Positions 1-64,000 are shown, counted from the stretch's first letter. The stretch is DNA of 64,000 nucleotides from an uncultured Fibrobacteraceae bacterium (GCA_964549735.1 CAZJWO010000002.1:27358-91357), one strand, 5' to 3'. A program made the numbers and translations. Notes: generated by a model not told the origin, from the letters alone.

Positions 1-1443
1 TCTGGCCGTCCTGGTTGAAGCTGCCGCCGGCGCCCGCGGCTTGCAGGATCTCGCCCACCAGCCAGTTCGGCATGTCGGGCTCGAGATCGTCATCGACGCG
101 CACGACCACCGGGCCCGTGCCGTCATCGATGGTGAAGTTGTGCGCGGGGTTGGTGCCGCTGCTCGTGGCGATCGCGGTGATCGGTCCGGAAGCCTTGATG
201 TAGCTGCCCTCGTTGGCCGGCAGCGCCGCGTCGCCGGTCGAAAGCACGACGGGCACGAGCGGCGGGTTGCCGGTGCTGACCAGCTCGACCTCGTAGTTCT
301 GCAGCTGCAGGGTCGTGAAGTACTTGCCCACCGTGCCGCTGACCTTCACGATGTAGTCGACGTCGTTCAGCAGGTCCATGCCGGTGCTGCGGATCGTGCC
401 GAAGACGTTCAGGCCGCGGCCGTCGGCGCCCTGGATGTAGGCGGCGACGCTCACGCCGTCAGCCCGGTAGTCGCCCGGGATGTAGACCTGACCCTGGACC
501 TTGACGACCTGCCCTTCATAGGTCGCGTAGTCGTCGTGGAGCGAACCGATCGGCACGATGACCTCGGGTCCGACCGTGTAGCTGTAGTAGCCGGTCGCCG
601 GATTGCGGCTGGGCAGGCCGTCGTTGTCCAGCGCCGAGACGTAATACTCGACGAAATCGCCGTTGGCGCCGCCGGGGATCGTGGCGGTGTACGTGTCGCC
701 CGCCAGGAGGGACATCGGCGCGCTCGTCTCGCCGCCGCCATTGACCTGATAGTGCAACGTCACGCTCGCGACGGTGCCGTCGTTGTCCACGACGTCCGCC
801 GAGACCGTCACCGGGTTGCCGGCCTGCGGCAGCAGGCTGCGGTGGTAGACGTTCGTGATCGCCGGGGGCAGGCCGGTGGCCGGGCTCGGGAACTGGATGG
901 TCGCGTGGTTCGGCGCGATGACGCACAGGTAGTCGATCCAGTTCGAACCGGCCCACGGACTCGCGTTGTACGGCCGGATCTCGACGATCAGGCCCTCGCC
1001 GTCCCGCTCGACCGGCACGGTCCAGGTGTAGCCGAGCTCGGTCCAGTCGACGCCGCCGCTGTAGGTCGCCGAGCCGCTGGCGCTGCCGGAATAGGAGTTG
1101 ACGTCGCCGCCGACCGGGGTCCAGTGGCCCCAGATGCGCACGGAGGGGTTGCCGGTGATCAGGTCCAGCGTCTGGACCGTGGCCGTGACCTGATCGCCCG
1201 CTTGCAGGTTGGTGATCCAGGCCACGTAGGCCTGAGGCGTGCCGCCGTCGGCGTTCTTGTAGATCTCGAGGCTGCGGCTGCCCTCGTAGTACTGGTCGCC
1301 CGTGTTCGCGACGTACAAGATGCCGGGTAGGTAGGCGCTCAACACGGTACCGCCGTCCTCCCAGCCATAGCACAGATTCTGCTGCGCCTGGGCGACGCCG
1401 GCGGTCAACGAAAGGGCCAGAACGATCGCAAGCAAGGTCCTCA
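1..1443 (-). CDS. Secreted hypothetical protein. The N-terminal ~480 aa lie inside the window and the gene runs off the left edge. The C-terminal region visible here looks like an OB-fold or beta-rich domain.
   Basis: Minus-strand reading frame opens with ATG at 1441-1443 and has no stop down to position 1. It is absent from the ORF track because it is open-ended. The N-terminus MRTLLAIVLALSLTAGVAQAQQ is a clear Sec signal peptide, and GC3-rich codon usage is kept throughout. The overlapping track ORFs 41..1330(+) and 516..1589(-) are low-complexity R/A/G-rich artefacts. Confidence 0.6.
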
Positions 1444-1658
1444 TGGTACTCTCCCTGCTGAGAATGCCGCGCGCGACTGCCGAGGAGACCCCGAGCGCGC
1501 GACGAACTGGGGGGCTCGTAGCGTACGACGTCACTAGAATAGCACAATTGGACAAGGTTTTTGTAAAAAATCTCCGAGATTTCGACCACGCGCGTAAAAC
1601 CCGCTCAAGTCGGATCGCAATAAGCCGATATCGAAACCTAACAAGGAGTTAGCGCTGC

Positions 1659-3428
1659 ATGACCCGACCCCGCCCGCCATCCGGACGCGCGGATCGCCGC
1701 GCGGCGGACAACGGCATCGCGACCGCGACCGGACTGGATGCGGCGGCAGGCGCCGCTGCGGATCCCCGTCGCGGCGAGTTCCTGCGGTCCGAGCACCGGT
1801 TCCGCGCCTACTACGAGGCCAACAGCGACGCGATCATGACCCTGGACGGCCGCGGCTTCCTGGACTGCAACGCGGCGACCCTCCGGCTCTTCGGGTGCGC
1901 CAACCGTGCCGAGTTCCTGGCGAAACACCCCGGCGAACTCTCGCCGCCGCTACAGCCGTGCGGCACCGATTCCATCACGTTGGCCGATGAACGCATCGCG
2001 ACCGCGCTGAAGCGCGGCTATCTGCGGTTCGAATGGGTGCACCGGCGCATCGATTCGGGCGAGCCTTTCCCCGCCGAGGTGCTGCTGCAGCCTCTCGAAC
2101 TGGACGGGCAGGCGCTGTTGCAGGCGGTCGTGCGCGACATCACGGACCGCAAACGCATCGAGCTGGCCCTGCGCGAGACCAACCGCCGCCTCGAGCAGGC
2201 CACGGCGGCGGCGAGCCGCATGGCGATCCAGGCCGAGCTGGCGAACAAGGCCAAGAGCGAGTTCCTGGCGAACATGAGCCACGAGATCCGCACGCCGATG
2301 AACGGCATCATCGGCATGGCCGAGTATCTGGGGAGCACCGACCTGGACGTCGAGCAGCGCCAGTGCGTGCACGTGCTGCGCTCGAGCGGCGACGCGCTGC
2401 TCGGCATCATCAACGACATCCTGGACTTCTCGAAGATCGAGGCCAATAAACTGTCCCTGGAGGACCAGGAGTTCGCGCCGCGCACGGTCCTGGCCGAAGC
2501 CGTGGAACTGATCGCGCTGCGAGCCCGCGAGAAGGACCTGGACATCGCCTGTCAGATCGATCCGCGCCTGCCCGCCGCTCTGCGCGGCGACCCGGGCAGG
2601 CTGCGCCAGATCCTGCTGAACCTCGGCAGCAACGCCGTGAAGTTCACCCTGAAGGGAGTCGTGACGCTGACGGTCGAACTGGTCGAGGATCGCCACGACG
2701 ACGTCACGCTGCGCTTCGCGGTCACCGACACCGGCATCGGCATCGCCGCCGCGGATCAGGCCACCCTGTTCCACCCCTTCACGCAGGTCGATGGTTCGAC
2801 GACCCGCCGCTATGGCGGTACCGGGTTGGGTCTGGCCATCTGCCGGCAACTGGTCGAGCTGATGGGTGGCGAGATCGGCCTGACCAGCCAGCCGGATCAC
2901 GGCTCCACGTTCTGGTTCACGGTCGTCCTCGGCAAGGCGGACCCCGCCGCAGGCGTCGCCGCGGGCGAGGCGGCGAACGACGCCGCGGCCCGCGAGCCGA
3001 CGCGGCCGCCGGCGGGCGACGACGGCGACCGCGCGCCCCGCATCCTGCTCGCCGAGGACAACCCGACGAACCAGTTCGTGGCCCGCAAGATCCTGGCGCA
3101 GCTCGGCTACAGCGTCGACACGGTCGAGACCGGGAGCGAGGCCGTCGCGGCCTTGCGCAGCACCGCCTACGACCTCGTGCTCATGGACTGCCAGATGCCG
3201 GAGATGGACGGCTTCGAAGCGACCCGCCTGATCCGCGACCCCCGATCCGGAGCCCTGGACCCCCGGGTGCCGATCGTCGCGATGACCGCCCACGCGATGA
3301 TCGGAGATCGCGAGCGCTGCCTGGCCGCGGGTATGGACGATTACCTGAGCAAGCCGGTCCAGAGCCGCAAGCTCTACGAGATCCTGTCGCGCTGGCTCGG
3401 CTTGACCTCTCGCCCCGCGGGACGCTAG
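1659..3428 (+). CDS. Hybrid sensor histidine kinase with PAS, HisKA, HATPase_c and a C-terminal receiver domain
   Basis: H-box [18 protein letters not shown]; G2 box [22 protein letters not shown]; receiver domain [18 protein letters not shown]...[17 protein letters not shown] with the conserved Asp; AAGGAG Shine-Dalgarno ~10 nt upstream of ATG 1659. Confidence 0.9.
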
Positions 3429-3450
3429 CCCGCCCGCGCCCGCGGTCCGT

Positions 3451-4113
3451 TCAGGCGAGCCAGGCGACGGCCCGCGCCGGCGCACCGTCGGCCGCGGCGA
3501 TCTTCAGCGGCAGGCAGCAGAACACCAGGCGCCGTCCGACGAGCGGCCGCAGCCCCGTCAGGTTCTCCACGATCACCAGGCCGCGCCGCAACAGGATGCG
3601 GTGGATCGGAAGGCGCGGTGCGCCGGCGGCGTCGATCGAGACGGCGTCGATGCCGATGCCGCGCAGGCCGCCGTCTGCGAGCCAGCGCGCGGCCGCCGGC
3701 GTCAAGACGGGGTACCCTTCGTAGTACGAGGACTCGCTCCAGCGGTCCGACCAGTCCGTGCACAGCAGCACGAAATCCAGGCTGGCGAGATCAGGGAGCT
3801 GAGCCTGCAATTCCGGCAACTCGATCCGACCGTCCGCGGACAGCGCGGCATCGGCCACTGCCGCGCGGCCGATCAGGCGATCGGCCGGGTAGGCGTCGAG
3901 GGTCGCGCCGTCCGGCAGCATGTGCGCCGGCGTGTCGAGATGCGTTCCGGTGTGCGTCAGCAGGCTCACGCGCTGTTCGGCGAAGCCGTGTTCGGCGATC
4001 GTGAACGGACGGCTGAACTCCGGCGGCGCGGTGCCCGGATAATGCGGCATGCCGGGAGCGATCGTGTGCGTGAGATCGACGATCTCCGGCGTGGTCCAGC
4101 TCGGTTCGGTCAT
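3451..4113 (-). CDS. Cyclase-family protein (kynurenine formamidase-like, PF04199-type)
   Basis: HTGTHLDTPAH motif typical of the putative-cyclase / KynB fold. The start is placed at MTEPSW (internal Met of track ORF 3451..4155) and the ORF is colinear with the upstream SET-domain gene. Confidence 0.65.
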   Translation of the reverse strand: MTEPSWTTPEIVDLTHTIAPGMPHYPGTAPPEFSRPFTIAEHGFAEQRVSLLTHTGTHLDTPAHMLPDGATLDAYPADRLIGRAAVADAALSADGRIELPELQAQLPDLASLDFVLLCTDWSDRWSESSYYEGYPVLTPAAARWLADGGLRGIGIDAVSIDAAGAPRLPIHRILLRRGLVIVENLTGLRPLVGRRLVFCCLPLKIAAADGAPARAVAWLA

Positions 4114-4161
4114 GTCGCCCTGCCATTTCCGGCGCACCGCGCGGTCGGTGCGCATCTCGTG

Positions 4162-4518
4162 TCAGCGGACGTCGAACCAGGGCGCGCACTCGTACCGGTG
4201 CACGATCTCCTGTCCGGCGGCGATGTCGCGCAGCGCGACGAAATAGATCAGACCCTGCTCCTTGTCGCGCTGCGTGTACGCGTTGGGTTCATCGGCGTGA
4301 TTGTAGATCAGGCTGAAGCCCAGCGGTATCGCGCAGCGGTGCTCGCCCCAGTCGAAGTAGTAGTCCCGCAGGGCCGTGTGATTTAGCAGCTCGTATTGAT
4401 CGTCGTCCAGAACGATCACCGGCGCCTGCTCGATGATCTCCCCGGCGTGGAAGTCGCGCCGGGCGAAGACGCCGCGTCCCTTGCCCACGCTCGCGCGGAT
4501 CTCGATGTCCTGATCCAT
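4162..4518 (-). CDS. SET-domain protein (putative protein-lysine methyltransferase), 118 aa
   Basis: SET signature NHADEPNA (cf. NHSCxPN) and a downstream ...GQEIVHRYE... post-SET-like region; a compact minimal SET domain. Confidence 0.65.
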   Translation of the reverse strand: MDQDIEIRASVGKGRGVFARRDFHAGEIIEQAPVIVLDDDQYELLNHTALRDYYFDWGEHRCAIPLGFSLIYNHADEPNAYTQRDKEQGLIYFVALRDIAAGQEIVHRYECAPWFDVR

Positions 4519-4600
4519 GGCCTACACACTCCCTCAGCGCTTGAAGAAGCACGTGTGCCGTCGGTGCTGAACGGAGAGAACGGCTTCGGCCGACCGGCCG

Positions 4601-4867
4601 TCAGGCGGCGGCCTTCTTGCGGCGGATGAATCCGACCAGGTTGTTGACCGAGTCGAGGTTCTCGGGCATGAGATCCTCGTCCTGGATCTGCAGGCCGTGG
4701 TCGCCCTCCAGATACGCGACGAGCTCCATGACGCCGACCGAGTCGATGATCCCGGTGTCCAGCAACGACTGGTCGTCGCTCGTCAGGGGGTTTTCGTCGC
4801 CGAACAGGAAGTTCTCCACGATGTAGCTGCGAATCTTGTCCCGCAATTCCATGGCGGCGTTCTCCAA
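4601..4867 (-). CDS. Acyl carrier protein (phosphopantetheine-binding)
   Basis: LDTGIIDSVGVMELVAYLE with the Ser of the DSx phosphopantetheine attachment site; 80-88 aa; acidic. The true start may be the second Met (MELRDKI, at 4852). Confidence 0.8.
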   Translation of the reverse strand: MENAAMELRDKIRSYIVENFLFGDENPLTSDDQSLLDTGIIDSVGVMELVAYLEGDHGLQIQDEDLMPENLDSVNNLVGFIRRKKAAA

Positions 4868-4907
4868 GGGTCGAGTGTCCTGTCAACAGCGGGTTAAGAT
4901 CGCTCCT

Positions 4908-6983
4908 CTAGCCCGCCGGCGCCACACGCCAGACCAACTCCCCGGGGGCCAGGGCCGAGCTGTCCAGGCGGCTCGACAGCTCGGGGCCGAATTGCTGCAC
5001 CAGCAGCTGGGCGCTGAGCACGCCCACGAAAGCCATGTTCTCGCGGGCGGCCGTCAGCCGGCCGGCCTCCCATTTACGCTGCAAGCTGGCGACCCTCTCC
5101 GGCCGCCAGAAGCCCGCCGCGGCCAGCGCGGACGCGCTGAGTCGCTCGCGCGCCAGTTCGCGCCCGGCGCCGGCGACGAAGCTGGCGCTGTCCGGCGCCC
5201 GGTAGGGCTGCTTGTCGCGCGCGACGATCGGCGGCGGCAGCAGGTCGGCCACGGCCTGCTTCAGCAACGATTTCTCGTTGAGCGACTGCAGCTTGGCCGA
5301 GGCCGGCACGGTGGCGGCGAAGGCCCCCACGTCGGGATCGAGGAACGGGAAGCGGCCCTCCACCGAGTGCCCCATGAGCATCCGGTCGCCCTGGGAGTTG
5401 AGCAGGTAGCCCGACAGGAAGGTGGTCATCTCCAGGTACTGCGCGCGGGCCACGGGCCCCCAGTCGGCGAACGCGGCCGGCAGGGCGGCGGCCAGGCGCT
5501 GCTCCGGCTCGCCGCGCCGCAACGCCGCCGCCGCCTCGTCGGCGAGCAGGGAGGTCATCATGCCGGTGTTGGCCCAGCGCGGCCGGTGGCTGAAGAACGG
5601 CTCGTCGGGGCGGTCCAGACCCTGGCCGTAGAAGCGCGCCAGGAATTGCGGCGGCGACAGCTCCAGATAGGGGTACAGCCGCGTCAGCAGCAACGCGCGC
5701 CGCTCGTCCGCGGGACGGCGGCTCCAGAACCGGCGGACCTTGGCCTCGCGGAAGATGTTGTAGCCGACCCAGACCTCGTCGGCGCCCTCGCCGGTCAGCA
5801 CGACCTTGTACTGCTCGCCGCGCACCAGGCTCGACAACGCGTAGAGCGGCGCCGGCGCCGTGCGCAGGATCGGCGTCTCGGCATGCCAGATGACCGCGGG
5901 GAAATCCCGCGCGATGTCGGCGGCGCCGACGGTGATCAGGCGGTGGTCGGTGCCCAGATGGGCGACCATCAGCCGCTGCCAGGCCGATTCGTCGAAGGCG
6001 CTGTCCTCGAAACCCACGGAGAACGTCTTCAGACGCCGGTCGGTGTAGCGGTGGATGATCGCCGCGATGGCCGAAGAATCGAGACCGCCGGAGAGGTAGG
6101 CGCCCACCGGCACGTCGGCGCGCAGGCGCAGCACCGCGGCCTGGACCAGGCGCTCGCGCAGTTCGTCGGCCAGCCGGCGCTGCTCCTGCCGGTCCACGAA
6201 GCGGCGGTCCTCGTCCGCCGGCAGGAACGTCGGATGCCAGAAGCGGCGCAGGCGCAGGCGCGACGGCCAACCCGGCGCGGCCATCATGGACGCCGCGGAC
6301 GCCCCCGCGGCCGGCTGCCCGCTCGCCGCCCGCTCCTCGCCAGCGTCGAGAACCAGCGTCGCGGTGTGGCCCGCCGGCAGCTGCACGACGCCCCGGAACA
6401 CGGTGCGCGGCGGCACGGTCACCCAGTAGGTGAAGACCTCGGCGACCGCCTCGGGGTCGACCGCGGGCTGGAAGCCAGGCCAGGCCGCCAGCGCCTTGAC
6501 CTCCGAGGCGAAGAGCAGGTGGCCGGCGTGCTCGGCGACGTAGAGCGGCCGCACGCCGTAGCGGTCGCGGGCCAGGAAGAGGGTGCGGCGCGCCGAGTCC
6601 CAGATCGCGATGGCGAACTGGCCGTTGAATCGGTCGACGCAGCGGTCGCCCCATTGCTCGTAGGCGTGGACGATGACTTCGGTGTCCGAACGCGTGCGCA
6701 GGACGTGGCCCAGGGCCTCCAACTCGTGCGCCAGCTCGATGTAGTTGAAGATCTCGCCATTGAAGACGATCCAGCGGCTGGCGTCCTCGCTGGTCAGCGG
6801 CTGCTGGCCGGTCACCAGGTCGATGATGCTCAGGCGCGTATGGCCCAGGAAGGCGCGGTCGTCCCGCCAGGCTCCGAACTCGTCCGGGCCGCGGTGGCGC
6901 AAGGCGCCGACCATGCGCTCCGGCACGCCGTCGCGCAAACGCAGGGGTCCGTCGAGGGACACGACGCCACAGATGCCGCACAC
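4908..6983 (-). CDS. Asparagine synthetase (glutamine-hydrolysing) family amidotransferase, AsnB-like
   Basis: N-terminal MCGICGVV (class-II glutamine amidotransferase nucleophile Cys2); SGGLDSS PP-loop motif; 691 aa. Stop is 5 nt from the upstream ligase stop, so the two are co-transcribed. Confidence 0.9.
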   Translation of the reverse strand: MCGICGVVSLDGPLRLRDGVPERMVGALRHRGPDEFGAWRDDRAFLGHTRLSIIDLVTGQQPLTSEDASRWIVFNGEIFNYIELAHELEALGHVLRTRSDTEVIVHAYEQWGDRCVDRFNGQFAIAIWDSARRTLFLARDRYGVRPLYVAEHAGHLLFASEVKALAAWPGFQPAVDPEAVAEVFTYWVTVPPRTVFRGVVQLPAGHTATLVLDAGEERAASGQPAAGASAASMMAAPGWPSRLRLRRFWHPTFLPADEDRRFVDRQEQRRLADELRERLVQAAVLRLRADVPVGAYLSGGLDSSAIAAIIHRYTDRRLKTFSVGFEDSAFDESAWQRLMVAHLGTDHRLITVGAADIARDFPAVIWHAETPILRTAPAPLYALSSLVRGEQYKVVLTGEGADEVWVGYNIFREAKVRRFWSRRPADERRALLLTRLYPYLELSPPQFLARFYGQGLDRPDEPFFSHRPRWANTGMMTSLLADEAAAALRRGEPEQRLAAALPAAFADWGPVARAQYLEMTTFLSGYLLNSQGDRMLMGHSVEGRFPFLDPDVGAFAATVPASAKLQSLNEKSLLKQAVADLLPPPIVARDKQPYRAPDSASFVAGAGRELARERLSASALAAAGFWRPERVASLQRKWEAGRLTAARENMAFVGVLSAQLLVQQFGPELSSRLDSSALAPGELVWRVAPAG

Positions 6984-6987
6984 GGGG

Positions 6988-8610
6988 TCAGGTTCCTCTC
7001 GCCTGTTGCTTGAGCGCGAGGTAATCGATCTTGCCGCGGCTGGTGTGGGGCAACGCGCCGACCAAGGTCACGCGACCGGGCACCAGGTACGGCTCGAGTC
7101 GCTCGCGGCAGGCGCGGATGATCGCCGGCGGCGTCAGGCTGCTGCCCTCGCGCACGACGACGTAGGCGCAGACCATCTCGCCGAGGATCGGATCGGGCGC
7201 GCCGACGACGGCGGCCTCGACCACGTCCGGCAGACCATAGAGCGCGTTCTCGACCTCGCGCGGACTGACCTTCTCGCCCCGCGACTTGATGATGTCGTCG
7301 CTGCGTCCCTTGAAGTAGAGGAAGCCTTCGGCGTCCTGGGTGAACCAGTCTCCCGAGCGCAGCATGCGCTCGCCGGGCAAGGGCCCGGGCCGCAGCATCT
7401 GCGCGGTCTGTTCCGGCCGATTCCAGTAGCCCATCATGACATGCGGACCCCGCACGTGCAGGATCCCCATCTCGCCGGGCGCGACCGGCCGATTCTCGTC
7501 GTCGAGCAGCAGGACCTCGGTGCCGGGTATCGCCTTGCCCACCGACGCCGGTCGCTGCAGGACCAGCTCCGGCTCGAGGTAGCAGACCCGCTTGCATTCG
7601 GTCAGGCCGTACATCTTGTAGATGAGGGCGTTGGGGAAGATCTCGCGCAGGGCCGGCAGCATCTCGGCCGGCAGAGCGGCCGCGGTGTTCGTCACGCGCT
7701 GCACGCCGGGGAAGCAGAGGCTGCCGCGGCGGTGCAGATCGATCAGGGTGGCGAACATCGTCGGCACCCCGGGAAAGACCGTCACCTGCTCCTGGGCCAG
7801 CCGCTTGAGGATCGGCGCCGTGAACACGAAGTCCTTCTCCAGCAGGACCGTCGCGCCCACGTGCACGGCCATCAGGATCTGGTACAGGCCGTAGTCGAAG
7901 GCCAGCGGCAGGGCGCAGAGGATCCGGTGCGCGCCGTCGAGGCGCAGGTACTCGACGAGGCTGCCGCACGTGAAGACCATCGCCTGGTGCGTCATCATGA
8001 CGCCCTTCGGCTCTCCCGTGCTGCCGGAGGTATAGATCAACGCGGCGAGGTCCACCCCGATGGCCGGGCACGGCGCGTCGTCGGCGACCGACTCGGCCAG
8101 CGCGGCGGCCAGATCGTGCTCTGGCGGCGGGGCGGCGGGCGTCGCCTCGTGCGCCTCGTGCGCCTCGGCAGCGGCGGCCGCGTCGGCTGCGGCGGGATCG
8201 CCCCGGCTGACCGTCAGCACGGCTTCGAGCGACGGCAGGTCGCCGGCCGCGGAACGATACGTCGCCGCCAACCGGCGCTCGGAGATCAGGAAGCGCGCGC
8301 CGCAATCGTTCAACACGAAGCGCACCTTGTCCCGTTTGGTCTGCGGGTGGATGACCGCGAAGACCCCGCCCGCCAGGGACGTGCCGTAGATGGCGACCGC
8401 GCTCTCGACCGTGTTCTCCAGCAGGATCAGCACGCGGTCGCCGCGGCGCAGGCCCCGCCGCCGCAGCCAGGCGGCCAGCCGCCGGGCGGCGTCCCACAGC
8501 TGCCCATACGTGAGGGTCTGCGCGCCATCGCCGACGGCGGGATGAGCGGGACGCGCTGCGGCCTGGCGCGCCAGGGCATCGGGCAGCAGTCGCAGCTCCC
8601 CTGGTTGCAT
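6988..8610 (-). CDS. AMP-dependent synthetase/ligase (acyl-CoA or acyl-ACP synthetase family)
   Basis: YTSGSTGEPKGV AMP-binding motif; GEMGILHVRGPHVMMGYW; YFKGRSDDIIKSRGEKV. Start chosen at MQPGELRLL (8610), preceded by AAAGGTG. The long track ORF 6988..10152 extends upstream through a non-coding-looking stretch. Confidence 0.85.
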   Translation of the reverse strand: MQPGELRLLPDALARQAAARPAHPAVGDGAQTLTYGQLWDAARRLAAWLRRRGLRRGDRVLILLENTVESAVAIYGTSLAGGVFAVIHPQTKRDKVRFVLNDCGARFLISERRLAATYRSAAGDLPSLEAVLTVSRGDPAAADAAAAAEAHEAHEATPAAPPPEHDLAAALAESVADDAPCPAIGVDLAALIYTSGSTGEPKGVMMTHQAMVFTCGSLVEYLRLDGAHRILCALPLAFDYGLYQILMAVHVGATVLLEKDFVFTAPILKRLAQEQVTVFPGVPTMFATLIDLHRRGSLCFPGVQRVTNTAAALPAEMLPALREIFPNALIYKMYGLTECKRVCYLEPELVLQRPASVGKAIPGTEVLLLDDENRPVAPGEMGILHVRGPHVMMGYWNRPEQTAQMLRPGPLPGERMLRSGDWFTQDAEGFLYFKGRSDDIIKSRGEKVSPREVENALYGLPDVVEAAVVGAPDPILGEMVCAYVVVREGSSLTPPAIIRACRERLEPYLVPGRVTLVGALPHTSRGKIDYLALKQQARGT

Positions 8611-8700
8611 GCGCACGCACCTTTCGTCGGACGCCGGGCCGGTCAGCCGGCCGGCAAACGCCGGGAACCCTTCCATAATGAAGCACTTATGTCTTTCGAC

Positions 8701-8715
8701 CCCTTGCGGCAAGGG
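8701..8715. promoter_or_regulatory. Perfect 7-1-7 palindrome CCCTTGC-C-GCAAGGG in the divergent ligase/methyltransferase intergenic region
   Basis: Read directly from the sequence; lies ~90 nt upstream of the ligase start and ~200 nt upstream of the HemK-like gene. Confidence 0.3.
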
Positions 8716-8913
8716 TTGAGTATCATTAAGCGGGAAACCAACCTGACGCAACTGCCGGCCGCGGCGCCGCGAAATGCGGCGCACGCCAAGGCCGACCGAG
8801 ACGCCCGCGGGCCGCTGTGCTAAGCTGCCGCCAGCGCCGGCCCTCCGCCCGGATCGTCCCCATCGCTGCGGGTCGACGATGTCGTGCAACCACCCTCGCC
8901 GAAGGATTCGCAC

Positions 8914-9780
8914 ATGTTCCCTGGATTCCAACGCGTTTACGACGCCTTCCGGCAAGCGGAGATCGCCGAACCGCTCCAGGAGACGCTGCGCCTGTTCGAC
9001 GTGATCTCCAGCGGCGCCATCCGCGCCATGGATCCCGAAGCTCCCGCGGCGATCGAGCTGGAGCGTCTGGCGGCCGGACGCCAGGCCGGCACGCCGTTGG
9101 AGTACCTGCTCGGCAAGGCGGCGTTCATGGGCTTGCAGCTCACGTGCTCGCCGGACGCCCTGATCCCCCGCGCCGAGACGGAACTGCTGGCGCGCACCGC
9201 GCTGGAGCTGATCCGCGCCCGCCAGGGCGCCCAGGCGCGCCTGACGGTCGTCGACATGGGGACCGGCAGCGGCAACATCGCCGTCGCGCTGGCGGTCAAC
9301 ACGCGCGACGTCGACGTCCTGGCCAGCGACGTCAGTCCGCAGGCGGTCGACCTGGCGCGGCGGCAGGTGGCCGCCTTCGCGCTGCAGGACAGGGTGACCT
9401 TGTTCTGCGGCGACCTCTACGAACCGCTGGTCGCGGCCGGATGGGCCGGCAAGATCGACGTCCTGGTCTGCAACCCGCCCTATCTGCCGACGAGCACGCT
9501 GGCCAAGCTGGCCCGCGAGATCATCGACCACGAACCGACGGTCGCGCTCGATGCCGGGCCCTACGGCATCAACATCTACCGCCGACTGATCACCGGCGCG
9601 GGCGACATGCTCAAGCCCGATGGCGTCCTGGTCTTCGAGATCGGCGCCGGCCAGGAGAAGCTGGTGACGCGATTGCTGGAAGGCGTCGGCATCTACCCGA
9701 CGATCGATTACCACCGCGACGCCGAGGGACAGATCCGCGTCGTCAGCGCCGATCGGCGCCGGATCGCCGGCGATGCCTGA
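8914..9780 (+). CDS. HemK/PrmC-family protein (glutamine-N5) methyltransferase-like SAM-dependent methyltransferase
   Basis: VDMGTGSGNIAVALA SAM-binding motif I and NPPY catalytic motif (VLVCNPPYLP). GAAGGA RBS 8 nt upstream of ATG 8914. Confidence 0.7.
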   Translation: MFPGFQRVYDAFRQAEIAEPLQETLRLFDVISSGAIRAMDPEAPAAIELERLAAGRQAGTPLEYLLGKAAFMGLQLTCSPDALIPRAETELLARTALELIRARQGAQARLTVVDMGTGSGNIAVALAVNTRDVDVLASDVSPQAVDLARRQVAAFALQDRVTLFCGDLYEPLVAAGWAGKIDVLVCNPPYLPTSTLAKLAREIIDHEPTVALDAGPYGINIYRRLITGAGDMLKPDGVLVFEIGAGQEKLVTRLLEGVGIYPTIDYHRDAEGQIRVVSADRRRIAGDA

Positions 9781-10195
9781 ACCCGGCGCGAACGAACGCG
9801 AGGCGATCGCCCGCGCCCTGGCGGCATGGTACGAGGCCTGGCGCGCGCACGACCTCGAGAGCGTGCTGTCCCTGCTGCACGACGACGTGCGGTTCGAGCA
9901 CTGGGACGGCAGCGTGGTGGTCGGCAAGTCGGCCCTGCGCCGGGCGTGGTCCGGCTGGTTCGCCGGCCGCGACTTCCACTTCGCCGAGGAGGAGACGTTC
10001 GTCGACGCCGGTGCATGCAAGGCGCTGTTCCGCTGGCGACTGACCTGGCCGGCGCCAGGGCCCGATCGCCGCGGCGAGTTCGAAGTCCGCCGCGGCGTCG
10101 ACGTGCTGCATTTCCTGGACGCTCGGATCATCCGCAAACTCACGTACACCAAGACGACCGTGACCGCGGCCGGTCGCGGGGCTCAGCCGGCCTGA
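9773..10195 (+). CDS. NTF2-like / SnoaL-like small protein
   Basis: 140 aa; the pattern EAIARALAAWYEAWRAHDLESVLSLLHDDVRFEHW is typical of the SnoaL/DUF4440 fold. Overlaps the upstream gene by 8 nt. Confidence 0.45.
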   Translation: MPEPGANEREAIARALAAWYEAWRAHDLESVLSLLHDDVRFEHWDGSVVVGKSALRRAWSGWFAGRDFHFAEEETFVDAGACKALFRWRLTWPAPGPDRRGEFEVRRGVDVLHFLDARIIRKLTYTKTTVTAAGRGAQPA

Positions 10196-10917
10196 GCCGC
10201 GTCCGCGCCGCCCGCCAGCGCGAGCGCGCGCGGGAACAGCACGTTGTTCTCCTTGTGGATGTGGCGGTGCAGATCCCTCTCGAGCTGTTCCAACTCCTCG
10301 TAGTAGGCGCGGAAGGTGGCGCACGCATCGGCGGGCGACGCGTAACCCGAGCTCAGGTCGCGCAGTCTGGCGAGCGCGGCGCCGGCCTGTTCGTGCTCGT
10401 GTTCCATCACGCGGATCGGATTGGACAGGTGGCCGCAGTGGAACTCCGCGGCCCCCCGCGTCCGCTCGAGCATGCGGATCGCCGGGAACAGCACCTCCTC
10501 TTCCTTGCCGAGGTGCATCTCGATCTCGGCGATCAATCCCCGCAGCACGTCGCGCATCTCGACGAGTTGGGGATGCTTGGCCCCGTGCACGTCGTGGACC
10601 TTCGCCGCCAGCGCCGCCAGGCGCGGCAACGCCTCGCGCAGGTAGGCGTGATGCGTCTGTTCGAGGTGGTCGACCAGGTCGGTCAACGTGAGCCGACGGA
10701 CATCGGGCTCGGCGGCGGCGGCCGCCGCCGCGATCGGCGGTCGCGCCAGCATCCGCGCCACGGTCGCCGGGTCCAGACCGGCCTCGCGGCAGGCGTCGGC
10801 GAGCGCGCGTCCGCCGCCGCAGCAGAAGTCCAGGCCGAGCGCCTCGAGAACCGCGGCGCGAGCCGGATTCTCCGCGACCAGATCGCCCAACGTACGGTCC
10901 AGGGCCAGCGGATTCAT
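10183..10917 (-). CDS. Iron-sulfur cluster repair di-iron protein (RIC / YtfE / ScdA family)
   Basis: GLDFCCGG N-terminal motif, then two hemerythrin-like HxxxE/HHxxEE regions (HHAYLRE, HLGKEEEVLFP, MEHEHEQAG, HIHKENNVLFP). Start at MNPLAL (10917) with an AGGAGG RBS. Confidence 0.8.
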   Translation of the reverse strand: MNPLALDRTLGDLVAENPARAAVLEALGLDFCCGGGRALADACREAGLDPATVARMLARPPIAAAAAAAEPDVRRLTLTDLVDHLEQTHHAYLREALPRLAALAAKVHDVHGAKHPQLVEMRDVLRGLIAEIEMHLGKEEEVLFPAIRMLERTRGAAEFHCGHLSNPIRVMEHEHEQAGAALARLRDLSSGYASPADACATFRAYYEELEQLERDLHRHIHKENNVLFPRALALAGGADAAQAG

Positions 10918-11071
10918 GGCAGCCTCCTGATTTCGAGCATCCTTCGCCAGCGGGCGCACAGCCGCCGCCGGACTTGCGGCCACGCCCGCCGTGATGTGCG
11001 CCGCGGTGCCGGCGGCGCGAACGCGGGCGAACGATTAACCAGGGTAATTTGATCCTATATTAGCCCGCGCA

Positions 11072-11091
11072 ATTGTGGATGTCAAGGTCCA
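11072..11091 (-). promoter_or_regulatory. Operator-like motif TGGACCTTGACATCCACAAT, ~155 nt upstream of the ric start, minus orientation
   Basis: One of three copies of TGGACC-N6-TCYACAAT found in this island; see the finding at 10183-14188. Confidence 0.5.
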
Positions 11092-11124
11092 TTATATCGC
11101 AGGACCGAGACACGAGGCGGCGGG

Positions 11125-11847
11125 TCATTCCGGCCAGCCGACCGTCTGCGCGAGAAGGATGCGGTGTTCGGCCGGCAGGCCGAGCGCCGCGGACAGGCGG
11201 TCGCGATCCACCATGCCACGCACGACGGTCGCCAATCCCGCCGACGCGCAGTAGAGGTAGATGTTCTCGCTGATGAAGCCGGCGTGCGAGCCCGCCCAGA
11301 TGAGCGCGCTGTCGTCCACCTCGGCCGGCAGGCGCTCGACCAGGACCAGGTTCACGGGAGCGTCCTCGACGAAATCCTGCCGGCCGGTCAAGGCGCGCAG
11401 GTCGCCCGCGGCGATCGGCTGGAGCGTGTGCCCGTGCGCGTCGTAGAGATACGCTCCTGCGGCCAGCACGACGTACAGATCGGTGGTCTGGCGGTTGCGG
11501 GCCGACGGAGCCGTGCGATGGCCGGTTTCCGGACGGCTCACGCCCCACGCCGCCCAGAGCAGGGTCGAGAGCACCGGCAACGGCAACGGATCGGGCGCGA
11601 ACGCGCGCTGGGACTTGCGTGCCGCGAGCGCCGACAGCAGCGGCATGCCGCCGGTCGTTTCCGGAGCCGGCAGGACGATCGGCTGCAGGTCTGCCGCGAG
11701 ATCGGTCGCGACGGAGGTCGCGCCGCCAGCCGCTTCCGAGGCCGCCGGCACGACGGTGGCGAGCATGAGGAGCGCCGGCGTCAGGGCGGCGAGGCGTCCC
11801 AGGCGCAAGGCGGCGGCGTGGCGACGAGCGTCGAAGTTCCGGTCCAT
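11125..11847 (-). CDS. Nitroreductase-family protein (SagB-type / NAD(P)H nitroreductase fold) with N-terminal signal peptide or Tat-like leader
   Basis: Start at MDRNFDARRHAAALRLGRLAALTPALLMLATVVPAASEA (GGAGGA RBS). The body LWAAWGVSRP...TAPSARNRQTTDLYVV...GFISENIYLYCASAGLATVVRGMVD matches the nitroreductase fold. The N-terminal ~150 aa of track ORF 11125..12294 are discarded as non-coding. Confidence 0.65.
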   Translation of the reverse strand: MDRNFDARRHAAALRLGRLAALTPALLMLATVVPAASEAAGGATSVATDLAADLQPIVLPAPETTGGMPLLSALAARKSQRAFAPDPLPLPVLSTLLWAAWGVSRPETGHRTAPSARNRQTTDLYVVLAAGAYLYDAHGHTLQPIAAGDLRALTGRQDFVEDAPVNLVLVERLPAEVDDSALIWAGSHAGFISENIYLYCASAGLATVVRGMVDRDRLSAALGLPAEHRILLAQTVGWPE

Positions 11848-11954
11848 TGCTTCCTCCGGGGCTGGTGCTGCGGGCGAGCGTACGCTGTCGAGGGCGCCGG
11901 CGTCCAGATGCAGATCGCGATCGCTGTTCGGCTTGGTGAACACGCCTCTTCGTG

Positions 11955-11976
11955 CTATTGTAGATATCCGGGTCCA
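11955..11976 (-). promoter_or_regulatory. Operator-like motif TGGACCCGGATATCTACAATAG in the Rrf2 / nitroreductase divergent region, minus orientation
   Basis: Second copy of TGGACC-N6-TCYACAAT, ~110 nt upstream of the nitroreductase start and ~30 nt upstream of the Rrf2 start. Confidence 0.5.
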
Positions 11977-12004
11977 CATCTTTCTTCGCACGAGCGGAGG
12001 AACC

Positions 12005-12466
12005 ATGCTCTCGCAAACCGCCGAATACGCCCTGCGCGCCGTGGTCTGGCTGGCCGCGCAGAATGCCCAGACGACAACAGCCGGCGCCGGCAGTTCCGCG
12101 CGCACCACGGCGCAGATCGCCGCCGGCACCAAGGTGCCCGCCGGATATCTCGCCAAGGTGATGCAGCGGCTCGGTCGCGCCAGCCTGGTCAAGGCGCAGC
12201 GCGGACTCGGCGGCGGATTCACGCTGGCGCGCGACGCGGCGGCGATCACCGCCCTGGATGTCGTCGAGGCCGTCGAGCCGATCGCGCGCATCATCGACTG
12301 TCCGCTCGGCGTCGCCGACCACTCCGGCTGCCTCTGCCCCCTGCACAGCCGCCTCGATCAACTGCTGGAGACCGCGTCCAGGACGCTCGGCTCGACGACG
12401 ATCGCCGCGCTCGTCGCCGAGCCGGCGACCGGCCGGCCCTTCTGCGGCATCCCGCCGGAGGATTGA
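12005..12466 (+). CDS. Rrf2-family transcriptional regulator (NsrR/IscR-like)
   Basis: N-terminal MLSQTAEYALRAVVWLA winged-helix signature and a three-Cys cluster IIDCPLGVADHSGCLCPLH for Fe-S ligation. GGAGGA RBS upstream of ATG 12005. Confidence 0.8.
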   Translation: MLSQTAEYALRAVVWLAAQNAQTTTAGAGSSARTTAQIAAGTKVPAGYLAKVMQRLGRASLVKAQRGLGGGFTLARDAAAITALDVVEAVEPIARIIDCPLGVADHSGCLCPLHSRLDQLLETASRTLGSTTIAALVAEPATGRPFCGIPPED

Positions 12467-12473
12467 CCCCGGA

Positions 12474-13673
12474 TCACGCGTAGTACAGCAATCGCCGCTC
12501 GCCCTCCAGTTGCCGGATGTGGGTGACGTCCTGCGTCATCTCCAGGCAGCCCCGATAGACGCCGTCCTGTCGCACCGCGAAGTAACGGATGTGCACGAAG
12601 CGCCCCTGGAAGGTGATCCAGAACTCGGCCTGCGACTGGGTGCCGGCCCGGAAATCGGCGAGGATGCGCTCGACGGTGTCGACGCTCTTGGGCGGATGGC
12701 AGTGCTGCACCTTGCGGCCGAGGATCACGGCGGATCGCGTGAAGACGCGGTCCGGGCCCTCGCTGAAGAAGCGCACGCGATCGTCCTCGTCGACGAAGGT
12801 CAGGTCGACCGGCATGGTCGAGAACAGCAGCCGCAGCTGCTCGTGCGTCAACACGCCGGTGCCGAGGTCGATGCCGGCCGTCGCCGTCATCGCCACCGGT
12901 TCGGGGCCGGCGGCCGGTTGCGGCGGCTGCCAGGCGGCGCGCGGCATGACGAGGCACCAGCCGTATTGCGGACTATCGGCGTGGATCCGGCCCCAATCCT
13001 CCTCCGTGAAGAGGCTCTGGCACATCGGGACCAGGATCGTCTCTTCGCGCTCGACCATCTTGACCAGCAGGTCGACCGCTTCGCGTCCCGCATTCTGGAC
13101 GTCCGACCACGCCGACTGCGGCGCCAGCAGGCGATCGAAGCCGGCCAGCGCCTGGCGCACCTCGTCGTCCTTGCCCCACATGACCTTCGACGGCCCGTCG
13201 ACGCCGTGCCGCTCGAGGATCGAGAACCAGGCGTTCTCCTTGCGCTGGTAATGCTTCTCGACGTCCATCAGCGCGTTCAGGCCGCGGCGCAGGGCGAGCA
13301 GGCGCTGCTCGTCCGGCCAGGCGACCTCGCCGGAGAGCAGGTCCGCCAGCTCGCGCGCGTGGCTCTTCAGGGCGGCGTTCTCCTGCTGCAGGACGTCGAC
13401 CGGATGACCGGGCGGCACCAGCTGCACGACCGGCGCCACCAGATCGGCCACGACCTCGCGGTGCAGGTCGCACATGCCCATGATCTCGGCGACCGGCATG
13501 CCCTGGGCGATGAGCTCCTGCTCCATCGCGGCGATCTCGCCGGCGTCGCACTGCCCGACGAGTTCCCGCAGGCGGTCCTTGACCTCCGCCGCCGGGCGGC
13601 CGGCATGCAGATCGCGGATGATCGCGGCGAGCGTCGCGATGCGTCGCTGCTGGTTGTTGATGAGTTCGCTCAC
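12474..13673 (-). CDS. DUF438-family protein with hemerythrin-like cation-binding and C-terminal PAS-like region
   Basis: Apparent GTG start at 13673 (VSELINNQQRR), overlapping the DUF1858 stop by 4 nt (GTGA). HxxxE-type motifs (CDLHREV, MDVEKHYQRKENAWF). The C-terminal region LTFVDEDDRVRFFS...RKVQHCHPPKSV resembles the PAS_10 domain usually fused to DUF438. The upstream portion of track ORF 12474..14078 is in a different gene's space. Confidence 0.55.
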   Translation of the reverse strand: MSELINNQQRRIATLAAIIRDLHAGRPAAEVKDRLRELVGQCDAGEIAAMEQELIAQGMPVAEIMGMCDLHREVVADLVAPVVQLVPPGHPVDVLQQENAALKSHARELADLLSGEVAWPDEQRLLALRRGLNALMDVEKHYQRKENAWFSILERHGVDGPSKVMWGKDDEVRQALAGFDRLLAPQSAWSDVQNAGREAVDLLVKMVEREETILVPMCQSLFTEEDWGRIHADSPQYGWCLVMPRAAWQPPQPAAGPEPVAMTATAGIDLGTGVLTHEQLRLLFSTMPVDLTFVDEDDRVRFFSEGPDRVFTRSAVILGRKVQHCHPPKSVDTVERILADFRAGTQSQAEFWITFQGRFVHIRYFAVRQDGVYRGCLEMTQDVTHIRQLEGERRLLYYA

Positions 13674-13963
13674 GGATTGGCCTCCTTGGGGGCAAGGCGC
13701 GGCGCGGCACCCGCCGCCGCGCCGGTCGCCGTCGCGCCGCCGGCTTCCCGCTCGCCCGCGGCGGCGTGCAGGGCGGCCAGGACCTCGCCGAGCGCGCGGT
13801 CGTTGCGCTCGCAGGCCTGGCGCAGCGTGACCAGCCGGGACATGACCTGGCGGGTCACCGGATTGGCCAGCGGCTTGAAGCCCTGCGCCACCAGGACTTC
13901 GAGCATCCACGGATCGCGTCGCAGGAGTTCCGCCACGGTCAGGTCGGGATCGAAACGAGACAC
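13670..13963 (-). CDS. DUF1858-domain protein
   Basis: 97 aa; DLTVAELLRRDPWMLEVLVAQGFKPLANP...TLRQAC matches the DUF1858 fold that usually partners DUF438 in NO-responsive loci. Confidence 0.55.
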   Translation of the reverse strand: MSRFDPDLTVAELLRRDPWMLEVLVAQGFKPLANPVTRQVMSRLVTLRQACERNDRALGEVLAALHAAAGEREAGGATATGAAAGAAPRLAPKEANP

Positions 13964-14012
13964 GGCGCCACCTTCCTGCCGGCCGGCGCGATCGCCCGGA
14001 TTGCGCCGGCGG

Positions 14013-14033
14013 TTTCAATAACTGGACCTTGTT
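14013..14033 (+). promoter_or_regulatory. Operator-like motif TGGACCTTGTTGTCCACAATA in the DUF1858 / ldh divergent region, plus orientation
   Basis: Third and best copy; contains a perfect inverted repeat TGGAC-N6-GTCCA. Lies ~155 nt upstream of ldh and 50 nt upstream of the DUF1858 start. Confidence 0.5.
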
Positions 14034-14188
14034 GTCCACAATATAGGCGCATGCGACGCGCAGCGCAAAGGACGGCACACCGGGCGGGGCGCGGCCGGTC
14101 CGGTTGCCGCCTCCGGCGCGTTGCCCTTGCTTGTCGCAGCAGGCTGCGCGGAGGACGCGCCGCCCCCTCGAGCAGGAGGTGGACGTAG

Positions 14189-15136
14189 ATGAAGATCGGC
14201 ATCGTCGGCACCGGCATGGTCGGCTCCTCGGCCGCCTACGCGATGGTCATGAACGGCATCGGCCGCGAGATCGTCATGATCGACAAGGACCGTGCGCGCG
14301 CCGAGGCCGAAGCGGCCGACCTCTCGCACGCCGTGCCCTTCGCCCACCCGCTGCGCATCCACGCCGGCGACTACGCCGACCTCGCCGGCGCCCGCGCGGT
14401 CGTCATCGCGGCCGGCGTCGGCCGCAAACCGGACGAGTCGCGGCTGCAGCTCCTCGAGCGCAACGCCGGCGTCTTCGCCGACGTGGTGCCGCGCATCCTC
14501 GAGCACGCGCCGCAAGCGATCCTCGTGATCGCGACCAACCCCGTCGACGTCATGACGCACATGGCGGCGCGGTATGCCGAAGCGTTCGCCGTGCCGCACG
14601 GCCGCGTCATCGGCTCGGGCACGACCCTGGACACGGCCCGCTTCCGCGCGCTCCTGGGCCGCGAGCTCGGCGTCGACCCCGCGCACGTGCACGCCTACGT
14701 GATCGGCGAACACGGCGACAGCGAGGTGCTCACGTGGTCGGCCGCGACCATCGCGGGCGTGCCGCTCGCGGACTTCTGCCGGCTGCACGGGATCGACCTC
14801 GACGACGAGAAGAAGGCCCAGATCGACCACGCCGTGCGCAAGGCGGCGCCGCCGATCATCGCCGGCAAGGGCGCGACCTATTACGGCATCGGCGCGGCCC
14901 TGGCCCGCATCGTCGACGTCATCCTGCTGGATCAGCGCGCCATCCTGACGATCTGCACCATGAGCCACGGCGTGCTCGGCCACGACGACGTGACCGTCTC
15001 GTTCCCGCACCTGCTGGGCGGTTCGGGCATGCTCTTGCCGATCCCGCCGCAGGTCGACGAGGGCGAGACGAAGGCGCTGGCGGCCAGCGTCGCCGTCGTG
15101 CGCGAAGCGACGTCCGCGCTCGAGAAGCAGCGCTAG
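14189..15136 (+). CDS. ldh: L-lactate dehydrogenase (LDH/MDH superfamily)
   Basis: [13 protein letters not shown] Rossmann motif, [22 protein letters not shown], catalytic-loop [10 protein letters not shown]. 315 aa. Confidence 0.85.
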
Positions 15137-16314
15137 CCAGGCTGCGGCGCGATGCGGACGCTCTCGCTGGCGAAGACGAGCATCTGCACCGGCTGGACCC
15201 GGATGCGGACCTCGCTGCCTTCGGCCAGATCGACGGCGCCGGGCAGGCGCGCGTGCAGATGCACGGCGGCGGCCGCCGCCGCGCCGTTCAAGATCCGCAG
15301 GTGGATCAGCGTGGCGCCGGGCAGGACGCGTCGGGCCAAGACCTGCGCGGGCAGCAACGGCCCGGCGTCGGCGCGGTCCAGGCGCGTGATGTTGCCGCGG
15401 GCGGCGGCGTCGACGAGCACGGCCTCCGGCCGGAAGATCACATCGGCCGCCTGCCCGTCCTTGAGCCAGCCGGCCGGCACCGGACCGAACGGTGTCGCGA
15501 CCTCGCCGCCGCGCACGACGCCCTGCAAGCGGTTCACCTCGCCGAAGAACCCCGCCACGAACGGGCTCTGCGGCCGATAGTAGAGGTCGGTCGCCGTACC
15601 GCTCTGCAGGATGCGGCCCTGATCCATCAGCACGATGCGATCGCCCATGAACATCGCTTCTTCGGGGTCGTGCGTGACCATGACCGTGGCCACGCCGCTG
15701 GACTTCAGCACGTGCAGGGTCTCGTCGCGCACCTGGCTGCGCAGGCGCGAGTCCAGGCTCGAGAAGGGCTCGTCCAGCAGCATGATCGCCGGCGCCGGCG
15801 CCAGGGCCCGCGCCAACGCGGCGCGCTGTTGCTGGCCGCCCGAAAGCTGGTGCGGGAACGCGTGCAGATACTCGCGCAGGTCGACGCGCAGCAGCGCGCA
15901 CTCGGCGATCTCGCGGCGCTCCCGGCGGTCCTTGACCGCCGCCAGGCCGAACATCGCGTTCTGCAGGACCGTCAAGTGCGGAAAGAGCGCGAAGTCCTGG
16001 AACAGGAAGCCGATCCCGCGTTGCTCGGGCAGCAGCTGCCCGCGCTGGTCGGCGATGACGACGCCGTCCAGGCCGATCGCGCCGGCCTGCAAGGTCTCCA
16101 GACCGGCGATGAGCCGCAGCAAGGTCGTCTTGCCGCAGCCGGAAGCCCCGAGCAGGCACACGATCTCGGCCGGCGCCACGGTCAGGTGCACGTCGGCGAG
16201 CACGCGCCGGTCGCCGAACGCGTGATGGACGCCGGCGACCCGCAAGCGCGGCCGTCCGTTGCGGCCGTCGCCGACCACTTCGCGACGCGGCGGTTGCGCA
16301 CGTTCTTTCGGCAT
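15133..16314 (-). CDS. ABC transporter ATP-binding protein (Fe3+ / spermidine-type importer ATPase, FbpC/PotA-like)
   Basis: Walker [10 protein letters not shown], signature [15 protein letters not shown], Walker [11 protein letters not shown], and a C-terminal TOBE-like domain. Confidence 0.85.
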
Positions 16315-16333
16315 GCGGCGAACCCCTCGCAGG

Positions 16334-17965
16334 TCAGCGATCGGCCGCCGCGCCGGGCCGCGAGCGGGCGATCATCAGGCTGGCCAGGATCACCGGCACG
16401 ATGCCGGCGAGCACGATGGCCAAGGAAGCGCTGGCCGACTCTTTCAGCAAGCCGTCGGTCGCCAGTTCGTGCGAGCGGATCGCGAGCGTCGCCAGCCCGA
16501 ACGGGCGCATCATGAACGTCGCGGGCAGTTCCTTCATCACGTCGACGAAGACGAGCACCGCCGCGGTCAGCAGGCTGCCCCGCATCATGGGCAGGTGCAC
16601 TCGGCGCAACGTATCGCCGGCCGAGTGGCCGAGGGTGCGCGCCGCGCCGTCCATGCTCGGGGTGATCCGCTGCAGGCTCGCCTCGACGGACTTGCCCGCC
16701 AAAGCCAGGAAGCGGACCACGTAGGCGTAGATCAGCGCCGTCCACGTGCCGGTCAGCAGCAGCCCGGTCGAGCGGCTGGCCAGGCGCATCGCGAGATCGT
16801 CGATCGCGTGGTCGAGGCGGGTCAGCGGGATCATGATCCCGAGCGCGATGACGGCCCCGGGAACCGCGTAGCCGAGGTACGACGCCTGGACGGCCGCGGC
16901 CATGATCCTGCCGGGCGCCAGCCGGCGGCCATAGGCGAGCAGCACCGCCGCCGCGACGGCGACCAGCGCCGCCAGCCCGGCCAGGCCCAGGCTCGACAGG
17001 GCCATCTGCACGTACTGCGGATTGACGAAGTCGCGGGTCTGCCAGGTCCAGACGACCATCGCGACCAGCGGTAGCAGGAAGCCGAACCCGACCGGCAGTC
17101 CGCAGACGACCAGCGCCGCCGCGGCGCCCTTGCGCGTCAGGAGGTAGCGCGGGAGGCGGCGGTCGTAGCCCATCGCCAGGCTCGTGCGGCCACGGCGCGA
17201 CCAGCGCTCCAGGCAGACGAGACCCAGGACGAAGAGCATGAGCAGCGCGCCGAGCTGCGCGGCGACCTGCGGTTGCCCGAGTCCGAGCCAAGTGCGGCGG
17301 ATGCCCGTGACGAAGGTGTCGACGGCCAGGAAATCGACGGTGCCGAAGTCGTTCAAGGTCTCCATCAGGGCCAGGACCAGCCCGCCCGCGATCGCCGGCC
17401 GCGCGAGCGGCAGCGCCACGGTCAAGAACGTGCGCCAGCCGCCGCGCCCCAGCGTGCGGCTGGCCTCGAGCACGCCGACGGCCTGCTCCAAGAACGCGGC
17501 CCTGGCCAGCAGATACACGTAAGGATAGTAGACGAGGATCATCATGCAGGCTGCGCCGGGCAGCGAGCGGATCTGCGGGAACCAGTACTGCGCGGCCGAT
17601 TCCCAGCCGCCCGCCGCGCGCACCCACGACTGCACCGGCCCGGCGAACTCCAGCAAGGTCGTGTAGGTGAACGCGATGACGTAGGCGGGCACCGCGAGCG
17701 GCATCAGCAGCGCCCACTCGAAGAGGCGCCGGCCGGGAAACGCCGTCATCGTCACCAGCCAGGCCGTGGCCACGCCCAGCAGCAGCGTCCCGACGCCGAC
17801 GCCGAGCATGAGCGTCAGCGAACCGGTCAGATACCGCGGCAGGACCGTGCCGGCCAGGTGCGCCCAGACCTCGCGCGACGGCACGAAGAGATGCGCCGCC
17901 ACCACGACGATCGGGACGGCGACCAGGACGGCCACCGCGGCGGCGCCGATCGCCAACCCCTTCAT
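16334..17965 (-). CDS. ABC transporter permease with duplicated transmembrane domains (iron(III) FbpB-type)
   Basis: 543 aa, highly hydrophobic, two repeated permease halves each with an EAA-like loop. Confidence 0.8.
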   Translation of the reverse strand: MKGLAIGAAAVAVLVAVPIVVVAAHLFVPSREVWAHLAGTVLPRYLTGSLTLMLGVGVGTLLLGVATAWLVTMTAFPGRRLFEWALLMPLAVPAYVIAFTYTTLLEFAGPVQSWVRAAGGWESAAQYWFPQIRSLPGAACMMILVYYPYVYLLARAAFLEQAVGVLEASRTLGRGGWRTFLTVALPLARPAIAGGLVLALMETLNDFGTVDFLAVDTFVTGIRRTWLGLGQPQVAAQLGALLMLFVLGLVCLERWSRRGRTSLAMGYDRRLPRYLLTRKGAAAALVVCGLPVGFGFLLPLVAMVVWTWQTRDFVNPQYVQMALSSLGLAGLAALVAVAAAVLLAYGRRLAPGRIMAAAVQASYLGYAVPGAVIALGIMIPLTRLDHAIDDLAMRLASRSTGLLLTGTWTALIYAYVVRFLALAGKSVEASLQRITPSMDGAARTLGHSAGDTLRRVHLPMMRGSLLTAAVLVFVDVMKELPATFMMRPFGLATLAIRSHELATDGLLKESASASLAIVLAGIVPVILASLMIARSRPGAAADR

Positions 17966-17987
17966 GCGGAACGCCCCGCGCCGCCGG

Positions 17988-19040
17988 TCACCGCCAGCCA
18001 GCCCGGTCCATGATGCGGACCGCCTCGGCGGCGTGCTGCTCGAGCCGCGAGAGGTGCAGAGCGTCGGCCTTGAACGTCCCGAGCACGGCGACGGCGCCCG
18101 ACGGCGCGACGCGCGGATTGACCGGGTACTCGTGGTTCTCGCGGGCGTAGATCTCCTGCGCCAGCTCGCCGGACAGGAACTCCAGGAGCCGAGTCGCGGC
18201 CGCGACCTGGCGCGCGCTGCGCGTCACGCCGGCGCCGCTGAGGTTCATGTGCGCGCCGCGATCGTCCTGGTTCGGCCACAGCAGCCGCACGCCGCGGACG
18301 ACGGCCTGGTCGTCGGGCCGGTCCGACGCCGCCAGGCGCGCGAAGTAGTAGGTGTTGGCGATCGCCACGTCGCATTCGCCGGCCGCCACGGCGCGGATCT
18401 GGGCGGTGTCGTTGTCCTGCGGGCGGCGGGCGAGGTTGGCCACCAGGCCGCGCACGAGGACCTCGGCCCGCTGCGGGCCGTGGTGCGCCACCCAGGAGGC
18501 CACCAGCGACTGGTTGTAGATGTTCGTCGAGCTGCGCACGCAGAGCCGGCGCCCCAGATCCGGCTCGGCCAGGGCCTCGTAGGTGGCGATCGCCAGCGGG
18601 TCGACCCGCTCCGGCGCGTAGAAGATGACGCGCGCCCGCGCCGACAGCCCGAACCATTGTCCGTCCTGGTCGCGATACTGCGGCGGGATGTTCTGCTCGA
18701 GCACGGTCGAGGCGATCGGCTGCAGGACCCCGGCCGCCTTGGCGGCCACCAGGTTGCCCACGTCCACGGTCAGCAGCACGTCGGCCGGGCTGTGCCGACC
18801 CTCGTTGCGCAGGCGCTCGAGAAGCGCCGGCCCCTCGCCGGTCAACAGCCGGTAGGAGATGCCGGTCTCCTGCTGGAAGGCGTCGAGCAGGGGCTTGATG
18901 AGGTGCTCCTGGCGCGCGGAATAGACGTTGACCAGGGCGGCGGCGGGCGGATCGACGGCGCGCGCGGCAGCGGCGCCGCCGCCGTCCAGGAGCAAGGCGC
19001 AGGACCCCGCGAGCACCGCGCGCAGAACCGCTCTTCGCAT
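17988..19040 (-). CDS. ABC transporter periplasmic substrate-binding protein (ferric iron FbpA/AfuA-like)
   Basis: Start at MRRAVLRAVLAGSCALLL (signal peptide). Body typical of iron-binding PBP2 proteins. The track ORF 17988..19736 extends upstream in a frame overlapping the next gene and is trimmed. Confidence 0.7.
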   Translation of the reverse strand: MRRAVLRAVLAGSCALLLDGGGAAAARAVDPPAAALVNVYSARQEHLIKPLLDAFQQETGISYRLLTGEGPALLERLRNEGRHSPADVLLTVDVGNLVAAKAAGVLQPIASTVLEQNIPPQYRDQDGQWFGLSARARVIFYAPERVDPLAIATYEALAEPDLGRRLCVRSSTNIYNQSLVASWVAHHGPQRAEVLVRGLVANLARRPQDNDTAQIRAVAAGECDVAIANTYYFARLAASDRPDDQAVVRGVRLLWPNQDDRGAHMNLSGAGVTRSARQVAAATRLLEFLSGELAQEIYARENHEYPVNPRVAPSGAVAVLGTFKADALHLSRLEQHAAEAVRIMDRAGWR

Positions 19041-19048
19041 GGGCACCT

Positions 19049-19648
19049 CTATTCGTGGCCCCACGGCGCGGGCGGCGCCGGCACGGGGCGGGTGAGGTCG
19101 AAATCGACGCGGAACTCGCGGCCCGCGCGGGTCAGCCGGTAGGTGAAGGTCTCGGGGTAGATGAACATGTGCCAGGTGTTGCCGATCGACTGCGGGATGC
19201 CGTGCGCGACGAACAGCTCCTTCGAGTACTGGTCGGCCGGGAAGGCCTGCACCGTAGCCCAGCCGGCGTCGACGGTGTGGCCGCCGTACATGGTCGATTC
19301 GTCGTCGCTGCCGTCCTCGCGCCGGTGGTCGTGCTTGAGCTGGATGCCCGAGCCGGTGCGCGTCAGGACCCAGGTGCGGGACCGGTCGTCGCCCACGTGG
19401 AAGGGGATCTTGATCACGTGCTCGCCGCACTCGCGCACGTGCATCACCAGGCGCTGCGTGGCGAACGACGCGTCGCTCGCGTTGCCCTCGACGACCTTGC
19501 CTTCGAAAGCCTGCCCGCAGAGCGTCCGCAGGTTCGCGAAGAACGCGTCGTGCGTGTCGATCGAGACGAGCGGCTGCGCCGCGAGCGGCGCGGCCAGCAG
19601 CGCCAGGCAGACAGCCAGTGCAGCCGGGTTCGGATTCGGCAGCGACAT
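19049..19648 (-). CDS. Secreted hypothetical protein, first gene of the iron-transporter operon
   Basis: MSLPNPNPAALAVCLALLAAPLAAQP signal peptide; 8-nt gap to the SBP gene; no motif recognised. Confidence 0.5.
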   Translation of the reverse strand: MSLPNPNPAALAVCLALLAAPLAAQPLVSIDTHDAFFANLRTLCGQAFEGKVVEGNASDASFATQRLVMHVRECGEHVIKIPFHVGDDRSRTWVLTRTGSGIQLKHDHRREDGSDDESTMYGGHTVDAGWATVQAFPADQYSKELFVAHGIPQSIGNTWHMFIYPETFTYRLTRAGREFRVDFDLTRPVPAPPAPWGHE

Positions 19649-19748
19649 CGTTCCCTCCTCGATTGCGGACCTTCCCGGAGCCGCACTCCCTGCGGCGGGT
19701 GTGCCGTACTTGCGTCAGCGGGTCACGAAAAGGCAAGATGGGCAGGCG

Positions 19749-20798
19749 TCAACCCTGGATGTCGAGGTTCGTCAGTCCGGCCTCGCGCGCCCACTGCACC
19801 GCCTCGGCATACTCCTGCCGCGTCAGACGCCGTGCGATCTCGGGATAGTCGAAGGCCCGGTACATCGGCCGGTACTGGGACATGACGTTGACGTAGGTGT
19901 CCTTGGGCAGGTTCTCGGCGATCCAGCCGACGACTTCGCGGGTGCCGCCGACGCGGTTGGGCATGACCAGATGCCGGATCATCAGACCGCGCCGCACCAG
20001 GCCGTCGCTATCGGGCCGGGCCACGCCCACCTGCCGATGCATCTCCAGCAACGCGGCCCGCGTCGCCTCGGGATAGGCGGCCGCGCCCGCCGAATAGCGA
20101 TCGGCCATCGCGGGATCGTCGTACTTGAAATCCGGCAGATAGACGTCCACGACACCGTCGAGCAGCCGCATGACCTCGAGGTTCTCCCAGCCGCAGGTGT
20201 TGTAGACCAAAGGCAGGCGCAGGCCACGGCCGGCGGCGAGATCCAGCGCGCGCAGGATGTGGGGCGCGTAGTGCGTCGGCGTCACCACGTTGACGTTGTG
20301 GCAGCCCCGGCGCTGCAGATCGAGCATCATGCGGGCGAGGTCCTCGAGGCTGCGCCGCGCGCCGTAGCCTTCGTGGCTGGTCTCCCAGTTGATGCAGAAG
20401 ACGCAGCGCAGGCTGCAGTGGCTGAAGAAGACCGTGCCGGAGCCGCCGCTGCCGACCAGCGGCCGCTCCTCGCCGAAATGCGGGTGGTGCGAGGAGATGA
20501 CGAGGTCGGCCGCCGCACCGCAGAACCCGACCTCGCCCTGCAGGCGGTCCGTTCCGCAGCGCCGCGGGCAGATCTCGCACTGGGCCAGCGAATCCCAGAG
20601 CCGCTCGGCGCGCCGGCGCAGTTCGCCCCCGCGGTGCAGCTCGAGATAGCGGGGTTCATAGCCAGGATCCACGGCCGGTTTCCGGTCTCCGAGGACGATC
20701 AAGGGGCTGGCGGCCGCACGCGCGCAGCACACGGCACCGGCCATCGCGGCGCAAGCGCCGGACTTGACGAATTCGCGGCGGGTGAACCTGCGGCCCAT
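19749..20798 (-). CDS. Radical SAM enzyme, PFL-activating-enzyme-like (AmmeMemoRadiSam-system-type), with a Tat-like N-terminus
   Basis: CxxxCxxC radical-SAM cluster CSLRCVFCINWE and an upstream N-terminal Cys motif CEICPRRCGTDRLQGEVGFCG. The N-terminus MGRRFTRREFVKSGACAAMAGAV looks like a twin-arginine signal. Confidence 0.7.
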   Translation of the reverse strand: MGRRFTRREFVKSGACAAMAGAVCCARAAASPLIVLGDRKPAVDPGYEPRYLELHRGGELRRRAERLWDSLAQCEICPRRCGTDRLQGEVGFCGAAADLVISSHHPHFGEERPLVGSGGSGTVFFSHCSLRCVFCINWETSHEGYGARRSLEDLARMMLDLQRRGCHNVNVVTPTHYAPHILRALDLAAGRGLRLPLVYNTCGWENLEVMRLLDGVVDVYLPDFKYDDPAMADRYSAGAAAYPEATRAALLEMHRQVGVARPDSDGLVRRGLMIRHLVMPNRVGGTREVVGWIAENLPKDTYVNVMSQYRPMYRAFDYPEIARRLTRQEYAEAVQWAREAGLTNLDIQG

Positions 20799-21070
20799 CT
20801 CCGGCGATCCTCGACGAGGTCCATGGTCCGAAGATGCCCGAGCGAGACGGTCCGGTCAAGCGATACCGGCCGGGCACGAGATCTGCGCCAGGCTGCGCGC
20901 GATCGCACGGAACCGCAAGAGTCGGGACCCAGGAGTTCGGCGAGGACATCATCGGATGACGTCGTCATGCGGGTCTGCACAAATCGAACATCCCAGTTTC
21001 CATTTGCGCAGCGCGAGACGACTGGACGCGACGAAGACATCACATCTCTCCCGTTATGGATCGAAAAAAA

Positions 21071-21956
21071 TGATGATGATCCCTCGTGCAATGCTATCGA
21101 CTCTCCAGCAACGCGCCGAGACGAACCAGGTCGTCACGCTGACCGGCCCCGTCAAGCCGGCAAGACGACTCTGGCCCGAGCGGCTTTCCCCAATCATCAA
21201 TATCTCGACCTCGAGGATCCCGAAGTCCGCGAATACGCGCGAACGGATCCGCAAGAATTCGTTCTTCAGATTAAAGATAAGGTTATCCTCGACGAGCCGC
21301 AGAAAGCGCCTGAGCTCTTGCCGTACCTCCAGGCTTCGTTCGCGGCCGCCGAACGCCGCGGTCGCTTCCTGTTGATCGCTTCTCGCAACCACATGCCGCT
21401 GCCTGCCGCTGCGTCGACGAACTTGCACCTTCTACCGCTCGCACACAGCGAGGTCGCGCGCACCAGGCCGTTGTATCTCAATAATCTCGGGTGGATTACG
21501 CCATTCCGGCAGCAACGTGGCAGCCAGCGACCCGATTTGCTGGATGTGCTTCTCGTTGGCGGATATCCGGCCGTCCATCGCCAGTGCCGCGGCTGCCCGC
21601 CGCCGGCAGCGACGCTGGCGGAAGACTGCGGCATCACCCATCCGACGGCGCGACGGTGGCTCGCGGTCCTCGAATCCAGCTGTCTGATCACCCTCGTCTG
21701 GCCTCATCGGCGGCACTTCCACACGCGCCAGGCGAAGAGTCCGAAGCTCTTCTTCCTCGATACGGGGCTGTTGTGCTATCTCCTGCGCATCCGCAACGCC
21801 AATGATCTGAGAACGCATCCGGGACGCTCGACGGTCTTCAAGTCGTTCGTCGTCTCGGAGTTCGCCAAGAACTTCTTGAACCGGCGGCTGACCGCCGGTC
21901 TGGCGTATTGGCGCGGCCCGCGCGGTCACCTCGTCCTGACGTGGTCGGCGCTTTGA
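21071..21956 (+). pseudogene. Decayed AAA+ ATPase of the DUF4143 / AAA_14 family (COG1373-like), frameshifted and truncated
   Basis: MLSTLQQRAETNQVVTLTGP is followed in the +1 frame by RQAGKTTLARAAFPNHQYLDLEDPE... (Walker A GPRQAGKTT split by a -1 shift in the C-run at ~21150). The later C-terminal motif KLFFLDTGLL is present. The product is ~295 aa instead of ~400 and ends abruptly. Local GC is markedly lower than the surroundings. Confidence 0.6.
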
Positions 21957-21996
21957 CGGCGACGGGCGCGATCAAGCGACCGACCGCTGTCTGAGG

Positions 21997-23562
21997 TCAA
22001 GGCGTGTAGGTCAGCGGCGCGCCCGGCCCGAGCGGCAGCTCCAGCAGCATCCAGATCACGAGCATCGGGATGCGCACCAGCGCGAAGACCACCGCGAACG
22101 GCAGCATCATGGAGATGATCGTGCCGATCCCGATGCTCTTCTGGTACTTCTGCGCGAACACGATGATCAGCGGGAAGTACGGCAAGAGCGGGGTCAGGAT
22201 GTTGCTGTACGAGTCGCCGATCCGGTAGGCCGCCTGGGTCAGCTCCGGCGAGTAGCCCATGAGCATGAGCATCGGCACGAAGATCGGCGCCATGATCGCC
22301 CACTTCGCCGACGCGCTGCCGATGACGATGTTGATCAACGACGCCACCAGGACGAAGACCACGATGAGCGGAATCCCGGTGAACCCCACCTGCTTGAGCA
22401 GGTCGGCGCCGCTGATCGCGAAGATCACGCCCAGGTTCGACCAGTTGAAATACGCCACGAACTGGGCCGCCACGAACGCGAGCACGATGTACGCGCCCAT
22501 GTCGGACATCGACTTGGCCGTCATCTCGGCGACCTGCTTGTCGCCGCGGATGCTGCCGGTGACCAACCCGAAGACGAGGCCCGGGATGAAGAACAGGAAC
22601 AGCATGATCGCCACGATGCTCGTGAACAGCGGGCTGAACGACGCGGGCGTCAGCTCGCTGCCGGCGCGGAAGATCGAGTCGGCGGGAATGGTCGCCCAGG
22701 CCAGCAGGCCCAGCAGGACCACGCCGGTCAGGTTGGCCCACAAGAGGCCCTTCTTCTCCAGCGGCGTCAACTGCTGGTTGTCGTCGCCGAGCGGAGTCTC
22801 GTCGTCGTACTTGCCCAGACGCGGTTCGAGGATCTTCTCGGTCACGAAGGTGCCGGCGAGACCCACGATCGGCACCGAGGCCGCGAGCAGGTACCAGTTC
22901 GCCGTGGCGTCGACGATGTACTCGGGGTCGATCATGCGGGCGGCGGGCTGGGTGAAACCGGCCATCAGGGGATCGAGGCTGGTCAGGAGGATGTTCGCGC
23001 CGAAGCCGCCCGAGACGCCGGCGAAGCCGGCGGCCAGGCCCGCCAGCGGATGGCGGCCCATGCTGTGGAAGATGACCGCGCCGAGCGGGATCAGCACGAC
23101 GTAGCCCGCGTCGGCGGCGACGCTCGAGAGCATGCCCGCAGTCACCAGCGCGAAGGTCACGAGCCGGCGCGGCATCGCCGACACGAACCCCTTCAGCGCG
23201 GCGGCGATCAGGCCCGAGCGCTCGGCCACGCCGATGCCCAGCATGACCGCCAGCACGAGGCCGAGCGGCGGGAAGTCGGTGAAGACCTTGACCATCTCGG
23301 TGAAGATGCGGCGCAGGCCGAGGCGGTCCAGGAGATTGACCGCGCGGATCGTCTCGCCCGTGCCGGGATGGACGGCCGCCGTGCCCAGCAGCGAGAAGAT
23401 CCACGAAGCCACGAGCACGATGCCGATCAGGATCGCGAAGAGCGTCACCGGCTGCGGCAGGCGGTTGCCCACCCGTTCGACGACGTCGAGAGCTTTCTGG
23501 ATCGGTCCGGATGGCGCTGGCGCGGGTTTCGCCGCACCGCCGCGATGGTCGAGGTTGCTCAT
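21997..23562 (-). CDS. AbgT-family transporter (p-aminobenzoyl-glutamate transporter-like)
   Basis: ~520 aa polytopic membrane protein. Start at MSNLDHRGG, N-terminal region KALDVVERVGNRLPQPVTLFAILIGIVL typical of AbgT/MtrF. Confidence 0.75.
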   Translation of the reverse strand: MSNLDHRGGAAKPAPAPSGPIQKALDVVERVGNRLPQPVTLFAILIGIVLVASWIFSLLGTAAVHPGTGETIRAVNLLDRLGLRRIFTEMVKVFTDFPPLGLVLAVMLGIGVAERSGLIAAALKGFVSAMPRRLVTFALVTAGMLSSVAADAGYVVLIPLGAVIFHSMGRHPLAGLAAGFAGVSGGFGANILLTSLDPLMAGFTQPAARMIDPEYIVDATANWYLLAASVPIVGLAGTFVTEKILEPRLGKYDDETPLGDDNQQLTPLEKKGLLWANLTGVVLLGLLAWATIPADSIFRAGSELTPASFSPLFTSIVAIMLFLFFIPGLVFGLVTGSIRGDKQVAEMTAKSMSDMGAYIVLAFVAAQFVAYFNWSNLGVIFAISGADLLKQVGFTGIPLIVVFVLVASLINIVIGSASAKWAIMAPIFVPMLMLMGYSPELTQAAYRIGDSYSNILTPLLPYFPLIIVFAQKYQKSIGIGTIISMMLPFAVVFALVRIPMLVIWMLLELPLGPGAPLTYTP

Positions 23563-23805
23563 CTCGTGTCCGCCTGTCCTTGTTCGTGTCTGGCCATCTG
23601 ACTGCCCGGCAGTCAAGGGCATGTGGACGCTGCCCGCAACTCGCGGCCGCAGGCGCATTCCCGTTGTCTAGCACGACCGCCAGGCCTGGGCAACCCAAAC
23701 CGGCCCGCCGGCGGCCGGCCGGAAACCTCGCGGCGCTGCGCGTCATCTGCAAGAGCGCGATGGCAGGTTGACCGTGGCCCCCGTAACCCGTTGCCAGCTC
23801 TACAA

Positions 23806-23847
23806 TTTCTGGAAATGTACAAAAATCCAGAAATAATCCAGAATTAT
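23806..23847. promoter_or_regulatory. AT-rich repeat cluster TTCTGGAA-N11-TCCAGAA-N4-TCCAGAA in the AbgT / fasciclin divergent promoter region
   Basis: Read from sequence; followed by TTGACA (23851-23856) and, 18 nt later, an ACAATA-type -10-like element ahead of the fasciclin gene. Confidence 0.35.
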
Positions 23848-23950
23848 ACCTTGACACATCTCAAAACCTGGACAATAATAGTCGCGTTATGAAAACCCTG
23901 ACGAGCAGGGCTTTCCAACAACGAACCGCAGACCAACGGAGAGTCTCGAC

Positions 23951-24610
23951 ATGAAGCGCTACCTGATGATCGCCTTGAGCCTGGTGGCCGTCCTCGGCCT
24001 CGCGGCCTGTTCCGACCAGACCAGCAGCATCACCGGCCCGTCCGCGGGCGACAATGCCGACAAGTCCGCCCCCCTCGCCATGAACAGCAACTTCCGCGCG
24101 CCGGCGCCCGGCGGCCAGACGATCGCCGAGATCGCCGACGCCGCGGGATTCACCCTGCTGCTCGCCGCCGTGGGCTACATCGCCGACACGAACCCGGACA
24201 GCCCCCTGGTGGCCGGCCTGCTGGATCGTTCCCAGCTGACCGTCTTCGCGCCGACGGATGAGGCGTTCGTCAACCTGGTCGAGGCGGTCGCGCCGCTGCT
24301 GAATCCCGATGTCCTGGACCAAGACGGCCCGTTCGCCGCCATCGATGATCTGCTGGGCTTCGGCACCATCGAGGCCGTCGTCGCCTACCACGTGACCGAG
24401 GGCCGCCGGGCCGCCAACAGCGTGGTCCCCCGCCGGGGCGAGCGCGTGATCAGCACGCTGCTCGAGGGCGCGACGTTCAGCGTCTCCGCCGCGGCGACCA
24501 TCACCGCCGTCGGCAACACGGCCAACATCGTCAGCCCCAACATCTCGGCCAGCAACGGCATCATCCATGTCATCGACGCCGTCATCCTGCCGGTGGACCT
24601 CGGTCTGTAG
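23951..24610 (+). CDS. Fasciclin (FAS1) domain lipoprotein
   Basis: Lipobox LGLAAC|S; FAS1 motifs TVFAPTDEAF and IIHVIDAVILP. Confidence 0.8.
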   Translation: MKRYLMIALSLVAVLGLAACSDQTSSITGPSAGDNADKSAPLAMNSNFRAPAPGGQTIAEIADAAGFTLLLAAVGYIADTNPDSPLVAGLLDRSQLTVFAPTDEAFVNLVEAVAPLLNPDVLDQDGPFAAIDDLLGFGTIEAVVAYHVTEGRRAANSVVPRRGERVISTLLEGATFSVSAAATITAVGNTANIVSPNISASNGIIHVIDAVILPVDLGL

Positions 24611-24637
24611 ACCCGGATCCGCGCGCAGCGAACGAAA

Positions 24638-24663
24638 GGCCGGACCTCTCGCGGGGTCCGGCC
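24638..24663. terminator. Bidirectional hairpin GGCCGGACC-tctcgcgg-GGTCCGGCC between convergent genes
   Basis: Perfect 9-bp GC-rich stem flanked by A-rich (CGAAA) and T-containing (TTCGCC) sequence, 28 nt after the fasciclin stop. Confidence 0.5.
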
Positions 24664-24684
24664 TTCGCCTGTCGGCCACGCCTT

Positions 24685-27600
24685 CTATCTGACGAGCACC
24701 ATCTTGCCGACGAGCGTCTGCCCGGCGGCGCGCAGCTCGTGGAAGTACACCCCGGACGCCGCCGCCCTGCCGCGGTCGTCCGTTCCGTCCCACGGGATCT
24801 CGTGCAGGCCGGCCGCGAGCCGGCCCGCGACCAGGGTCCGCACCAGCTCGCCGCGCAGGTTGAACACCTTCAGGCCGACCTCGCCGCTCTGCGGCAGGGT
24901 CAGGCGGATCGTGGTCGACGGGTTGAAGGGGTTGGGGAAATTCGTCGCCGCGAGCACGGCCTCGGGCGCCACGCCGGTCGGGATCGAGCCGCCGGCCTGG
25001 CCGAAGCTCGCCAGGATGTCCTGCAGGACGAGCGCGCGGGTCGCGACCGGGCCGTTGCCACCCCCGCCCGCTTGCTGATGAATGAACATGAAGTCATACG
25101 GCAAGTAGACGATCGTCGCGTCATCATCGGCGCGGTAGTTGCGCACCGCCGCCGCGTACGGATAGGGATCGTCGGTGCCGCCAGGCCCGGTGAAGCCTGC
25201 CAACCGCTCGGCAGTGCCCCAGGGCGCGACGGCGTCGAACGTATTGAGCCGCCGGCAGCCGCCGTAGACGATCCAGGCGTGGCTGTCGTCGAGCACGCCG
25301 TTGCCCGCGAGCGGCCGCACGAGCGGCGACGACTGATTGTCGATCAACGGCCGCAGGTTCGACGCCAGGTACGTCACGCCGAGGTAGTCTTGGCGGAACA
25401 CGAGGGCGGCGCCGTGGGTCTGGTGCAGCTCATAGGCGAGGTTGTCCCCGGTCAGGAGCGCCTTCTTGCTCCCCAGGGCGAACCAGGCCGTCAAGAGGCC
25501 GATGTCGTCGGCAGGGTTCGCGCCGTCGCCGACGCCGAGCATCCGGCCGGTTCCAGTGCTCGCTTCGCGGCGATCGCCGAACGTGACGAGCAAGACCTCA
25601 TAGCCGGCCAGTTGGGGCGCCGCGGCGCGGCCGCCGAGCGAATTGCCCATCTGTTCGCGCGCGGCCAAGGTGCGGTAGAGATCGACATCGACACCGGGAC
25701 GGTAGCCTAGCTGTGCGAGAGCATACAGCCACTCGTCCTGGCCACCGTCGGCCGGGAAGTGCTGAGACCAGGGCTTGTCCGAATTGTCCCACCACAGGAC
25801 TCCGGGCTGATCGCCCGGCTCGGCTGAACGCAACGTGGGCAGACCGCGCACGGTGAAGTTCCGGTCGAAACCGAAGAGCCGGTCGAAATCGCCGAAGTGT
25901 TCCAGATCCGCCGGCAGGCGGGTGGTGCCGACGCTGGAAGAATCATCGCCGAATATGTCCTGCGCCTCGATGTAGTAGTGCAGGATGTCGCCGGGGAAGA
26001 AGAAGTGCGCGTCCGGCAGATCGAAGTTCCAGCGATTCGGCACCAGCGAACCCTGGGCATTGTACGTTGGCAGGCCCTCCACATGGCCGCTGACGACCCC
26101 GCCAGCGAACGTCACGCCTTGCAGCACCGGATCGCTCAAGTCGCGCACCTCGTCGAAGAGCGGGTTCGTCTTCAGCGCGAAATGGAGCCGCGGCGGTCCG
26201 GCGAGCTGGAAACCCGCCCTGATCACCGCGATATCGACAGCGATCGAGTCGCCGGGCGTATTGCCGCCGTGCGACGGCGGCGAGATGTTGCTCGCCATGT
26301 CGAGCCGGATCGAGTTGGCGCCGAGTTCGACGAAGTCGAGCGTGCCGCTCGCGGGGAAGCTGTCCTGGAACAGATGGATGGCGCGCGCCGAAATGGCCGG
26401 TCCCCGGAACGGAAAGCCCAGCACCGCCACGTTGTCGAAATACGGGGCGGGAGTGCTGTCGGCGCCGATCAGCGAGGGACTCTGTCTTGCGCTGAGGGCG
26501 ACCTGCACATGGGTCCGGCCCGGCGCCAGGTAGGGGGTGATGTCGAAACGCTGGCGCTTGTACGTGGGTTCGGAGGAGAAGTAGAGCAAGCCGGTACTCA
26601 CCCAGGGAGCCGACGCGAGATCGGCCGGATCGCCGGTGTCGACCGACCTGACGGACCAGGTGTCGAAGGTCGGTGTCGTCGAGCCGCTGAAATCGATGAC
26701 GGTGTGTTGGTAGACATCGTAGGCGAGGATCAGGCCGTCGACGCTCTCGGGCACGACGAGCGGAGGGCTGATCACGCCGTTGTACAGGCGATCGTACCCG
26801 CCGAGCAGGCCGCCGGAATGATTGACGACGTACCCGCCTGGACCGTAGGTCCACGTCCAGCCGGTGGTGCCACCGGTGCCGGGCACCACGACGCCGTCGT
26901 CGATGAACGCCACCTGCGGGGAGAAATTAGCCACGCAGGGATCGAGATCCTGCAACGCGATGTACAGCGCCGCGAAATCGCCGACGCCCGGCAGATCGAC
27001 CACCCAATTGCCGAACGTCGAATTCTCGCCCGGTTGGTCGGGCTCGATCGCCTCGAAATCCTCGGTCTCGATCAACTCGCCGTCGACCCAGACGACGATG
27101 TCGTCGAGCTGCAGAGCCCCGCGCAAGGTCGGCGCCATGCCGTCCTCGTCGGAAAAGATGCCGTCCGAACGGAACCGGACCCGGAGTTCGATCCGATCGC
27201 CGGACGGGCCGCCGTAACTTGCGGGCGCATACACGAACGTCTCGTCGAACTGCGCCGTGCCCGACCCGTCGAACTCGGCAAGCACCACCCAGGCGCCGCC
27301 CTGCCGGTACTCCAGATAGCTGAAATCGTACCCGGGTTCGCTGTCATAGCAGATCGCCAGGCGCCAGCGGACCGTGCTGGCCGTGAGCGGATCGGCGACC
27401 GTATGCGCGAAGACCACCGCCTGGCGCCAGTCGTTGCCGTAACCCGGACCGGGCCACGGCGACCCGGCCGGAAAACGGCGGCCGAGCCATAGCGACCGCT
27501 GACCGCCGCATACCAGCGCGGGGTCGTCCGTCACCGACCAGTGATGGGCGGCATTGGCCGTGAAATCGACGCCAGTCCAGCCGTGCCAGGCCGGCGTTCC

Positions 27601-27804
27601 GCTCGCGGTCTGGAACCTCCCTTCGATCGTACCCGGGCCGCCCAGGAGAAAGCTCGTGTCTGGAGGTGCTTTCGCGAAGCCGACTGGCCGGCCACGCAGA
27701 TCATCGCCGGCATGGCTCGAGAGCGCGAGAGACGGCTGGCGCGCTTCGACGGTCGCCAGGCCCAGGCCGAGCATGATCAATAACGACGACGTGAAACGAT
27801 ACAT
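24685..27804 (-). CDS. Large secreted protein (1039 aa) with C-terminal T9SS-type / FlgD-Ig-like sorting domain; function unknown
   Basis: Signal peptide MYRFTSSLLIMLGLGLATVEA. C-terminus NFPNPFNPSTTIRLTLPQSGEVGLKVFNLRGELVRTL...HEIPWDGTDDRGRAAASGVYFHELRAAGQTLVGKMVLVR. Confidence 0.7.
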   Translation of the reverse strand: MYRFTSSLLIMLGLGLATVEARQPSLALSSHAGDDLRGRPVGFAKAPPDTSFLLGGPGTIEGRFQTASGTPAWHGWTGVDFTANAAHHWSVTDDPALVCGGQRSLWLGRRFPAGSPWPGPGYGNDWRQAVVFAHTVADPLTASTVRWRLAICYDSEPGYDFSYLEYRQGGAWVVLAEFDGSGTAQFDETFVYAPASYGGPSGDRIELRVRFRSDGIFSDEDGMAPTLRGALQLDDIVVWVDGELIETEDFEAIEPDQPGENSTFGNWVVDLPGVGDFAALYIALQDLDPCVANFSPQVAFIDDGVVVPGTGGTTGWTWTYGPGGYVVNHSGGLLGGYDRLYNGVISPPLVVPESVDGLILAYDVYQHTVIDFSGSTTPTFDTWSVRSVDTGDPADLASAPWVSTGLLYFSSEPTYKRQRFDITPYLAPGRTHVQVALSARQSPSLIGADSTPAPYFDNVAVLGFPFRGPAISARAIHLFQDSFPASGTLDFVELGANSIRLDMASNISPPSHGGNTPGDSIAVDIAVIRAGFQLAGPPRLHFALKTNPLFDEVRDLSDPVLQGVTFAGGVVSGHVEGLPTYNAQGSLVPNRWNFDLPDAHFFFPGDILHYYIEAQDIFGDDSSSVGTTRLPADLEHFGDFDRLFGFDRNFTVRGLPTLRSAEPGDQPGVLWWDNSDKPWSQHFPADGGQDEWLYALAQLGYRPGVDVDLYRTLAAREQMGNSLGGRAAAPQLAGYEVLLVTFGDRREASTGTGRMLGVGDGANPADDIGLLTAWFALGSKKALLTGDNLAYELHQTHGAALVFRQDYLGVTYLASNLRPLIDNQSSPLVRPLAGNGVLDDSHAWIVYGGCRRLNTFDAVAPWGTAERLAGFTGPGGTDDPYPYAAAVRNYRADDDATIVYLPYDFMFIHQQAGGGGNGPVATRALVLQDILASFGQAGGSIPTGVAPEAVLAATNFPNPFNPSTTIRLTLPQSGEVGLKVFNLRGELVRTLVAGRLAAGLHEIPWDGTDDRGRAAASGVYFHELRAAGQTLVGKMVLVR

Positions 27805-27837
27805 GGCGAACCTTTCGCCTGGCGAGATTCCGCCCGG

Positions 27838-27893
27838 TAGAAAAACAGGAGTTCCGATTCCGCAGCCACCGACACCTTAATAGACGGAACTCC
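27838..27893 (-). terminator. Stem-loop GGAGTTCCG...CGGAACTCC followed by UGUUUUUCU on the minus-strand transcript, downstream of the S8 peptidase gene. A second small UUCG-tetraloop hairpin (AGGATTA-ttcg-TAATCC) lies just 5' of it.
   Basis: 9-bp perfect stem with a U-tract on the coding (minus) strand. It sits only ~35 nt upstream of the next gene start, so it could alternatively be a 5'-UTR element. Confidence 0.4.
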
Positions 27894-27979
27894 TAATGGG
27901 ATTACGAATAATCCTATTGACTGACACCGCGCTTCGTATTGATCCCTCGGTTTCGCCGAGGGCCACGGTCAGGGCGCGC

Positions 27980-30454
27980 TCATTTCAACAGCGTGACCTT
28001 GCGCATCTGGCGCTCGCCGTCCTGCTCGAGCACGCAGAAGTAGATGCCCGACGGCGCCAGGCGCCCGCGCAGATCGGTGCCGTCCCAGTGCACGCTGTGC
28101 GCGCCCTCGCCGTGCCAGCGGTCGCGCAGGGAGCGGACCAGCACGCCGCGCACGTCGTAGATCTTCAGGCTGGCCGGCCCGCTGCGCGGCAGGTAGAAGG
28201 GGATCCAGGTGACGGGATTGAACGGGTTGGGATGGTTCTGGCCCAGCAGCAGGCCCGGCGGCAGGGCGCCGGCGGCCATGTCCTCGACGGCCGTAACGAC
28301 CCCGATCGCCCCGAGGATGCGCAGCTTGCCGAAGCCCCACCAGTCGTTGTAGACCTCGCCGGTGAACTCGTCCTGCAGGGCGCTGCTGGCCAGCCGGTCC
28401 TCGATCTCGGCGACCGGCGCGGCGGGGAAGGCTTGCCGGACGAGCGCCGCCGCCGCCGCGACGTGCGGACCCGCCGCGCTGGTGCCGCTGAACTGGCGGT
28501 AGCTGCCCAGCGGGTAGCCCTGCGCAGTCTGGTGGGACATCGTCGTGTAGACGTCGTAGTTGCCCGGCGAGACGATGTCCAGCAGGTGCTTGCCGTCGAT
28601 GCGCGCGCCACGCCCGCTGAACTCGCTGAGCGCTCCGGGCGGGATCGAACCGCCGCCCGGCCCGAACGAGCTCTCGAAGCCGCGGGTCGAATAGGACCCG
28701 TTGCAGAAGGCACTGTCGGCGGTCGCGGGCCAGGTCACGTTGCGGTCGTTCGAGACGTGGGCCGTGAACTCGGCGCCGTCGGCCCATGACGAGCGGTTGT
28801 CCGCCACGTTGCTGATCACCTCGATGGCCCCGCCGGTCGGGTTGCCGACCAGCAGCTGCCAGGCGCCGTTGACGTGGGGGTTCTGGTCGCGGTCGATGAA
28901 GAGGTCGAGCTTGTTGGTGCCGCGCGGGCTCGTGTCGCGGCTGCTCCACACGTAGTATCCGTCGACGTCCTGGGCGCCGCCGGTGATGGGGATCTGGCCG
29001 CCCAGCGGCGAGGTCAAGGTGAAGGCGAGGTCGCCGACGCCGGTGCGCCAGAGGGTCGTCCAGTAGAGCACGCCCAGGTCCTGGCCGCCGAACGGCACGG
29101 CTCCGACCGGCAGGTTCACGCTGCCGCCGGCCGGCGCGACCGCGATCGCGTGCTTGCCGCCGCGGGCGAGGTTGCCCGAGGGCGTGATCTGGATGATCGT
29201 CTCGTTCTCGATGGAGATGGCCTGCTCGTCGAGCGTCGTGCCGTCCAGGAAGCGCCAGACGAAGCCCCCGAACTCGTAGAGCATGACGTCGGCCTCGTGG
29301 GCGCGCGCCCACGGGATCAGGTACGAGATGGGCACGCCGCTGAAGAAGTAGCCGGCGAGCAGTTCGGCGTCCGGCGCGATGCCCGCGAAGCGGTGGCGCC
29401 CGCGCTCGCCGCCGGAGACGATGCCCATGACCGCGGTGCCGTGCCCGTTGACGTCGGGGTCGGAGTGGATGAGATCGACGCCGCGCACGCGCTCGACCGT
29501 GCCCGAGCCGACCGTCGCGTAGATCTTCGACGTGCCGAGCTGCACGAGGCGTTCGCCGGCGTCCAGCACGCCGTTGCCGTTCGCGTCGAGGGCGATGAAC
29601 AGAGGTTCGCCGAAGCCGGGATCGCTCTCGGCGTAGCCGGCCGCGGGGCCGTAATCGCGCACGCCGTTGCCGTTGGTGTCGGCGTAGAGCCAGTCCCAGT
29701 AGGTCTGCAGGACGCCGTCGTCGTTGGACGGCGCGCCGCCGCCCCAGACCTGCGCCCAGTCGAGGATCCAGCCGTCGCGCAGGCGCAACTCCTCGCCGGG
29801 GTCGAACACGCCGTTGCGGTCGAGATCGACGTAGGCCTGGCCGTCGACGAACACGCCCGTGCCGCTGAGGTCGTGCCAGTCGAAGGTGTCGCCGTCGGCG
29901 AAGAAGAACGACGGATGGAACACGTCGATGCCGGTGTCGAAGTCGGCGACGCGGGTCCCCTTGCCGGTCAACGGATAGCCGAAGGGGTCGGTGTAGCCCC
30001 AGGCCAGATCGGCCTCGATCTCCGGCACCGAGACGTCGAGCGTCGGGAAGACCGCGGGCGCCCAGGCGGCCTCCACGCGCAGCACCTCGCGGCGCTGCGC
30101 GAAGGCGGCGACCTCCGACCACGGGATCTGCACCGGGTAGATCGCGCGCGTGCGCGCGATCTCGCCCTTGACGCGGAAGAATCCGTAACCGCGCGCCTCG
30201 AAGTCGGCGATCTGCGCCGCCGACAGCTCGCGATCGAACGCGACTGTCACGGTCACGCGGTCCGCCTGCAGGATGTCGCGCACCTCGGCGTCGAGCGAGG
30301 CCGCCTTGTGCGGCGCGGCGCGCATCTCCAGCAGGAAGCGCAGCGACGAGTCGACCGGCGCCTGTTCGGCGGCGGTCGCGGCGACCGCTGCCGGTCCGCT
30401 GGACAAGGGCGCCAGGACCGCGAGGATCAACGCGATGACGGCGGATCGATGCAT
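27980..30454 (-). CDS. Secreted subtilisin-like serine peptidase (S8 family) with C-terminal T9SS-type / FlgD-Ig-like domain
   Basis: Signal peptide MHRSAVIALILAVLAPLSS. Catalytic triad motifs DTGIDVFHP (Asp), HGTAVMGIVSG (His), GTSAAGPHVAAAAAL (Ser). C-terminus NHPNPFNPVTWIPFYLP...HSVHWDGTDLRGRLAPSGIYFCVL...MRKVTLLK. Confidence 0.85.
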   Translation of the reverse strand: MHRSAVIALILAVLAPLSSGPAAVAATAAEQAPVDSSLRFLLEMRAAPHKAASLDAEVRDILQADRVTVTVAFDRELSAAQIADFEARGYGFFRVKGEIARTRAIYPVQIPWSEVAAFAQRREVLRVEAAWAPAVFPTLDVSVPEIEADLAWGYTDPFGYPLTGKGTRVADFDTGIDVFHPSFFFADGDTFDWHDLSGTGVFVDGQAYVDLDRNGVFDPGEELRLRDGWILDWAQVWGGGAPSNDDGVLQTYWDWLYADTNGNGVRDYGPAAGYAESDPGFGEPLFIALDANGNGVLDAGERLVQLGTSKIYATVGSGTVERVRGVDLIHSDPDVNGHGTAVMGIVSGGERGRHRFAGIAPDAELLAGYFFSGVPISYLIPWARAHEADVMLYEFGGFVWRFLDGTTLDEQAISIENETIIQITPSGNLARGGKHAIAVAPAGGSVNLPVGAVPFGGQDLGVLYWTTLWRTGVGDLAFTLTSPLGGQIPITGGAQDVDGYYVWSSRDTSPRGTNKLDLFIDRDQNPHVNGAWQLLVGNPTGGAIEVISNVADNRSSWADGAEFTAHVSNDRNVTWPATADSAFCNGSYSTRGFESSFGPGGGSIPPGALSEFSGRGARIDGKHLLDIVSPGNYDVYTTMSHQTAQGYPLGSYRQFSGTSAAGPHVAAAAALVRQAFPAAPVAEIEDRLASSALQDEFTGEVYNDWWGFGKLRILGAIGVVTAVEDMAAGALPPGLLLGQNHPNPFNPVTWIPFYLPRSGPASLKIYDVRGVLVRSLRDRWHGEGAHSVHWDGTDLRGRLAPSGIYFCVLEQDGERQMRKVTLLK

Positions 30455-30492
30455 GACGGAACACTCCCGGGTCTAGAGGCGGCGACGGGCCC

Positions 30493-30524
30493 GGGACCAT
30501 GGTCCAGGGCCCGTCGGTTGCGGT
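30493..30524. repeat. 32-bp near-perfect palindrome GACGGGCCCGGGACCATGGTCCAGGGCCCGTC between the metalloprotease-like and S8 genes
   Basis: Only two symmetric mismatches. Lies 29 nt after one stop and ~70 nt before the next start. No U-tract follows on the minus strand. Confidence 0.5.
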
Positions 30525-30552
30525 CGGTCGGAGCGCCTCGGGGCGCCGCCGC

Positions 30553-33500
30553 CTACCGGGCGAGGATCATCTTGCGGGTCGCCGTCTGGCTGCCCGCTTG
30601 CAGGCGGGCCAGATAGGCGCCCGAGGAGACGGCGCGGCCTGCGTTGTCGCGGCCGTCCCAGACCAGCGAACGTTCGCCGGCCGGCAGATCTCCGGCGAAG
30701 AGCGAACGCACCAGCCGGCCCTGCAGGTCGAGGATGTCGACCTTCGCCTGCCCGGGCTCGGCCAGGCTGAAGGACAAGGTCGTCAACGGATTGAACGGGT
30801 TCGGCGCGACCGAGCGCAGCGCGAAGGCGTGCGGCGTGTCGCCGACCGCGGTCTGGGGATCGACGACGGTCAAGGTCACCGGCACGACGTCCGCCGACGA
30901 ATCGGCGTTGCTGACGATGACCACGTACGCGGTGTAGTCGCCGGGCGTCAGGCCCGCGCTGTCGAAGCTCAGCTCGATGATCTGGCTCTGGCCTTGCCCG
31001 AGCGCGGCGGAGTCCGGCGCGATCGCCAGCCAGTCGACCGTCTCGTAGACCCAGAACGGCGCCTCGCTCTGGCCGGTGTGGAGGCCGTCGGTGCTGCCGA
31101 CGCGCAGCAGGCAGTTCTGCGACGCGGGGCCGCCCAGGACGAGCGACTGGGAGCCGTCGTTCGGCGTCGACGCGAGCAGGGTCTGCCAGCTGCCGCCGCC
31201 GTTGCGGCTCAGCTCGATCTTGACCTCGCTCAGCAGCGTGGCGTTCCACTGCACCAGGGTCGGCAGCTGGGCCGCCAGTACCTCTCCGCCGTTGGGCGCG
31301 ATGACGCCGACCTCCGGCTGCGCGACGCCGCAGCAGTCGACGTCGGCCCAGATCAGCCAGTTGCCGGCGAAGCCGTAACCGGCGACCACGTCCTGCCAGC
31401 CGGCGCCCCACTGGTTGTAGTTGACGCAGGTCGCCGGGGAGGAGTCGACCGGGATGCCCACCGGGCCGGCGGCGTTCGTGAACTCGAAGATCAGGAAGTA
31501 CTCGCTGCCCATGTCCTGGCAGGCGAAGTCGCAGGGGATCTCGATGTCGTAGTAGCCGTTGGACGGGATGCCCGAGACGGTGATCGGCGCCGAAGAAGCG
31601 AGGATGGTCCCCGGCCCTGTGCACGGTTCGCCGGCAGCGGCCAGGTGCGCGCGCACCTGCGGCGCCGAGGTCGTCTGCAGGTAGAGCACCATGTGCACGG
31701 CCCGCACGTTGAAGCCGGGGTTGCAGCCGCACGTGTAGTCCGCGGGGTCGATGCGCGTCGCGTAGGATTCGTTGCCCTCCCACCAGCTGCCGTAGTAGCC
31801 CTGGATCCCGGCCAGGTTGTTGTTGCCGAAGAGGCAGTCGCCGTCGTAGCGCATGGCGCCCTGCAGTTCAGCGGTCGACAGATCGCGGCCCAGAAGCTCG
31901 GGCAGCGTCTTGTCGACGCCGGCATGGCCGGGCTGGCCCAGCCCCGCGGCACGCTGCGCCTTGGCGACCGGCGCCTGGGTCATGACGTAGGCCGTGAAAT
32001 CGAGGATCGACCCCGCCTCGCCGCTGTTGGTGACGGTCAGATAGTCCACGTCGGTCTGGTTCGGCTCCAGCGACGGCGCGAAGGAGGCGCTGCTGAGCTG
32101 GACCGCCGGCTCGGGCTGCGGCGCGACCTTGCTGAGGGTCAGCGACCAGGTCTTGTTGTCGCCGGTGATGGCGGCGTTCGACATCACGATGCCGACGCGC
32201 TCGATCTGGGCCAGCGGCACGCTGAGCTGCACATCGGCGTCGTTGGTCGCGTTCAGGCCGACCGTCTCCAGCAGGCCGGTGCCGTCCCGCTTCTTGATGA
32301 CGGCGACCAGGCCCAGCGTGGCGGTGTCGTCGCCGTCGAACTGCACGCGCAGATGGCCGGGTTCGCCGGCCGTGAAGCCGATGCAATGGAAGTTGCGGGC
32401 CGAAAGGTGGTTCATGGTGCCGCTACTGTTGTACGGATAGCTGTTGACCGTCGTCGCCGAGCTCGTGGGATAGGACGCGGCCTCGCTGTAGCCGATACCG
32501 GGGATCGACCGCGCACCGCTCGCGTAGTTCCAGGCGGCGTACTGCGGGAAGCCCTGCGCGATCGACGAGCCATAGGCCTGCAGAATGACGTTGTAGGACA
32601 CGAGGACGGCCTGGCCCGTGTTGGTGGAGCGATGGGTCCAGAAGTCGACGATGATCTGGTTGGTGAAGGTCTCGCTCATCCAGAACTGCCAGATGCAGTC
32701 ATCGTAGGAGCCCGTGCCGCCCTGGTCGAGCGAGGACTGCGGATGGCTGATGCCGCTGCCGGAGCTGATGTAGTTGTAGTAGTCGTTGGTCGCGTCGAAG
32801 ACGATGTCCTCCATCCAGGTGGCGTCGACCTCGACCCAGCCGCCCTCGCTCCACAGCGAGGTGGCGCGCTGGGAGGCGTGCTTGAACTCGTGCGCGCAGG
32901 TGACCTTGGCCGCGCCGAGCTGGTTGCCGTCGGGATCGGTGTTCGGCGGGAAGCCGATGAAGTTCCGGTGCAGCACGATGCGGGTCCGCGTACCGGTCAC
33001 CACGGTGGTGTAGCCGTAAGCCGACATGTTCTCGAAGGAGATCTCGTAGTACGGGTTCAGCGGCGGCGCGGTGAACCCCATGTTGGTGATCTCCACCAGC
33101 CAGGAATAATCGAGGTACTCGGCGCACCGCTCGACGAAGTCCGGAATTCCATTGGCCGGATTGACATCCGTCGTCGGCACGGCGTGGGTGCCGGTCGTCT
33201 CGTACGTGAGCCGGAACCTGCCGGACGGGCTGATGTAGGTCGCCCTGCTCTCGCCGAGTTTCGGCGCCAGGTAGAGCTCGATGGTCTCGATGGTCCGCCG
33301 GTCGAGGTCGGCGCGGTCGCCTTCGAACGCGGCGATGAGCCCGGTTGCCGATTTGATCGGTGTCACGTCGTCGGGCCGGAATTCCGCCGGCAGATTATCG
33401 ATGTCGAAGACGTAATAGAACTTGTAGAGCAGCGCCTGCTCGGCATCGATCTTGCCCTCGGCCAGGGCCTCTTCGATGCGCGAGAACTGCGGCGTCGATG

Positions 33501-33564
33501 CGTGGGCGACGGCCGCGAAGAGCAGCAGAGCTGCGGCGACGGCCAGCATGAACGAACGGAACAT
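30553..33564 (-). CDS. Large secreted protein (~1003 aa) with HExxH zinc-metallopeptidase motif and C-terminal T9SS-type / FlgD-Ig-like domain
   Basis: Start at MFRSFMLAVAAALLLFAAVAHAS (AGGAGG RBS). HEFKH at VTCAHEFKHASQ. C-terminus APNPFNPLTTLSFSL...LVWDGRDNAGRAVSSGAYLARL...TRKMILAR. The 46 codons upstream in track ORF 30553..33702 are discarded. Confidence 0.7.
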   Translation of the reverse strand: MFRSFMLAVAAALLLFAAVAHASTPQFSRIEEALAEGKIDAEQALLYKFYYVFDIDNLPAEFRPDDVTPIKSATGLIAAFEGDRADLDRRTIETIELYLAPKLGESRATYISPSGRFRLTYETTGTHAVPTTDVNPANGIPDFVERCAEYLDYSWLVEITNMGFTAPPLNPYYEISFENMSAYGYTTVVTGTRTRIVLHRNFIGFPPNTDPDGNQLGAAKVTCAHEFKHASQRATSLWSEGGWVEVDATWMEDIVFDATNDYYNYISSGSGISHPQSSLDQGGTGSYDDCIWQFWMSETFTNQIIVDFWTHRSTNTGQAVLVSYNVILQAYGSSIAQGFPQYAAWNYASGARSIPGIGYSEAASYPTSSATTVNSYPYNSSGTMNHLSARNFHCIGFTAGEPGHLRVQFDGDDTATLGLVAVIKKRDGTGLLETVGLNATNDADVQLSVPLAQIERVGIVMSNAAITGDNKTWSLTLSKVAPQPEPAVQLSSASFAPSLEPNQTDVDYLTVTNSGEAGSILDFTAYVMTQAPVAKAQRAAGLGQPGHAGVDKTLPELLGRDLSTAELQGAMRYDGDCLFGNNNLAGIQGYYGSWWEGNESYATRIDPADYTCGCNPGFNVRAVHMVLYLQTTSAPQVRAHLAAAGEPCTGPGTILASSAPITVSGIPSNGYYDIEIPCDFACQDMGSEYFLIFEFTNAAGPVGIPVDSSPATCVNYNQWGAGWQDVVAGYGFAGNWLIWADVDCCGVAQPEVGVIAPNGGEVLAAQLPTLVQWNATLLSEVKIELSRNGGGSWQTLLASTPNDGSQSLVLGGPASQNCLLRVGSTDGLHTGQSEAPFWVYETVDWLAIAPDSAALGQGQSQIIELSFDSAGLTPGDYTAYVVIVSNADSSADVVPVTLTVVDPQTAVGDTPHAFALRSVAPNPFNPLTTLSFSLAEPGQAKVDILDLQGRLVRSLFAGDLPAGERSLVWDGRDNAGRAVSSGAYLARLQAGSQTATRKMILAR

Positions 33565-33758
33565 GAGATCCTCCTGAAGTTGGAAACCGGTCGCGGAGCC
33601 TCGACGAGCAACGGAACCGGGCCCCGGACCGACCCGCGGCGTTACGACGAGCCTCACTAAGATACCACGTTTTTCTTTCAAATTTATCACAAACCTACCC
33701 AAAAAGACGCGATGTCACGCCTTAATCGATATTGAATATCATCAGACGGGTGGATTCG

Positions 33759-34736
33759 CTATTCCGAATACAGCTCGATCGATCCCCCCGCGGCAGCGGA
33801 CCGGTAGCAGCCGTCGACGATCTCCAGCGTGCGCAGGCCATCGACGGCCGTGACCGGCACGGCGGCGCGGCCGAGCACGGCGTCGCGCCAGGCGGCCAGG
33901 ACCCCGGGCAGCGTCGGCGCCGCGCCGTCGTACTCCTCGCGAACTTCCTCGCGCCCCCGTCGCCAGACCAGGCTGGCGCCGAGGTAGTCGACCGCCAGCT
34001 GCCCTCGCTCGCCCACCGCCTCGAGCCAGCAGGCACGGCTCTGGGTGTACTTGCTGACCTCCAGGCTGACCCAGCAGCCGTCGTCGAGCTCGGCGCTGGC
34101 CAGGAAGAGGTCCTCGACCACCGGATTGAGCACCCGCCGCTGCCGCGAGTCGATGCGGGCGAACTCGCGGCCGGTCAGCCAACGCGCGAGATCGAAGATG
34201 TGGACCCCGGTCAGGAGCACCGAGCCGCCGACGGTCTCGGCGATCGCGCGTTGCCAGGCGAGCGTGGTCGGCTGCAACCGTTGCGCGAGACGCACGAGGT
34301 GCACCCGGCCCAGCTCGCTCCACAGCGCGCGGGCGCGTTGCAGGGCGGGATGCCAGCGCAAGGTCTGGGCGACCATCAGGCTCGGCGCCGACGGCCTCGC
34401 CGCCAGGTCCGCCAGCTCGCGCGCTTCGGCCAGGGTGCCGGTCATGGGCTTCTCCACCAGGACCGGTTTGCCTGCGGCCAGCGCCCGCGCCGCCAGTGGG
34501 AAGTGCGTGCTCGGCGGCGTGGCGATGATGACCGCGGCGATGCGGCGATCGGCGAGGAGATCGTCCGCCCGCCCGATCCAGCGGATGTCCAGCTCGGCCG
34601 CCAGGCGGCGGCCGGCTACTTCGTCGCGGCGGCACAGCGCGACGGCCCGCAGTCCGGGGACGTCCCCGCGCGCGATATGCCGCAGGTAGCGGGCGCCGTG
34701 CGTGCCGGCGCCGATGACTCCGACGTCGATGGTCAT
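33759..34736 (-). CDS. Gfo/Idh/MocA-family NAD(P)-dependent oxidoreductase
   Basis: N-terminal VGVIGAGTHGARYL Rossmann motif and EKPMTGTLAEAREL typical of the family. Start at MTIDVGV. Confidence 0.8.
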   Translation of the reverse strand: MTIDVGVIGAGTHGARYLRHIARGDVPGLRAVALCRRDEVAGRRLAAELDIRWIGRADDLLADRRIAAVIIATPPSTHFPLAARALAAGKPVLVEKPMTGTLAEARELADLAARPSAPSLMVAQTLRWHPALQRARALWSELGRVHLVRLAQRLQPTTLAWQRAIAETVGGSVLLTGVHIFDLARWLTGREFARIDSRQRRVLNPVVEDLFLASAELDDGCWVSLEVSKYTQSRACWLEAVGERGQLAVDYLGASLVWRRGREEVREEYDGAAPTLPGVLAAWRDAVLGRAAVPVTAVDGLRTLEIVDGCYRSAAAGGSIELYSE

Positions 34737-34910
34737 GGCGACAGGTCCGCTCCCGAGCGACGGGACTGCGGCCGGGAACACTCTCCGGCTTGCCCGCGGC
34801 CCTCGCTTGCTTGTAACCTGTCCGGGGCGGCCGGTCAACCAGCACCGAGGACGGCCGCGCCGGACGCGGGCCGTTCGCTCGCCGACAACTCCGAGCCCAG
34901 GAGTACCGCC

Positions 34911-35492
34911 ATGCCCGTCAAAGTGCTCGCGCTCGCCGGATCGTCCCGCCGAGGCTCTTTCAACCAGCGCGTCCTGCGCATCGGGATGCGCGCGGCCGAA
35001 GGCGCCGGTGCCGACGTCGCGTTCATCGACCTCAAGGACCTGCAGCTGCCGCTCATGGACCAGGACCTCGAGGCCGCGCAGGGCCTGCCGGCGGGCGCCC
35101 AGCGCTTGAAGGAGGCCCTCGCGGCGGCCGACGCCCTGCTCGTCGCCACGCCGGAATACAATGCGAGCTACCCGCCGCTGCTCAAGAACGCGCTGGACTG
35201 GGCGTCGCGCCGATCCGGCGACGAGAAGCCCCTGGTCGCCTTCGCGGGCAAGACGGCGGGCCTGCTCGCGGCCTCGCCGGGCGTCCATGGCGGCATGCGA
35301 GCGCTGCTGGTGCTGCGCTCCCTGCTGCAGAACCTGCAAGTCCTGGTGCTGCCGGCGATGGCGGCGACGCCCGCCGTGAAGAACGAGAGCTTCGACGCCG
35401 CCGGCGATCTGCGCGACGCCGCCGCGCAGCAACGCATCGAGACCGTCGCGCGCGACCTGGTCGCCCTGACCGCGCGGCTGCATGGCCGCTGA
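34911..35492 (+). CDS. NAD(P)H-dependent FMN reductase (flavodoxin-like fold, ArsH/ChrR/SsuE-type)
   Basis: MPVKVLALAGSSRRGSFNQ...LLVATPEYNASYPPLLKNALDWAS signature of NADPH-dependent FMN reductases. Confidence 0.75.
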   Translation: MPVKVLALAGSSRRGSFNQRVLRIGMRAAEGAGADVAFIDLKDLQLPLMDQDLEAAQGLPAGAQRLKEALAAADALLVATPEYNASYPPLLKNALDWASRRSGDEKPLVAFAGKTAGLLAASPGVHGGMRALLVLRSLLQNLQVLVLPAMAATPAVKNESFDAAGDLRDAAAQQRIETVARDLVALTARLHGR

Positions 35493-35514
35493 CATCGCGA
35501 ACCGAGGAGGCAAC

Positions 35515-35895
35515 ATGTCCCGCAAGATCATCGCGACCGACAAGGCGCCGGGCGCCATCGGGCCCTACAACCAGGCGGTCGCCGCCGGCGGCTTCCTGTT
35601 CACGGCCGGGCAGATCCCCATGGACCCGGTCACGCTGCAGATCGTGGGCGCGACCGCGGCCGAACAGGCGCGGCAGGCGTTGCGCAACGCCCAGGCGGTC
35701 GTCGAGGCCGGCGGCATGGCGCTGGCCGATGTCGTCAAGGTGACGGTGTTCATCCGCGACATGAAAGAGTTCGCGGCCATCAACGAGGTCTACGCGCAGT
35801 TCTTCCCCGCGGACCAGCCCGCCCGCTCGGTCGTCGAGGTCTCGCGCCTGCCGAAGGACGTGCTGGTCGAGGTCGAGATGGTCGCGCACCGCTAG
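35515..35895 (+). CDS. RidA/YjgF-family reactive-intermediate deaminase
   Basis: KAPGAIGPYNQAV...GQIPMDP...VVKVTVFIRDMKEFAAINEVYAQFF...PARSVVEV; 126 aa; GAGGAGG RBS. Confidence 0.85.
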   Translation: MSRKIIATDKAPGAIGPYNQAVAAGGFLFTAGQIPMDPVTLQIVGATAAEQARQALRNAQAVVEAGGMALADVVKVTVFIRDMKEFAAINEVYAQFFPADQPARSVVEVSRLPKDVLVEVEMVAHR

Positions 35896-36098
35896 CCCGG
35901 ATCGATCAGGAGGGGCCGCGGCGGGGAACGGGGAACGGACTTGATCTCCGGTGTTCTCCGTGCCATCTTCCGTCTGACAACGCGATAACAGGTCCGAAAT
36001 TCTCCGAGCCCTGATCCCTACGGGCGCCCGCCTAGGGGACTGGGCCGACAGGGTCGTGCTGGAAACGGCACGGCCTCCCGCGGGAAAGGAGAAAGGCC

Positions 36099-36950
36099 AT
36101 GCCGCGCGCCGGCGTCATCCCCTTCGCCTATCTGACTCCGATCGTCCTCTCGGCGCTGCTGCTGGCCGCCTGCGGTTCAGAGGACGATCCCGCCGCTCCG
36201 ATCGACCGCGGCGAGTACGTCCTCGTGCATCACGACGGTGATTCCCTGCGGGTGTACCTGGACGAACTGCCCAGCGTGCAGATCGACGGCCAGGATGTCA
36301 TCTATCTCGACGATTTCGTCAGCCAGGACCTGCTGCCGCCGTATCAGGCCGCCGCAATCCGGCACGACACGCGCGCTCTCTACGCCTACGAGATCGAGGG
36401 CGCCGACGGGTTCTCGGCCCATGGCAGGCGCGGCTATCCGAACAACACCTGGGACCAGATGCCTCTCGGATACCTCGTCAAGTCGACCCGGCGCGCCATC
36501 TTCCCCGACGAGGCGATCGATCTGCCGGGCGCCTACAACGTCAAGGATGTGCGCCATGTGCGCGTCTGGCGCAAGTTCGACGTCGAGATCGCAGCCGCCG
36601 ACACGACCGTGTTCTACGAGTTGCGCCGCCTGGAGGATCGGACCGCCGACATCGCCTTTCCGCCGGTGGGCGACGAACAGCACGCACAGGTCCTCGCCGC
36701 GATCCCCCTGGCCGCCTTCATCGAGCGTCTGGTGGCCGACGAGCGGCTCGACGATCCGTCCGGGCACGCCTACCGCCTGACGGCCATCGACGGCGCCGTG
36801 ACCCCGGGTCTTCTGGACTGGCAGCAGATCCAGACGGGCTACTGGCTGGTCGCGACGTCGCGCACGCGATTCACGGGTCCCGGACTGCTGGAACCGGGCT
36901 ATCGGCTGACCCATCTGCGACGGATATCGGTCGAGGCCTCCGCCCCATGA
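36099..36950 (+). CDS. Lipoprotein of unknown function
   Basis: Lipobox LLLAAC|GS after a hydrophobic N-terminus. The stop overlaps the start of the TonB-dependent receptor (ATGA). Confidence 0.5.
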   Translation: MPRAGVIPFAYLTPIVLSALLLAACGSEDDPAAPIDRGEYVLVHHDGDSLRVYLDELPSVQIDGQDVIYLDDFVSQDLLPPYQAAAIRHDTRALYAYEIEGADGFSAHGRRGYPNNTWDQMPLGYLVKSTRRAIFPDEAIDLPGAYNVKDVRHVRVWRKFDVEIAAADTTVFYELRRLEDRTADIAFPPVGDEQHAQVLAAIPLAAFIERLVADERLDDPSGHAYRLTAIDGAVTPGLLDWQQIQTGYWLVATSRTRFTGPGLLEPGYRLTHLRRISVEASAP

Positions 36951-38893
36951 GCCGGCGTGATCCCAGCCGGCTCGTCCTGGCGATCGCCCTGTTCGTGGCG
37001 GGGCCGCCGACCGCGGCCTCCGCGCGCGCGGAGGCCGGCGGGGCGACCGCCGCGCCGGACTCGCTGCAAGCACCTTACCGACTCGAGGAAGTGGTCGTCT
37101 ACGGCGAGACGCCGGCCGGGCCGGGGATGATCACGAATCTCCGCGGCGCCGAGCTCCTGGATCGCGGCGGGGGCGATGTCGCGCACCTCCTGCGTCTTGA
37201 CCCCGGGCTGGCGGTGTCGGCCGGGGGCAAGGCGGAGACCGAGACCCGCCTGCGCGGCATGCCGGCGCGCGCCACCCTGATCCTGGTCGACGGCCGGCCC
37301 GTCAACCCCGGCTACTACGGCAAGGTCGACCTGACCATGTTCTCCTCGTCGGGCCTGGCGGCCGTGCAGGTCGTCAAGGGCCCGGCTTCGGCCGCATACG
37401 GCCCCAACGCCATGGGCGGGGTCGTCAACATCATCACCCGCAGCGGCTTCGACGCGCCAGGCACCGCCTTCAGCACGCGCCTGGGAGAAGACGGGCTGCG
37501 GCGGCTGTCGCTCAGCCATGCGCAACGGCGCGGATCGCTCGCTATTTCGGTCCACGGCTACGAGCAGCACAGCGACGGCTTCCGACTGAGCGGCGACTTC
37601 TCCCCGACTTCGGTCGAAGACGGCGGCCTGCGGGCCAACAGCGGCTACCGCAAAGCGGGCGGCGGCGTGAAGGCCGGTTTCGAGCGCGGCGACCGTGACA
37701 TCTACACCGTGACGTTCGACTACCACTGGTCGCGGCGACAGATCCCGGCGACCATCTACGCCTGGGAATCCCCCACGTGGCGGGATTTTCCGGTCTGGAA
37801 GCGCTACGGCGCCTCCCTGAACAACCAGCGGCGCTTCGGTCCCGGGCTCGAGCTGGTGACGGTGCTCTACGCCGACGGGCAGCATGACCGTCTCATCGAC
37901 TACCAGAGCCGCGACCTCGCCGACGACGCGGTCAACTTCGATTCGCTCCTCAAGAACCGCGCCGTGGGAGGTTCGGTGAACCTGAGCGGCTGGGCCGGCG
38001 CGCGGCACCGCTTCCGGATGGGCCTCATCTACAGGCATGACTTCCTGGACAAGCAGCCCGACACGGACGCCGCCTGGGAACGCCACGCGCTCGGCACGGG
38101 TTCGCTGTTCCTGGAAGACCGCTACGACGTCGCCGACGCGGTCGCCTTGCTGGGCAGCCTCCAGACCTCCTGGCATGCCACCGATCGGCATGATGCGAAG
38201 CGCCTGGCGGCCAGCCCGGCGCTGTCCGTGCACTGGACGCCGCGGCGCGACACGGCGTTGCGCGCCGCGTATGGCCGGGCGACGCGCTACCCGACCCTGC
38301 ACGCGCTATACAGCCAGACGTCGGGCAACCCGGACCTCCGTCCCGAAACCGCCGCCAAGTATGAAGTCGGCCTGGAACGCCGCTTCTGGAGCGGCACGCA
38401 GCGGAGCTTGTCCGCCGAGGTCGCCTGGTTCCGCAGCGACCTCGCCGACCTCATCGATCGCCCCGCGCGCTCGCAGCAGTTCCGCAACGTGGCCTCGGCG
38501 CGGCTCGGCGGCCTCGAGACTGCGGTCCGTGCGCGCCTGGCGACCCATCTGCAGGCTGACGTCGGCTACATGTGGATCGACCGCGGCGCGACGTCGGCCG
38601 AAATGCTGCGCGAACTGGCGCCGCATCGCTTCAGCGTGGGTCTGACCGCCGATACGCCTTTCGGCACGCGGCTGCGCTATGACGTCACGGCGCAGGACGA
38701 GCGGACCACGTACGTTCCGGATCGGCGGCACGCGGCCTACCGCCTGCACAGCGTGACGATCCGGCAGTCGCTCAGCCGCGGCCTCGTGCTGCACTTCGAG
38801 GTATTCAACCTCACCGACGTCGATTTCGAGGAAGAGCTCGGGTATCCCGCGCCCGGCCGCACGATCGCTTTCGGCCTCGATTGGTGGAGATGA
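36947..38893 (+). CDS. TonB-dependent outer-membrane receptor
   Basis: Signal peptide, TonB-box-like LEEVVVYGE, plug motif VQVVKGPASAAYGPNAMGGVVNIITR, and a C-terminal beta-barrel ending in an aromatic residue (...FGLDWWR). Confidence 0.8.
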   Translation: MSRRDPSRLVLAIALFVAGPPTAASARAEAGGATAAPDSLQAPYRLEEVVVYGETPAGPGMITNLRGAELLDRGGGDVAHLLRLDPGLAVSAGGKAETETRLRGMPARATLILVDGRPVNPGYYGKVDLTMFSSSGLAAVQVVKGPASAAYGPNAMGGVVNIITRSGFDAPGTAFSTRLGEDGLRRLSLSHAQRRGSLAISVHGYEQHSDGFRLSGDFSPTSVEDGGLRANSGYRKAGGGVKAGFERGDRDIYTVTFDYHWSRRQIPATIYAWESPTWRDFPVWKRYGASLNNQRRFGPGLELVTVLYADGQHDRLIDYQSRDLADDAVNFDSLLKNRAVGGSVNLSGWAGARHRFRMGLIYRHDFLDKQPDTDAAWERHALGTGSLFLEDRYDVADAVALLGSLQTSWHATDRHDAKRLAASPALSVHWTPRRDTALRAAYGRATRYPTLHALYSQTSGNPDLRPETAAKYEVGLERRFWSGTQRSLSAEVAWFRSDLADLIDRPARSQQFRNVASARLGGLETAVRARLATHLQADVGYMWIDRGATSAEMLRELAPHRFSVGLTADTPFGTRLRYDVTAQDERTTYVPDRRHAAYRLHSVTIRQSLSRGLVLHFEVFNLTDVDFEEELGYPAPGRTIAFGLDWWR

Positions 38894-38976
38894 TGCGGTC
38901 GCAACGATCCGATAGTCCCGTCGAACAACTGGCCTCATGCGCACGCATGGCCGGCCGCCAATAGAAGGAGAATCCG

Positions 38977-39909
38977 ATGAATGGCTCGCTACGATCCGGC
39001 AAGGCGACGACGATGCTAACGGTGCTCGTCTTCGCGGCCCTCTCGCTCGGCACGCAGGCCCTGGCCGAGACCTACCTCTGCCCCGTCATCAACGACGTCT
39101 ACATCGACCAGGGCCGCCCGGACGACACCCAGGGCCACCGCACGCGGGTCCTCGTGTCGTGGCACAGCACGAACCTGGCGGCCCGCGGCCTCTGGCGATT
39201 CGACATCCCGCCGGCGATCGCCGCGGCGCAGATCGTCAGCGCCGTCATGCACGTCTCGCGCAACTCGACCGGCGGCGCCGGGACGGCGATCGACGTCGAC
39301 GTCTTCGCGTTGAACGCCCCCTTCGACGAGGCGACCGACACCTGGAACTCCCTGGCCGGCGGCAGCTTCGACACGAGCGTGGTCGCCAGCGGGACCCTGC
39401 CCGCCTGGGCGTGCCCGCCTCCCTGCACCGCCGCGATCGACCTGACCAGCCTGCTGCAGGGCAACCTGGACAAGGTGCGCGACCACGGCATCCTGATGAT
39501 GGTCCAGGACGAGGGCACCGGCGCGAACCGCAACCAGAACTTCGCCACCAAGGAGGACGTCCCGCCGTCGACGGGCGCCTACCTGGAGATCGTCGTCGCG
39601 AGCGAAGCGGATGCCGCGCCGTCCGCGCCGCTGGCGACCCTCTACCCGAACGCCCCCAACCCGTTCAATCCGCGCACGACCATCGCCTTCACGGTCGTCT
39701 CGCCGCAAGCCGTCGACTTGCGGATCTGCGATCTGGCGGGGCGCGTGGTGCGCGTATTGCGGCGAGAGAACGTCGCGGCGGGCCGGCATGAAGTCACCTG
39801 GGACGGCACGAACGCTGCGGGACTCGCCGCTCCGTCCGGAGCATATCTCGTGATTCTGACCCCGGACGCCGGCGAGCGCCGCGTCGTGAAGGCGACGTTG
39901 AGCCGCTAG
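38977..39909 (+). CDS. Secreted DNRLRE-like domain protein with C-terminal T9SS-type / FlgD-Ig-like domain
   Basis: Signal peptide. Pattern VYIDQGRPDDT...RVLVSWHS...LWRFDIP...IVSAVMHV...DVFALNAPFDEATDTWNS...NRNQNFATKE...AYLEIVV resembles the DNRLRE domain. C-terminus YPNAPNPFNPRTTIAFT...VTWDGTNAAGLAAPSGAYLVIL. Confidence 0.5.
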   Translation: MNGSLRSGKATTMLTVLVFAALSLGTQALAETYLCPVINDVYIDQGRPDDTQGHRTRVLVSWHSTNLAARGLWRFDIPPAIAAAQIVSAVMHVSRNSTGGAGTAIDVDVFALNAPFDEATDTWNSLAGGSFDTSVVASGTLPAWACPPPCTAAIDLTSLLQGNLDKVRDHGILMMVQDEGTGANRNQNFATKEDVPPSTGAYLEIVVASEADAAPSAPLATLYPNAPNPFNPRTTIAFTVVSPQAVDLRICDLAGRVVRVLRRENVAAGRHEVTWDGTNAAGLAAPSGAYLVILTPDAGERRVVKATLSR

Positions 39910-39952
39910 ACCGCGTTCGCCGCCGTGATCTCCAGCATGAAGGCGGAGCAAT

Positions 39953-41053
39953 ATGCGCGACGTGATCCGACGAAACCACGCCGCCTTCTTCGCAGGCGGC
40001 TTCATCCTGGCCGCGTTGCTCACCGCCGCCTCGTGCTGGATGGTCCAGGGCAAGAGACGACACATCGACATCGCGGCCGTCACCGGCGCCACGCCGCTCG
40101 CTCTGAAAACGGACGTCCCGGGCGGTCTGGCGCTGGAGGTGTCGGGCGACACGGAGAGGATCTACCGGTTCGGCAGCCGCGCCCTCGACGCCCTCGCGCC
40201 CGTCTATCGGCGCACGCTGGAGGTCTCGCCCGACGGAGAATTCGAGGGCAGCTATCGCTACTGCGGCATCCCCGTGCTGCACATCCTGGAAGGGGTCGTG
40301 CCGAAGAAGGCTGCGGGCGCGCCTTTCGACAGGCCTCTCGACATGATCGTGGCGATCGTCTCGCGCACGGGCGAGGAGCGGCTTTTCAGCTATGGCGAGT
40401 TGACCATGGCCGATGACAGCGAACCCGTCATGCTCGCCTACGCGCGGTCCGAGCTGCTGCCCGCGAAGGCCGGCGCGGAAGAGGCGTTCGAGTGGAACCG
40501 GCGCCGGGGTCCGCTCGCCGGATTGCGGCTGGTCTGCCCGGGCGACCGGGACACCGGCCGCTACCTCGACGACGTGGTGCGGATCGTGCTCGCCGAACCC
40601 GTCGTGGACGTCCCGGGTCTGCCCGAGATGAAGCGCGGCGAACGCTGCGTCGCCGACTCCGTCGCGGTCGTCAGCGGGAGCGTCGCGCGCCCCCTCGCGC
40701 TCGACGGGGTCGAGACCGCGGCCGTCGGCGGCTGGGTACGCACCGGCCATGGCCTGGGCTTCAAGGGGATCTCCGCCGCTTCCGGGTACGACCTGCGCGC
40801 GTTATTGCGGCGCAACTTCCCGGGCGCCGGCGAAGATCAGTTCTACCTGTTCGTGGCCTGCGACGGCTACCGGGCGATCTTCTCCGGACGCGAGATCTTC
40901 GGCACCGAGGCGGGGCGGCGCATGCTGCTGATCGAGGAGATGGACGGACAGCCCCGGCCAGGGGGGGCCAGCCTGGGGCCGGTGAAGGACTACTTCGTGG
41001 ACCGCGTTCTGAGGGCGGTGACGCACATCGTCATGCTCGAGGACGTCCGTTAG
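39953..41053 (+). CDS. Membrane-anchored hypothetical protein with two tandem ~150-aa repeats resembling the molybdopterin-dependent-oxidoreductase (Oxidored_molyb / MOSC-like) fold
   Basis: N-terminal TM helix. An internal duplication is visible by eye (YCGIPVLHILEGVVP...DMIVAIVSRTGEERLFSYGELTM...PVMLAYA...LRLVCPGDRDTGRYLDDVVRIVL versus FKGISAASGYDLRALL...FYLFVACDGYRAIFSGREIFG...RMLLIEEMDG...GPVKDYFVDRVLRAVTHIVML). Confidence 0.4.
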   Translation: MRDVIRRNHAAFFAGGFILAALLTAASCWMVQGKRRHIDIAAVTGATPLALKTDVPGGLALEVSGDTERIYRFGSRALDALAPVYRRTLEVSPDGEFEGSYRYCGIPVLHILEGVVPKKAAGAPFDRPLDMIVAIVSRTGEERLFSYGELTMADDSEPVMLAYARSELLPAKAGAEEAFEWNRRRGPLAGLRLVCPGDRDTGRYLDDVVRIVLAEPVVDVPGLPEMKRGERCVADSVAVVSGSVARPLALDGVETAAVGGWVRTGHGLGFKGISAASGYDLRALLRRNFPGAGEDQFYLFVACDGYRAIFSGREIFGTEAGRRMLLIEEMDGQPRPGGASLGPVKDYFVDRVLRAVTHIVMLEDVR

Positions 41054-41066
41054 TCGCGACCCCGCG

Positions 41067-41819
41067 TCATGGATCGGCGACCGGCCGAGTCCGACCGAGC
41101 CGGGCGGCCAGCCGCGCCGTGTCGTCGGCCAGGAGCGCCTCGCAGCCGAGCAGGCGGTAGTACCAGAGGCGCCGCGACGGCGCGGTGTCGAGCGGACAGG
41201 TCAGCGCGCCGCGCCGCCGCGCCAACCACGCGTACAGGGGATTGCCGAACAGCAGGGGCCACCAGGGTCCGACGAGCTGCACGCCCCGCGTCGGCAGCAA
41301 TCTGCCGAGCGTGACATGCCCGACGGGAAGGTCCGGCGCGACGGCCTGCACGGCGCGCAGCCGCGGCAGCGAGAAGGAGACCAGCGCGGCGCGGCCGCGC
41401 AATCCGCCCGCGGCCAGTTCGGCCGCCAACTGTCGCCCGATCTCCGGTTCGAGGAACCGGTCGGTCTTCAGCTCCAGCACAATTCCACGGTCCGCGGGCA
41501 GCAGAGCCATGGCTTCGGCGAGCGTCGGCACCTTGACTCCTGCGAAGCCGCGGCGGCCGCAGCTCGCGTCCAGCGCCTGGATCCGGGCCAAGCTGAGGCC
41601 CGCGACGGCGCCGCGCCCGTCGGTCGTGCGATCGACCGTCGCGTCGTGGATGCAGACGAAGACGCCGTCGGCGGTCAAACGCACGTCGGTCTCGACGAGA
41701 TCGGCGCCGTCGGCGAGCGCGCGCGCGAACGCCGGCAGGGTGTTCTCCGGGCAGGCCGCCGAGTTGCCGCGGTGCGCGATCAGATACGGGCGCTGCCGGC
41801 CGGGTAGCTCGAGGTTCAT
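41067..41819 (-). CDS. Glycerophosphodiester phosphodiesterase (GDPD family)
   Basis: YLIAHRGNSAACPENTLPAFARALADGADLVETDVRLTADGVFVCIHD motifs (HR...EN...E.D). Confidence 0.8.
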   Translation of the reverse strand: MNLELPGRQRPYLIAHRGNSAACPENTLPAFARALADGADLVETDVRLTADGVFVCIHDATVDRTTDGRGAVAGLSLARIQALDASCGRRGFAGVKVPTLAEAMALLPADRGIVLELKTDRFLEPEIGRQLAAELAAGGLRGRAALVSFSLPRLRAVQAVAPDLPVGHVTLGRLLPTRGVQLVGPWWPLLFGNPLYAWLARRRGALTCPLDTAPSRRLWYYRLLGCEALLADDTARLAARLGRTRPVADP

Positions 41820-41830
41820 GGCGGCCTCGT

Positions 41831-43009
41831 TCAGCCGCCTTGCCGCGCCGCCAGCGCCGCCAGCGCCGCCTGCTCACGTTCCGGATCGAGGCCCGCCCTC
41901 GCGGTCACCCGCTCGCGGTCCTGCGGCGGCAATTCGTCGTACCACGCCAGCGTGTCGCGGACCGTCGCGGCCAGGGGCCGCAACGCGAGCCCGGCCGCCA
42001 GCGCGCGATCGACGTTGCGCGAGCCGAAACCCGCGTAGTCCCCGTCGGCCGGCACCCAGCACGGCATGTCCATCCAGGCGCCGATGCCCTGCTCCGTCAG
42101 GAACTCGGGATCGGCCCAGACGAACCTCGCGTCGGCGCCGCTCGCCTCGCGGCAGATCTCGAGGTAGCGCCGCATGGTCAACGGCTCGCGCGGATGCGGC
42201 CCGACGACGTTGAACGTGCCGCTCGTGTCCTGCTCCATGCATCGCACCTGGAACGCCGTCAGGTCGCGGCCGTCGATCATCTGGATGCGGTCGCTGCCGT
42301 CGCCGGGCGCGAGGACCTCGCCGCCGCGGCGCACCCGCACCGGCCAGTAGCCGCCGCGGAAGCTCAGGTCGCGCGGACCGACGATCAGGCCCGGCCGGAA
42401 GATCGTATGACGCTCGGGATAGTACCGGCGGACACGGTTCTCGCATTCCGCCTTGAACGGACCGAAGAGGCTGTTGTCGTACTCGAGTTCGTCGGCGTCG
42501 GGCGCCTCGCCGACCGATGCCGTCTCGTCGGCGTTCGGCTGCGAGTTGTCGGCATAGACCGACAACGACGAGACGAACATGTAACGCTCGACATTGTCCT
42601 GCAGCAGCTCGGCCGTGTGCTCGACGATGCGCGGGATGTGCGGCCAGATGTCGATGCAGACGTCCCAGCGGCGGCCGCTGGCGATCTCCTGCTCGAGCGC
42701 CTGCAGACCGTCGCCGCGCTCGAACGTGCGGTCGCCGATGAGCGTCTCGACCTCGGGGAACAGGTCCGGAGCGCGGCGGCCGCGATTGAACATCGTGACC
42801 GAGTGCCCGCCGTCGAGAAGATCGCGGATCAGATGCGGACCGGTCTGGCCGGTGCCGCCGAGCACCAGGACGCGGAGCTTGCGCGGTGCGTCCTTCCCCG
42901 CGCGCGCGCAGCCGCCGCCGGAGGCCAGCACGTAGCCGCCGAGATAGATCGCCGTCCCGGCGAGGGTCATCGACTTCAGGAACTCGCGTCGCGAAGGTCC
43001 GGTATGCAT
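41831..43009 (-). CDS. NAD-dependent epimerase/dehydratase-family (atypical SDR) protein with twin-arginine signal
   Basis: MHTGPSRREFLKSMTLAGTAIYLGG Tat motif, then VLVLGGTGQTGPHLIRDLL Rossmann motif. Confidence 0.7.
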   Translation of the reverse strand: MHTGPSRREFLKSMTLAGTAIYLGGYVLASGGGCARAGKDAPRKLRVLVLGGTGQTGPHLIRDLLDGGHSVTMFNRGRRAPDLFPEVETLIGDRTFERGDGLQALEQEIASGRRWDVCIDIWPHIPRIVEHTAELLQDNVERYMFVSSLSVYADNSQPNADETASVGEAPDADELEYDNSLFGPFKAECENRVRRYYPERHTIFRPGLIVGPRDLSFRGGYWPVRVRRGGEVLAPGDGSDRIQMIDGRDLTAFQVRCMEQDTSGTFNVVGPHPREPLTMRRYLEICREASGADARFVWADPEFLTEQGIGAWMDMPCWVPADGDYAGFGSRNVDRALAAGLALRPLAATVRDTLAWYDELPPQDRERVTARAGLDPEREQAALAALAARQGG

Positions 43010-43136
43010 GGTATTCTCCCGGGGTTGAGCGCCTGCGGCTATCGTAGGGTTTCTTGACGCCGGATGCACGTTTCATGTTTCATCGCTTGCGAAAGGTCTC
43101 GCGCGTGGTGATGTCCGCCGACAGAAGGAATAGCGC

Positions 43137-44447
43137 ATGCCCGGAACATCGCGGATCCTCTGGCCGCTGGCCAGCCTTCTCGTGGCCCTCGGCTGCCTGC
43201 TGTCCTGCCGCGGAACGCCGGCGGCCGTGAACATCGAGCACGCCAACGCGCAGTTCGCCTGGAGCCTCTACGGCGAGGTCGCGGGCGACCCCGGCAACCT
43301 GTTCTTCTCGCCCTTCAGCGTCTCCAGCGCCCTCGGCATGACGCTGCTGGGGGCTCGCGGCGAGACGCAACAGCAGATGCAGCAGGTGCTGTTCGGCGGC
43401 GGCGACCTGCACGAGCAGCTCGGCGCCTTGACGCGACAGCTCGTCGAGGCCGGCCGACCCGCCGCACAGGGGACTGGCGAGGGCGGCGGCTCGGCAGCCG
43501 GCGAACCCTTCGCGCCGGCGGGTGGCCAGCCGGGCGGGCGCGCGGCCGCGACGCAGGCCTACGAGCTGACCGTCGCCAACGCCCTCTGGCTTCAGGATGG
43601 CTTCACGCTGCGCGCGGGATTCCTGGGCGCGACGGCGGATCACTATGGAGCGCAGCCCTTCGCGGTCGATTTCCGGGCGCAGCCGGACGCCGCGCGCCAG
43701 CGCGTCAACACGTGGGTCGCGGACGAGACCCGGCAGAAGATCCGGGACCTGCTCGCCCCCGGCAGCGTCACGCCGGCCACGCGCCTGGTGCTGGCCAACG
43801 CCATCTATTTCAAGAGCGCCTGGCAGACGCCCTTCCAGGCCGCCGCCACCCAGCCGGCGCCATTCCATCTGGCGAACGGAGAGGTCGTCGAGGCGCCGCT
43901 GATGCGGCAGACCGGTCGATTCGCCTATCGGGAGATCGACGGCGCGCAGGTGCTGCGGCTGCCGTACAAGGGCGGCGAGCTGGCCATGCTCGTGGTCCTG
44001 CCGCGGACGGCCGCCGGCCTGGGCGAGATGGAGTCTTCGCTGACCGCCGCCGCGCTGCTGGACCTGGTGGCCGGCGCCGGCGAAACCGTCCGCCGGGTCG
44101 AGGTGCACCTGCCACGCTTCCGCGTCGAGAAGCTGCTGAACCTCGGTCCGCCGCTAGCCGCTCTGGGCATGCCCGCGGCGTTCTCGCCCGAGCAAGCGGA
44201 CTTCTCGGGCATGACCGGCGGCAAGGATCTGTGTATCGACGCGGTCGTGCACAAGGCCTTCGTCGAGGTCGACGAGGAGGGGACCGAGGCGGCGGCGGCC
44301 ACGGCCGTCACGATGATGGCGACGTCGATCGCGATGGATCCGGAGGAGCCGGTCGTCTTCAAGGCCGATCGGCCGTTCCTGTTCTGCATCGTGCACCAGC
44401 CCAGCAACTCGCTGCTGTTCCTGGGCCGCATGGTCGATCCCGCTTAA
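43137..44447 (+). CDS. Serpin (serine-protease inhibitor) lipoprotein/secreted
   Basis: Hinge EEGTEAAAATAV and C-terminal FKADRPFLFCIVHQPSNSLLFLGRMVDP are canonical serpin signatures. ANAIYFKSAWQTPF is the breach/shutter region. N-terminal signal with LGC. Confidence 0.85.
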   Translation: MPGTSRILWPLASLLVALGCLLSCRGTPAAVNIEHANAQFAWSLYGEVAGDPGNLFFSPFSVSSALGMTLLGARGETQQQMQQVLFGGGDLHEQLGALTRQLVEAGRPAAQGTGEGGGSAAGEPFAPAGGQPGGRAAATQAYELTVANALWLQDGFTLRAGFLGATADHYGAQPFAVDFRAQPDAARQRVNTWVADETRQKIRDLLAPGSVTPATRLVLANAIYFKSAWQTPFQAAATQPAPFHLANGEVVEAPLMRQTGRFAYREIDGAQVLRLPYKGGELAMLVVLPRTAAGLGEMESSLTAAALLDLVAGAGETVRRVEVHLPRFRVEKLLNLGPPLAALGMPAAFSPEQADFSGMTGGKDLCIDAVVHKAFVEVDEEGTEAAAATAVTMMATSIAMDPEEPVVFKADRPFLFCIVHQPSNSLLFLGRMVDPA

Positions 44448-44470
44448 CGCGGCGGGTTGACGCCGGCCGA

Positions 44471-44493
44471 CGAGGTCGGCCGGCTTCATCATC
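44471..44493. terminator. Hairpin GCCGGCCGAC-gag-GTCGGCCGGC between the convergent serpin gene and the NifX-like gene
   Basis: Perfect 10-bp stem followed by TTCATCAT on the plus strand. Confidence 0.45.
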
Positions 44494-44516
44494 GGGCGCC
44501 GTCGTGAGCGGCGTCA

Positions 44517-44852
44517 GTGGTCGCAAGCATTCACGCCGTTCGCCAGCGTGCCGGCGAGGAACGCCGCCGCCAGCTCTTCCGGCGTCTCGACCGGAGCGCC
44601 AACGACGACTCGCACCCCGTGCCCCGCGAACAGCTCTTGGGCGCGCCGGCCCATGCCGCCGGCGATGACGACAGCCGCTCCTCGCTCCGCGAGCCACGCC
44701 GGCAACAGACCCGGTTGATGGGCCGGCGCGGCGACGTCTTGCCGTGCGGTGATCATCCCGGTGGCATCGTCGACGTCGACCATCGCGAAGCGCTCGCAAT
44801 GGCCGAAATGCTGAGCCAGGCGTCCGCTGGCGAGGGGAATCGCGATCCTCAT
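44517..44852 (-). CDS. NifX/NifB-like dinitrogenase FeMo-cofactor-binding-domain protein (PF02579-type), copy 1
   Basis: MRIAIPLASGRLAQHFGHCERFAMVDVD...VIAGGMGRRAQELFAGHGVRVV. ~111 aa. Start overlaps the stop of the next gene. Confidence 0.65.
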
Positions 44853-45766
44853 GAATGAGACCTCCACAGGTTGTTCTTCGGGGCTTCGCGATCTGCCGGC
44901 AACGCGGCGATCCGCGTCCAGCTCTCGCGTATGTCTTCGGCGCACGCGGCGCCGATCTCGACGGCCGCCCTCGCGCGCATCTGCGCCCGCGTGACGGCGT
45001 TGTCGTAGCGGATGCGACCTGCGACGAACGCGCCGGCGCGTCGCGCCAGGTCCTCGATCCGTTCCGTCAGACGCGGATTGAGGTTCCACTTGTTCACGCA
45101 AACTGCGGCGGGCAGACGGAAATGGCGCGTCAGGGCCAGTACCCGCGCGAGATCGTGCTCCCCGGAAACCGTCGGTTCGGTGACGATCACCGCCAGCGTG
45201 GCCCCGGTCACCGCCGCGATGACGGGGCAGCCGATCCCGGGTGGACCGTCGATGATGATCAGGGAACGCCGCTCGGCAGCGGCGATCTCGCGCGCTTGTT
45301 GACGGACCGTGGCGACCAGTTTGCCCGAGTTCTCGGCGCCGGCCCTGAGCCTGGCGTGCACCAGCGGCCCACAGCGCGTGACCGAGGTCATCCAGACGCC
45401 GCAAAGGCGCTCGGAGAACGCGATCGCCCGCTGCGGACAGAACCGGACGCAGACGCCACAGCCCTCGCAAGCCGCCGGATCGACGGCGAAGCGGGCCGCC
45501 CCCGAGGGGTCGGGGATCACGGCGCCGAAGCGGCAATGCGTCGCGCAAGTGCCGCAGCCGACGCATATCCGCGGGCGGATCGCCGCTTCGCGCCCGCTAT
45601 AGAAGTCGTGGCATTCCTCGCCGCTGGGCGACAGGACCAGATGCAGATCGGCCGCATCGACGTCGCAGTCGGCGATGACCGGCCGGTCGGCCAGAACGGC
45701 GAACGACGCCGTCAAGCTGGTCTTGCCGGTGCCCCCCTTGCCGCTGATGACGACGATCTCTTTCAC
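44849..45766 (-). CDS. MinD/ParA-superfamily P-loop ATPase with inserted 2x[4Fe-4S] ferredoxin domain (COG1149-like), copy 1
   Basis: P-loop ISGKGGTGKTS. CVGCGTCATHC and CEGCGVCVRFCP ferredoxin motifs. Confidence 0.8.
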   Translation of the reverse strand: MKEIVVISGKGGTGKTSLTASFAVLADRPVIADCDVDAADLHLVLSPSGEECHDFYSGREAAIRPRICVGCGTCATHCRFGAVIPDPSGAARFAVDPAACEGCGVCVRFCPQRAIAFSERLCGVWMTSVTRCGPLVHARLRAGAENSGKLVATVRQQAREIAAAERRSLIIIDGPPGIGCPVIAAVTGATLAVIVTEPTVSGEHDLARVLALTRHFRLPAAVCVNKWNLNPRLTERIEDLARRAGAFVAGRIRYDNAVTRAQMRARAAVEIGAACAEDIRESWTRIAALPADREAPKNNLWRSHS

Positions 45767-45773
45767 GGCGCCG

Positions 45774-46619
45774 CTATCCCGTCCTCTGCAGCTTCTGCAT
45801 GATCCGGTCGCGCAGACGCGCGAAGAGCTCCGCGTAGCGCGGCAGAGCCTCGACGATCAGGGCCCCGCGCGAGTAGGCCTCGGCGATGCCGCGATCGTCG
45901 GGTATGTCGAGCAGCACCGGCAGGGCCTGTTCGCGACAGTAGGCGTGCACCCGGTCATCGCCCTGCCCGACGCGATTGACGACGACGCTGCAGTCGATGC
46001 CGAGTTCGCGCACGACCGGCACGGCCAGGGCGAGATCGTGCAGCCCGAACGGCGTCGGTTCGGCGACCAGCACGACGTGGTCGGCGCCGCGCAGGGTCGC
46101 CACGACCGTGCACGCCGTGCCCGGAGGAGCGTCCAGGATCGCGGGCCGCGTCCGATCGATGCGATCCTTGACCGCCCGGATCAGCGGCGGCGCCGAGGCG
46201 ACGCCCACATCCAGCCGGCCGTGTATCAGCGAGATATCGCCCGACCTGAACGACTCGACGACGCCGATGCGTCGGCTGCTCTCGCGGATCGCGCCGCGAG
46301 GACAGACCTTCGCGCAGCCGCCACAGCCGTGGCAGAGCTCGGGAAACACCAGCGGCGACGTTCCGAAGGAAACGATCGCGTGAAAGGCGCAGAAGCGTCC
46401 GCACTCGCCGCAACCGTCGCAGAGCGAAGCGTCGACGTCGGGCACGGGCACGAAGACCTCCGCGCAGGCCACCGGCGCGCCGGCGAGGAACAGATGCGCG
46501 TTGGGTTCCTCGACGTCGCAGTCCAGAAGCTGGACGCCATCGCCGATGACTCGGGCCAGGTTCGTCGCGACCGTCGTCTTGCCGGTCCCCCCCTTGCCGG
46601 AGGCTATCGCAAGGATCAT
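45774..46619 (-). CDS. MinD/ParA-superfamily P-loop ATPase with ferredoxin domain, copy 2
   Basis: P-loop ASGKGGTGKTT. CDGCGECGRFC and CHGCGGCAKVCP. Confidence 0.8.
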   Translation of the reverse strand: MILAIASGKGGTGKTTVATNLARVIGDGVQLLDCDVEEPNAHLFLAGAPVACAEVFVPVPDVDASLCDGCGECGRFCAFHAIVSFGTSPLVFPELCHGCGGCAKVCPRGAIRESSRRIGVVESFRSGDISLIHGRLDVGVASAPPLIRAVKDRIDRTRPAILDAPPGTACTVVATLRGADHVVLVAEPTPFGLHDLALAVPVVRELGIDCSVVVNRVGQGDDRVHAYCREQALPVLLDIPDDRGIAEAYSRGALIVEALPRYAELFARLRDRIMQKLQRTG

Positions 46620-46680
46620 GCGCGTTCCTCATGATCACCGCGCAGCGCCGTGAAGAGGCGGGCCTGGCTGGCGGGAGCGG

Positions 46681-47046
46681 TCATACCCAGTGGTCCTCGA
46701 CGTCCGCCGCGGCGGCCTCGGTCAACTCGCCCGCACGGTACAGGGCGAGGGCGGCCGCCACCGTCGGCGCCTCCGTCACGAAGACCCTGATTCCGGCTGC
46801 CGCGAGCACGCGGAAGGCCTTCGGACCGCAGTGGCCGGTCACGACGGCCTGCACACCTAGGCGCGCCACGGTCTGCGCCGCCTGGATGCCGGCGCCCTGC
46901 GCCGCCTCGAGGCTCTGACGATTGTCGACCGTGGTGAACGTGTCCTGGTCCAGGTCATAGACGAGGAATCCGGCGGCGCGGCCGAACCTGGGGTCCAGCG
47001 GCGCTTGCAGATCCCGTCCCGCGGTCGTGAGCGCGATCGTCATCAT
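46681..47046 (-). CDS. NifX/NifB-like FeMo-cofactor-binding-domain protein, copy 2
   Basis: MTIALTTAGRDLQAPLDPRFGRAAGFLVYDLD...VVTGHCGPKAFRVLAAAGIRVF. Confidence 0.65.
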   Translation of the reverse strand: MMTIALTTAGRDLQAPLDPRFGRAAGFLVYDLDQDTFTTVDNRQSLEAAQGAGIQAAQTVARLGVQAVVTGHCGPKAFRVLAAAGIRVFVTEAPTVAAALALYRAGELTEAAAADVEDHWV

Positions 47047-47128
47047 GCTGCCCTTCCGGACGCCTCGGCGCGACGCGTCCAACCGTCGCCTGTCGCGCGT
47101 CGTGAAGCGGCGCGCTTGCGGCGGCCGT

Positions 47129-47506
47129 CTATGGCGCGGCATCGCCGCGGTCGATTTCGCGCAGGCGTTCCTGCATGGCGGCCAGTTCGGCCTGCAACGC
47201 GGCGATCTGGCGCTGGAGGCTCTGCATCTGGTGAGCGTTGGCAGGCAGAGGTTCGGGCGCGGCCGTTGCGACGGGCGCGCCGTGCTGGCCGAATCGGAAC
47301 CAACCGGGCAATCCCTTGGCCTGGAACATGTTCCGCCAGCCGCGGCCACCGCCGAGACCACACCACCAACCGCCACGACCCCTGCCTGGACCGCGGCCGG
47401 CCGGCGCGCGCATGCTGCCGGGCGTGTCTCCACCCGCACAGAAGCCCGCCCCGCGTCCGGTCAACGCTCCTTGTCCGAGCGGACCCGTCCGATCTCCGCC
47501 TGGCAT
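47129..47506 (-). CDS. Small Gly/Arg-rich protein with C-terminal coiled coil, DUF5320-like
   Basis: MPGGDRTGPLGQGALTGRGAGFCAGG...GRGRGGWWCGLGGGRGWRNMF...QMQSLQRQIAALQAELAAMQERLREI. 125 aa. This family is a typical neighbour of NifX-like / MinD-ferredoxin genes. Confidence 0.5.
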   Translation of the reverse strand: MPGGDRTGPLGQGALTGRGAGFCAGGDTPGSMRAPAGRGPGRGRGGWWCGLGGGRGWRNMFQAKGLPGWFRFGQHGAPVATAAPEPLPANAHQMQSLQRQIAALQAELAAMQERLREIDRGDAAP

Positions 47507-47880
47507 CGCCGCACCTTCCTTTCCCTGTTTCGCCGGCGCCGGCACCGGCAGCAACCCGGCATGATGAATTCCTCGTCCTGCAGACGGTCGTCGAGCCAGG
47601 CTTGCCTGACCGCGCGCAGATCGCCGGCCACGAACGGGATGACCTCGATCCCGTAAGCCGCGACCAATTCCTGCAGAGGTCGCGAGATCGCGCCGCAGAC
47701 CAGCGTGCCGACTTCCCATTCGACGAGCCGCAGGACCTTCTGGACCGGCAGATCCTCCGCCAGCGTCGCGGCGACCTCGCTGACGACCCGGCGGGCGACG
47801 ACCTCGACGAGCAGCAGCCGGTGCGTGGTGTCGAAGACCGGCGCGATTCGGTCCTGCCAGCATGCGAAGGCCACCCTCAT
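47461..47880 (-). CDS. NifX/NifB-like FeMo-cofactor-binding-domain protein, copy 3, with a Cys/Arg-rich C-terminal tail
   Basis: Start at MRVAFACWQDRIAPVFDTTHRLLLVEVV...LVCGAISRPLQELVAAYGIEVI. The tail MPGCCRCRRRRNRERK overlaps the start of the DUF5320-like gene by 46 nt, so the stop is uncertain. Confidence 0.5.
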   Translation of the reverse strand: MRVAFACWQDRIAPVFDTTHRLLLVEVVARRVVSEVAATLAEDLPVQKVLRLVEWEVGTLVCGAISRPLQELVAAYGIEVIPFVAGDLRAVRQAWLDDRLQDEEFIMPGCCRCRRRRNRERKVRRCQAEIGRVRSDKER

Positions 47881-47928
47881 CGCGTCCCGCCTCGCTTCGG
47901 TGCCGGGCCCGACGCCCTCCGTGGACAT

Positions 47929-47944
47929 TGCAACTGGCAGGCCA
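47929..47944 (-). promoter_or_regulatory. Sigma-54 (-24/-12) promoter TGGCCTG-CCAG-TTGCA, ~50 nt upstream of the third NifX-like gene
   Basis: Minus-strand sequence CTGGCCTGCCAGTTGCAA matches TGGCACG-N4-TTGCW with GG and GC spaced exactly 10 nt apart. A sigma-54 activator gene is adjacent. Confidence 0.6.
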
Positions 47945-48005
47945 GTGGAGAACGCAACGGCCGATTCTCCCGTTAGCCTCTGTAAATAAATAGAATAGAC
48001 GATCG

Positions 48006-48023
48006 GCCACGAAGCTTCTTGGC
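48006..48023. promoter_or_regulatory. 18-bp near-palindrome GCCACGAAGCTTCTTGGC, ~70 nt upstream of the sigma-54 promoter (candidate enhancer/UAS)
   Basis: One mismatch pair around a central AAGCTT. Its position is appropriate for a bacterial enhancer-binding-protein site. Confidence 0.35.
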
Positions 48024-48077
48024 GACCCAAGTGGTGCATTATAGCTACGATATCGCGGGGTTACTGACGCGGCAGCG

Positions 48078-49574
48078 CTACTCTACGGGTTCACGACGGG
48101 AGCGCCCATCCTGATCCGGCAGGACGATGCCCAGCTGCTTGAGGCGACGGTAGAGGGTGGTCTTGTGGATGCCGAGGTCCCGCGCGGCCGCCAGGCGATT
48201 GCCCTGATTACGCGCCAGCGCGGCGTGGATGACCTGCGTGTCGACGATATCGCGGACCTCGCGGGCCGTCCGCACGCCCTGGCGCCGGGCATCCACGCCG
48301 CGATCGGCCGTCAGCTCGACGGGCAGATGCGCGATCCCGATGAGCCCGTCTCCGCAGAGCACGAACGCCCGCTCGACCGCGTTGGCCAGCTCACGGATGT
48401 TTCCCGGCCAGTCATGGGCCATCAGCAGCGACAGGGCCTCTGGCGCTACGCCCGCCACGGCCTTGCCTTGCAGCCGATTGAAGCGGGCGATGAACTGATC
48501 GACGAGCAGGGGAATGTCCTCCTTGCGGCGGCGCAGCGGCGGCAATTCGATGCGCACGACGTTGACGCGATAGTAGAGGTCTTCACGGAAACGGCCGCGG
48601 CGCACCTGTTCGGCGAGGTCCTTGTTGGTCGCGACCACGACCCGCACGTCGGCGGTCTCGGTGCGGGTCGACCCCAGCGGTTCGAACGTCCTCTCCTGCA
48701 GCACGCGCAGGAGGCGCACCTGCAGGGCCGGACTCACCTCGCCGATCTCGTCGAGGAAGATCGTGCCGCCTCCCGCCAGGGCGAAACGGCCCGGCTTGTC
48801 GGCTTGCGCGCCGGTGAACGCGCCCGCCTTGTAGCCGAAGAGCTCGGACTCGAGCAGCGCATCGGGCAGGGCGCCGCAATTGACGGCGACGAAAGACCTG
48901 CTGCCGCGGGGACTCTGCTCATGGATGGTGCGGGCGATGAGTTCCTTGCCGGTTCCGGTTTCGCCGAGCACGAGCACCGTGCTCGGACTGGCCGCTATCG
49001 CGGGCAGGACCTCGAAGATGCGTTGCATGAGCGGACTGCGACTGGTCAGCTCGCCGATGCTGTGCCTGCCAGCCAGCTCGCGCCGGAGCGCCTCGACTTC
49101 GGCGAGATCGCGGAACGTCTCGACACCGCCGATGATGCGCCCCGCACCGTCGCGCAACACCGCGGTCGAGAGGCTGATCGGCCGATGGTTGCCCTCGGCG
49201 TCGACGATGTAGGCCGACTTGCCGATGATCGGCTTGCCGGTCTGCAGCGTCTGTTGCAGCGCGCAGTCGTCTCCGCACAGGCTGGAGCGGAAGACGTCGC
49301 AGCAGCGCCGGCCCAGAGCCTCCGCGCGGGGCACGCCGGTGATCTGTTCGGCGGCCCGATTGAAAGCGCTGATGCACCACTGGTGGTCTACGGTGAACAC
49401 GCCGTCCGAGATGCTCTCGAGGATGGTCTCCGTCGGGCTGAGGCGGACCGGCCGACGTGTCTGCTTGCGGGGATTCATCGACGGCTGCCTCCGGCGCACG
49501 CCGCTGGGAACGCCGCCCGGCGGCGTCCCGAGCGGGGCGTCTCGCGGTGGCGAAGATTGACGCTCCGCATCCAC
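48078..49574 (-). CDS. Sigma-54-dependent transcriptional activator with an N-terminal PAS sensory domain (no receiver) and C-terminal Fis-type HTH
   Basis: Walker A GETGTGKE, GAFTGA motif (KAGAFTGAQ), ESELFGY, LYYRVNVVRIELPPLRRR, and C-terminal LGIHKTTLYRRLKQLGI. Alternative start at MNPRKQ. Confidence 0.85.
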   Translation of the reverse strand: MDAERQSSPPRDAPLGTPPGGVPSGVRRRQPSMNPRKQTRRPVRLSPTETILESISDGVFTVDHQWCISAFNRAAEQITGVPRAEALGRRCCDVFRSSLCGDDCALQQTLQTGKPIIGKSAYIVDAEGNHRPISLSTAVLRDGAGRIIGGVETFRDLAEVEALRRELAGRHSIGELTSRSPLMQRIFEVLPAIAASPSTVLVLGETGTGKELIARTIHEQSPRGSRSFVAVNCGALPDALLESELFGYKAGAFTGAQADKPGRFALAGGGTIFLDEIGEVSPALQVRLLRVLQERTFEPLGSTRTETADVRVVVATNKDLAEQVRRGRFREDLYYRVNVVRIELPPLRRRKEDIPLLVDQFIARFNRLQGKAVAGVAPEALSLLMAHDWPGNIRELANAVERAFVLCGDGLIGIAHLPVELTADRGVDARRQGVRTAREVRDIVDTQVIHAALARNQGNRLAAARDLGIHKTTLYRRLKQLGIVLPDQDGRSRREPVE

Positions 49575-49666
49575 CCATCATGATAGGTGCAAGAACGCGA
49601 CGATCAAAGAAACGCCTGCAGGGCGGCGGCGGCCGCCCGCCGGCGGCGCGCCGGCAGGCGCTGGCG

Positions 49667-52600
49667 TCACCTGCTGCCGACCGTCAGCTCGAGATCGTCG
49701 GCGGATCGATCCGGCCGCGCCGCCTCCTGCGCCTGCGCCTCCGGCCGCCCGCGGTCCGCGGGCAGCCACCGGCGCAGCGCCTTGGCGACGGACCGCAAGG
49801 AGATCGGCTTGGCGATGTAGTCGTCCATGCCCCTGGCCAGGCACCGCTCGCGGTCGCCCTGCATGGCATGGGCTGTCATGGCGATGATCGGAATCCGTCG
49901 ATCGCGGACCCCGGATCGCGGATCGCGGATGGCGCGCGTCGCCGCCAGGCCGTCCATCTCCGGCATCTGGACATCCATGAGCACGAGATCGTAGGACTCG
50001 TTCTTCAGGGCTGCGACCGCGTCGGCGCCGTTGGCCACGACATCGGCGCGCAGGCCGAGCTTCCGCAGGATGCCTCGCGCCACCTGCTGATTGATGACGT
50101 TGTCCTCCGCCACGAGGATACGGGCCTCGCAGCCCGCGAACATCAGCGCCGGCTCGCGAACGGCTGCGATCTTCTCGGCGCGCGGCTGCGCGTCGGCGCC
50201 GATGTCGCCCGCGCCCAGCGCCTCGACCAGCGCCGCTGCGAGTTCGTCGCGGCGGACCGGCTTGGCCACCGACACGGCGAATCCGAGCCGCGCGGCGTCG
50301 CCGGCATCGCCGCCGCGCCCCAACGGCGCCAGGAGCACGAGCGGAAGCGCCGCCAGCCGGGAGTCGCTGCGGACGGCCTTCGCCAGCGCGAGTCCGTCCA
50401 TGCCGGTCATCTGCATGTCGACGAGGACGACCCGGAACGGATCCTCGGCGGAGGCGGCCTCGGCGAGCGCCGCGAGCGCGGCGAGGCCATCCGGCGCGAC
50501 GTCCGCGCGCACGTCCCAGGCGGACATGCAGGCGGTGAGGACTTCGCGGCTGGCCGCGTTGTCGTCGACGACCAGCGCGCGGACGCCCTTCAGGGCGGGA
50601 ACAGCTACCGGAACCGCGGCCGCGGCCGCCTCGGCCGGACAGCGGCCGAACGACATGGTGAACCAGAATTCGGCGCCCCGCCCCTCGTCGCTCTCGACAC
50701 CGATCTCACCGCCCATCAGTTCGACCAGTTCCTTGGAGATGGCGAGACCGAGTCCGGTGCCGCCGTAGCGTCGTGTCGTCGAGGCATCGATCTGGTTGAA
50801 TTTGACGAAGAGCCGATCCTGCCTGTCGCGAGGTATGCCGATACCCGTGTCGCGCACGGAGAAGCGCAACCGCACGTCCTGTTCGGACTCCCCAACGAGG
50901 GTGGCCCGCACGGCGACTTCGCCCGCGGGGGTGAACTTGATCGCATTGCCGGCCAGGTTCGTCAAGATCTGGCGCAGGCGTCCCGGATCGCCTCGCAGCC
51001 GGAGCGGCACCTTCGGTTCGACGTAGCAAGTCAGCTCGAGACCTTTCTCGTGCGCGCGGACGGCCAGGCTGGCCGCGAAATCCTCGAACATGCCGGCCAG
51101 ATCGAAATCGAGGTCTTCGATCTCGAGCCTGCGCGCTTCGATCTTGGAGAAATCCAGGATGTCGTTGATGAGTCCCAGCAGCACCTCGCCGCTCGCTTGC
51201 ACAGTCGCCGCGTAACGGTGCTGCTCCGGCGACAGCCCGGCGTCCAGCAACAGGCCCGTCATGCCGATGATCCCGTTCAACGGCGTGCGGATCTCGTGGC
51301 TCATGTTCGCCAGGAATTCGCTCTTGGCGATGTTGGCCATCTCGGCCTGGGCCGCCATGTCGCGAGCTTTGGCCATCGCGGACTCCAGCTCGCGATTGGC
51401 CACGCGGAGCTCCTGCGCCGAGCGCGCCACCGCCGCCTCCGCGTTCTTGCGCTCGGTGACGTCGCGCGCCACCGCATAGATGAAATCGCCGAGCGGATGC
51501 GATCGCCATTCGATCCAGCGGTAGGCGCCGTCCTGGCGTCGGTAACGGTTCTCGAAGCTCAAGACATCCTGGTGGGCGTCCAGCTTCGCCATCGCCGCCA
51601 ACGTGGTCTCGATGTCGTCCGGATGCACGAAATCGAGGTAGCGGCGGCCGACGAGGTCCGTCATCGCGTAACCGAGCACTTGCTGCCATCGCGGATTCAA
51701 GCGCACGAAACGGCCTTCCATGTCGGCGATGCAGAGCAGGTCGAGGCTGGAGCTGAAGTAGCGCTCCAGCTCCTCGCCCTTGGCCGCCAGGGCCCGATAG
51801 GCCTCGTTGCGCGTGATGGCCTGCGCGATGATCTCGGCGACGACCCGCAGCATGCGGACCTGGTCCTCCGGCCAGGTGCGGCGCGCGCGCACCGCGTCGA
51901 AGCCGAGGAAACCGAGCAGCCGGCCGTGATCCTGGCGCATCGGCAGGCAGATCAAGGAACGGATGCCCTGCGCCGATAGCTCCGCCTTCTCCGCGGCGGC
52001 TTCCGGCGGCAGCTCCTCGACGGCGGGGATCTGCAGCGCCGACGAGTCGAGGAACTGGGCGTTCAGCCAGGGCATCGCGGCGACCGGGAGGTTCTGTACC
52101 CGCTCGCGCTGCGGGGCGATGCCCGGCGCACACCACTCATGCGTGTTGTCCATCGTCGCCAGGTCCGTGGAGTATCGGAACAGATAGCTGCGGTCGGCCG
52201 CGAGCAGCTCGCCGAGCCTGCGCAACGCGCTATCGACGGCCTCGTCGTAGTCGCGGTCGGACAGCCGGACGAATCGCGATGAGATCTCGGCGACGGCGGT
52301 CTGGAATTCGAGCTGGAACTGCATGGCGCGCTCGGCGTGCCGGCGCGCGGAGATGTCCACGGCGGAACCGCGGTAACCCCGCAAGCCGCCAGCCTCGTCC
52401 AGCAACGGCACGCCGTTGGTGGCGACCACGACGACGCGGCCATCCTTCGCCAGCAGGGGGACCTCCAGATCCGAAATGCACTCACGCCTGGCGAACACGT
52501 CGAGCAGCGCCTGCTTGTACTCGGCGCGCTCGTCGGCCGGGAATTGATCGAAGAACGCCATGCGCCCGACGAGCTCCTGCGGCCGGTAGCCGAGGACCTG

Positions 52601-54310
52601 CTCCACGACCGGGCTCAAATAGGTGTACAGGCCCTTGGCGTCGACCTCGATGACGATGGTCCGGCTCTGCGTCGCGAGTTGGTCGTAGCGCTCCTGGCTG
52701 TCGCGCAGCTGCGCCTGCTGCGCGCAGATCTCCGCTTGCGCGTCGCGAAGCAAGACGTAGACGAAGCCCAGCAGCGACGCCAGGATCACGGCGCCCGCAG
52801 TGCCGCCAAGCACGAAGAGGCGGCTGAGCGACGCCTTTTCCGCCGTCAGGTCGCGGATGACGACCAGGCAGCCGGCGGCATCGGCGATGGAATCGGCAAG
52901 CGGCCGCGCCGTCGCGCGCCAGGTCCGGCCGTCGTGACGGATGTCGCGGCTCCGCGCGCTGGCGTTCTCATGCGCGCCCGCGACATGGTCGGCGACGCTC
53001 GTGAAGACGTCCGGCAGGCGGCCGAACGACGAGTAGACCACCACCGACGCCGGCAATCGATCCCAGTCGGCGTCGCGGTCCAGCCGCCGCATGCCGCGCT
53101 CCCAGGCTCGCCGGTCGAGATGCTGCTTGGGCAGCGTCAAGGCCAGCTCGATGCCGTAGCGCGTATGCAGCGAGCGCAAGGCGTCCTCTATCTCCTTGCC
53201 CAGCTCGACGAAACCGATCAGCTCGTCGTCGTCGCGAATGGGCACCGCCACCCGCAAGATCAGAGTGCCGAACGGTCCCGGCTCGATGCGGTAGGCCGGT
53301 TCTCGATCGCCGGCGACGCTGTTGGCGGCCACGAGACGGTCGCCGCCGGCGTCCTGGTTCGCGGCGAAGAGGCAGACCTGTTGCTCGCCGTCGCGGCCGC
53401 GGAAGCAGAGATGAGCGAGGTTGTGCGCGCGATGCAGCGATTCGAACATCGTGTGCGCGACGTTGCGCAGGTGCGGGATGTCGTGACGGCGCAGCGCGGC
53501 GCGAATGGCGGGGTCGACGGCCATGGACTGCAACGTCATGACCATCCCGGCCGCTTGGTTGTCGAGGTCGACGGCGAGCTCGCGGTGGATCTCGTCGACC
53601 GCTGCCGTACCGGATCGCACCAGCGCCTGCTGGTGCTGGCGCCACAGGAGGCCGCCGGCGCTCGCCGTCAACAGCGTGACCATCGCCGCCAGCGGCGGCA
53701 GCAGCCGCGTCAGGACGGCTCTGGGCGCTCCGTCGGCGCCGCGCGGACCGAACACCGCCGCCAGGGCGCCGATCGCCAGGATGAGGACCACACCGACCGG
53801 CAGGGCGGATTGGACGGCGACCTCCCGGCGCCAGACGGCGGCATCGACGTCCAGGCCCAGCATGGCGACCGCCGCGCCAGTCTCGGCGTCCAGCAGCGGC
53901 ACGAGCGCTGCGACCCGGTCGTCTCGTGCCTCGGCGACCGGACCCGTCCAGGTCGCGGGACTCGAATCGGCGAACTTGTAGACCGTGCCGTCGGAGCGGC
54001 GACCCAGGATATAGACGTCGCGGTAGCGGGAATCGATCGCGCGCACGGCCTGCAGGCGTTTCGCGAGCCGCTGGAAAGCGGGAACGTCGAGATCCGCCGG
54101 CGTGCCGGTCAGCGCCTCGATGTCCGCGACATCGATGTTCTGCGCGACCAGCCTCGCCTGCAGCAGCAGGTCGCCGCGCATCTGCCGATCGGCGCGCGCG
54201 GCCACCTTCCAGGCGAGCGACGCGCCCACGGCGATGGCCACCACCAGCAGGATGCCCATCCGCAGCGCGCGCGAAGGGACGCCCAGACGACCCGCCATCC
54301 GACGTATCAC
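49667..54310 (-). CDS. Multisensor hybrid histidine kinase (1547 aa): periplasmic/TM sensor, several PAS/GAF-like modules, HisKA, HATPase_c and two C-terminal receiver domains
   Basis: H-box [19 protein letters not shown]-box [22 protein letters not shown], and receivers [14 protein letters not shown]...[12 protein letters not shown] and [18 protein letters not shown]...[13 protein letters not shown]. Confidence 0.85.
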
Positions 54311-54426
54311 GCAGATGCCTCCGGGGCGAAGAACCTATGGTCCTGTCGCCTCAGATATCGGACATCCGCGGGCCTACTTGAACACGGCCTCGCATCTGGC
54401 CGCCCCAGCGGGCGCCCTCGGAGCGA

Positions 54427-57067
54427 TCACCTCCCGATCCCCCCGCGCACCGGCCAGACGGCGCTCTGGCCGCCCGTCTTGTAGTCGCTGTAGAAGTCGC
54501 CGTAGGCCATGTCCACGACCCACGCCTCGATGGGCACCTCGTACCGCGTGCTGGAGGACCAGTAACGCCAGGCCAGCACGTTCTGGAACGGATGGCCGGC
54601 GACGAGGGCGGGGTTCTTCTGGCCGTAATCGACCAGGCTATACAGCTCCTTCTTGTTGGGCAGCCGCCAGTCGGTGTAACCGGCGCCGCAGTCGGCGTAG
54701 GGGCCATCGTTGATCCCGGCGACGAAATCCAGGGCCTGCTGCCAGGCGACCTTGCCGTCGAGGTCGAACTCCTGGTGATCCGTCCAGATGCAGTTCGCAT
54801 TGCGCAGCCAGACGAGGCCGGTCAGGTTGTCCGTCACGGTGCCGTCGCCGTTGTCCGCAAAACGCGGGTCGGGCCAGGACACGCCTCGCTGCAGATCGCC
54901 GTCGTCGCCGGCGGCGACGCTGATCGATTGCCCGGTCCGCCACAGGCGCGCGGGCGGCGCCGTCTCGCCGCGCGCCAGGAGGACCTCGCGCAGGGACGTG
55001 CGGAAGCTCGCGGTCTGATAGCCGTCGTACATGATCGCCCACGCGAGGTTGTTGCCCCAATCGTCCGTGAGCCAGGTCGAGGTCCAATAGGTGCCGAAGT
55101 AGATGAGCGCGAAACCCTTCGCGTTGAGCGCCGCGGCCGGCCAGGTCTCGCCGACCTCGAAGAGGCTCTCGAGCTCGTTCATGTTCGGCAGCCGCCAATC
55201 GGTGAAGCCGCCAAGACTGCAGGCAGCGGCGGTGGCCAGCGATTCGAACCAGGTCTTGTGCCAGATGTCGACCCGGGCCCACATCAGGCCGGTCAGGTGA
55301 TCCTGGACCACGTCCGTGACGGTCTGGCCGTCGCAATCGGAGTTCTGGTCGGCGCAGGGCCCATCGGCGTCGCAGTAGACGATGGTGAACCGCGGCGAGG
55401 GGATGGCGAGGCCCGCCTGGACCTCGCCGTCCTGCCCCGTGCCGGCGCAGGGGATCTCCACGCCCGCGGGGTCGTAGCAGCGGGTCTGCCCCGTGCGCGG
55501 CAGCCGGATCACGCCGCCCGGCGCGGTCGCCGAGCGCGCCGGCCGGAAGCCGCCGCTGAAGAACGACCAGCCGGGGTCGGCCGCGTTCCGCTCCGCGGCG
55601 CGGCAATCGGCCGCCTGATCGTTCCAGTAGCCGCCGCGCCGGACGCGGAAGGCTCCCGCCGCGACGTCGAACACGGGATCCTCCTGCGGCGAGGCGTCGA
55701 AGGGGCGCAGGCCGTCCCAGACCCACTCCCAGAGATTGCCGTGCAGGTCATGGAGACCCCACGCGTTCGGCCGCTTCTGGCCGACGACCTTCACGCCGGC
55801 GGGCGTGTTGTTGCCGCAGTACCAGCCGACCTCGTCGAGATAGGGATCGACGGGATCGCATTCGGTGTGCAGGATCGGCCCGCCGCTGAACGCGGTCTGG
55901 GCGCCCGCGCGGCAGGCGTACTCCCACTCCGCCTCCGTGGGCAGGCGGTAGCCGTCGGCGTCGCGGTCCCAGGTGACGTCGCCGGCGCCGCCGTGGATCG
56001 TGTACGCGGGGGTCAGCCCCTCCTGCTGCGAGAGCGCGTTGCAGAAGGCGATCGCGTCGTTCCAGGTCACGAAGTTCTTCGCCAGGTGCGAGATCGAGGC
56101 GCCGCCCATGACCGCGTCCCACCAGGACTCGGTCACTTCGTACTTCGAGATGTAGAACCCGCGCGTGAGGGTCACCTGGTGCAAGGTCTCGAGATCCTCG
56201 TCCCGTCCCGGCTCGTCCAGCGGACTGCCCATCAGGAAGGTGCCGGCGGGCAGGAAGACGAAACTCGCGGCGTAGTCCGGCTGCACCTCGACCGCGAACT
56301 CGTTCGCTCCGGGCGCGATCTCGACGGGCCGCCGGGCCGTCGGAAACTGCGCGTGCGCCACGAGGAGGTTGATGGCCTGGGCGACGACTCGGCTCTTCCG
56401 CATGCCGCCGACCGCGGCCTCGAGCCAGCCGGCGGCCGCGGCGTCGGCGACGCTCACGCGGCGCGCCGCGATGATCCGGGCGCGCGCGCCGGCGCTCGTG
56501 ATGCGGTGCGACACCGGCGCCGAGCGCCCGTCGCTCAAGCGTAGGAAGTACACGCCGGCGGGCAGACCGCTCGGCGCTGCCAGGGCGAGGTCGTCGCCGC
56601 CTTGCGTGTGGGCCAGACGCCGGCCCCTGAGGTCGTAGAGCGCGAGTTCGACTATGGCCGACTCCGTCGGCACCACGAAGTCGAGCCGCACCTCGCGGGC
56701 GCCCACGGTCCCGCGCCAGTTGCCGGTCAGGATGCGCGCCGGCCGCCAGGCGAGGCCGTCGCGCGCATCGGCCCCCGGAGAGACGCGATCGCCGATCGCG
56801 ACGATGTCGTCGAACACGACCAGGCCGTCGGCGCCGGTCGTCTCGGCTGGCTCGACGCCTTGATCCCAGACGCCGTCGCCGTCGAGGTCGAGCGCCACGA
56901 TCGCGCCGGCGAGCGGCGCGCCGCCGGCGGTCACGAGGACTTCGACGCTTGCTGCCTCTTGCGGCTCGAGGTCGGCCGCTGACGCGCGACCGCCACCTGC
57001 GGCCAGGTTCGCGGCCACGACCCCGATCAGGACTGTAAACGCTTGGAATACAGCAAGATAACGCATG
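54427..57067 (-). CDS. Secreted multidomain protein: N-terminal FlgD-Ig/T9SS-CTD-like beta-sandwich, a formylglycine-generating-enzyme (FGE-sulfatase / SUMF1) domain, and two DUF1566 (Lcl C-terminal) domains
   Basis: Signal peptide MRYLAVFQAFTVLIGVVAA. LALYDLRGRRLAHTQ...PSGLPAGVYFLRLSDG (sorting-domain-like, but internal). FGE motifs GTFLMGSPLDEPGRDED, RLPTEAEWEYACRAG, HDLHGNLWEWVWD, RVRRGGYW. DUF1566 motifs DHLTGLMWAR...FTDWRLPNMNELESLF and DNLTGLVWLRN...YTDWRLPNKKELYSLV. Confidence 0.75.
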
Positions 57068-57183
57068 GCGGCCTCCGGGCGATGAAGACATGATGCGATA
57101 TCACAGGTGGCGAAGAGCACCCGCCGGTGATTGTACACCCGCGGCGGGATTCGGGGAATCGATGAGATCGCCAGCCGCGACGG

Positions 57184-59496
57184 TCAGACGCGTACCGGCA
57201 GCACGGATTCCACCGCCGCGACCAGGTCGCGCACCTTGATCGGCTTGGGCACGTACCCGTCCATGCCGGCCAGCAGGCACTGGTCGCGGTCGGTACGCAT
57301 GGCGTGCGCGGTCACCCCGATGATGGGCTGATGGCGACCGGTGTCGGCTTCCGCCGTGCGGATCCGCCGCGCCATCGTCAGCCCGTCCATGACGGGCATC
57401 TGCACGTCGGCGAGTACGACGTCGTATGGGCCCTCGGCCAGGAGGTCGAGGCCTTCCTGCCCGTTGTTCGCGATCACGACATCGCAGCCGAGCTTCTTGA
57501 GCAGCAACCGCGCGAAGATCTGGTTGACCGGATTGTCCTCCACCAGCAGCATCCGCAATCCCTCCAGAGACCGCGCGTGATCCTCCGGGGCCTGGCCGTC
57601 GTCCCGCCGTGGCGCGGCGTGGCCCGGCGGATAGAGGTTCGCCTGCAAGGACGTGGGCTTGATCGGAAGCCACAGCCGCTCGCGGCAGCTGGCGACCGGT
57701 TGCTCCTCATCGTCGCCGACGCGGACCATCGGGACGTGACGCACGGCGGGCCGCCGGGCCGCCGCTTCGACGGTCTCTCGCCAGACCGGCGACGCCGTGC
57801 GCAGGAGGCTCTGCTCGCAGAAGATGAGGTCGCACGGGTCGGTGTCTGCACCCAGCGAGGCGGCAAGGTCTTCGATCGAGCACCCGGCCGCGACCTCGCG
57901 GACGGCCCACCCCAGGGTGGCCAATTGCGCCGCCAGGGAGCCGCGGGCGGCGTCGTGGCGGCAGATGACCGCGGCGCGGCGTCCCCACCGCGGGGGCCAG
58001 CCGGCGTCGCCTCCCGCGACGACCGGCAGCGTCAACGTGAAATGGAAGGTGCTGCCCTCGCCCACGACGCTGTCGACGGCCAGCGTGCCGCCCATCAACG
58101 CCAGCAGCTGCGAGGAGATCGCCAGCCCGAGCCCGGTGCCGCCGAACTTGCGCGTGATCGACGCGTCCGCCTGCGCGAAGGCGTCGAAGATGCTCGCGCG
58201 CGCCTCCGGGCCGATGCCGATCCCGGTATCGGCGACGAAGAATCGGATGGTGCACGCGTCGCCCGCGGTCTCGACGAGCGACGCCGCGAGTTCGACGTGT
58301 CCCTTGGCCGTGAACTTCACCGCGTTGCCGAGCAGGTTCAGCAGCACCTGCCGCAGCCGGCCCGCGTCGCCCCGCAGCCGGCGCGGCACGCGCGGATCCA
58401 ACCGGCAGACGAATTCCAGATCATGGCGCGACGCCTCGAGCGCGAACGTGTCCGTCACGCCGTCCAGCAAGCTGTAGAGGTCGAATTCCACGATCTCGAG
58501 CTCGAGCCGGCCGGCCTCCACCTTGGAGAAGTCGAGGATGTCGTTGATGATCTCCAGCAGCGCCTCGGCGCTGTCCTTCACGATGACCATGTTGCGGCGC
58601 TGTCCGGGATCGAGATCGCCGCCCAGCGTCAGCTCCGTCATGCCGATGATGCCGTTCATCGGCGTGCGGATCTCGTGCGACATATTCGCCAGGAACTGGC
58701 TCTTGGCGCGGCTGGCGCGATCGGCAGCCTCCTTCGCCGCGACCAGTTCGGCGGTGCGGGCGGCGACCATCCCCTCGAGGTTGCGGCTGTACTGCTCGAC
58801 CTCCGCGCGCGATTGATGGACGCTGTGCGCCATCGCGTTGAACGCGGCGGCCAGTCGGCCGAGCTCATCGCCTTCGTCGTGATGTACGCGCACGTCCAGT
58901 CGGCCGGCCGCCATGGCGCCCGCCGCCTCGCTGAGGGCGATCACGGGTCTCGTGATCTGGCGCGAGAGCACGCTGCCGGCGAGCAGGCCCATGAGCGCCA
59001 CCAGCAGGCTGACGTGCCAGGTCAACCGGCGGTTGCGCGCCACCTCTTGCTGGGCGGAGGTCGTGTCGAGTCGCAGGATGAGCACGCCGAGCAGATCGGC
59101 CGCGTTCGCGACCGGCGCCACGACCTCGAGCATCTCGCCGCGCGTGCGGACCTCCATGGCCGCGGGGAGTCCCACCCGCTCCGCGTCGAGCACCTGGCCG
59201 GCGACGGTCGCGCCCCGGGCGTCCAGCAACTGGACCCCCGCGATGTCGGGATTGGCGATGACGCCGCTGAGCATCTCCGCCGCGCCCTGGCTGTCATCGA
59301 ACTCCAGCGCGGCGACCAGGTTGTAGGCCAGAACCTCCGCCATCCCGACGACCTTGCCGGTCAGGGCCGCCCGGGTCAACCTGGCCAGTTGCGGCGGGAA
59401 GTAGATGGCGATCGAAACGGCGCTGACGAGCGACACGGCCAGGATGGCCCCCGTGAGCTTGGTGCGGATCGATACCATGCGCAGCGTCCGCTTCAT
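57184..59496 (-). CDS. Hybrid sensor histidine kinase with periplasmic sensor, HAMP, HisKA, HATPase_c and a C-terminal receiver
   Basis: [36 protein letters not shown], and receiver [18 protein letters not shown]...[13 protein letters not shown]. Start at [10 protein letters not shown] overlaps the stop of the DUF4154 gene. Confidence 0.85.
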
Positions 59497-60119
59497 CGGT
59501 TCACGACCTCGCACAAACGCAGGACGCGCGCGTCGAGCTGGTGCCCCTCGGCGGCCAGCGATGCGATGTCGACCTCGATGCGGATGCGCTCGCCGTCGTG
59601 CCGCAAGCCGACGGACAATCCCAGCCCGACGCTGCCGGTTTCGGCGGCGAGCGTCAGAATGCCGCGTTGGCGGGCGATTCGGGAGATGACATCCAGATGA
59701 TCGCGATGTCCGGCGGTCACGTAGAGCACTTCGATGTCCGCTTGCGCGATCTGCCGCGCGAGGTCATCGGCGTCATGCCAGCCGAGGATCGTGTGCGCGA
59801 ACGCGACGCCGTTGATCGTCTTGTGCGCGGACGCGGCGAGCGCCTCGCGCAAGGCGATCAGGCTGCGGTACGACGTCTGGTCGCCGAGCCGATGGAGCAG
59901 GCCGATCCGCAGTTTGGGCGCCGGAGTCTCCCAGAGCGTCCGATCGTAGGTGAGCAGCTTGAAATAGATCGGCAGCTGGGTCTCCGCCGGGACTGTTTCG
60001 GCGCAGGCCGCCGTGGCCAGCGTCAGCAGTTGCGCGACAACCAACGCGACGACGCCGGCCGTCCGCGCGCCGCGCGGGGCGTGTTCGCGAGATCTGCCGT
60101 GGTCCGTACCGGTCCGCAC
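59493..60119 (-). CDS. DUF4154-family periplasmic protein (YfiR-like)
   Basis: Signal peptide, then [13 protein letters not shown]...LRIGLL...DIEVLYV...GILTLAAET...GLSVGL...[25 protein letters not shown], the pattern of DUF4154 proteins usually encoded just upstream of sensor kinases or GGDEF proteins. Confidence 0.55.
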
Positions 60120-60137
60120 GCCTTGTTCGTCCTTCGC

Positions 60138-62066
60138 TCAGAAACCGATCATGACGCTGGCGGAGATCCGTCGCCGCTGCTCGATGGCCAGGGAGTGGTC
60201 TCGGAAGCGGCGATCCAGGAGATTCTCGACCGCAAGAGTCAACCGCCGCTTGCCGCCGTCAGGCTGCACCTGCCAGGCCGCGTCCAGCACGAGGCGCGCC
60301 TCGCCGGCGACGTCGTCCGGCAGGTGGTTGTCGCCCCAGACCGACGCGCTGCGGTAGCGCCCGGTCAGCTGGAGGTGATGGCCGGCGGCGGCGCGCACGC
60401 GCGCGACGGCCGCCGCCGCATGCGCGGGGGCGCGCTCGATCCGCTCGTCCGTGTCCGCGTCCGTGAGCCAGACGAAGGAATACTGTCCCGTCAAACGCAG
60501 CCACGTGGCGGGATCCGTGCGCAGACTCGCCTCGCCGCCGCGGGCGATCCAGGAGGGGCCGTTGACGAACGCCAATTCCGAGGGCATTCCCGGGATGAGG
60601 GCGGGCGGCGAGGGGAACGTCGCCACCGTTTCCATCGCGATGATCTTGTCCATGCGGTTGTGGAACAGCGCGGCCGTCAGCAGCAGGCCGTCGCGTACCA
60701 TCCCCTGGTAGCCGATCTCGACGGACGCGATCTCCTCGCTCTGGTTGTCCAGATCGCCGCGCACGATCTGGTTGACGCCCGGCGCGAGTTCGATCTCGGT
60801 GCGCCAGCGGCTCTCGACGTAGGCCGGATCGCGGTAGGCCTTGCTGTAGGAAAGGCGCAGATGATGGCGCGCCGCCGGCTTGTAGACCAGGCCGCCGCGC
60901 GGCGACAGATGGCCGCCGACCAGCGAGTGGTGTTCGTAGCGCACCCCGAACGAGAAGCGCAGATCGGGTCGCGGCGACCACTCCTCCAGCACGAACCCCG
61001 CATAGATGTTCTCGTCGTCGCCGGTCGCGGGCTGTCCGTATTCGGTCCGGCGGTGGCGGTAGCTCCCCCCCCAGACGACGTGATGCCCCGACCAGGGACG
61101 CAGCGCGTGCTGGAACTCGAAGTCGTGCAGACGGCTCTTCAGGCGCGTGCGCGCCCCCATGAGGCCGGAATCGATGGCGTCGATGGTCACGTCGTAGGCG
61201 TTCGTGAACCAGCGCGCCATGAGATCGGCGCGCACGTAGTCGGCGCGCACGTGGTGCTGGACGCCGTCGGTCGTCAGCGGCGCGCTGACGGGCGCCAGCT
61301 TGTTGCGACCGTTGTTATGGCCGGCGCCGATCGCGAGCCACGAGTCGGGCCGCAGAGTCCAGCGCGCCTGCGCGTCGAAGCGGACGTTCTCCGCTTCCGG
61401 GGCGTCTTGTTCCCAGTCGCTGGACCGGTCCCAGATCGTCGTCAGCTTCCAGCTCAGGTCGGCGCGCCGCCCGGCGTGGCGCAGCGCGCCGTAGGCTTCG
61501 CCGAGGTCGCTGACCATGGTCCGCGCCGTCGAGCCGAGCTGCTCGCCGGGCGCGTAGGTGATGATGTTGATGACGCCCGCGAACGCGTTGGCCCCGTGCA
61601 TGGCCGAGCCCGGACCCTTGATCACTTCGATGACCCTGATGTCCTCGAGGCTGACGGTCAGCTGGTCCCAGATGACCAGACCGTAGACGTCGTCGTAGAC
61701 CGAACGGCCATCGACGAGGACGAGCATGGCGTTCGAGCCCGGCTTGTTCAGACCGCGCGCCGAGACGTCGAAGGTGGAGCTGGTGGCCTGCAGCACGTCG
61801 AGTCCGGGCACGGTGCGCAGCAGCTCCGGTATGGAGCGCGCGCCGCTGGCCGCGATCTCCTCGGCCGTGATGACCGTGGCCGCGACCGGCGCGTCGCTGA
61901 CTTTCTGGGTGTGCTTCGCCGCCGTGACGATGGTCTGATCCAGCAAGGCCTCGAGGTCGAGCTCGCTGAAGTCGGCGTAATCCGGCGGCACGGCCGCTAC
62001 GGCCAGACATGCCATGCCGGACAGCACAGCCGCCGCCAGCCGGACGGCGAGGGATGGTCCGCTCAT
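60138..62066 (-). CDS. TonB-dependent outer-membrane receptor
   Basis: Start at MSGPSLAVRLAAAVLSGMACLAVAA (GGAAGGA RBS). TonB-box region LDQTIVTAAK. Plug motif IEVIKGPGSAMHGANAFAGVINIITY. C-terminal ...SASVMIGF with terminal Phe. Confidence 0.8.
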   Translation of the reverse strand: MSGPSLAVRLAAAVLSGMACLAVAAVPPDYADFSELDLEALLDQTIVTAAKHTQKVSDAPVAATVITAEEIAASGARSIPELLRTVPGLDVLQATSSTFDVSARGLNKPGSNAMLVLVDGRSVYDDVYGLVIWDQLTVSLEDIRVIEVIKGPGSAMHGANAFAGVINIITYAPGEQLGSTARTMVSDLGEAYGALRHAGRRADLSWKLTTIWDRSSDWEQDAPEAENVRFDAQARWTLRPDSWLAIGAGHNNGRNKLAPVSAPLTTDGVQHHVRADYVRADLMARWFTNAYDVTIDAIDSGLMGARTRLKSRLHDFEFQHALRPWSGHHVVWGGSYRHRRTEYGQPATGDDENIYAGFVLEEWSPRPDLRFSFGVRYEHHSLVGGHLSPRGGLVYKPAARHHLRLSYSKAYRDPAYVESRWRTEIELAPGVNQIVRGDLDNQSEEIASVEIGYQGMVRDGLLLTAALFHNRMDKIIAMETVATFPSPPALIPGMPSELAFVNGPSWIARGGEASLRTDPATWLRLTGQYSFVWLTDADTDERIERAPAHAAAAVARVRAAAGHHLQLTGRYRSASVWGDNHLPDDVAGEARLVLDAAWQVQPDGGKRRLTLAVENLLDRRFRDHSLAIEQRRRISASVMIGF

Positions 62067-62353
62067 ACCGCATCCTTCCAGGGTCGTCTGCAGGCCGTGG
62101 ACAGTTCTCGGCCCCATGGTCGACGGCATCGGCAGCGACGACGATCTATTAAGCATTACCCCAGGGCGGGCTAAAGCGGGCCCGTATCTCCGGCGCAAAT
62201 ATATGCTAAAACAACATGTTATAAGATCATCGGGCCGGGCCGCCGCCGTACGGCGCCGCCCGGACAACGCTGCGCGAGCGTTTGCAGATCGTGCTATACT
62301 GCCGCTGTTCGCGTTCGGTATCCAGTCGACCTCTCGATCAAGGGGGTATCGCC

Positions 62354-63265
62354 ATGAGGTCCACCATCGTCGGCGCGATGATCACGTTGTCGGCCTTGGC
62401 CGTGGCGGCGAGCGCGCAACCCACCCTGGATTCGCTCTGGCCCAACGACGACGGCATGCGCTGGGAATACGAGTTCTCCTACGAAGAAGCGGACCTACCG
62501 CCGTATTTCGAAGAACGCTCCTTCACGTCTTCCGCTTTCCTGCAACTGGATGGGACGCACCCGATCCCCGGCGGCCTGGCGCAGGTGCTGCGCGGCGAGC
62601 ACGGCTGGGTACCGGGGCGCGCCGCCGATGGCTCGCCCGCGCTATCGCCGCTCCTGCGCGCCATCTGGCGGGCGCGCCCCGATCTGCGCGACCGCCTCGC
62701 CGCGCGCCCCGGCGCCGCGCGCCAGGACGGCGTCTGGTGGCCACTCTTCCTGCATCCCGGCTACTTCGTGAAGACCGAGCAGGTCATCGAGATGTGGCAG
62801 GACGATTGGGATCACCCGACGTGGACCTACCTCGAGGACGACCTCAGCGTCGGCGCGTCGTTCGTGCACCAGCTGGCGCCCGAACTCGCCGACGACATCT
62901 TCCTCTATGGGACCGTCGGCGCGATCGATGCCACGGTGTCGACCGACGCCGGCGTCTTCACCGACGCCGTGCGGATGGATTACGTGATCGATATGGGATG
63001 GAATGTCGTGACGGACGAGCAGGGCGATCCGCTCGGTCGGATACGCAGCGAAGAGATCGGTCACGTGCACTTCGGCCCCAACGTCGGCCCGCTGGACATG
63101 GTGCAGGAATATATCTTCATCGCGGAGATCGACTGCGACGACTGTCCCCCCGAATGGAGCGATATCTTGGGCGTACCCATGGTGACCCAGACGCTCTCCT
63201 TGACGAGCATGCCGGTGGCGAACCGATCGCTGACCTGGAGCGGCGTCAAGGCGTTGTTCGACTAG
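62354..63265 (+). CDS. Secreted hypothetical protein
   Basis: Start at MRSTIVGAMITLSALAVAASAQ (AAGGGGG RBS), trimmed from track ORF 62282..63265. No motif recognised. Confidence 0.5.
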   Translation: MRSTIVGAMITLSALAVAASAQPTLDSLWPNDDGMRWEYEFSYEEADLPPYFEERSFTSSAFLQLDGTHPIPGGLAQVLRGEHGWVPGRAADGSPALSPLLRAIWRARPDLRDRLAARPGAARQDGVWWPLFLHPGYFVKTEQVIEMWQDDWDHPTWTYLEDDLSVGASFVHQLAPELADDIFLYGTVGAIDATVSTDAGVFTDAVRMDYVIDMGWNVVTDEQGDPLGRIRSEEIGHVHFGPNVGPLDMVQEYIFIAEIDCDDCPPEWSDILGVPMVTQTLSLTSMPVANRSLTWSGVKALFD

Positions 63266-63305
63266 CGGCGCGGCGGGGGCGGGTTGTTCGCGGCGCCGGC
63301 CGCGG

Positions 63306-63920
63306 TCACGGCCGCGCCGCGGCGTCGGTCAGCAGGCACTCGAGGGCCAGGTTCGCCTGCATCGCGGCCACCAGCGCGACCCGCGCCGCGCACAGCCCGC
63401 CGGACATGTCGGACGCGAAGTCGCCGCACATGATGATCCGCCCCGCGCGGCGCACAGTGATCGCCTCGGTGCGGCCGATCCCGGACAGCCCGCTGGCGCC
63501 GACGACCCAGCGCCCGGGGAACGCGGCGCACCAGGCTTCCAGCAACCAGCGTTTGGCTTCCGCCTGATCGAACGCCTCGAGCAGCAGATCGGCGGTGGTC
63601 AGCCCCGCGACATCAGCGGGCCCCAGGCGCAGCGCCCGGAGTTCGAGGTCGACCGCCGGCTGGATGCGCCGCAGATGCGCGGCGAGGGCCTCGGTCTTCG
63701 GGCGCCCGATATCGTCCAGGAAGAAGTGCTGGCGGTTGAGGTTCGAGGCCTCGACCACATCGTGGTCGATGAGGATCAACCGGCCGACGCCCGCGCGCAC
63801 GAGGGCGACGGCCGCGTTCGAGCCCAGCCCGCCGCAGCCCGCGATCGCGACCGTCTTGCGCCGCAGGATCTCCGTCGTGCCGGGCACGTTGCGGCGGAAG
63901 ATGTCGCGATCCGCGGTCAC
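63306..63920 (-). CDS. ThiF/MoeB/HesA-family E1-like adenylyltransferase
   Basis: VAIAGCGGLGSNAAVALVRAGVGRLILIDHDVVEASNLNRQ nucleotide-binding motif of the ThiF family. Confidence 0.75.
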   Translation of the reverse strand: MTADRDIFRRNVPGTTEILRRKTVAIAGCGGLGSNAAVALVRAGVGRLILIDHDVVEASNLNRQHFFLDDIGRPKTEALAAHLRRIQPAVDLELRALRLGPADVAGLTTADLLLEAFDQAEAKRWLLEAWCAAFPGRWVVGASGLSGIGRTEAITVRRAGRIIMCGDFASDMSGGLCAARVALVAAMQANLALECLLTDAAARP

Positions 63921-64000
63921 CTCTGGGCGTCCCTGACGATCGCCACCAGCTCGGGCAGGTCGATGCCCAGCTCCCGCAGCCGCGCGAGCGTCGGCACGCC
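63917..64000 (-). CDS. 3' end of an unidentified gene running off the right edge (translation ...GVPTLARLRELGIDLPELVAIVRDAQR*). Its stop overlaps the ThiF start by 4 nt.
   Basis: Open minus-strand frame from 64000 to a TGA at 63917-63919. Coupled to the ThiF-like gene, so possibly a thiamine or molybdopterin-pathway partner. Confidence 0.3.
   Translation of the reverse strand, partial: GVPTLARLRELGIDLPELVAIVRDAQR

Follow-up and report, generated by a model that had tools for sequence, protein, structure and literature searches.

A predicted orp-type (orange protein complex) operon with a dedicated OrpR-like sigma-54 activator

Seven minus-strand genes (44514-49478) in the 64-kb stretch of DNA analysed here, referred to as the window, encode a PAS/AAA+/HTH sigma-54 activator, three PF02579 proteins, one DUF5320 protein and two MinD-ferredoxin ATPases. 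Sequence comparisons suggest, with a probability of roughly 0.8, that these genes make up an orp (orange protein complex) operon and the sigma-54 activator dedicated to it, the latter an OrpR orthologue. The Desulfovibrio material used for comparison comprised the D. gigas orange protein ORP (PDB 2WFB), the NCBIfam MrpORP model and published OrpR/Orp motifs. All of the genes described in the first-pass annotation are present on the minus strand as judged by Pfam profiles; searches with PF02579 and PF17253 placed NifX#1, NifX#2 and the DUF5320 protein above cut-off, and NifX#3 is recognized only via its subfamily. The cluster had been regarded as one without an established function, but it instead matches the ORP system and OrpR of Desulfovibrio vulgaris, and this type of cluster is already known, orp and the cognate regulator OrpR having been studied since 2011.

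In related loci, the order regulator, NifX3, DUF5320, NifX2, MinD, MinD, NifX1 is kept in at least six phyla. This order, along with the promoter and the PAS cysteines, is shared by loci from Syntrophaceae/Smithella, Ignavibacteria, Holophagales, Planctomycetia, Verrucomicrobiota and Hydrogenedentota, so that the range of orp-type loci is wider than the delta-Proteobacteria of the literature. The three NifX-like copies, previously described as unusual paralogues, belong by profile and position to three distinct subfamilies, each conserved separately and each occupying a fixed operon position across phyla; recent paralogy is rejected on these grounds.

NifX#2 (46681..47046, minus strand; PF02579 8e-24, 84 bits) is a homologue of the orange protein (ORP/Orp8-type). 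Its best PDB match is the D. gigas ORP, 2WFB (E 7.9e-20, 112 aligned residues), with PRFGRAAGF conserved. The Desulfovibrio orange protein holds a Mo/Cu-sulfide cluster without covalent attachment. NifX#1 (44514..44852, minus strand) encodes 112 aa, its start overlapping the second ATPase gene by 4 nt, and is homologous, as a free-standing protein, to the Di-Nase domain at the C terminus of MrpORP (Orp9). It matches positions 265-365 of the 365 in the NCBIfam MrpORP model NF041136 (E 2.2e-35, 122.6 bits, cut-off 450), as well as PF02579 (2e-20, 73 bits), and contains HFGHCE, PAHQPG and a C-terminal CDH, all motifs reported for MrpORP (PMC6345978).

The ATPase genes lie at 45774..46619 and 44849..45766 on the minus strand. 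Both products are of the Orp3/Orp4 type, MinD-family ATPases with a 2x[4Fe-4S] ferredoxin domain, inserted in the first, and Pfam identifies CbiA/ParA and two Fer4 domains in each, together with two CxxCxxCxxxC motifs. The first shares approximately 70% identity with proteins from many phyla, and the two are 32% identical (47% positives) to each other; a mutual similarity of 41% is given in the literature for Orp3 and Orp4, two Fe-S proteins whose maturation is carried out by MrpORP (PMC6345978). A cell-division role was the first proposal for the Desulfovibrio ORP complex, and a MinD-like positioning system, with the ATPases acting at the membrane or pole and the metal clusters in a regulatory role, fits the membership of both ATPases in the MinD/ParA family. 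It also fits the morphological defects of D. vulgaris Hildenborough (DvH) cells lacking OrpR, the MinD-like amphipathic C-terminal helices reported for Orp3/Orp4 and the polar location of MrpORP (PMC8359166, PMC6345978). This reading is nonetheless unlikely: neither minC, minE nor other division genes occur in the window or among the inserted genes of 80 related loci, and the role of the ORP complex is described in the literature as "still unclear". Against minD models the ATPases score 63 and 47 bits, with cut-offs of about 200. The partner genes that recur in the related loci are instead Fe-S-related: a separate Mrp/NBP35 gene is found in 37 of the 80, usually just 5′ of NifX1, and the additional genes include radical SAM (21), CGGC (10), ferritin (3) and FeoAB inside the operon, indicating Fe/S handling. 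MinD-like positioning is itself compatible with a role in Fe-S trafficking.

The first gene of the operon, NifX#3 (47461..47880, minus strand), encodes a divergent PF02579 protein that scores 24.3 bits against this profile, under the 26.3 cut-off; PF02579 is, however, matched by 22/22 members of its subfamily, and the subfamily profile reaches about 3e-7 against structures solved for this fold. The protein has conserved Cys62 and Cys110 and further tail cysteines. Its tail, MPGC followed by a cationic Cys/Arg-rich stretch (12 Arg and 4 Cys in 33 residues, pI 11.5), had been viewed as an oddity but is a hallmark of the subfamily, across which MPGC and the ensuing Cys/Arg/Gly-rich stretch are conserved. 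In 17 related loci the gene after that of the regulator is of the NifX#3 type. NifX#3 is probably the counterpart of Orp5/Dde_3197, a small [2Fe-2S] Cys-containing protein encoded by the first gene of the ATPase operon. The DUF5320 gene (47129..47506, minus strand; PF17253, 8e-23) overlaps NifX#3 by 46 nt at its start, and in-frame NifX#3-DUF5320 fusions are found in loci L026 (PF02579 + PF17253) and L073 (read from the translation). Its product, a candidate equivalent of Orp7, consists of a Gly/Arg/Trp-rich N-terminal segment of 75 residues (25 Gly, 10 Arg/Lys and 8 Trp/Phe, pI 11.9, invariant Cys23), a Pro-rich linker and a long C-terminal helix; in the AlphaFold model helix 90-122 alone is confident, residues 1-89 having a pLDDT of 43-57.

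The regulator gene (48078..49478, minus strand) encodes an OrpR-like sigma-54 enhancer-binding protein with PAS, AAA+ (GAFTGA) and HTH_8 domains. Its ORF (48078-49574; Sigma54_activat 7e-68, PAS_4 1e-11, HTH_8 4e-10) is open up to GTG 49574, but the start is probably ATG 49478, since the alignment with homologues begins only near residue 33 of the long ORF and a sigma-70-like promoter ends at 49580. This candidate promoter, TTGATC-16-TATCAT (49580..49607, minus strand), is a consensus match only; sigma-70-like sites number 2 in the region versus 0.1 expected, and DvH orpR is likewise sigma-70 dependent (PMC3897727). The PAS domain contains CCDVFRSSLCGDDC, a C-x-D-x6-C-x3-C motif with the spacing of the OrpR [4Fe-4S] ligands C52/D54/C61/C65. 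The spacing C-x-[DE]-x6-C-x3-C is present in 20/24 PAS-domain matches of related loci, and the motif occurs in all regulators directly 5′ of a NifX#3-type gene where the contig includes the PAS region.

The operon is predicted to be transcribed, as in ORP clusters, from a sigma-54 promoter, TGGCCTGCCAGTTGCA (TGGCCTG-CCAG-TTGCA, with -24 GG and -12 GC), which occupies 47944-47929 of the minus strand and precedes ATG 47880 by 48 nt. The first-pass annotation had placed the promoter here correctly: it is an exact TGGC-N7-TTGCA match, and the same element stands just 5′ of the NifX3-type orthologue in approximately 20 related loci. The pattern TGGC-N7-TTGCW occurs 3 times in 64 kb versus 0.51 expected, a count reached in no shuffle. 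Between enhancer and promoter lies a 19-bp A/T-rich tract, TCTATTCTATTTATTTACA (47981..47999, minus strand), in a genome of 70% GC. Its position matches that of the IHF sites of the DvH orp promoters, making it a candidate DNA-bending or IHF region, and no WATCAA core was seen in it by eye. As for the IHF site, a perfect WATCAANNNNTTR was read from the sequence of one relative, L011.

The conserved enhancer probably consists of two 16-bp sites, predicted from conserved offset and alignment. Site A, GTAGCGCTGCCGCGTC (48066..48081, minus strand), has the regulator's TAG stop codon within its left half-site; GT[AC]GC-N6-GC[GT]AC is found at the same offset, -4 from the stop-codon end, in L003, L010, L011 and L015, and the AGTnGC columns are invariant in alignment A2. 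Site B, GTAGCTATAATGCACC (48033..48048, minus strand), stands at a distance of 33 bp from site A and roughly 100 bp ahead of the -24 element. Its offset (+29/+30) is common to L003, L009, L010, L011 and L015, and its right half is imperfect (8/10). The two-site geometry is identical in four relatives and near-identical in the fifth, L009. The half-site sequence covaries with the recognition helix in related loci: HKTTL[FY]RR, found in the window, L003 and L015, goes with the GTAGC half-site. Window-wide, the degenerate motif shows no enrichment (30 found versus 27 expected), and the published OrpR site GGGCGYRTTTTGCGCCC was not found in the intergenic region.

The palindrome noted earlier, GCCAAGAAGCTTCGTGGC (48006-48023), is real, with 11-nt overlapping arms that are 91% complementary, but it is unlikely to be the main enhancer, the conserved sites being A and B. 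Binding of the activator to these 18 bp has some appeal, as the palindrome is statistically unusual for a 197-bp spacer, is situated 5′ of the promoter and shares bases with a third, weaker match, GTCGCCAAGAAGCTTC (48011-48026; the two together spanning 48006..48026, strand not assigned), which agrees with the degenerate family consensus at 9/10 positions. It is nevertheless rather improbable: the palindrome is without conservation or positional counterpart in the aligned relatives, whereas the -4 and +29 sites keep geometry and half-site sequence across phyla, and the GTAGC half-sites that go with the HKTTLYRR helix class are found in sites A and B and absent from the palindrome. No significant RNA hairpin was detected at 48006-48026 (z = -0.08).

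A regulatory scheme can be proposed by analogy with D. vulgaris OrpR. The regulator, made from its own sigma-70-type promoter, would sit on the two 16-bp GT[AC]GC-N6-GC..C sites, 33 bp apart and just 3′ of its own gene. At low redox potential, a [4Fe-4S] cluster on the PAS Cys triad and Asp would be intact and the PAS domain would leave the AAA+ domain uninhibited; ATP hydrolysis would then open the sigma-54 promoter, aided by bending at the A/T tract. As the potential rises the cluster would degrade, turning the operon off. The products would be six ORP-type proteins: two MinD-like ATPases, an orange protein, an MrpORP C-domain, a Cys-rich PF02579 protein and a DUF5320 protein. Most likely these proteins act together in holding or trafficking Fe-S or other anionic metal-sulfide species and would themselves be required only in a reducing, anoxic setting, and the most likely function of the locus is Fe-S or metal-sulfide handling induced at low redox potential. 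The earlier idea of redox-responsive metallocofactor handling thus agrees with the shown or proposed role of the homologous ORP/OrpR (PMC8359166, PMC6345978), and a non-diazotroph premise is no longer required to account for the cluster.

That the genes form a nitrogenase accessory cluster, with NifX/NafY-type carriers, NifH-like ATPases and a NifA-like activator, is highly improbable even though PF02579 is the NifX/NifB/NafY domain and the AAA+ core of the activator scores 352 bits against the NCBIfam NifA model, as this score falls short of the 529 cut-off and is limited to the common AAA+ part, the sensor is a PAS domain with the OrpR Cys triad and not GAF, and the ATPases reach 19 bits against Fer4_NifH, below threshold. 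Nearby nifHDK genes had been named beforehand as the finding that would speak against a separate role; no nif genes, and specifically no nifHDKENB, were found in those ORFs of the 64 kb that were scanned, and in many lineages that carry this cluster the flanks examined showed no nif genes either. The NifX-like proteins share the PF02579 fold with the NifX/NafY/NifB C-terminal domain, here in no nitrogenase context, and their closest solved relatives are ORP, MTH1175, TM1816 and PH0822, not NafY; NifX#2 is nearest to ORP and MTH1175, and NafY (1P90) is matched at E 0.33.

Among known systems, IssA of Pyrococcus furiosus, which serves thioferrate iron-sulfur storage, shares with NifX#3 an IPR003731/PF02579 globular domain. 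A further feature of IssA is a cationic Gly/Arg/aromatic segment, disordered and containing one Cys, for which a counterpart may be provided here by the tail of NifX#3 and, perhaps in trans, by the DUF5320 protein. The IssA tail (15 Gly, 7 cationic and 14 aromatic in 70 residues, pI 10.7) is long and in cis, Pro-rich and then Gly/Arg/aromatic, whereas that of NifX#3 is short, Cys/Arg-rich and free of aromatics, and DUF5320 is a separate gene whose product has a C-terminal helix. The likeness between IssA and DUF5320 is compositional, not demonstrated homology.

The closest comparison is with the orp clusters of D. vulgaris Hildenborough (DVU2103-DVU2109) and D. alaskensis G20. In contrast to the two divergent operons flanking the regulator in Desulfovibrio, the genes here form one co-directional operon 3′ of it, in a host that, so far as one can tell, falls outside the delta-Proteobacteria. 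Desulfovibrio MrpORP is a fusion of Mrp/NBP35 P-loop and Di-Nase domains, whereas the Di-Nase half stands alone here and the 64 kb contain no gene for an Mrp P-loop protein. The operon also includes a DUF5320 gene, which would be a further difference unless DvH Orp7 is a DUF5320 protein. The regulator has GAFTGA where DvH OrpR has GAFTDA, and the predicted half-site is GT[AC]GC with a 6-nt centre versus GGGCG-YRTTT-TGCGCCC with a 5-nt centre for OrpR. The DvH OrpR sites overlap its sigma-70 promoter, whereas those predicted here are 3′ of the regulator gene, its stop codon being part of site A, and a DvH-style autoregulatory loop is therefore not expected. The regulator nevertheless resembles OrpR (DVU2106) in its PAS/AAA+/Fis-type HTH architecture, in adjoining its target operon and in its predicted binding sites, imperfect palindromes some 100 bp ahead of -24/-12. 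Common to all of these clusters are two MinD-like ATPases with 2x[4Fe-4S], a PF02579 orange protein and an MrpORP-type PF02579 domain, a promoter-proximal gene for a small Cys-rich protein, a sigma-54 promoter with an upstream palindromic enhancer and a bending region (the latter two predicted here), and a dedicated regulator encoded within the cluster.

Seven minus-strand genes were found between 44514 and 49574 using Pfam profiles, bearing out the first-pass annotation of a six-gene cluster accompanied by a PAS-containing sigma-54 activator. Located in a window of uniform G+C content (~70%), the regulator gene encodes a sigma-54 enhancer-binding protein (ORF 48078-49574) with Sigma54_activat (7e-68), PAS_4 (1e-11) and HTH_8 (4e-10) matches and GAFTGA and Walker A motifs. 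Its start is probably the ATG at 49478, the alignment of homologues beginning only at this codon, and a sigma-70-like promoter ending at 49580 lies upstream of the gene. The operon begins with NifX#3 (47461-47880), one of three proteins of the NifX-like family PF02579, which carries a Cys/Arg tail and scores slightly below the profile cut-off (24.3 versus 26.3 bits). This gene is followed by those encoding a DUF5320 protein (47129-47506, 8e-23), whose ATG is 46 nt inside the preceding gene, a second PF02579 protein, NifX#2 (46681-47046, 8e-24), two MinD/ParA-family ATPases, and a third PF02579 protein, NifX#1 (44514-44852, 2e-20), which overlaps its preceding gene by 4 nt. The neighbouring ATPases (45774-46619 and 44849-45766) share 32% identity and each contains two CxxCxxCxxxC motifs, inserted in the case of the first. 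No terminator-like sites were found in 44300-49800. A full-length bacterial serpin (43137-44447, plus strand; PF00079, 6e-114) is convergent with the end of the operon, and a 1547-aa hybrid sensor kinase with dCache_3, two PAS, GAF, HisKA, HATPase and two receiver domains is encoded directly upstream of the regulator gene (49667-54310, minus strand).

Sequence comparisons suggest, with a probability of roughly 80%, that these genes constitute an orp (orange protein) operon and its cognate activator, an orthologue of OrpR. In Desulfovibrio vulgaris Hildenborough (DvH), the orp cluster consists of two operons and encodes two MinD-like Fe-S ATPases (Orp3 and Orp4), an orange protein family member (Orp8) and a small Fe-S protein (Orp5). 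In MrpORP (Orp9) of the same organism, an Mrp P-loop domain is fused to a PF02579 or 'Di-Nase' domain (PMC6345978). Expression of the operons depends on sigma-54, IHF and OrpR, the activator encoded by the cluster itself (PMC3897727). OrpR senses redox potential via a PAS-domain [4Fe-4S] cluster that requires C52, C61 and C65; a conserved D/E54 lies close by (PMC8359166). The PAS domain of the window regulator contains CCDVFRSSLCGDDC, i.e., C-x-D-x6-C-x3-C, with spacing identical to that of OrpR. The best solved relative of NifX#2 is the D. gigas orange protein (2WFB, E 7.9e-20), while NifX#1 matches positions 265-365 of 365 in the NCBIfam equivalog model 'MrpORP' (E 2.2e-35) and contains the HFGHCE, P-x-H-x-PG and C-terminal CDH motifs published for the MrpORP Di-Nase domain (PMC6345978). 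The references for comparison with known Orp proteins were the D. gigas structure and the NCBIfam model. NifX#3 and DUF5320 are tentative counterparts of Orp5 and Orp7, respectively. The regulator reached the cut-off of no NCBIfam equivalog model, its NifA score reflecting the common AAA+ core only, and a literature search on COG1149 and COG1433 returned nothing relevant.

Searching 185,579 species genomes for relatives of the first ATPase, with a cluster representative (P0001) that differs from the window protein by one residue as query, returned 80 loci at 48-69% identity from a very broad spread of anaerobes, the closest relatives at 68-69%; no D. vulgaris locus was returned. This ATPase is approximately 70% identical to proteins of Thermodesulfobacteriota, Sumerlaeota, Aminicenantes, Eisenbacteria, Planctomycetes and others, an unusually high cross-phylum identity that would fit strong constraint or horizontal spread. 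When the seven window proteins were mapped onto the 80 loci by tblastn, the two MinD genes were adjacent in 73, NifX2-MinD in 49, MinD-NifX1 in 34 and regulator-NifX3 in 17, and DUF5320 directly preceded the orange-protein gene (NifX2) in 30 of the 40 loci possessing it. The full order, regulator > NifX3 > DUF5320 > NifX2 > MinD > MinD > NifX1, occurs in Syntrophaceae/Smithella, Planctomycetia, Hydrogenedentota and one unclassified bacterium, as well as in Ignavibacteria, where a contig end cuts it; Holophagales, Verrucomicrobiota and a Bacteriovoracaceae bin have this order minus one gene. Of 24 PAS-domain matches in these loci, 20 have the cysteine motif, including every regulator that lies immediately 5' of a NifX#3-type gene and whose PAS region is covered by the contig. 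OrpR was described in 2021 as one that 'seems to be restricted' to delta-Proteobacteria (PMC8359166); the predicted OrpR-type regulators with the PAS triad identified here show a range extending to Acidobacteriota, Ignavibacteria, Planctomycetota, Verrucomicrobiota and Hydrogenedentota.

Related operons are frequently interrupted by additional genes, most often Mrp/NBP35 (37/80 loci), usually just before NifX1 as a split MrpORP. Others encode radical SAM proteins (21 loci), an FmdB-type zinc ribbon (13), CGGC (10), DUF5320-N plus zinc ribbon (9), methyltransferase (8), ARMT1/DUF89, pyruvoyl arginine decarboxylase (PvlArgDC) and TrmO (6 each), ferritin (3) and FeoB (2, with FeoA in locus L010). 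Metallo-beta-lactamase-fold genes also interrupt such operons (L010:4430-11023 and others). None of these inserted genes is found in the window operon and no Mrp lies within the 64 kb, indicating that this is a minimal version of the system. A role in cell division, as proposed for DvH ORP, is unlikely and is unsupported by the gene neighbourhoods. An accessory role in nitrogen fixation is very unlikely, given that the check for nif genes called for by the first-pass annotation found none among the ORFs scanned across 64 kb, that the sensor of the regulator is PAS rather than GAF, and that the closest structure to NifX#2 is ORP rather than NafY.

Elsewhere in the window, consecutive minus-strand genes at 10183-14246 encode a RIC-type protein (di-iron Fe-S repair) with ScdA_N and hemerythrin domains, a member of the nitroreductase family and a DUF438-hemerythrin-PAS_10 protein, which suggests that this part of the genome also deals with oxidative or nitrosative stress. 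At 24685-33714 and 38965-39909, a CBM96 protein and several predicted proteins of very large size (830-1063 aa), one of them with a subtilase domain, all have an FlgD Ig-like domain at the C-terminus; these ends may serve as a common tag for secretion or sorting and could aid taxonomic placement of the host. A small bacterial SET-domain protein (4162-4521, minus strand; PF00856, 8.5e-15) adjoins a cyclase-family gene on one side and a carrier-protein/asparagine-synthase/AMP-ligase gene group on the other.

The proposed -24/-12 promoter was confirmed as the exact element TGGCCTGCCAGTTGCA at 47944-47929 on the minus strand, lying 48 nt 5' of the first gene of the operon. The 64 kb contain three matches to TGGC-N7-TTGCW versus 0.51 expected. 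A second exact match, TGGC-N7-TTGCT at 21511-21526 (minus strand), is flanked by genes for an AbgT transporter and a radical SAM protein and falls in a lower-GC stretch (20856-21996) with a degraded-gene appearance by eye and is probably a chance match. Across 16 loci, the spacer between the regulator and NifX3 measures 140-211 bp, mostly 175-200 bp, with the sigma-54 promoter 12-53 nt 5' of the start codon in most. Relatives contain 16-bp sites, GTCGC-N6-GCGAC or GTAGC-N6-GCTAC, usually paired and 31-34 bp apart. In the window, the predicted counterparts are site A (GTAGCGCTGCCGCGTC, 48081-48066) and site B (GTAGCTATAATGCACC, 48048-48033), both on the minus strand and offset from the regulator stop-codon end by -4 and +29/+30, with the -24 element at +131 to +133. 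This geometry is identical in loci L003, L010, L011 and L015 and slightly shifted in L009 (site A -1, site B +29, -24 element +119), and the half-site columns are invariant in the six-locus alignment. The HTH recognition helix covaries with the half-site, HKTTL[FY]RR pairing with GTAGC (window, L003 and L015) and HKSTL[FY]RK with GTCGC.

At 48078-48081, the regulator TAG stop sits within the left half-site GTAGC of predicted site A. This arrangement is repeated in L003, L010, L011 and L015, suggesting that the coding sequence and the site constrain each other. The degenerate enhancer pattern has no window-wide enrichment, so support for this conserved two-site predicted enhancer comes from position and conservation, not window statistics. 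The palindrome at 48006-48023, previously put forward as the activator site, is real and shares positions with a weaker third match; the palindrome occurs in the window only and is absent from relatives. As an RNA hairpin or terminator it was rejected, with no significant RNA structure (z = -0.08). The DvH OrpR motif GGGCGYRTTTTGCGCCC is not in the regulatory region and has a single chance-level match elsewhere in the window; the predicted enhancer is related to that of DvH OrpR in architecture but different in sequence. A 19-bp A/T-rich tract (47981-47999) without a clear WATCAA core occupies the place of the IHF sites in DvH orp promoters (PMC3897727).

An alignment of 22 sequences of the NifX#3 subfamily revealed invariant Cys62-Gly63 and Pro108-Gly109, the latter inside a near-invariant MPGC. 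All 22 members match PF02579 and the subfamily profile matches solved proteins of this fold (~3e-7), so the fold assignment holds. A cationic Cys/Arg/Gly-rich tail follows MPGC in nearly every member; the tail, earlier regarded as unusual, is instead a family trait. In some relatives it is lengthened into a Gly/Arg-rich segment plus zinc ribbon, and in two loci a NifX#3-type tail is fused in frame to the N-terminal half of DUF5320 (L026:329-928, with PF02579 and PF17253 by Pfam; L073:5984-6553, a single in-frame ORF read from translation only). In the window, the tail and the DUF5320 start overlap by 46 nt (47461-47506) in different frames. No fusion proteins were found among the best 120 of at least 2022 DUF5320 homologues.

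The N-terminal motif of DUF5320 (MPGGDRTGP.G.GP.TGRGAG.CAG...GRGWRN...GLPGW) is strongly conserved, and the protein also has an invariant Cys, a linker rich in Pro and a C-terminal helix; the AlphaFold model is confident only for helix 90-122. The N-terminal 75 residues include 25 Gly, 10 Arg/Lys and 8 Trp/Phe (pI 11.9). Similarly, IssA of P. furiosus has a disordered cationic Gly/Arg/aromatic tail, proposed to bind anionic thioferrate, with 15 Gly, 7 cationic and 14 aromatic residues in 70 (pI 10.7). This likeness is one of composition and not demonstrated homology, but it offers a testable lead on ORP complex function.

By homology to OrpR, the regulator would be constitutively bound to DNA and active for as long as low potential keeps its PAS [4Fe-4S] cluster intact; oxidation would switch it off. 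The best-supported function of the operon products is the handling of Fe-S or metal-sulfide species, based on the Fe-S motifs in both ATPases, the Fe/S-related genes among the insertions in related operons, the passing of clusters by DvH MrpORP to Orp3/Orp4, and the Mo/Cu-sulfide cluster bound by orange protein (PMC6345978). A more specific and rather doubtful proposal is an ATP-driven ORP store and delivery device, switched by OrpR, in many anaerobic phyla. DUF5320 (in trans) and the NifX#3 Cys/Arg tail (in cis) may be polycationic, disordered, IssA-tail-like modules that wrap anionic chains (thioferrate, or thiomolybdate/Cu-type as in orange protein) on PF02579 domains; the two ferredoxin-MinD ATPases may load or unload these metal-sulfide chains, and OrpR may switch on the complex solely at low redox potential. 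If true, DUF5320 would gain a function and its position directly before the orange-protein gene would be explained.

The seven genes can be named orpR and the orp operon, replacing 'NifX-like' and 'hypothetical' annotations. The window lacks the Mrp that in DvH is fused within MrpORP, and a minimal six-gene system of this kind could ease reconstitution. Compared with the ORP/OrpR system already known, the additions made here are modest: a wider range for OrpR, a refined enhancer whose first site includes the regulator stop codon, a minimal operon, and a proposal for DUF5320.
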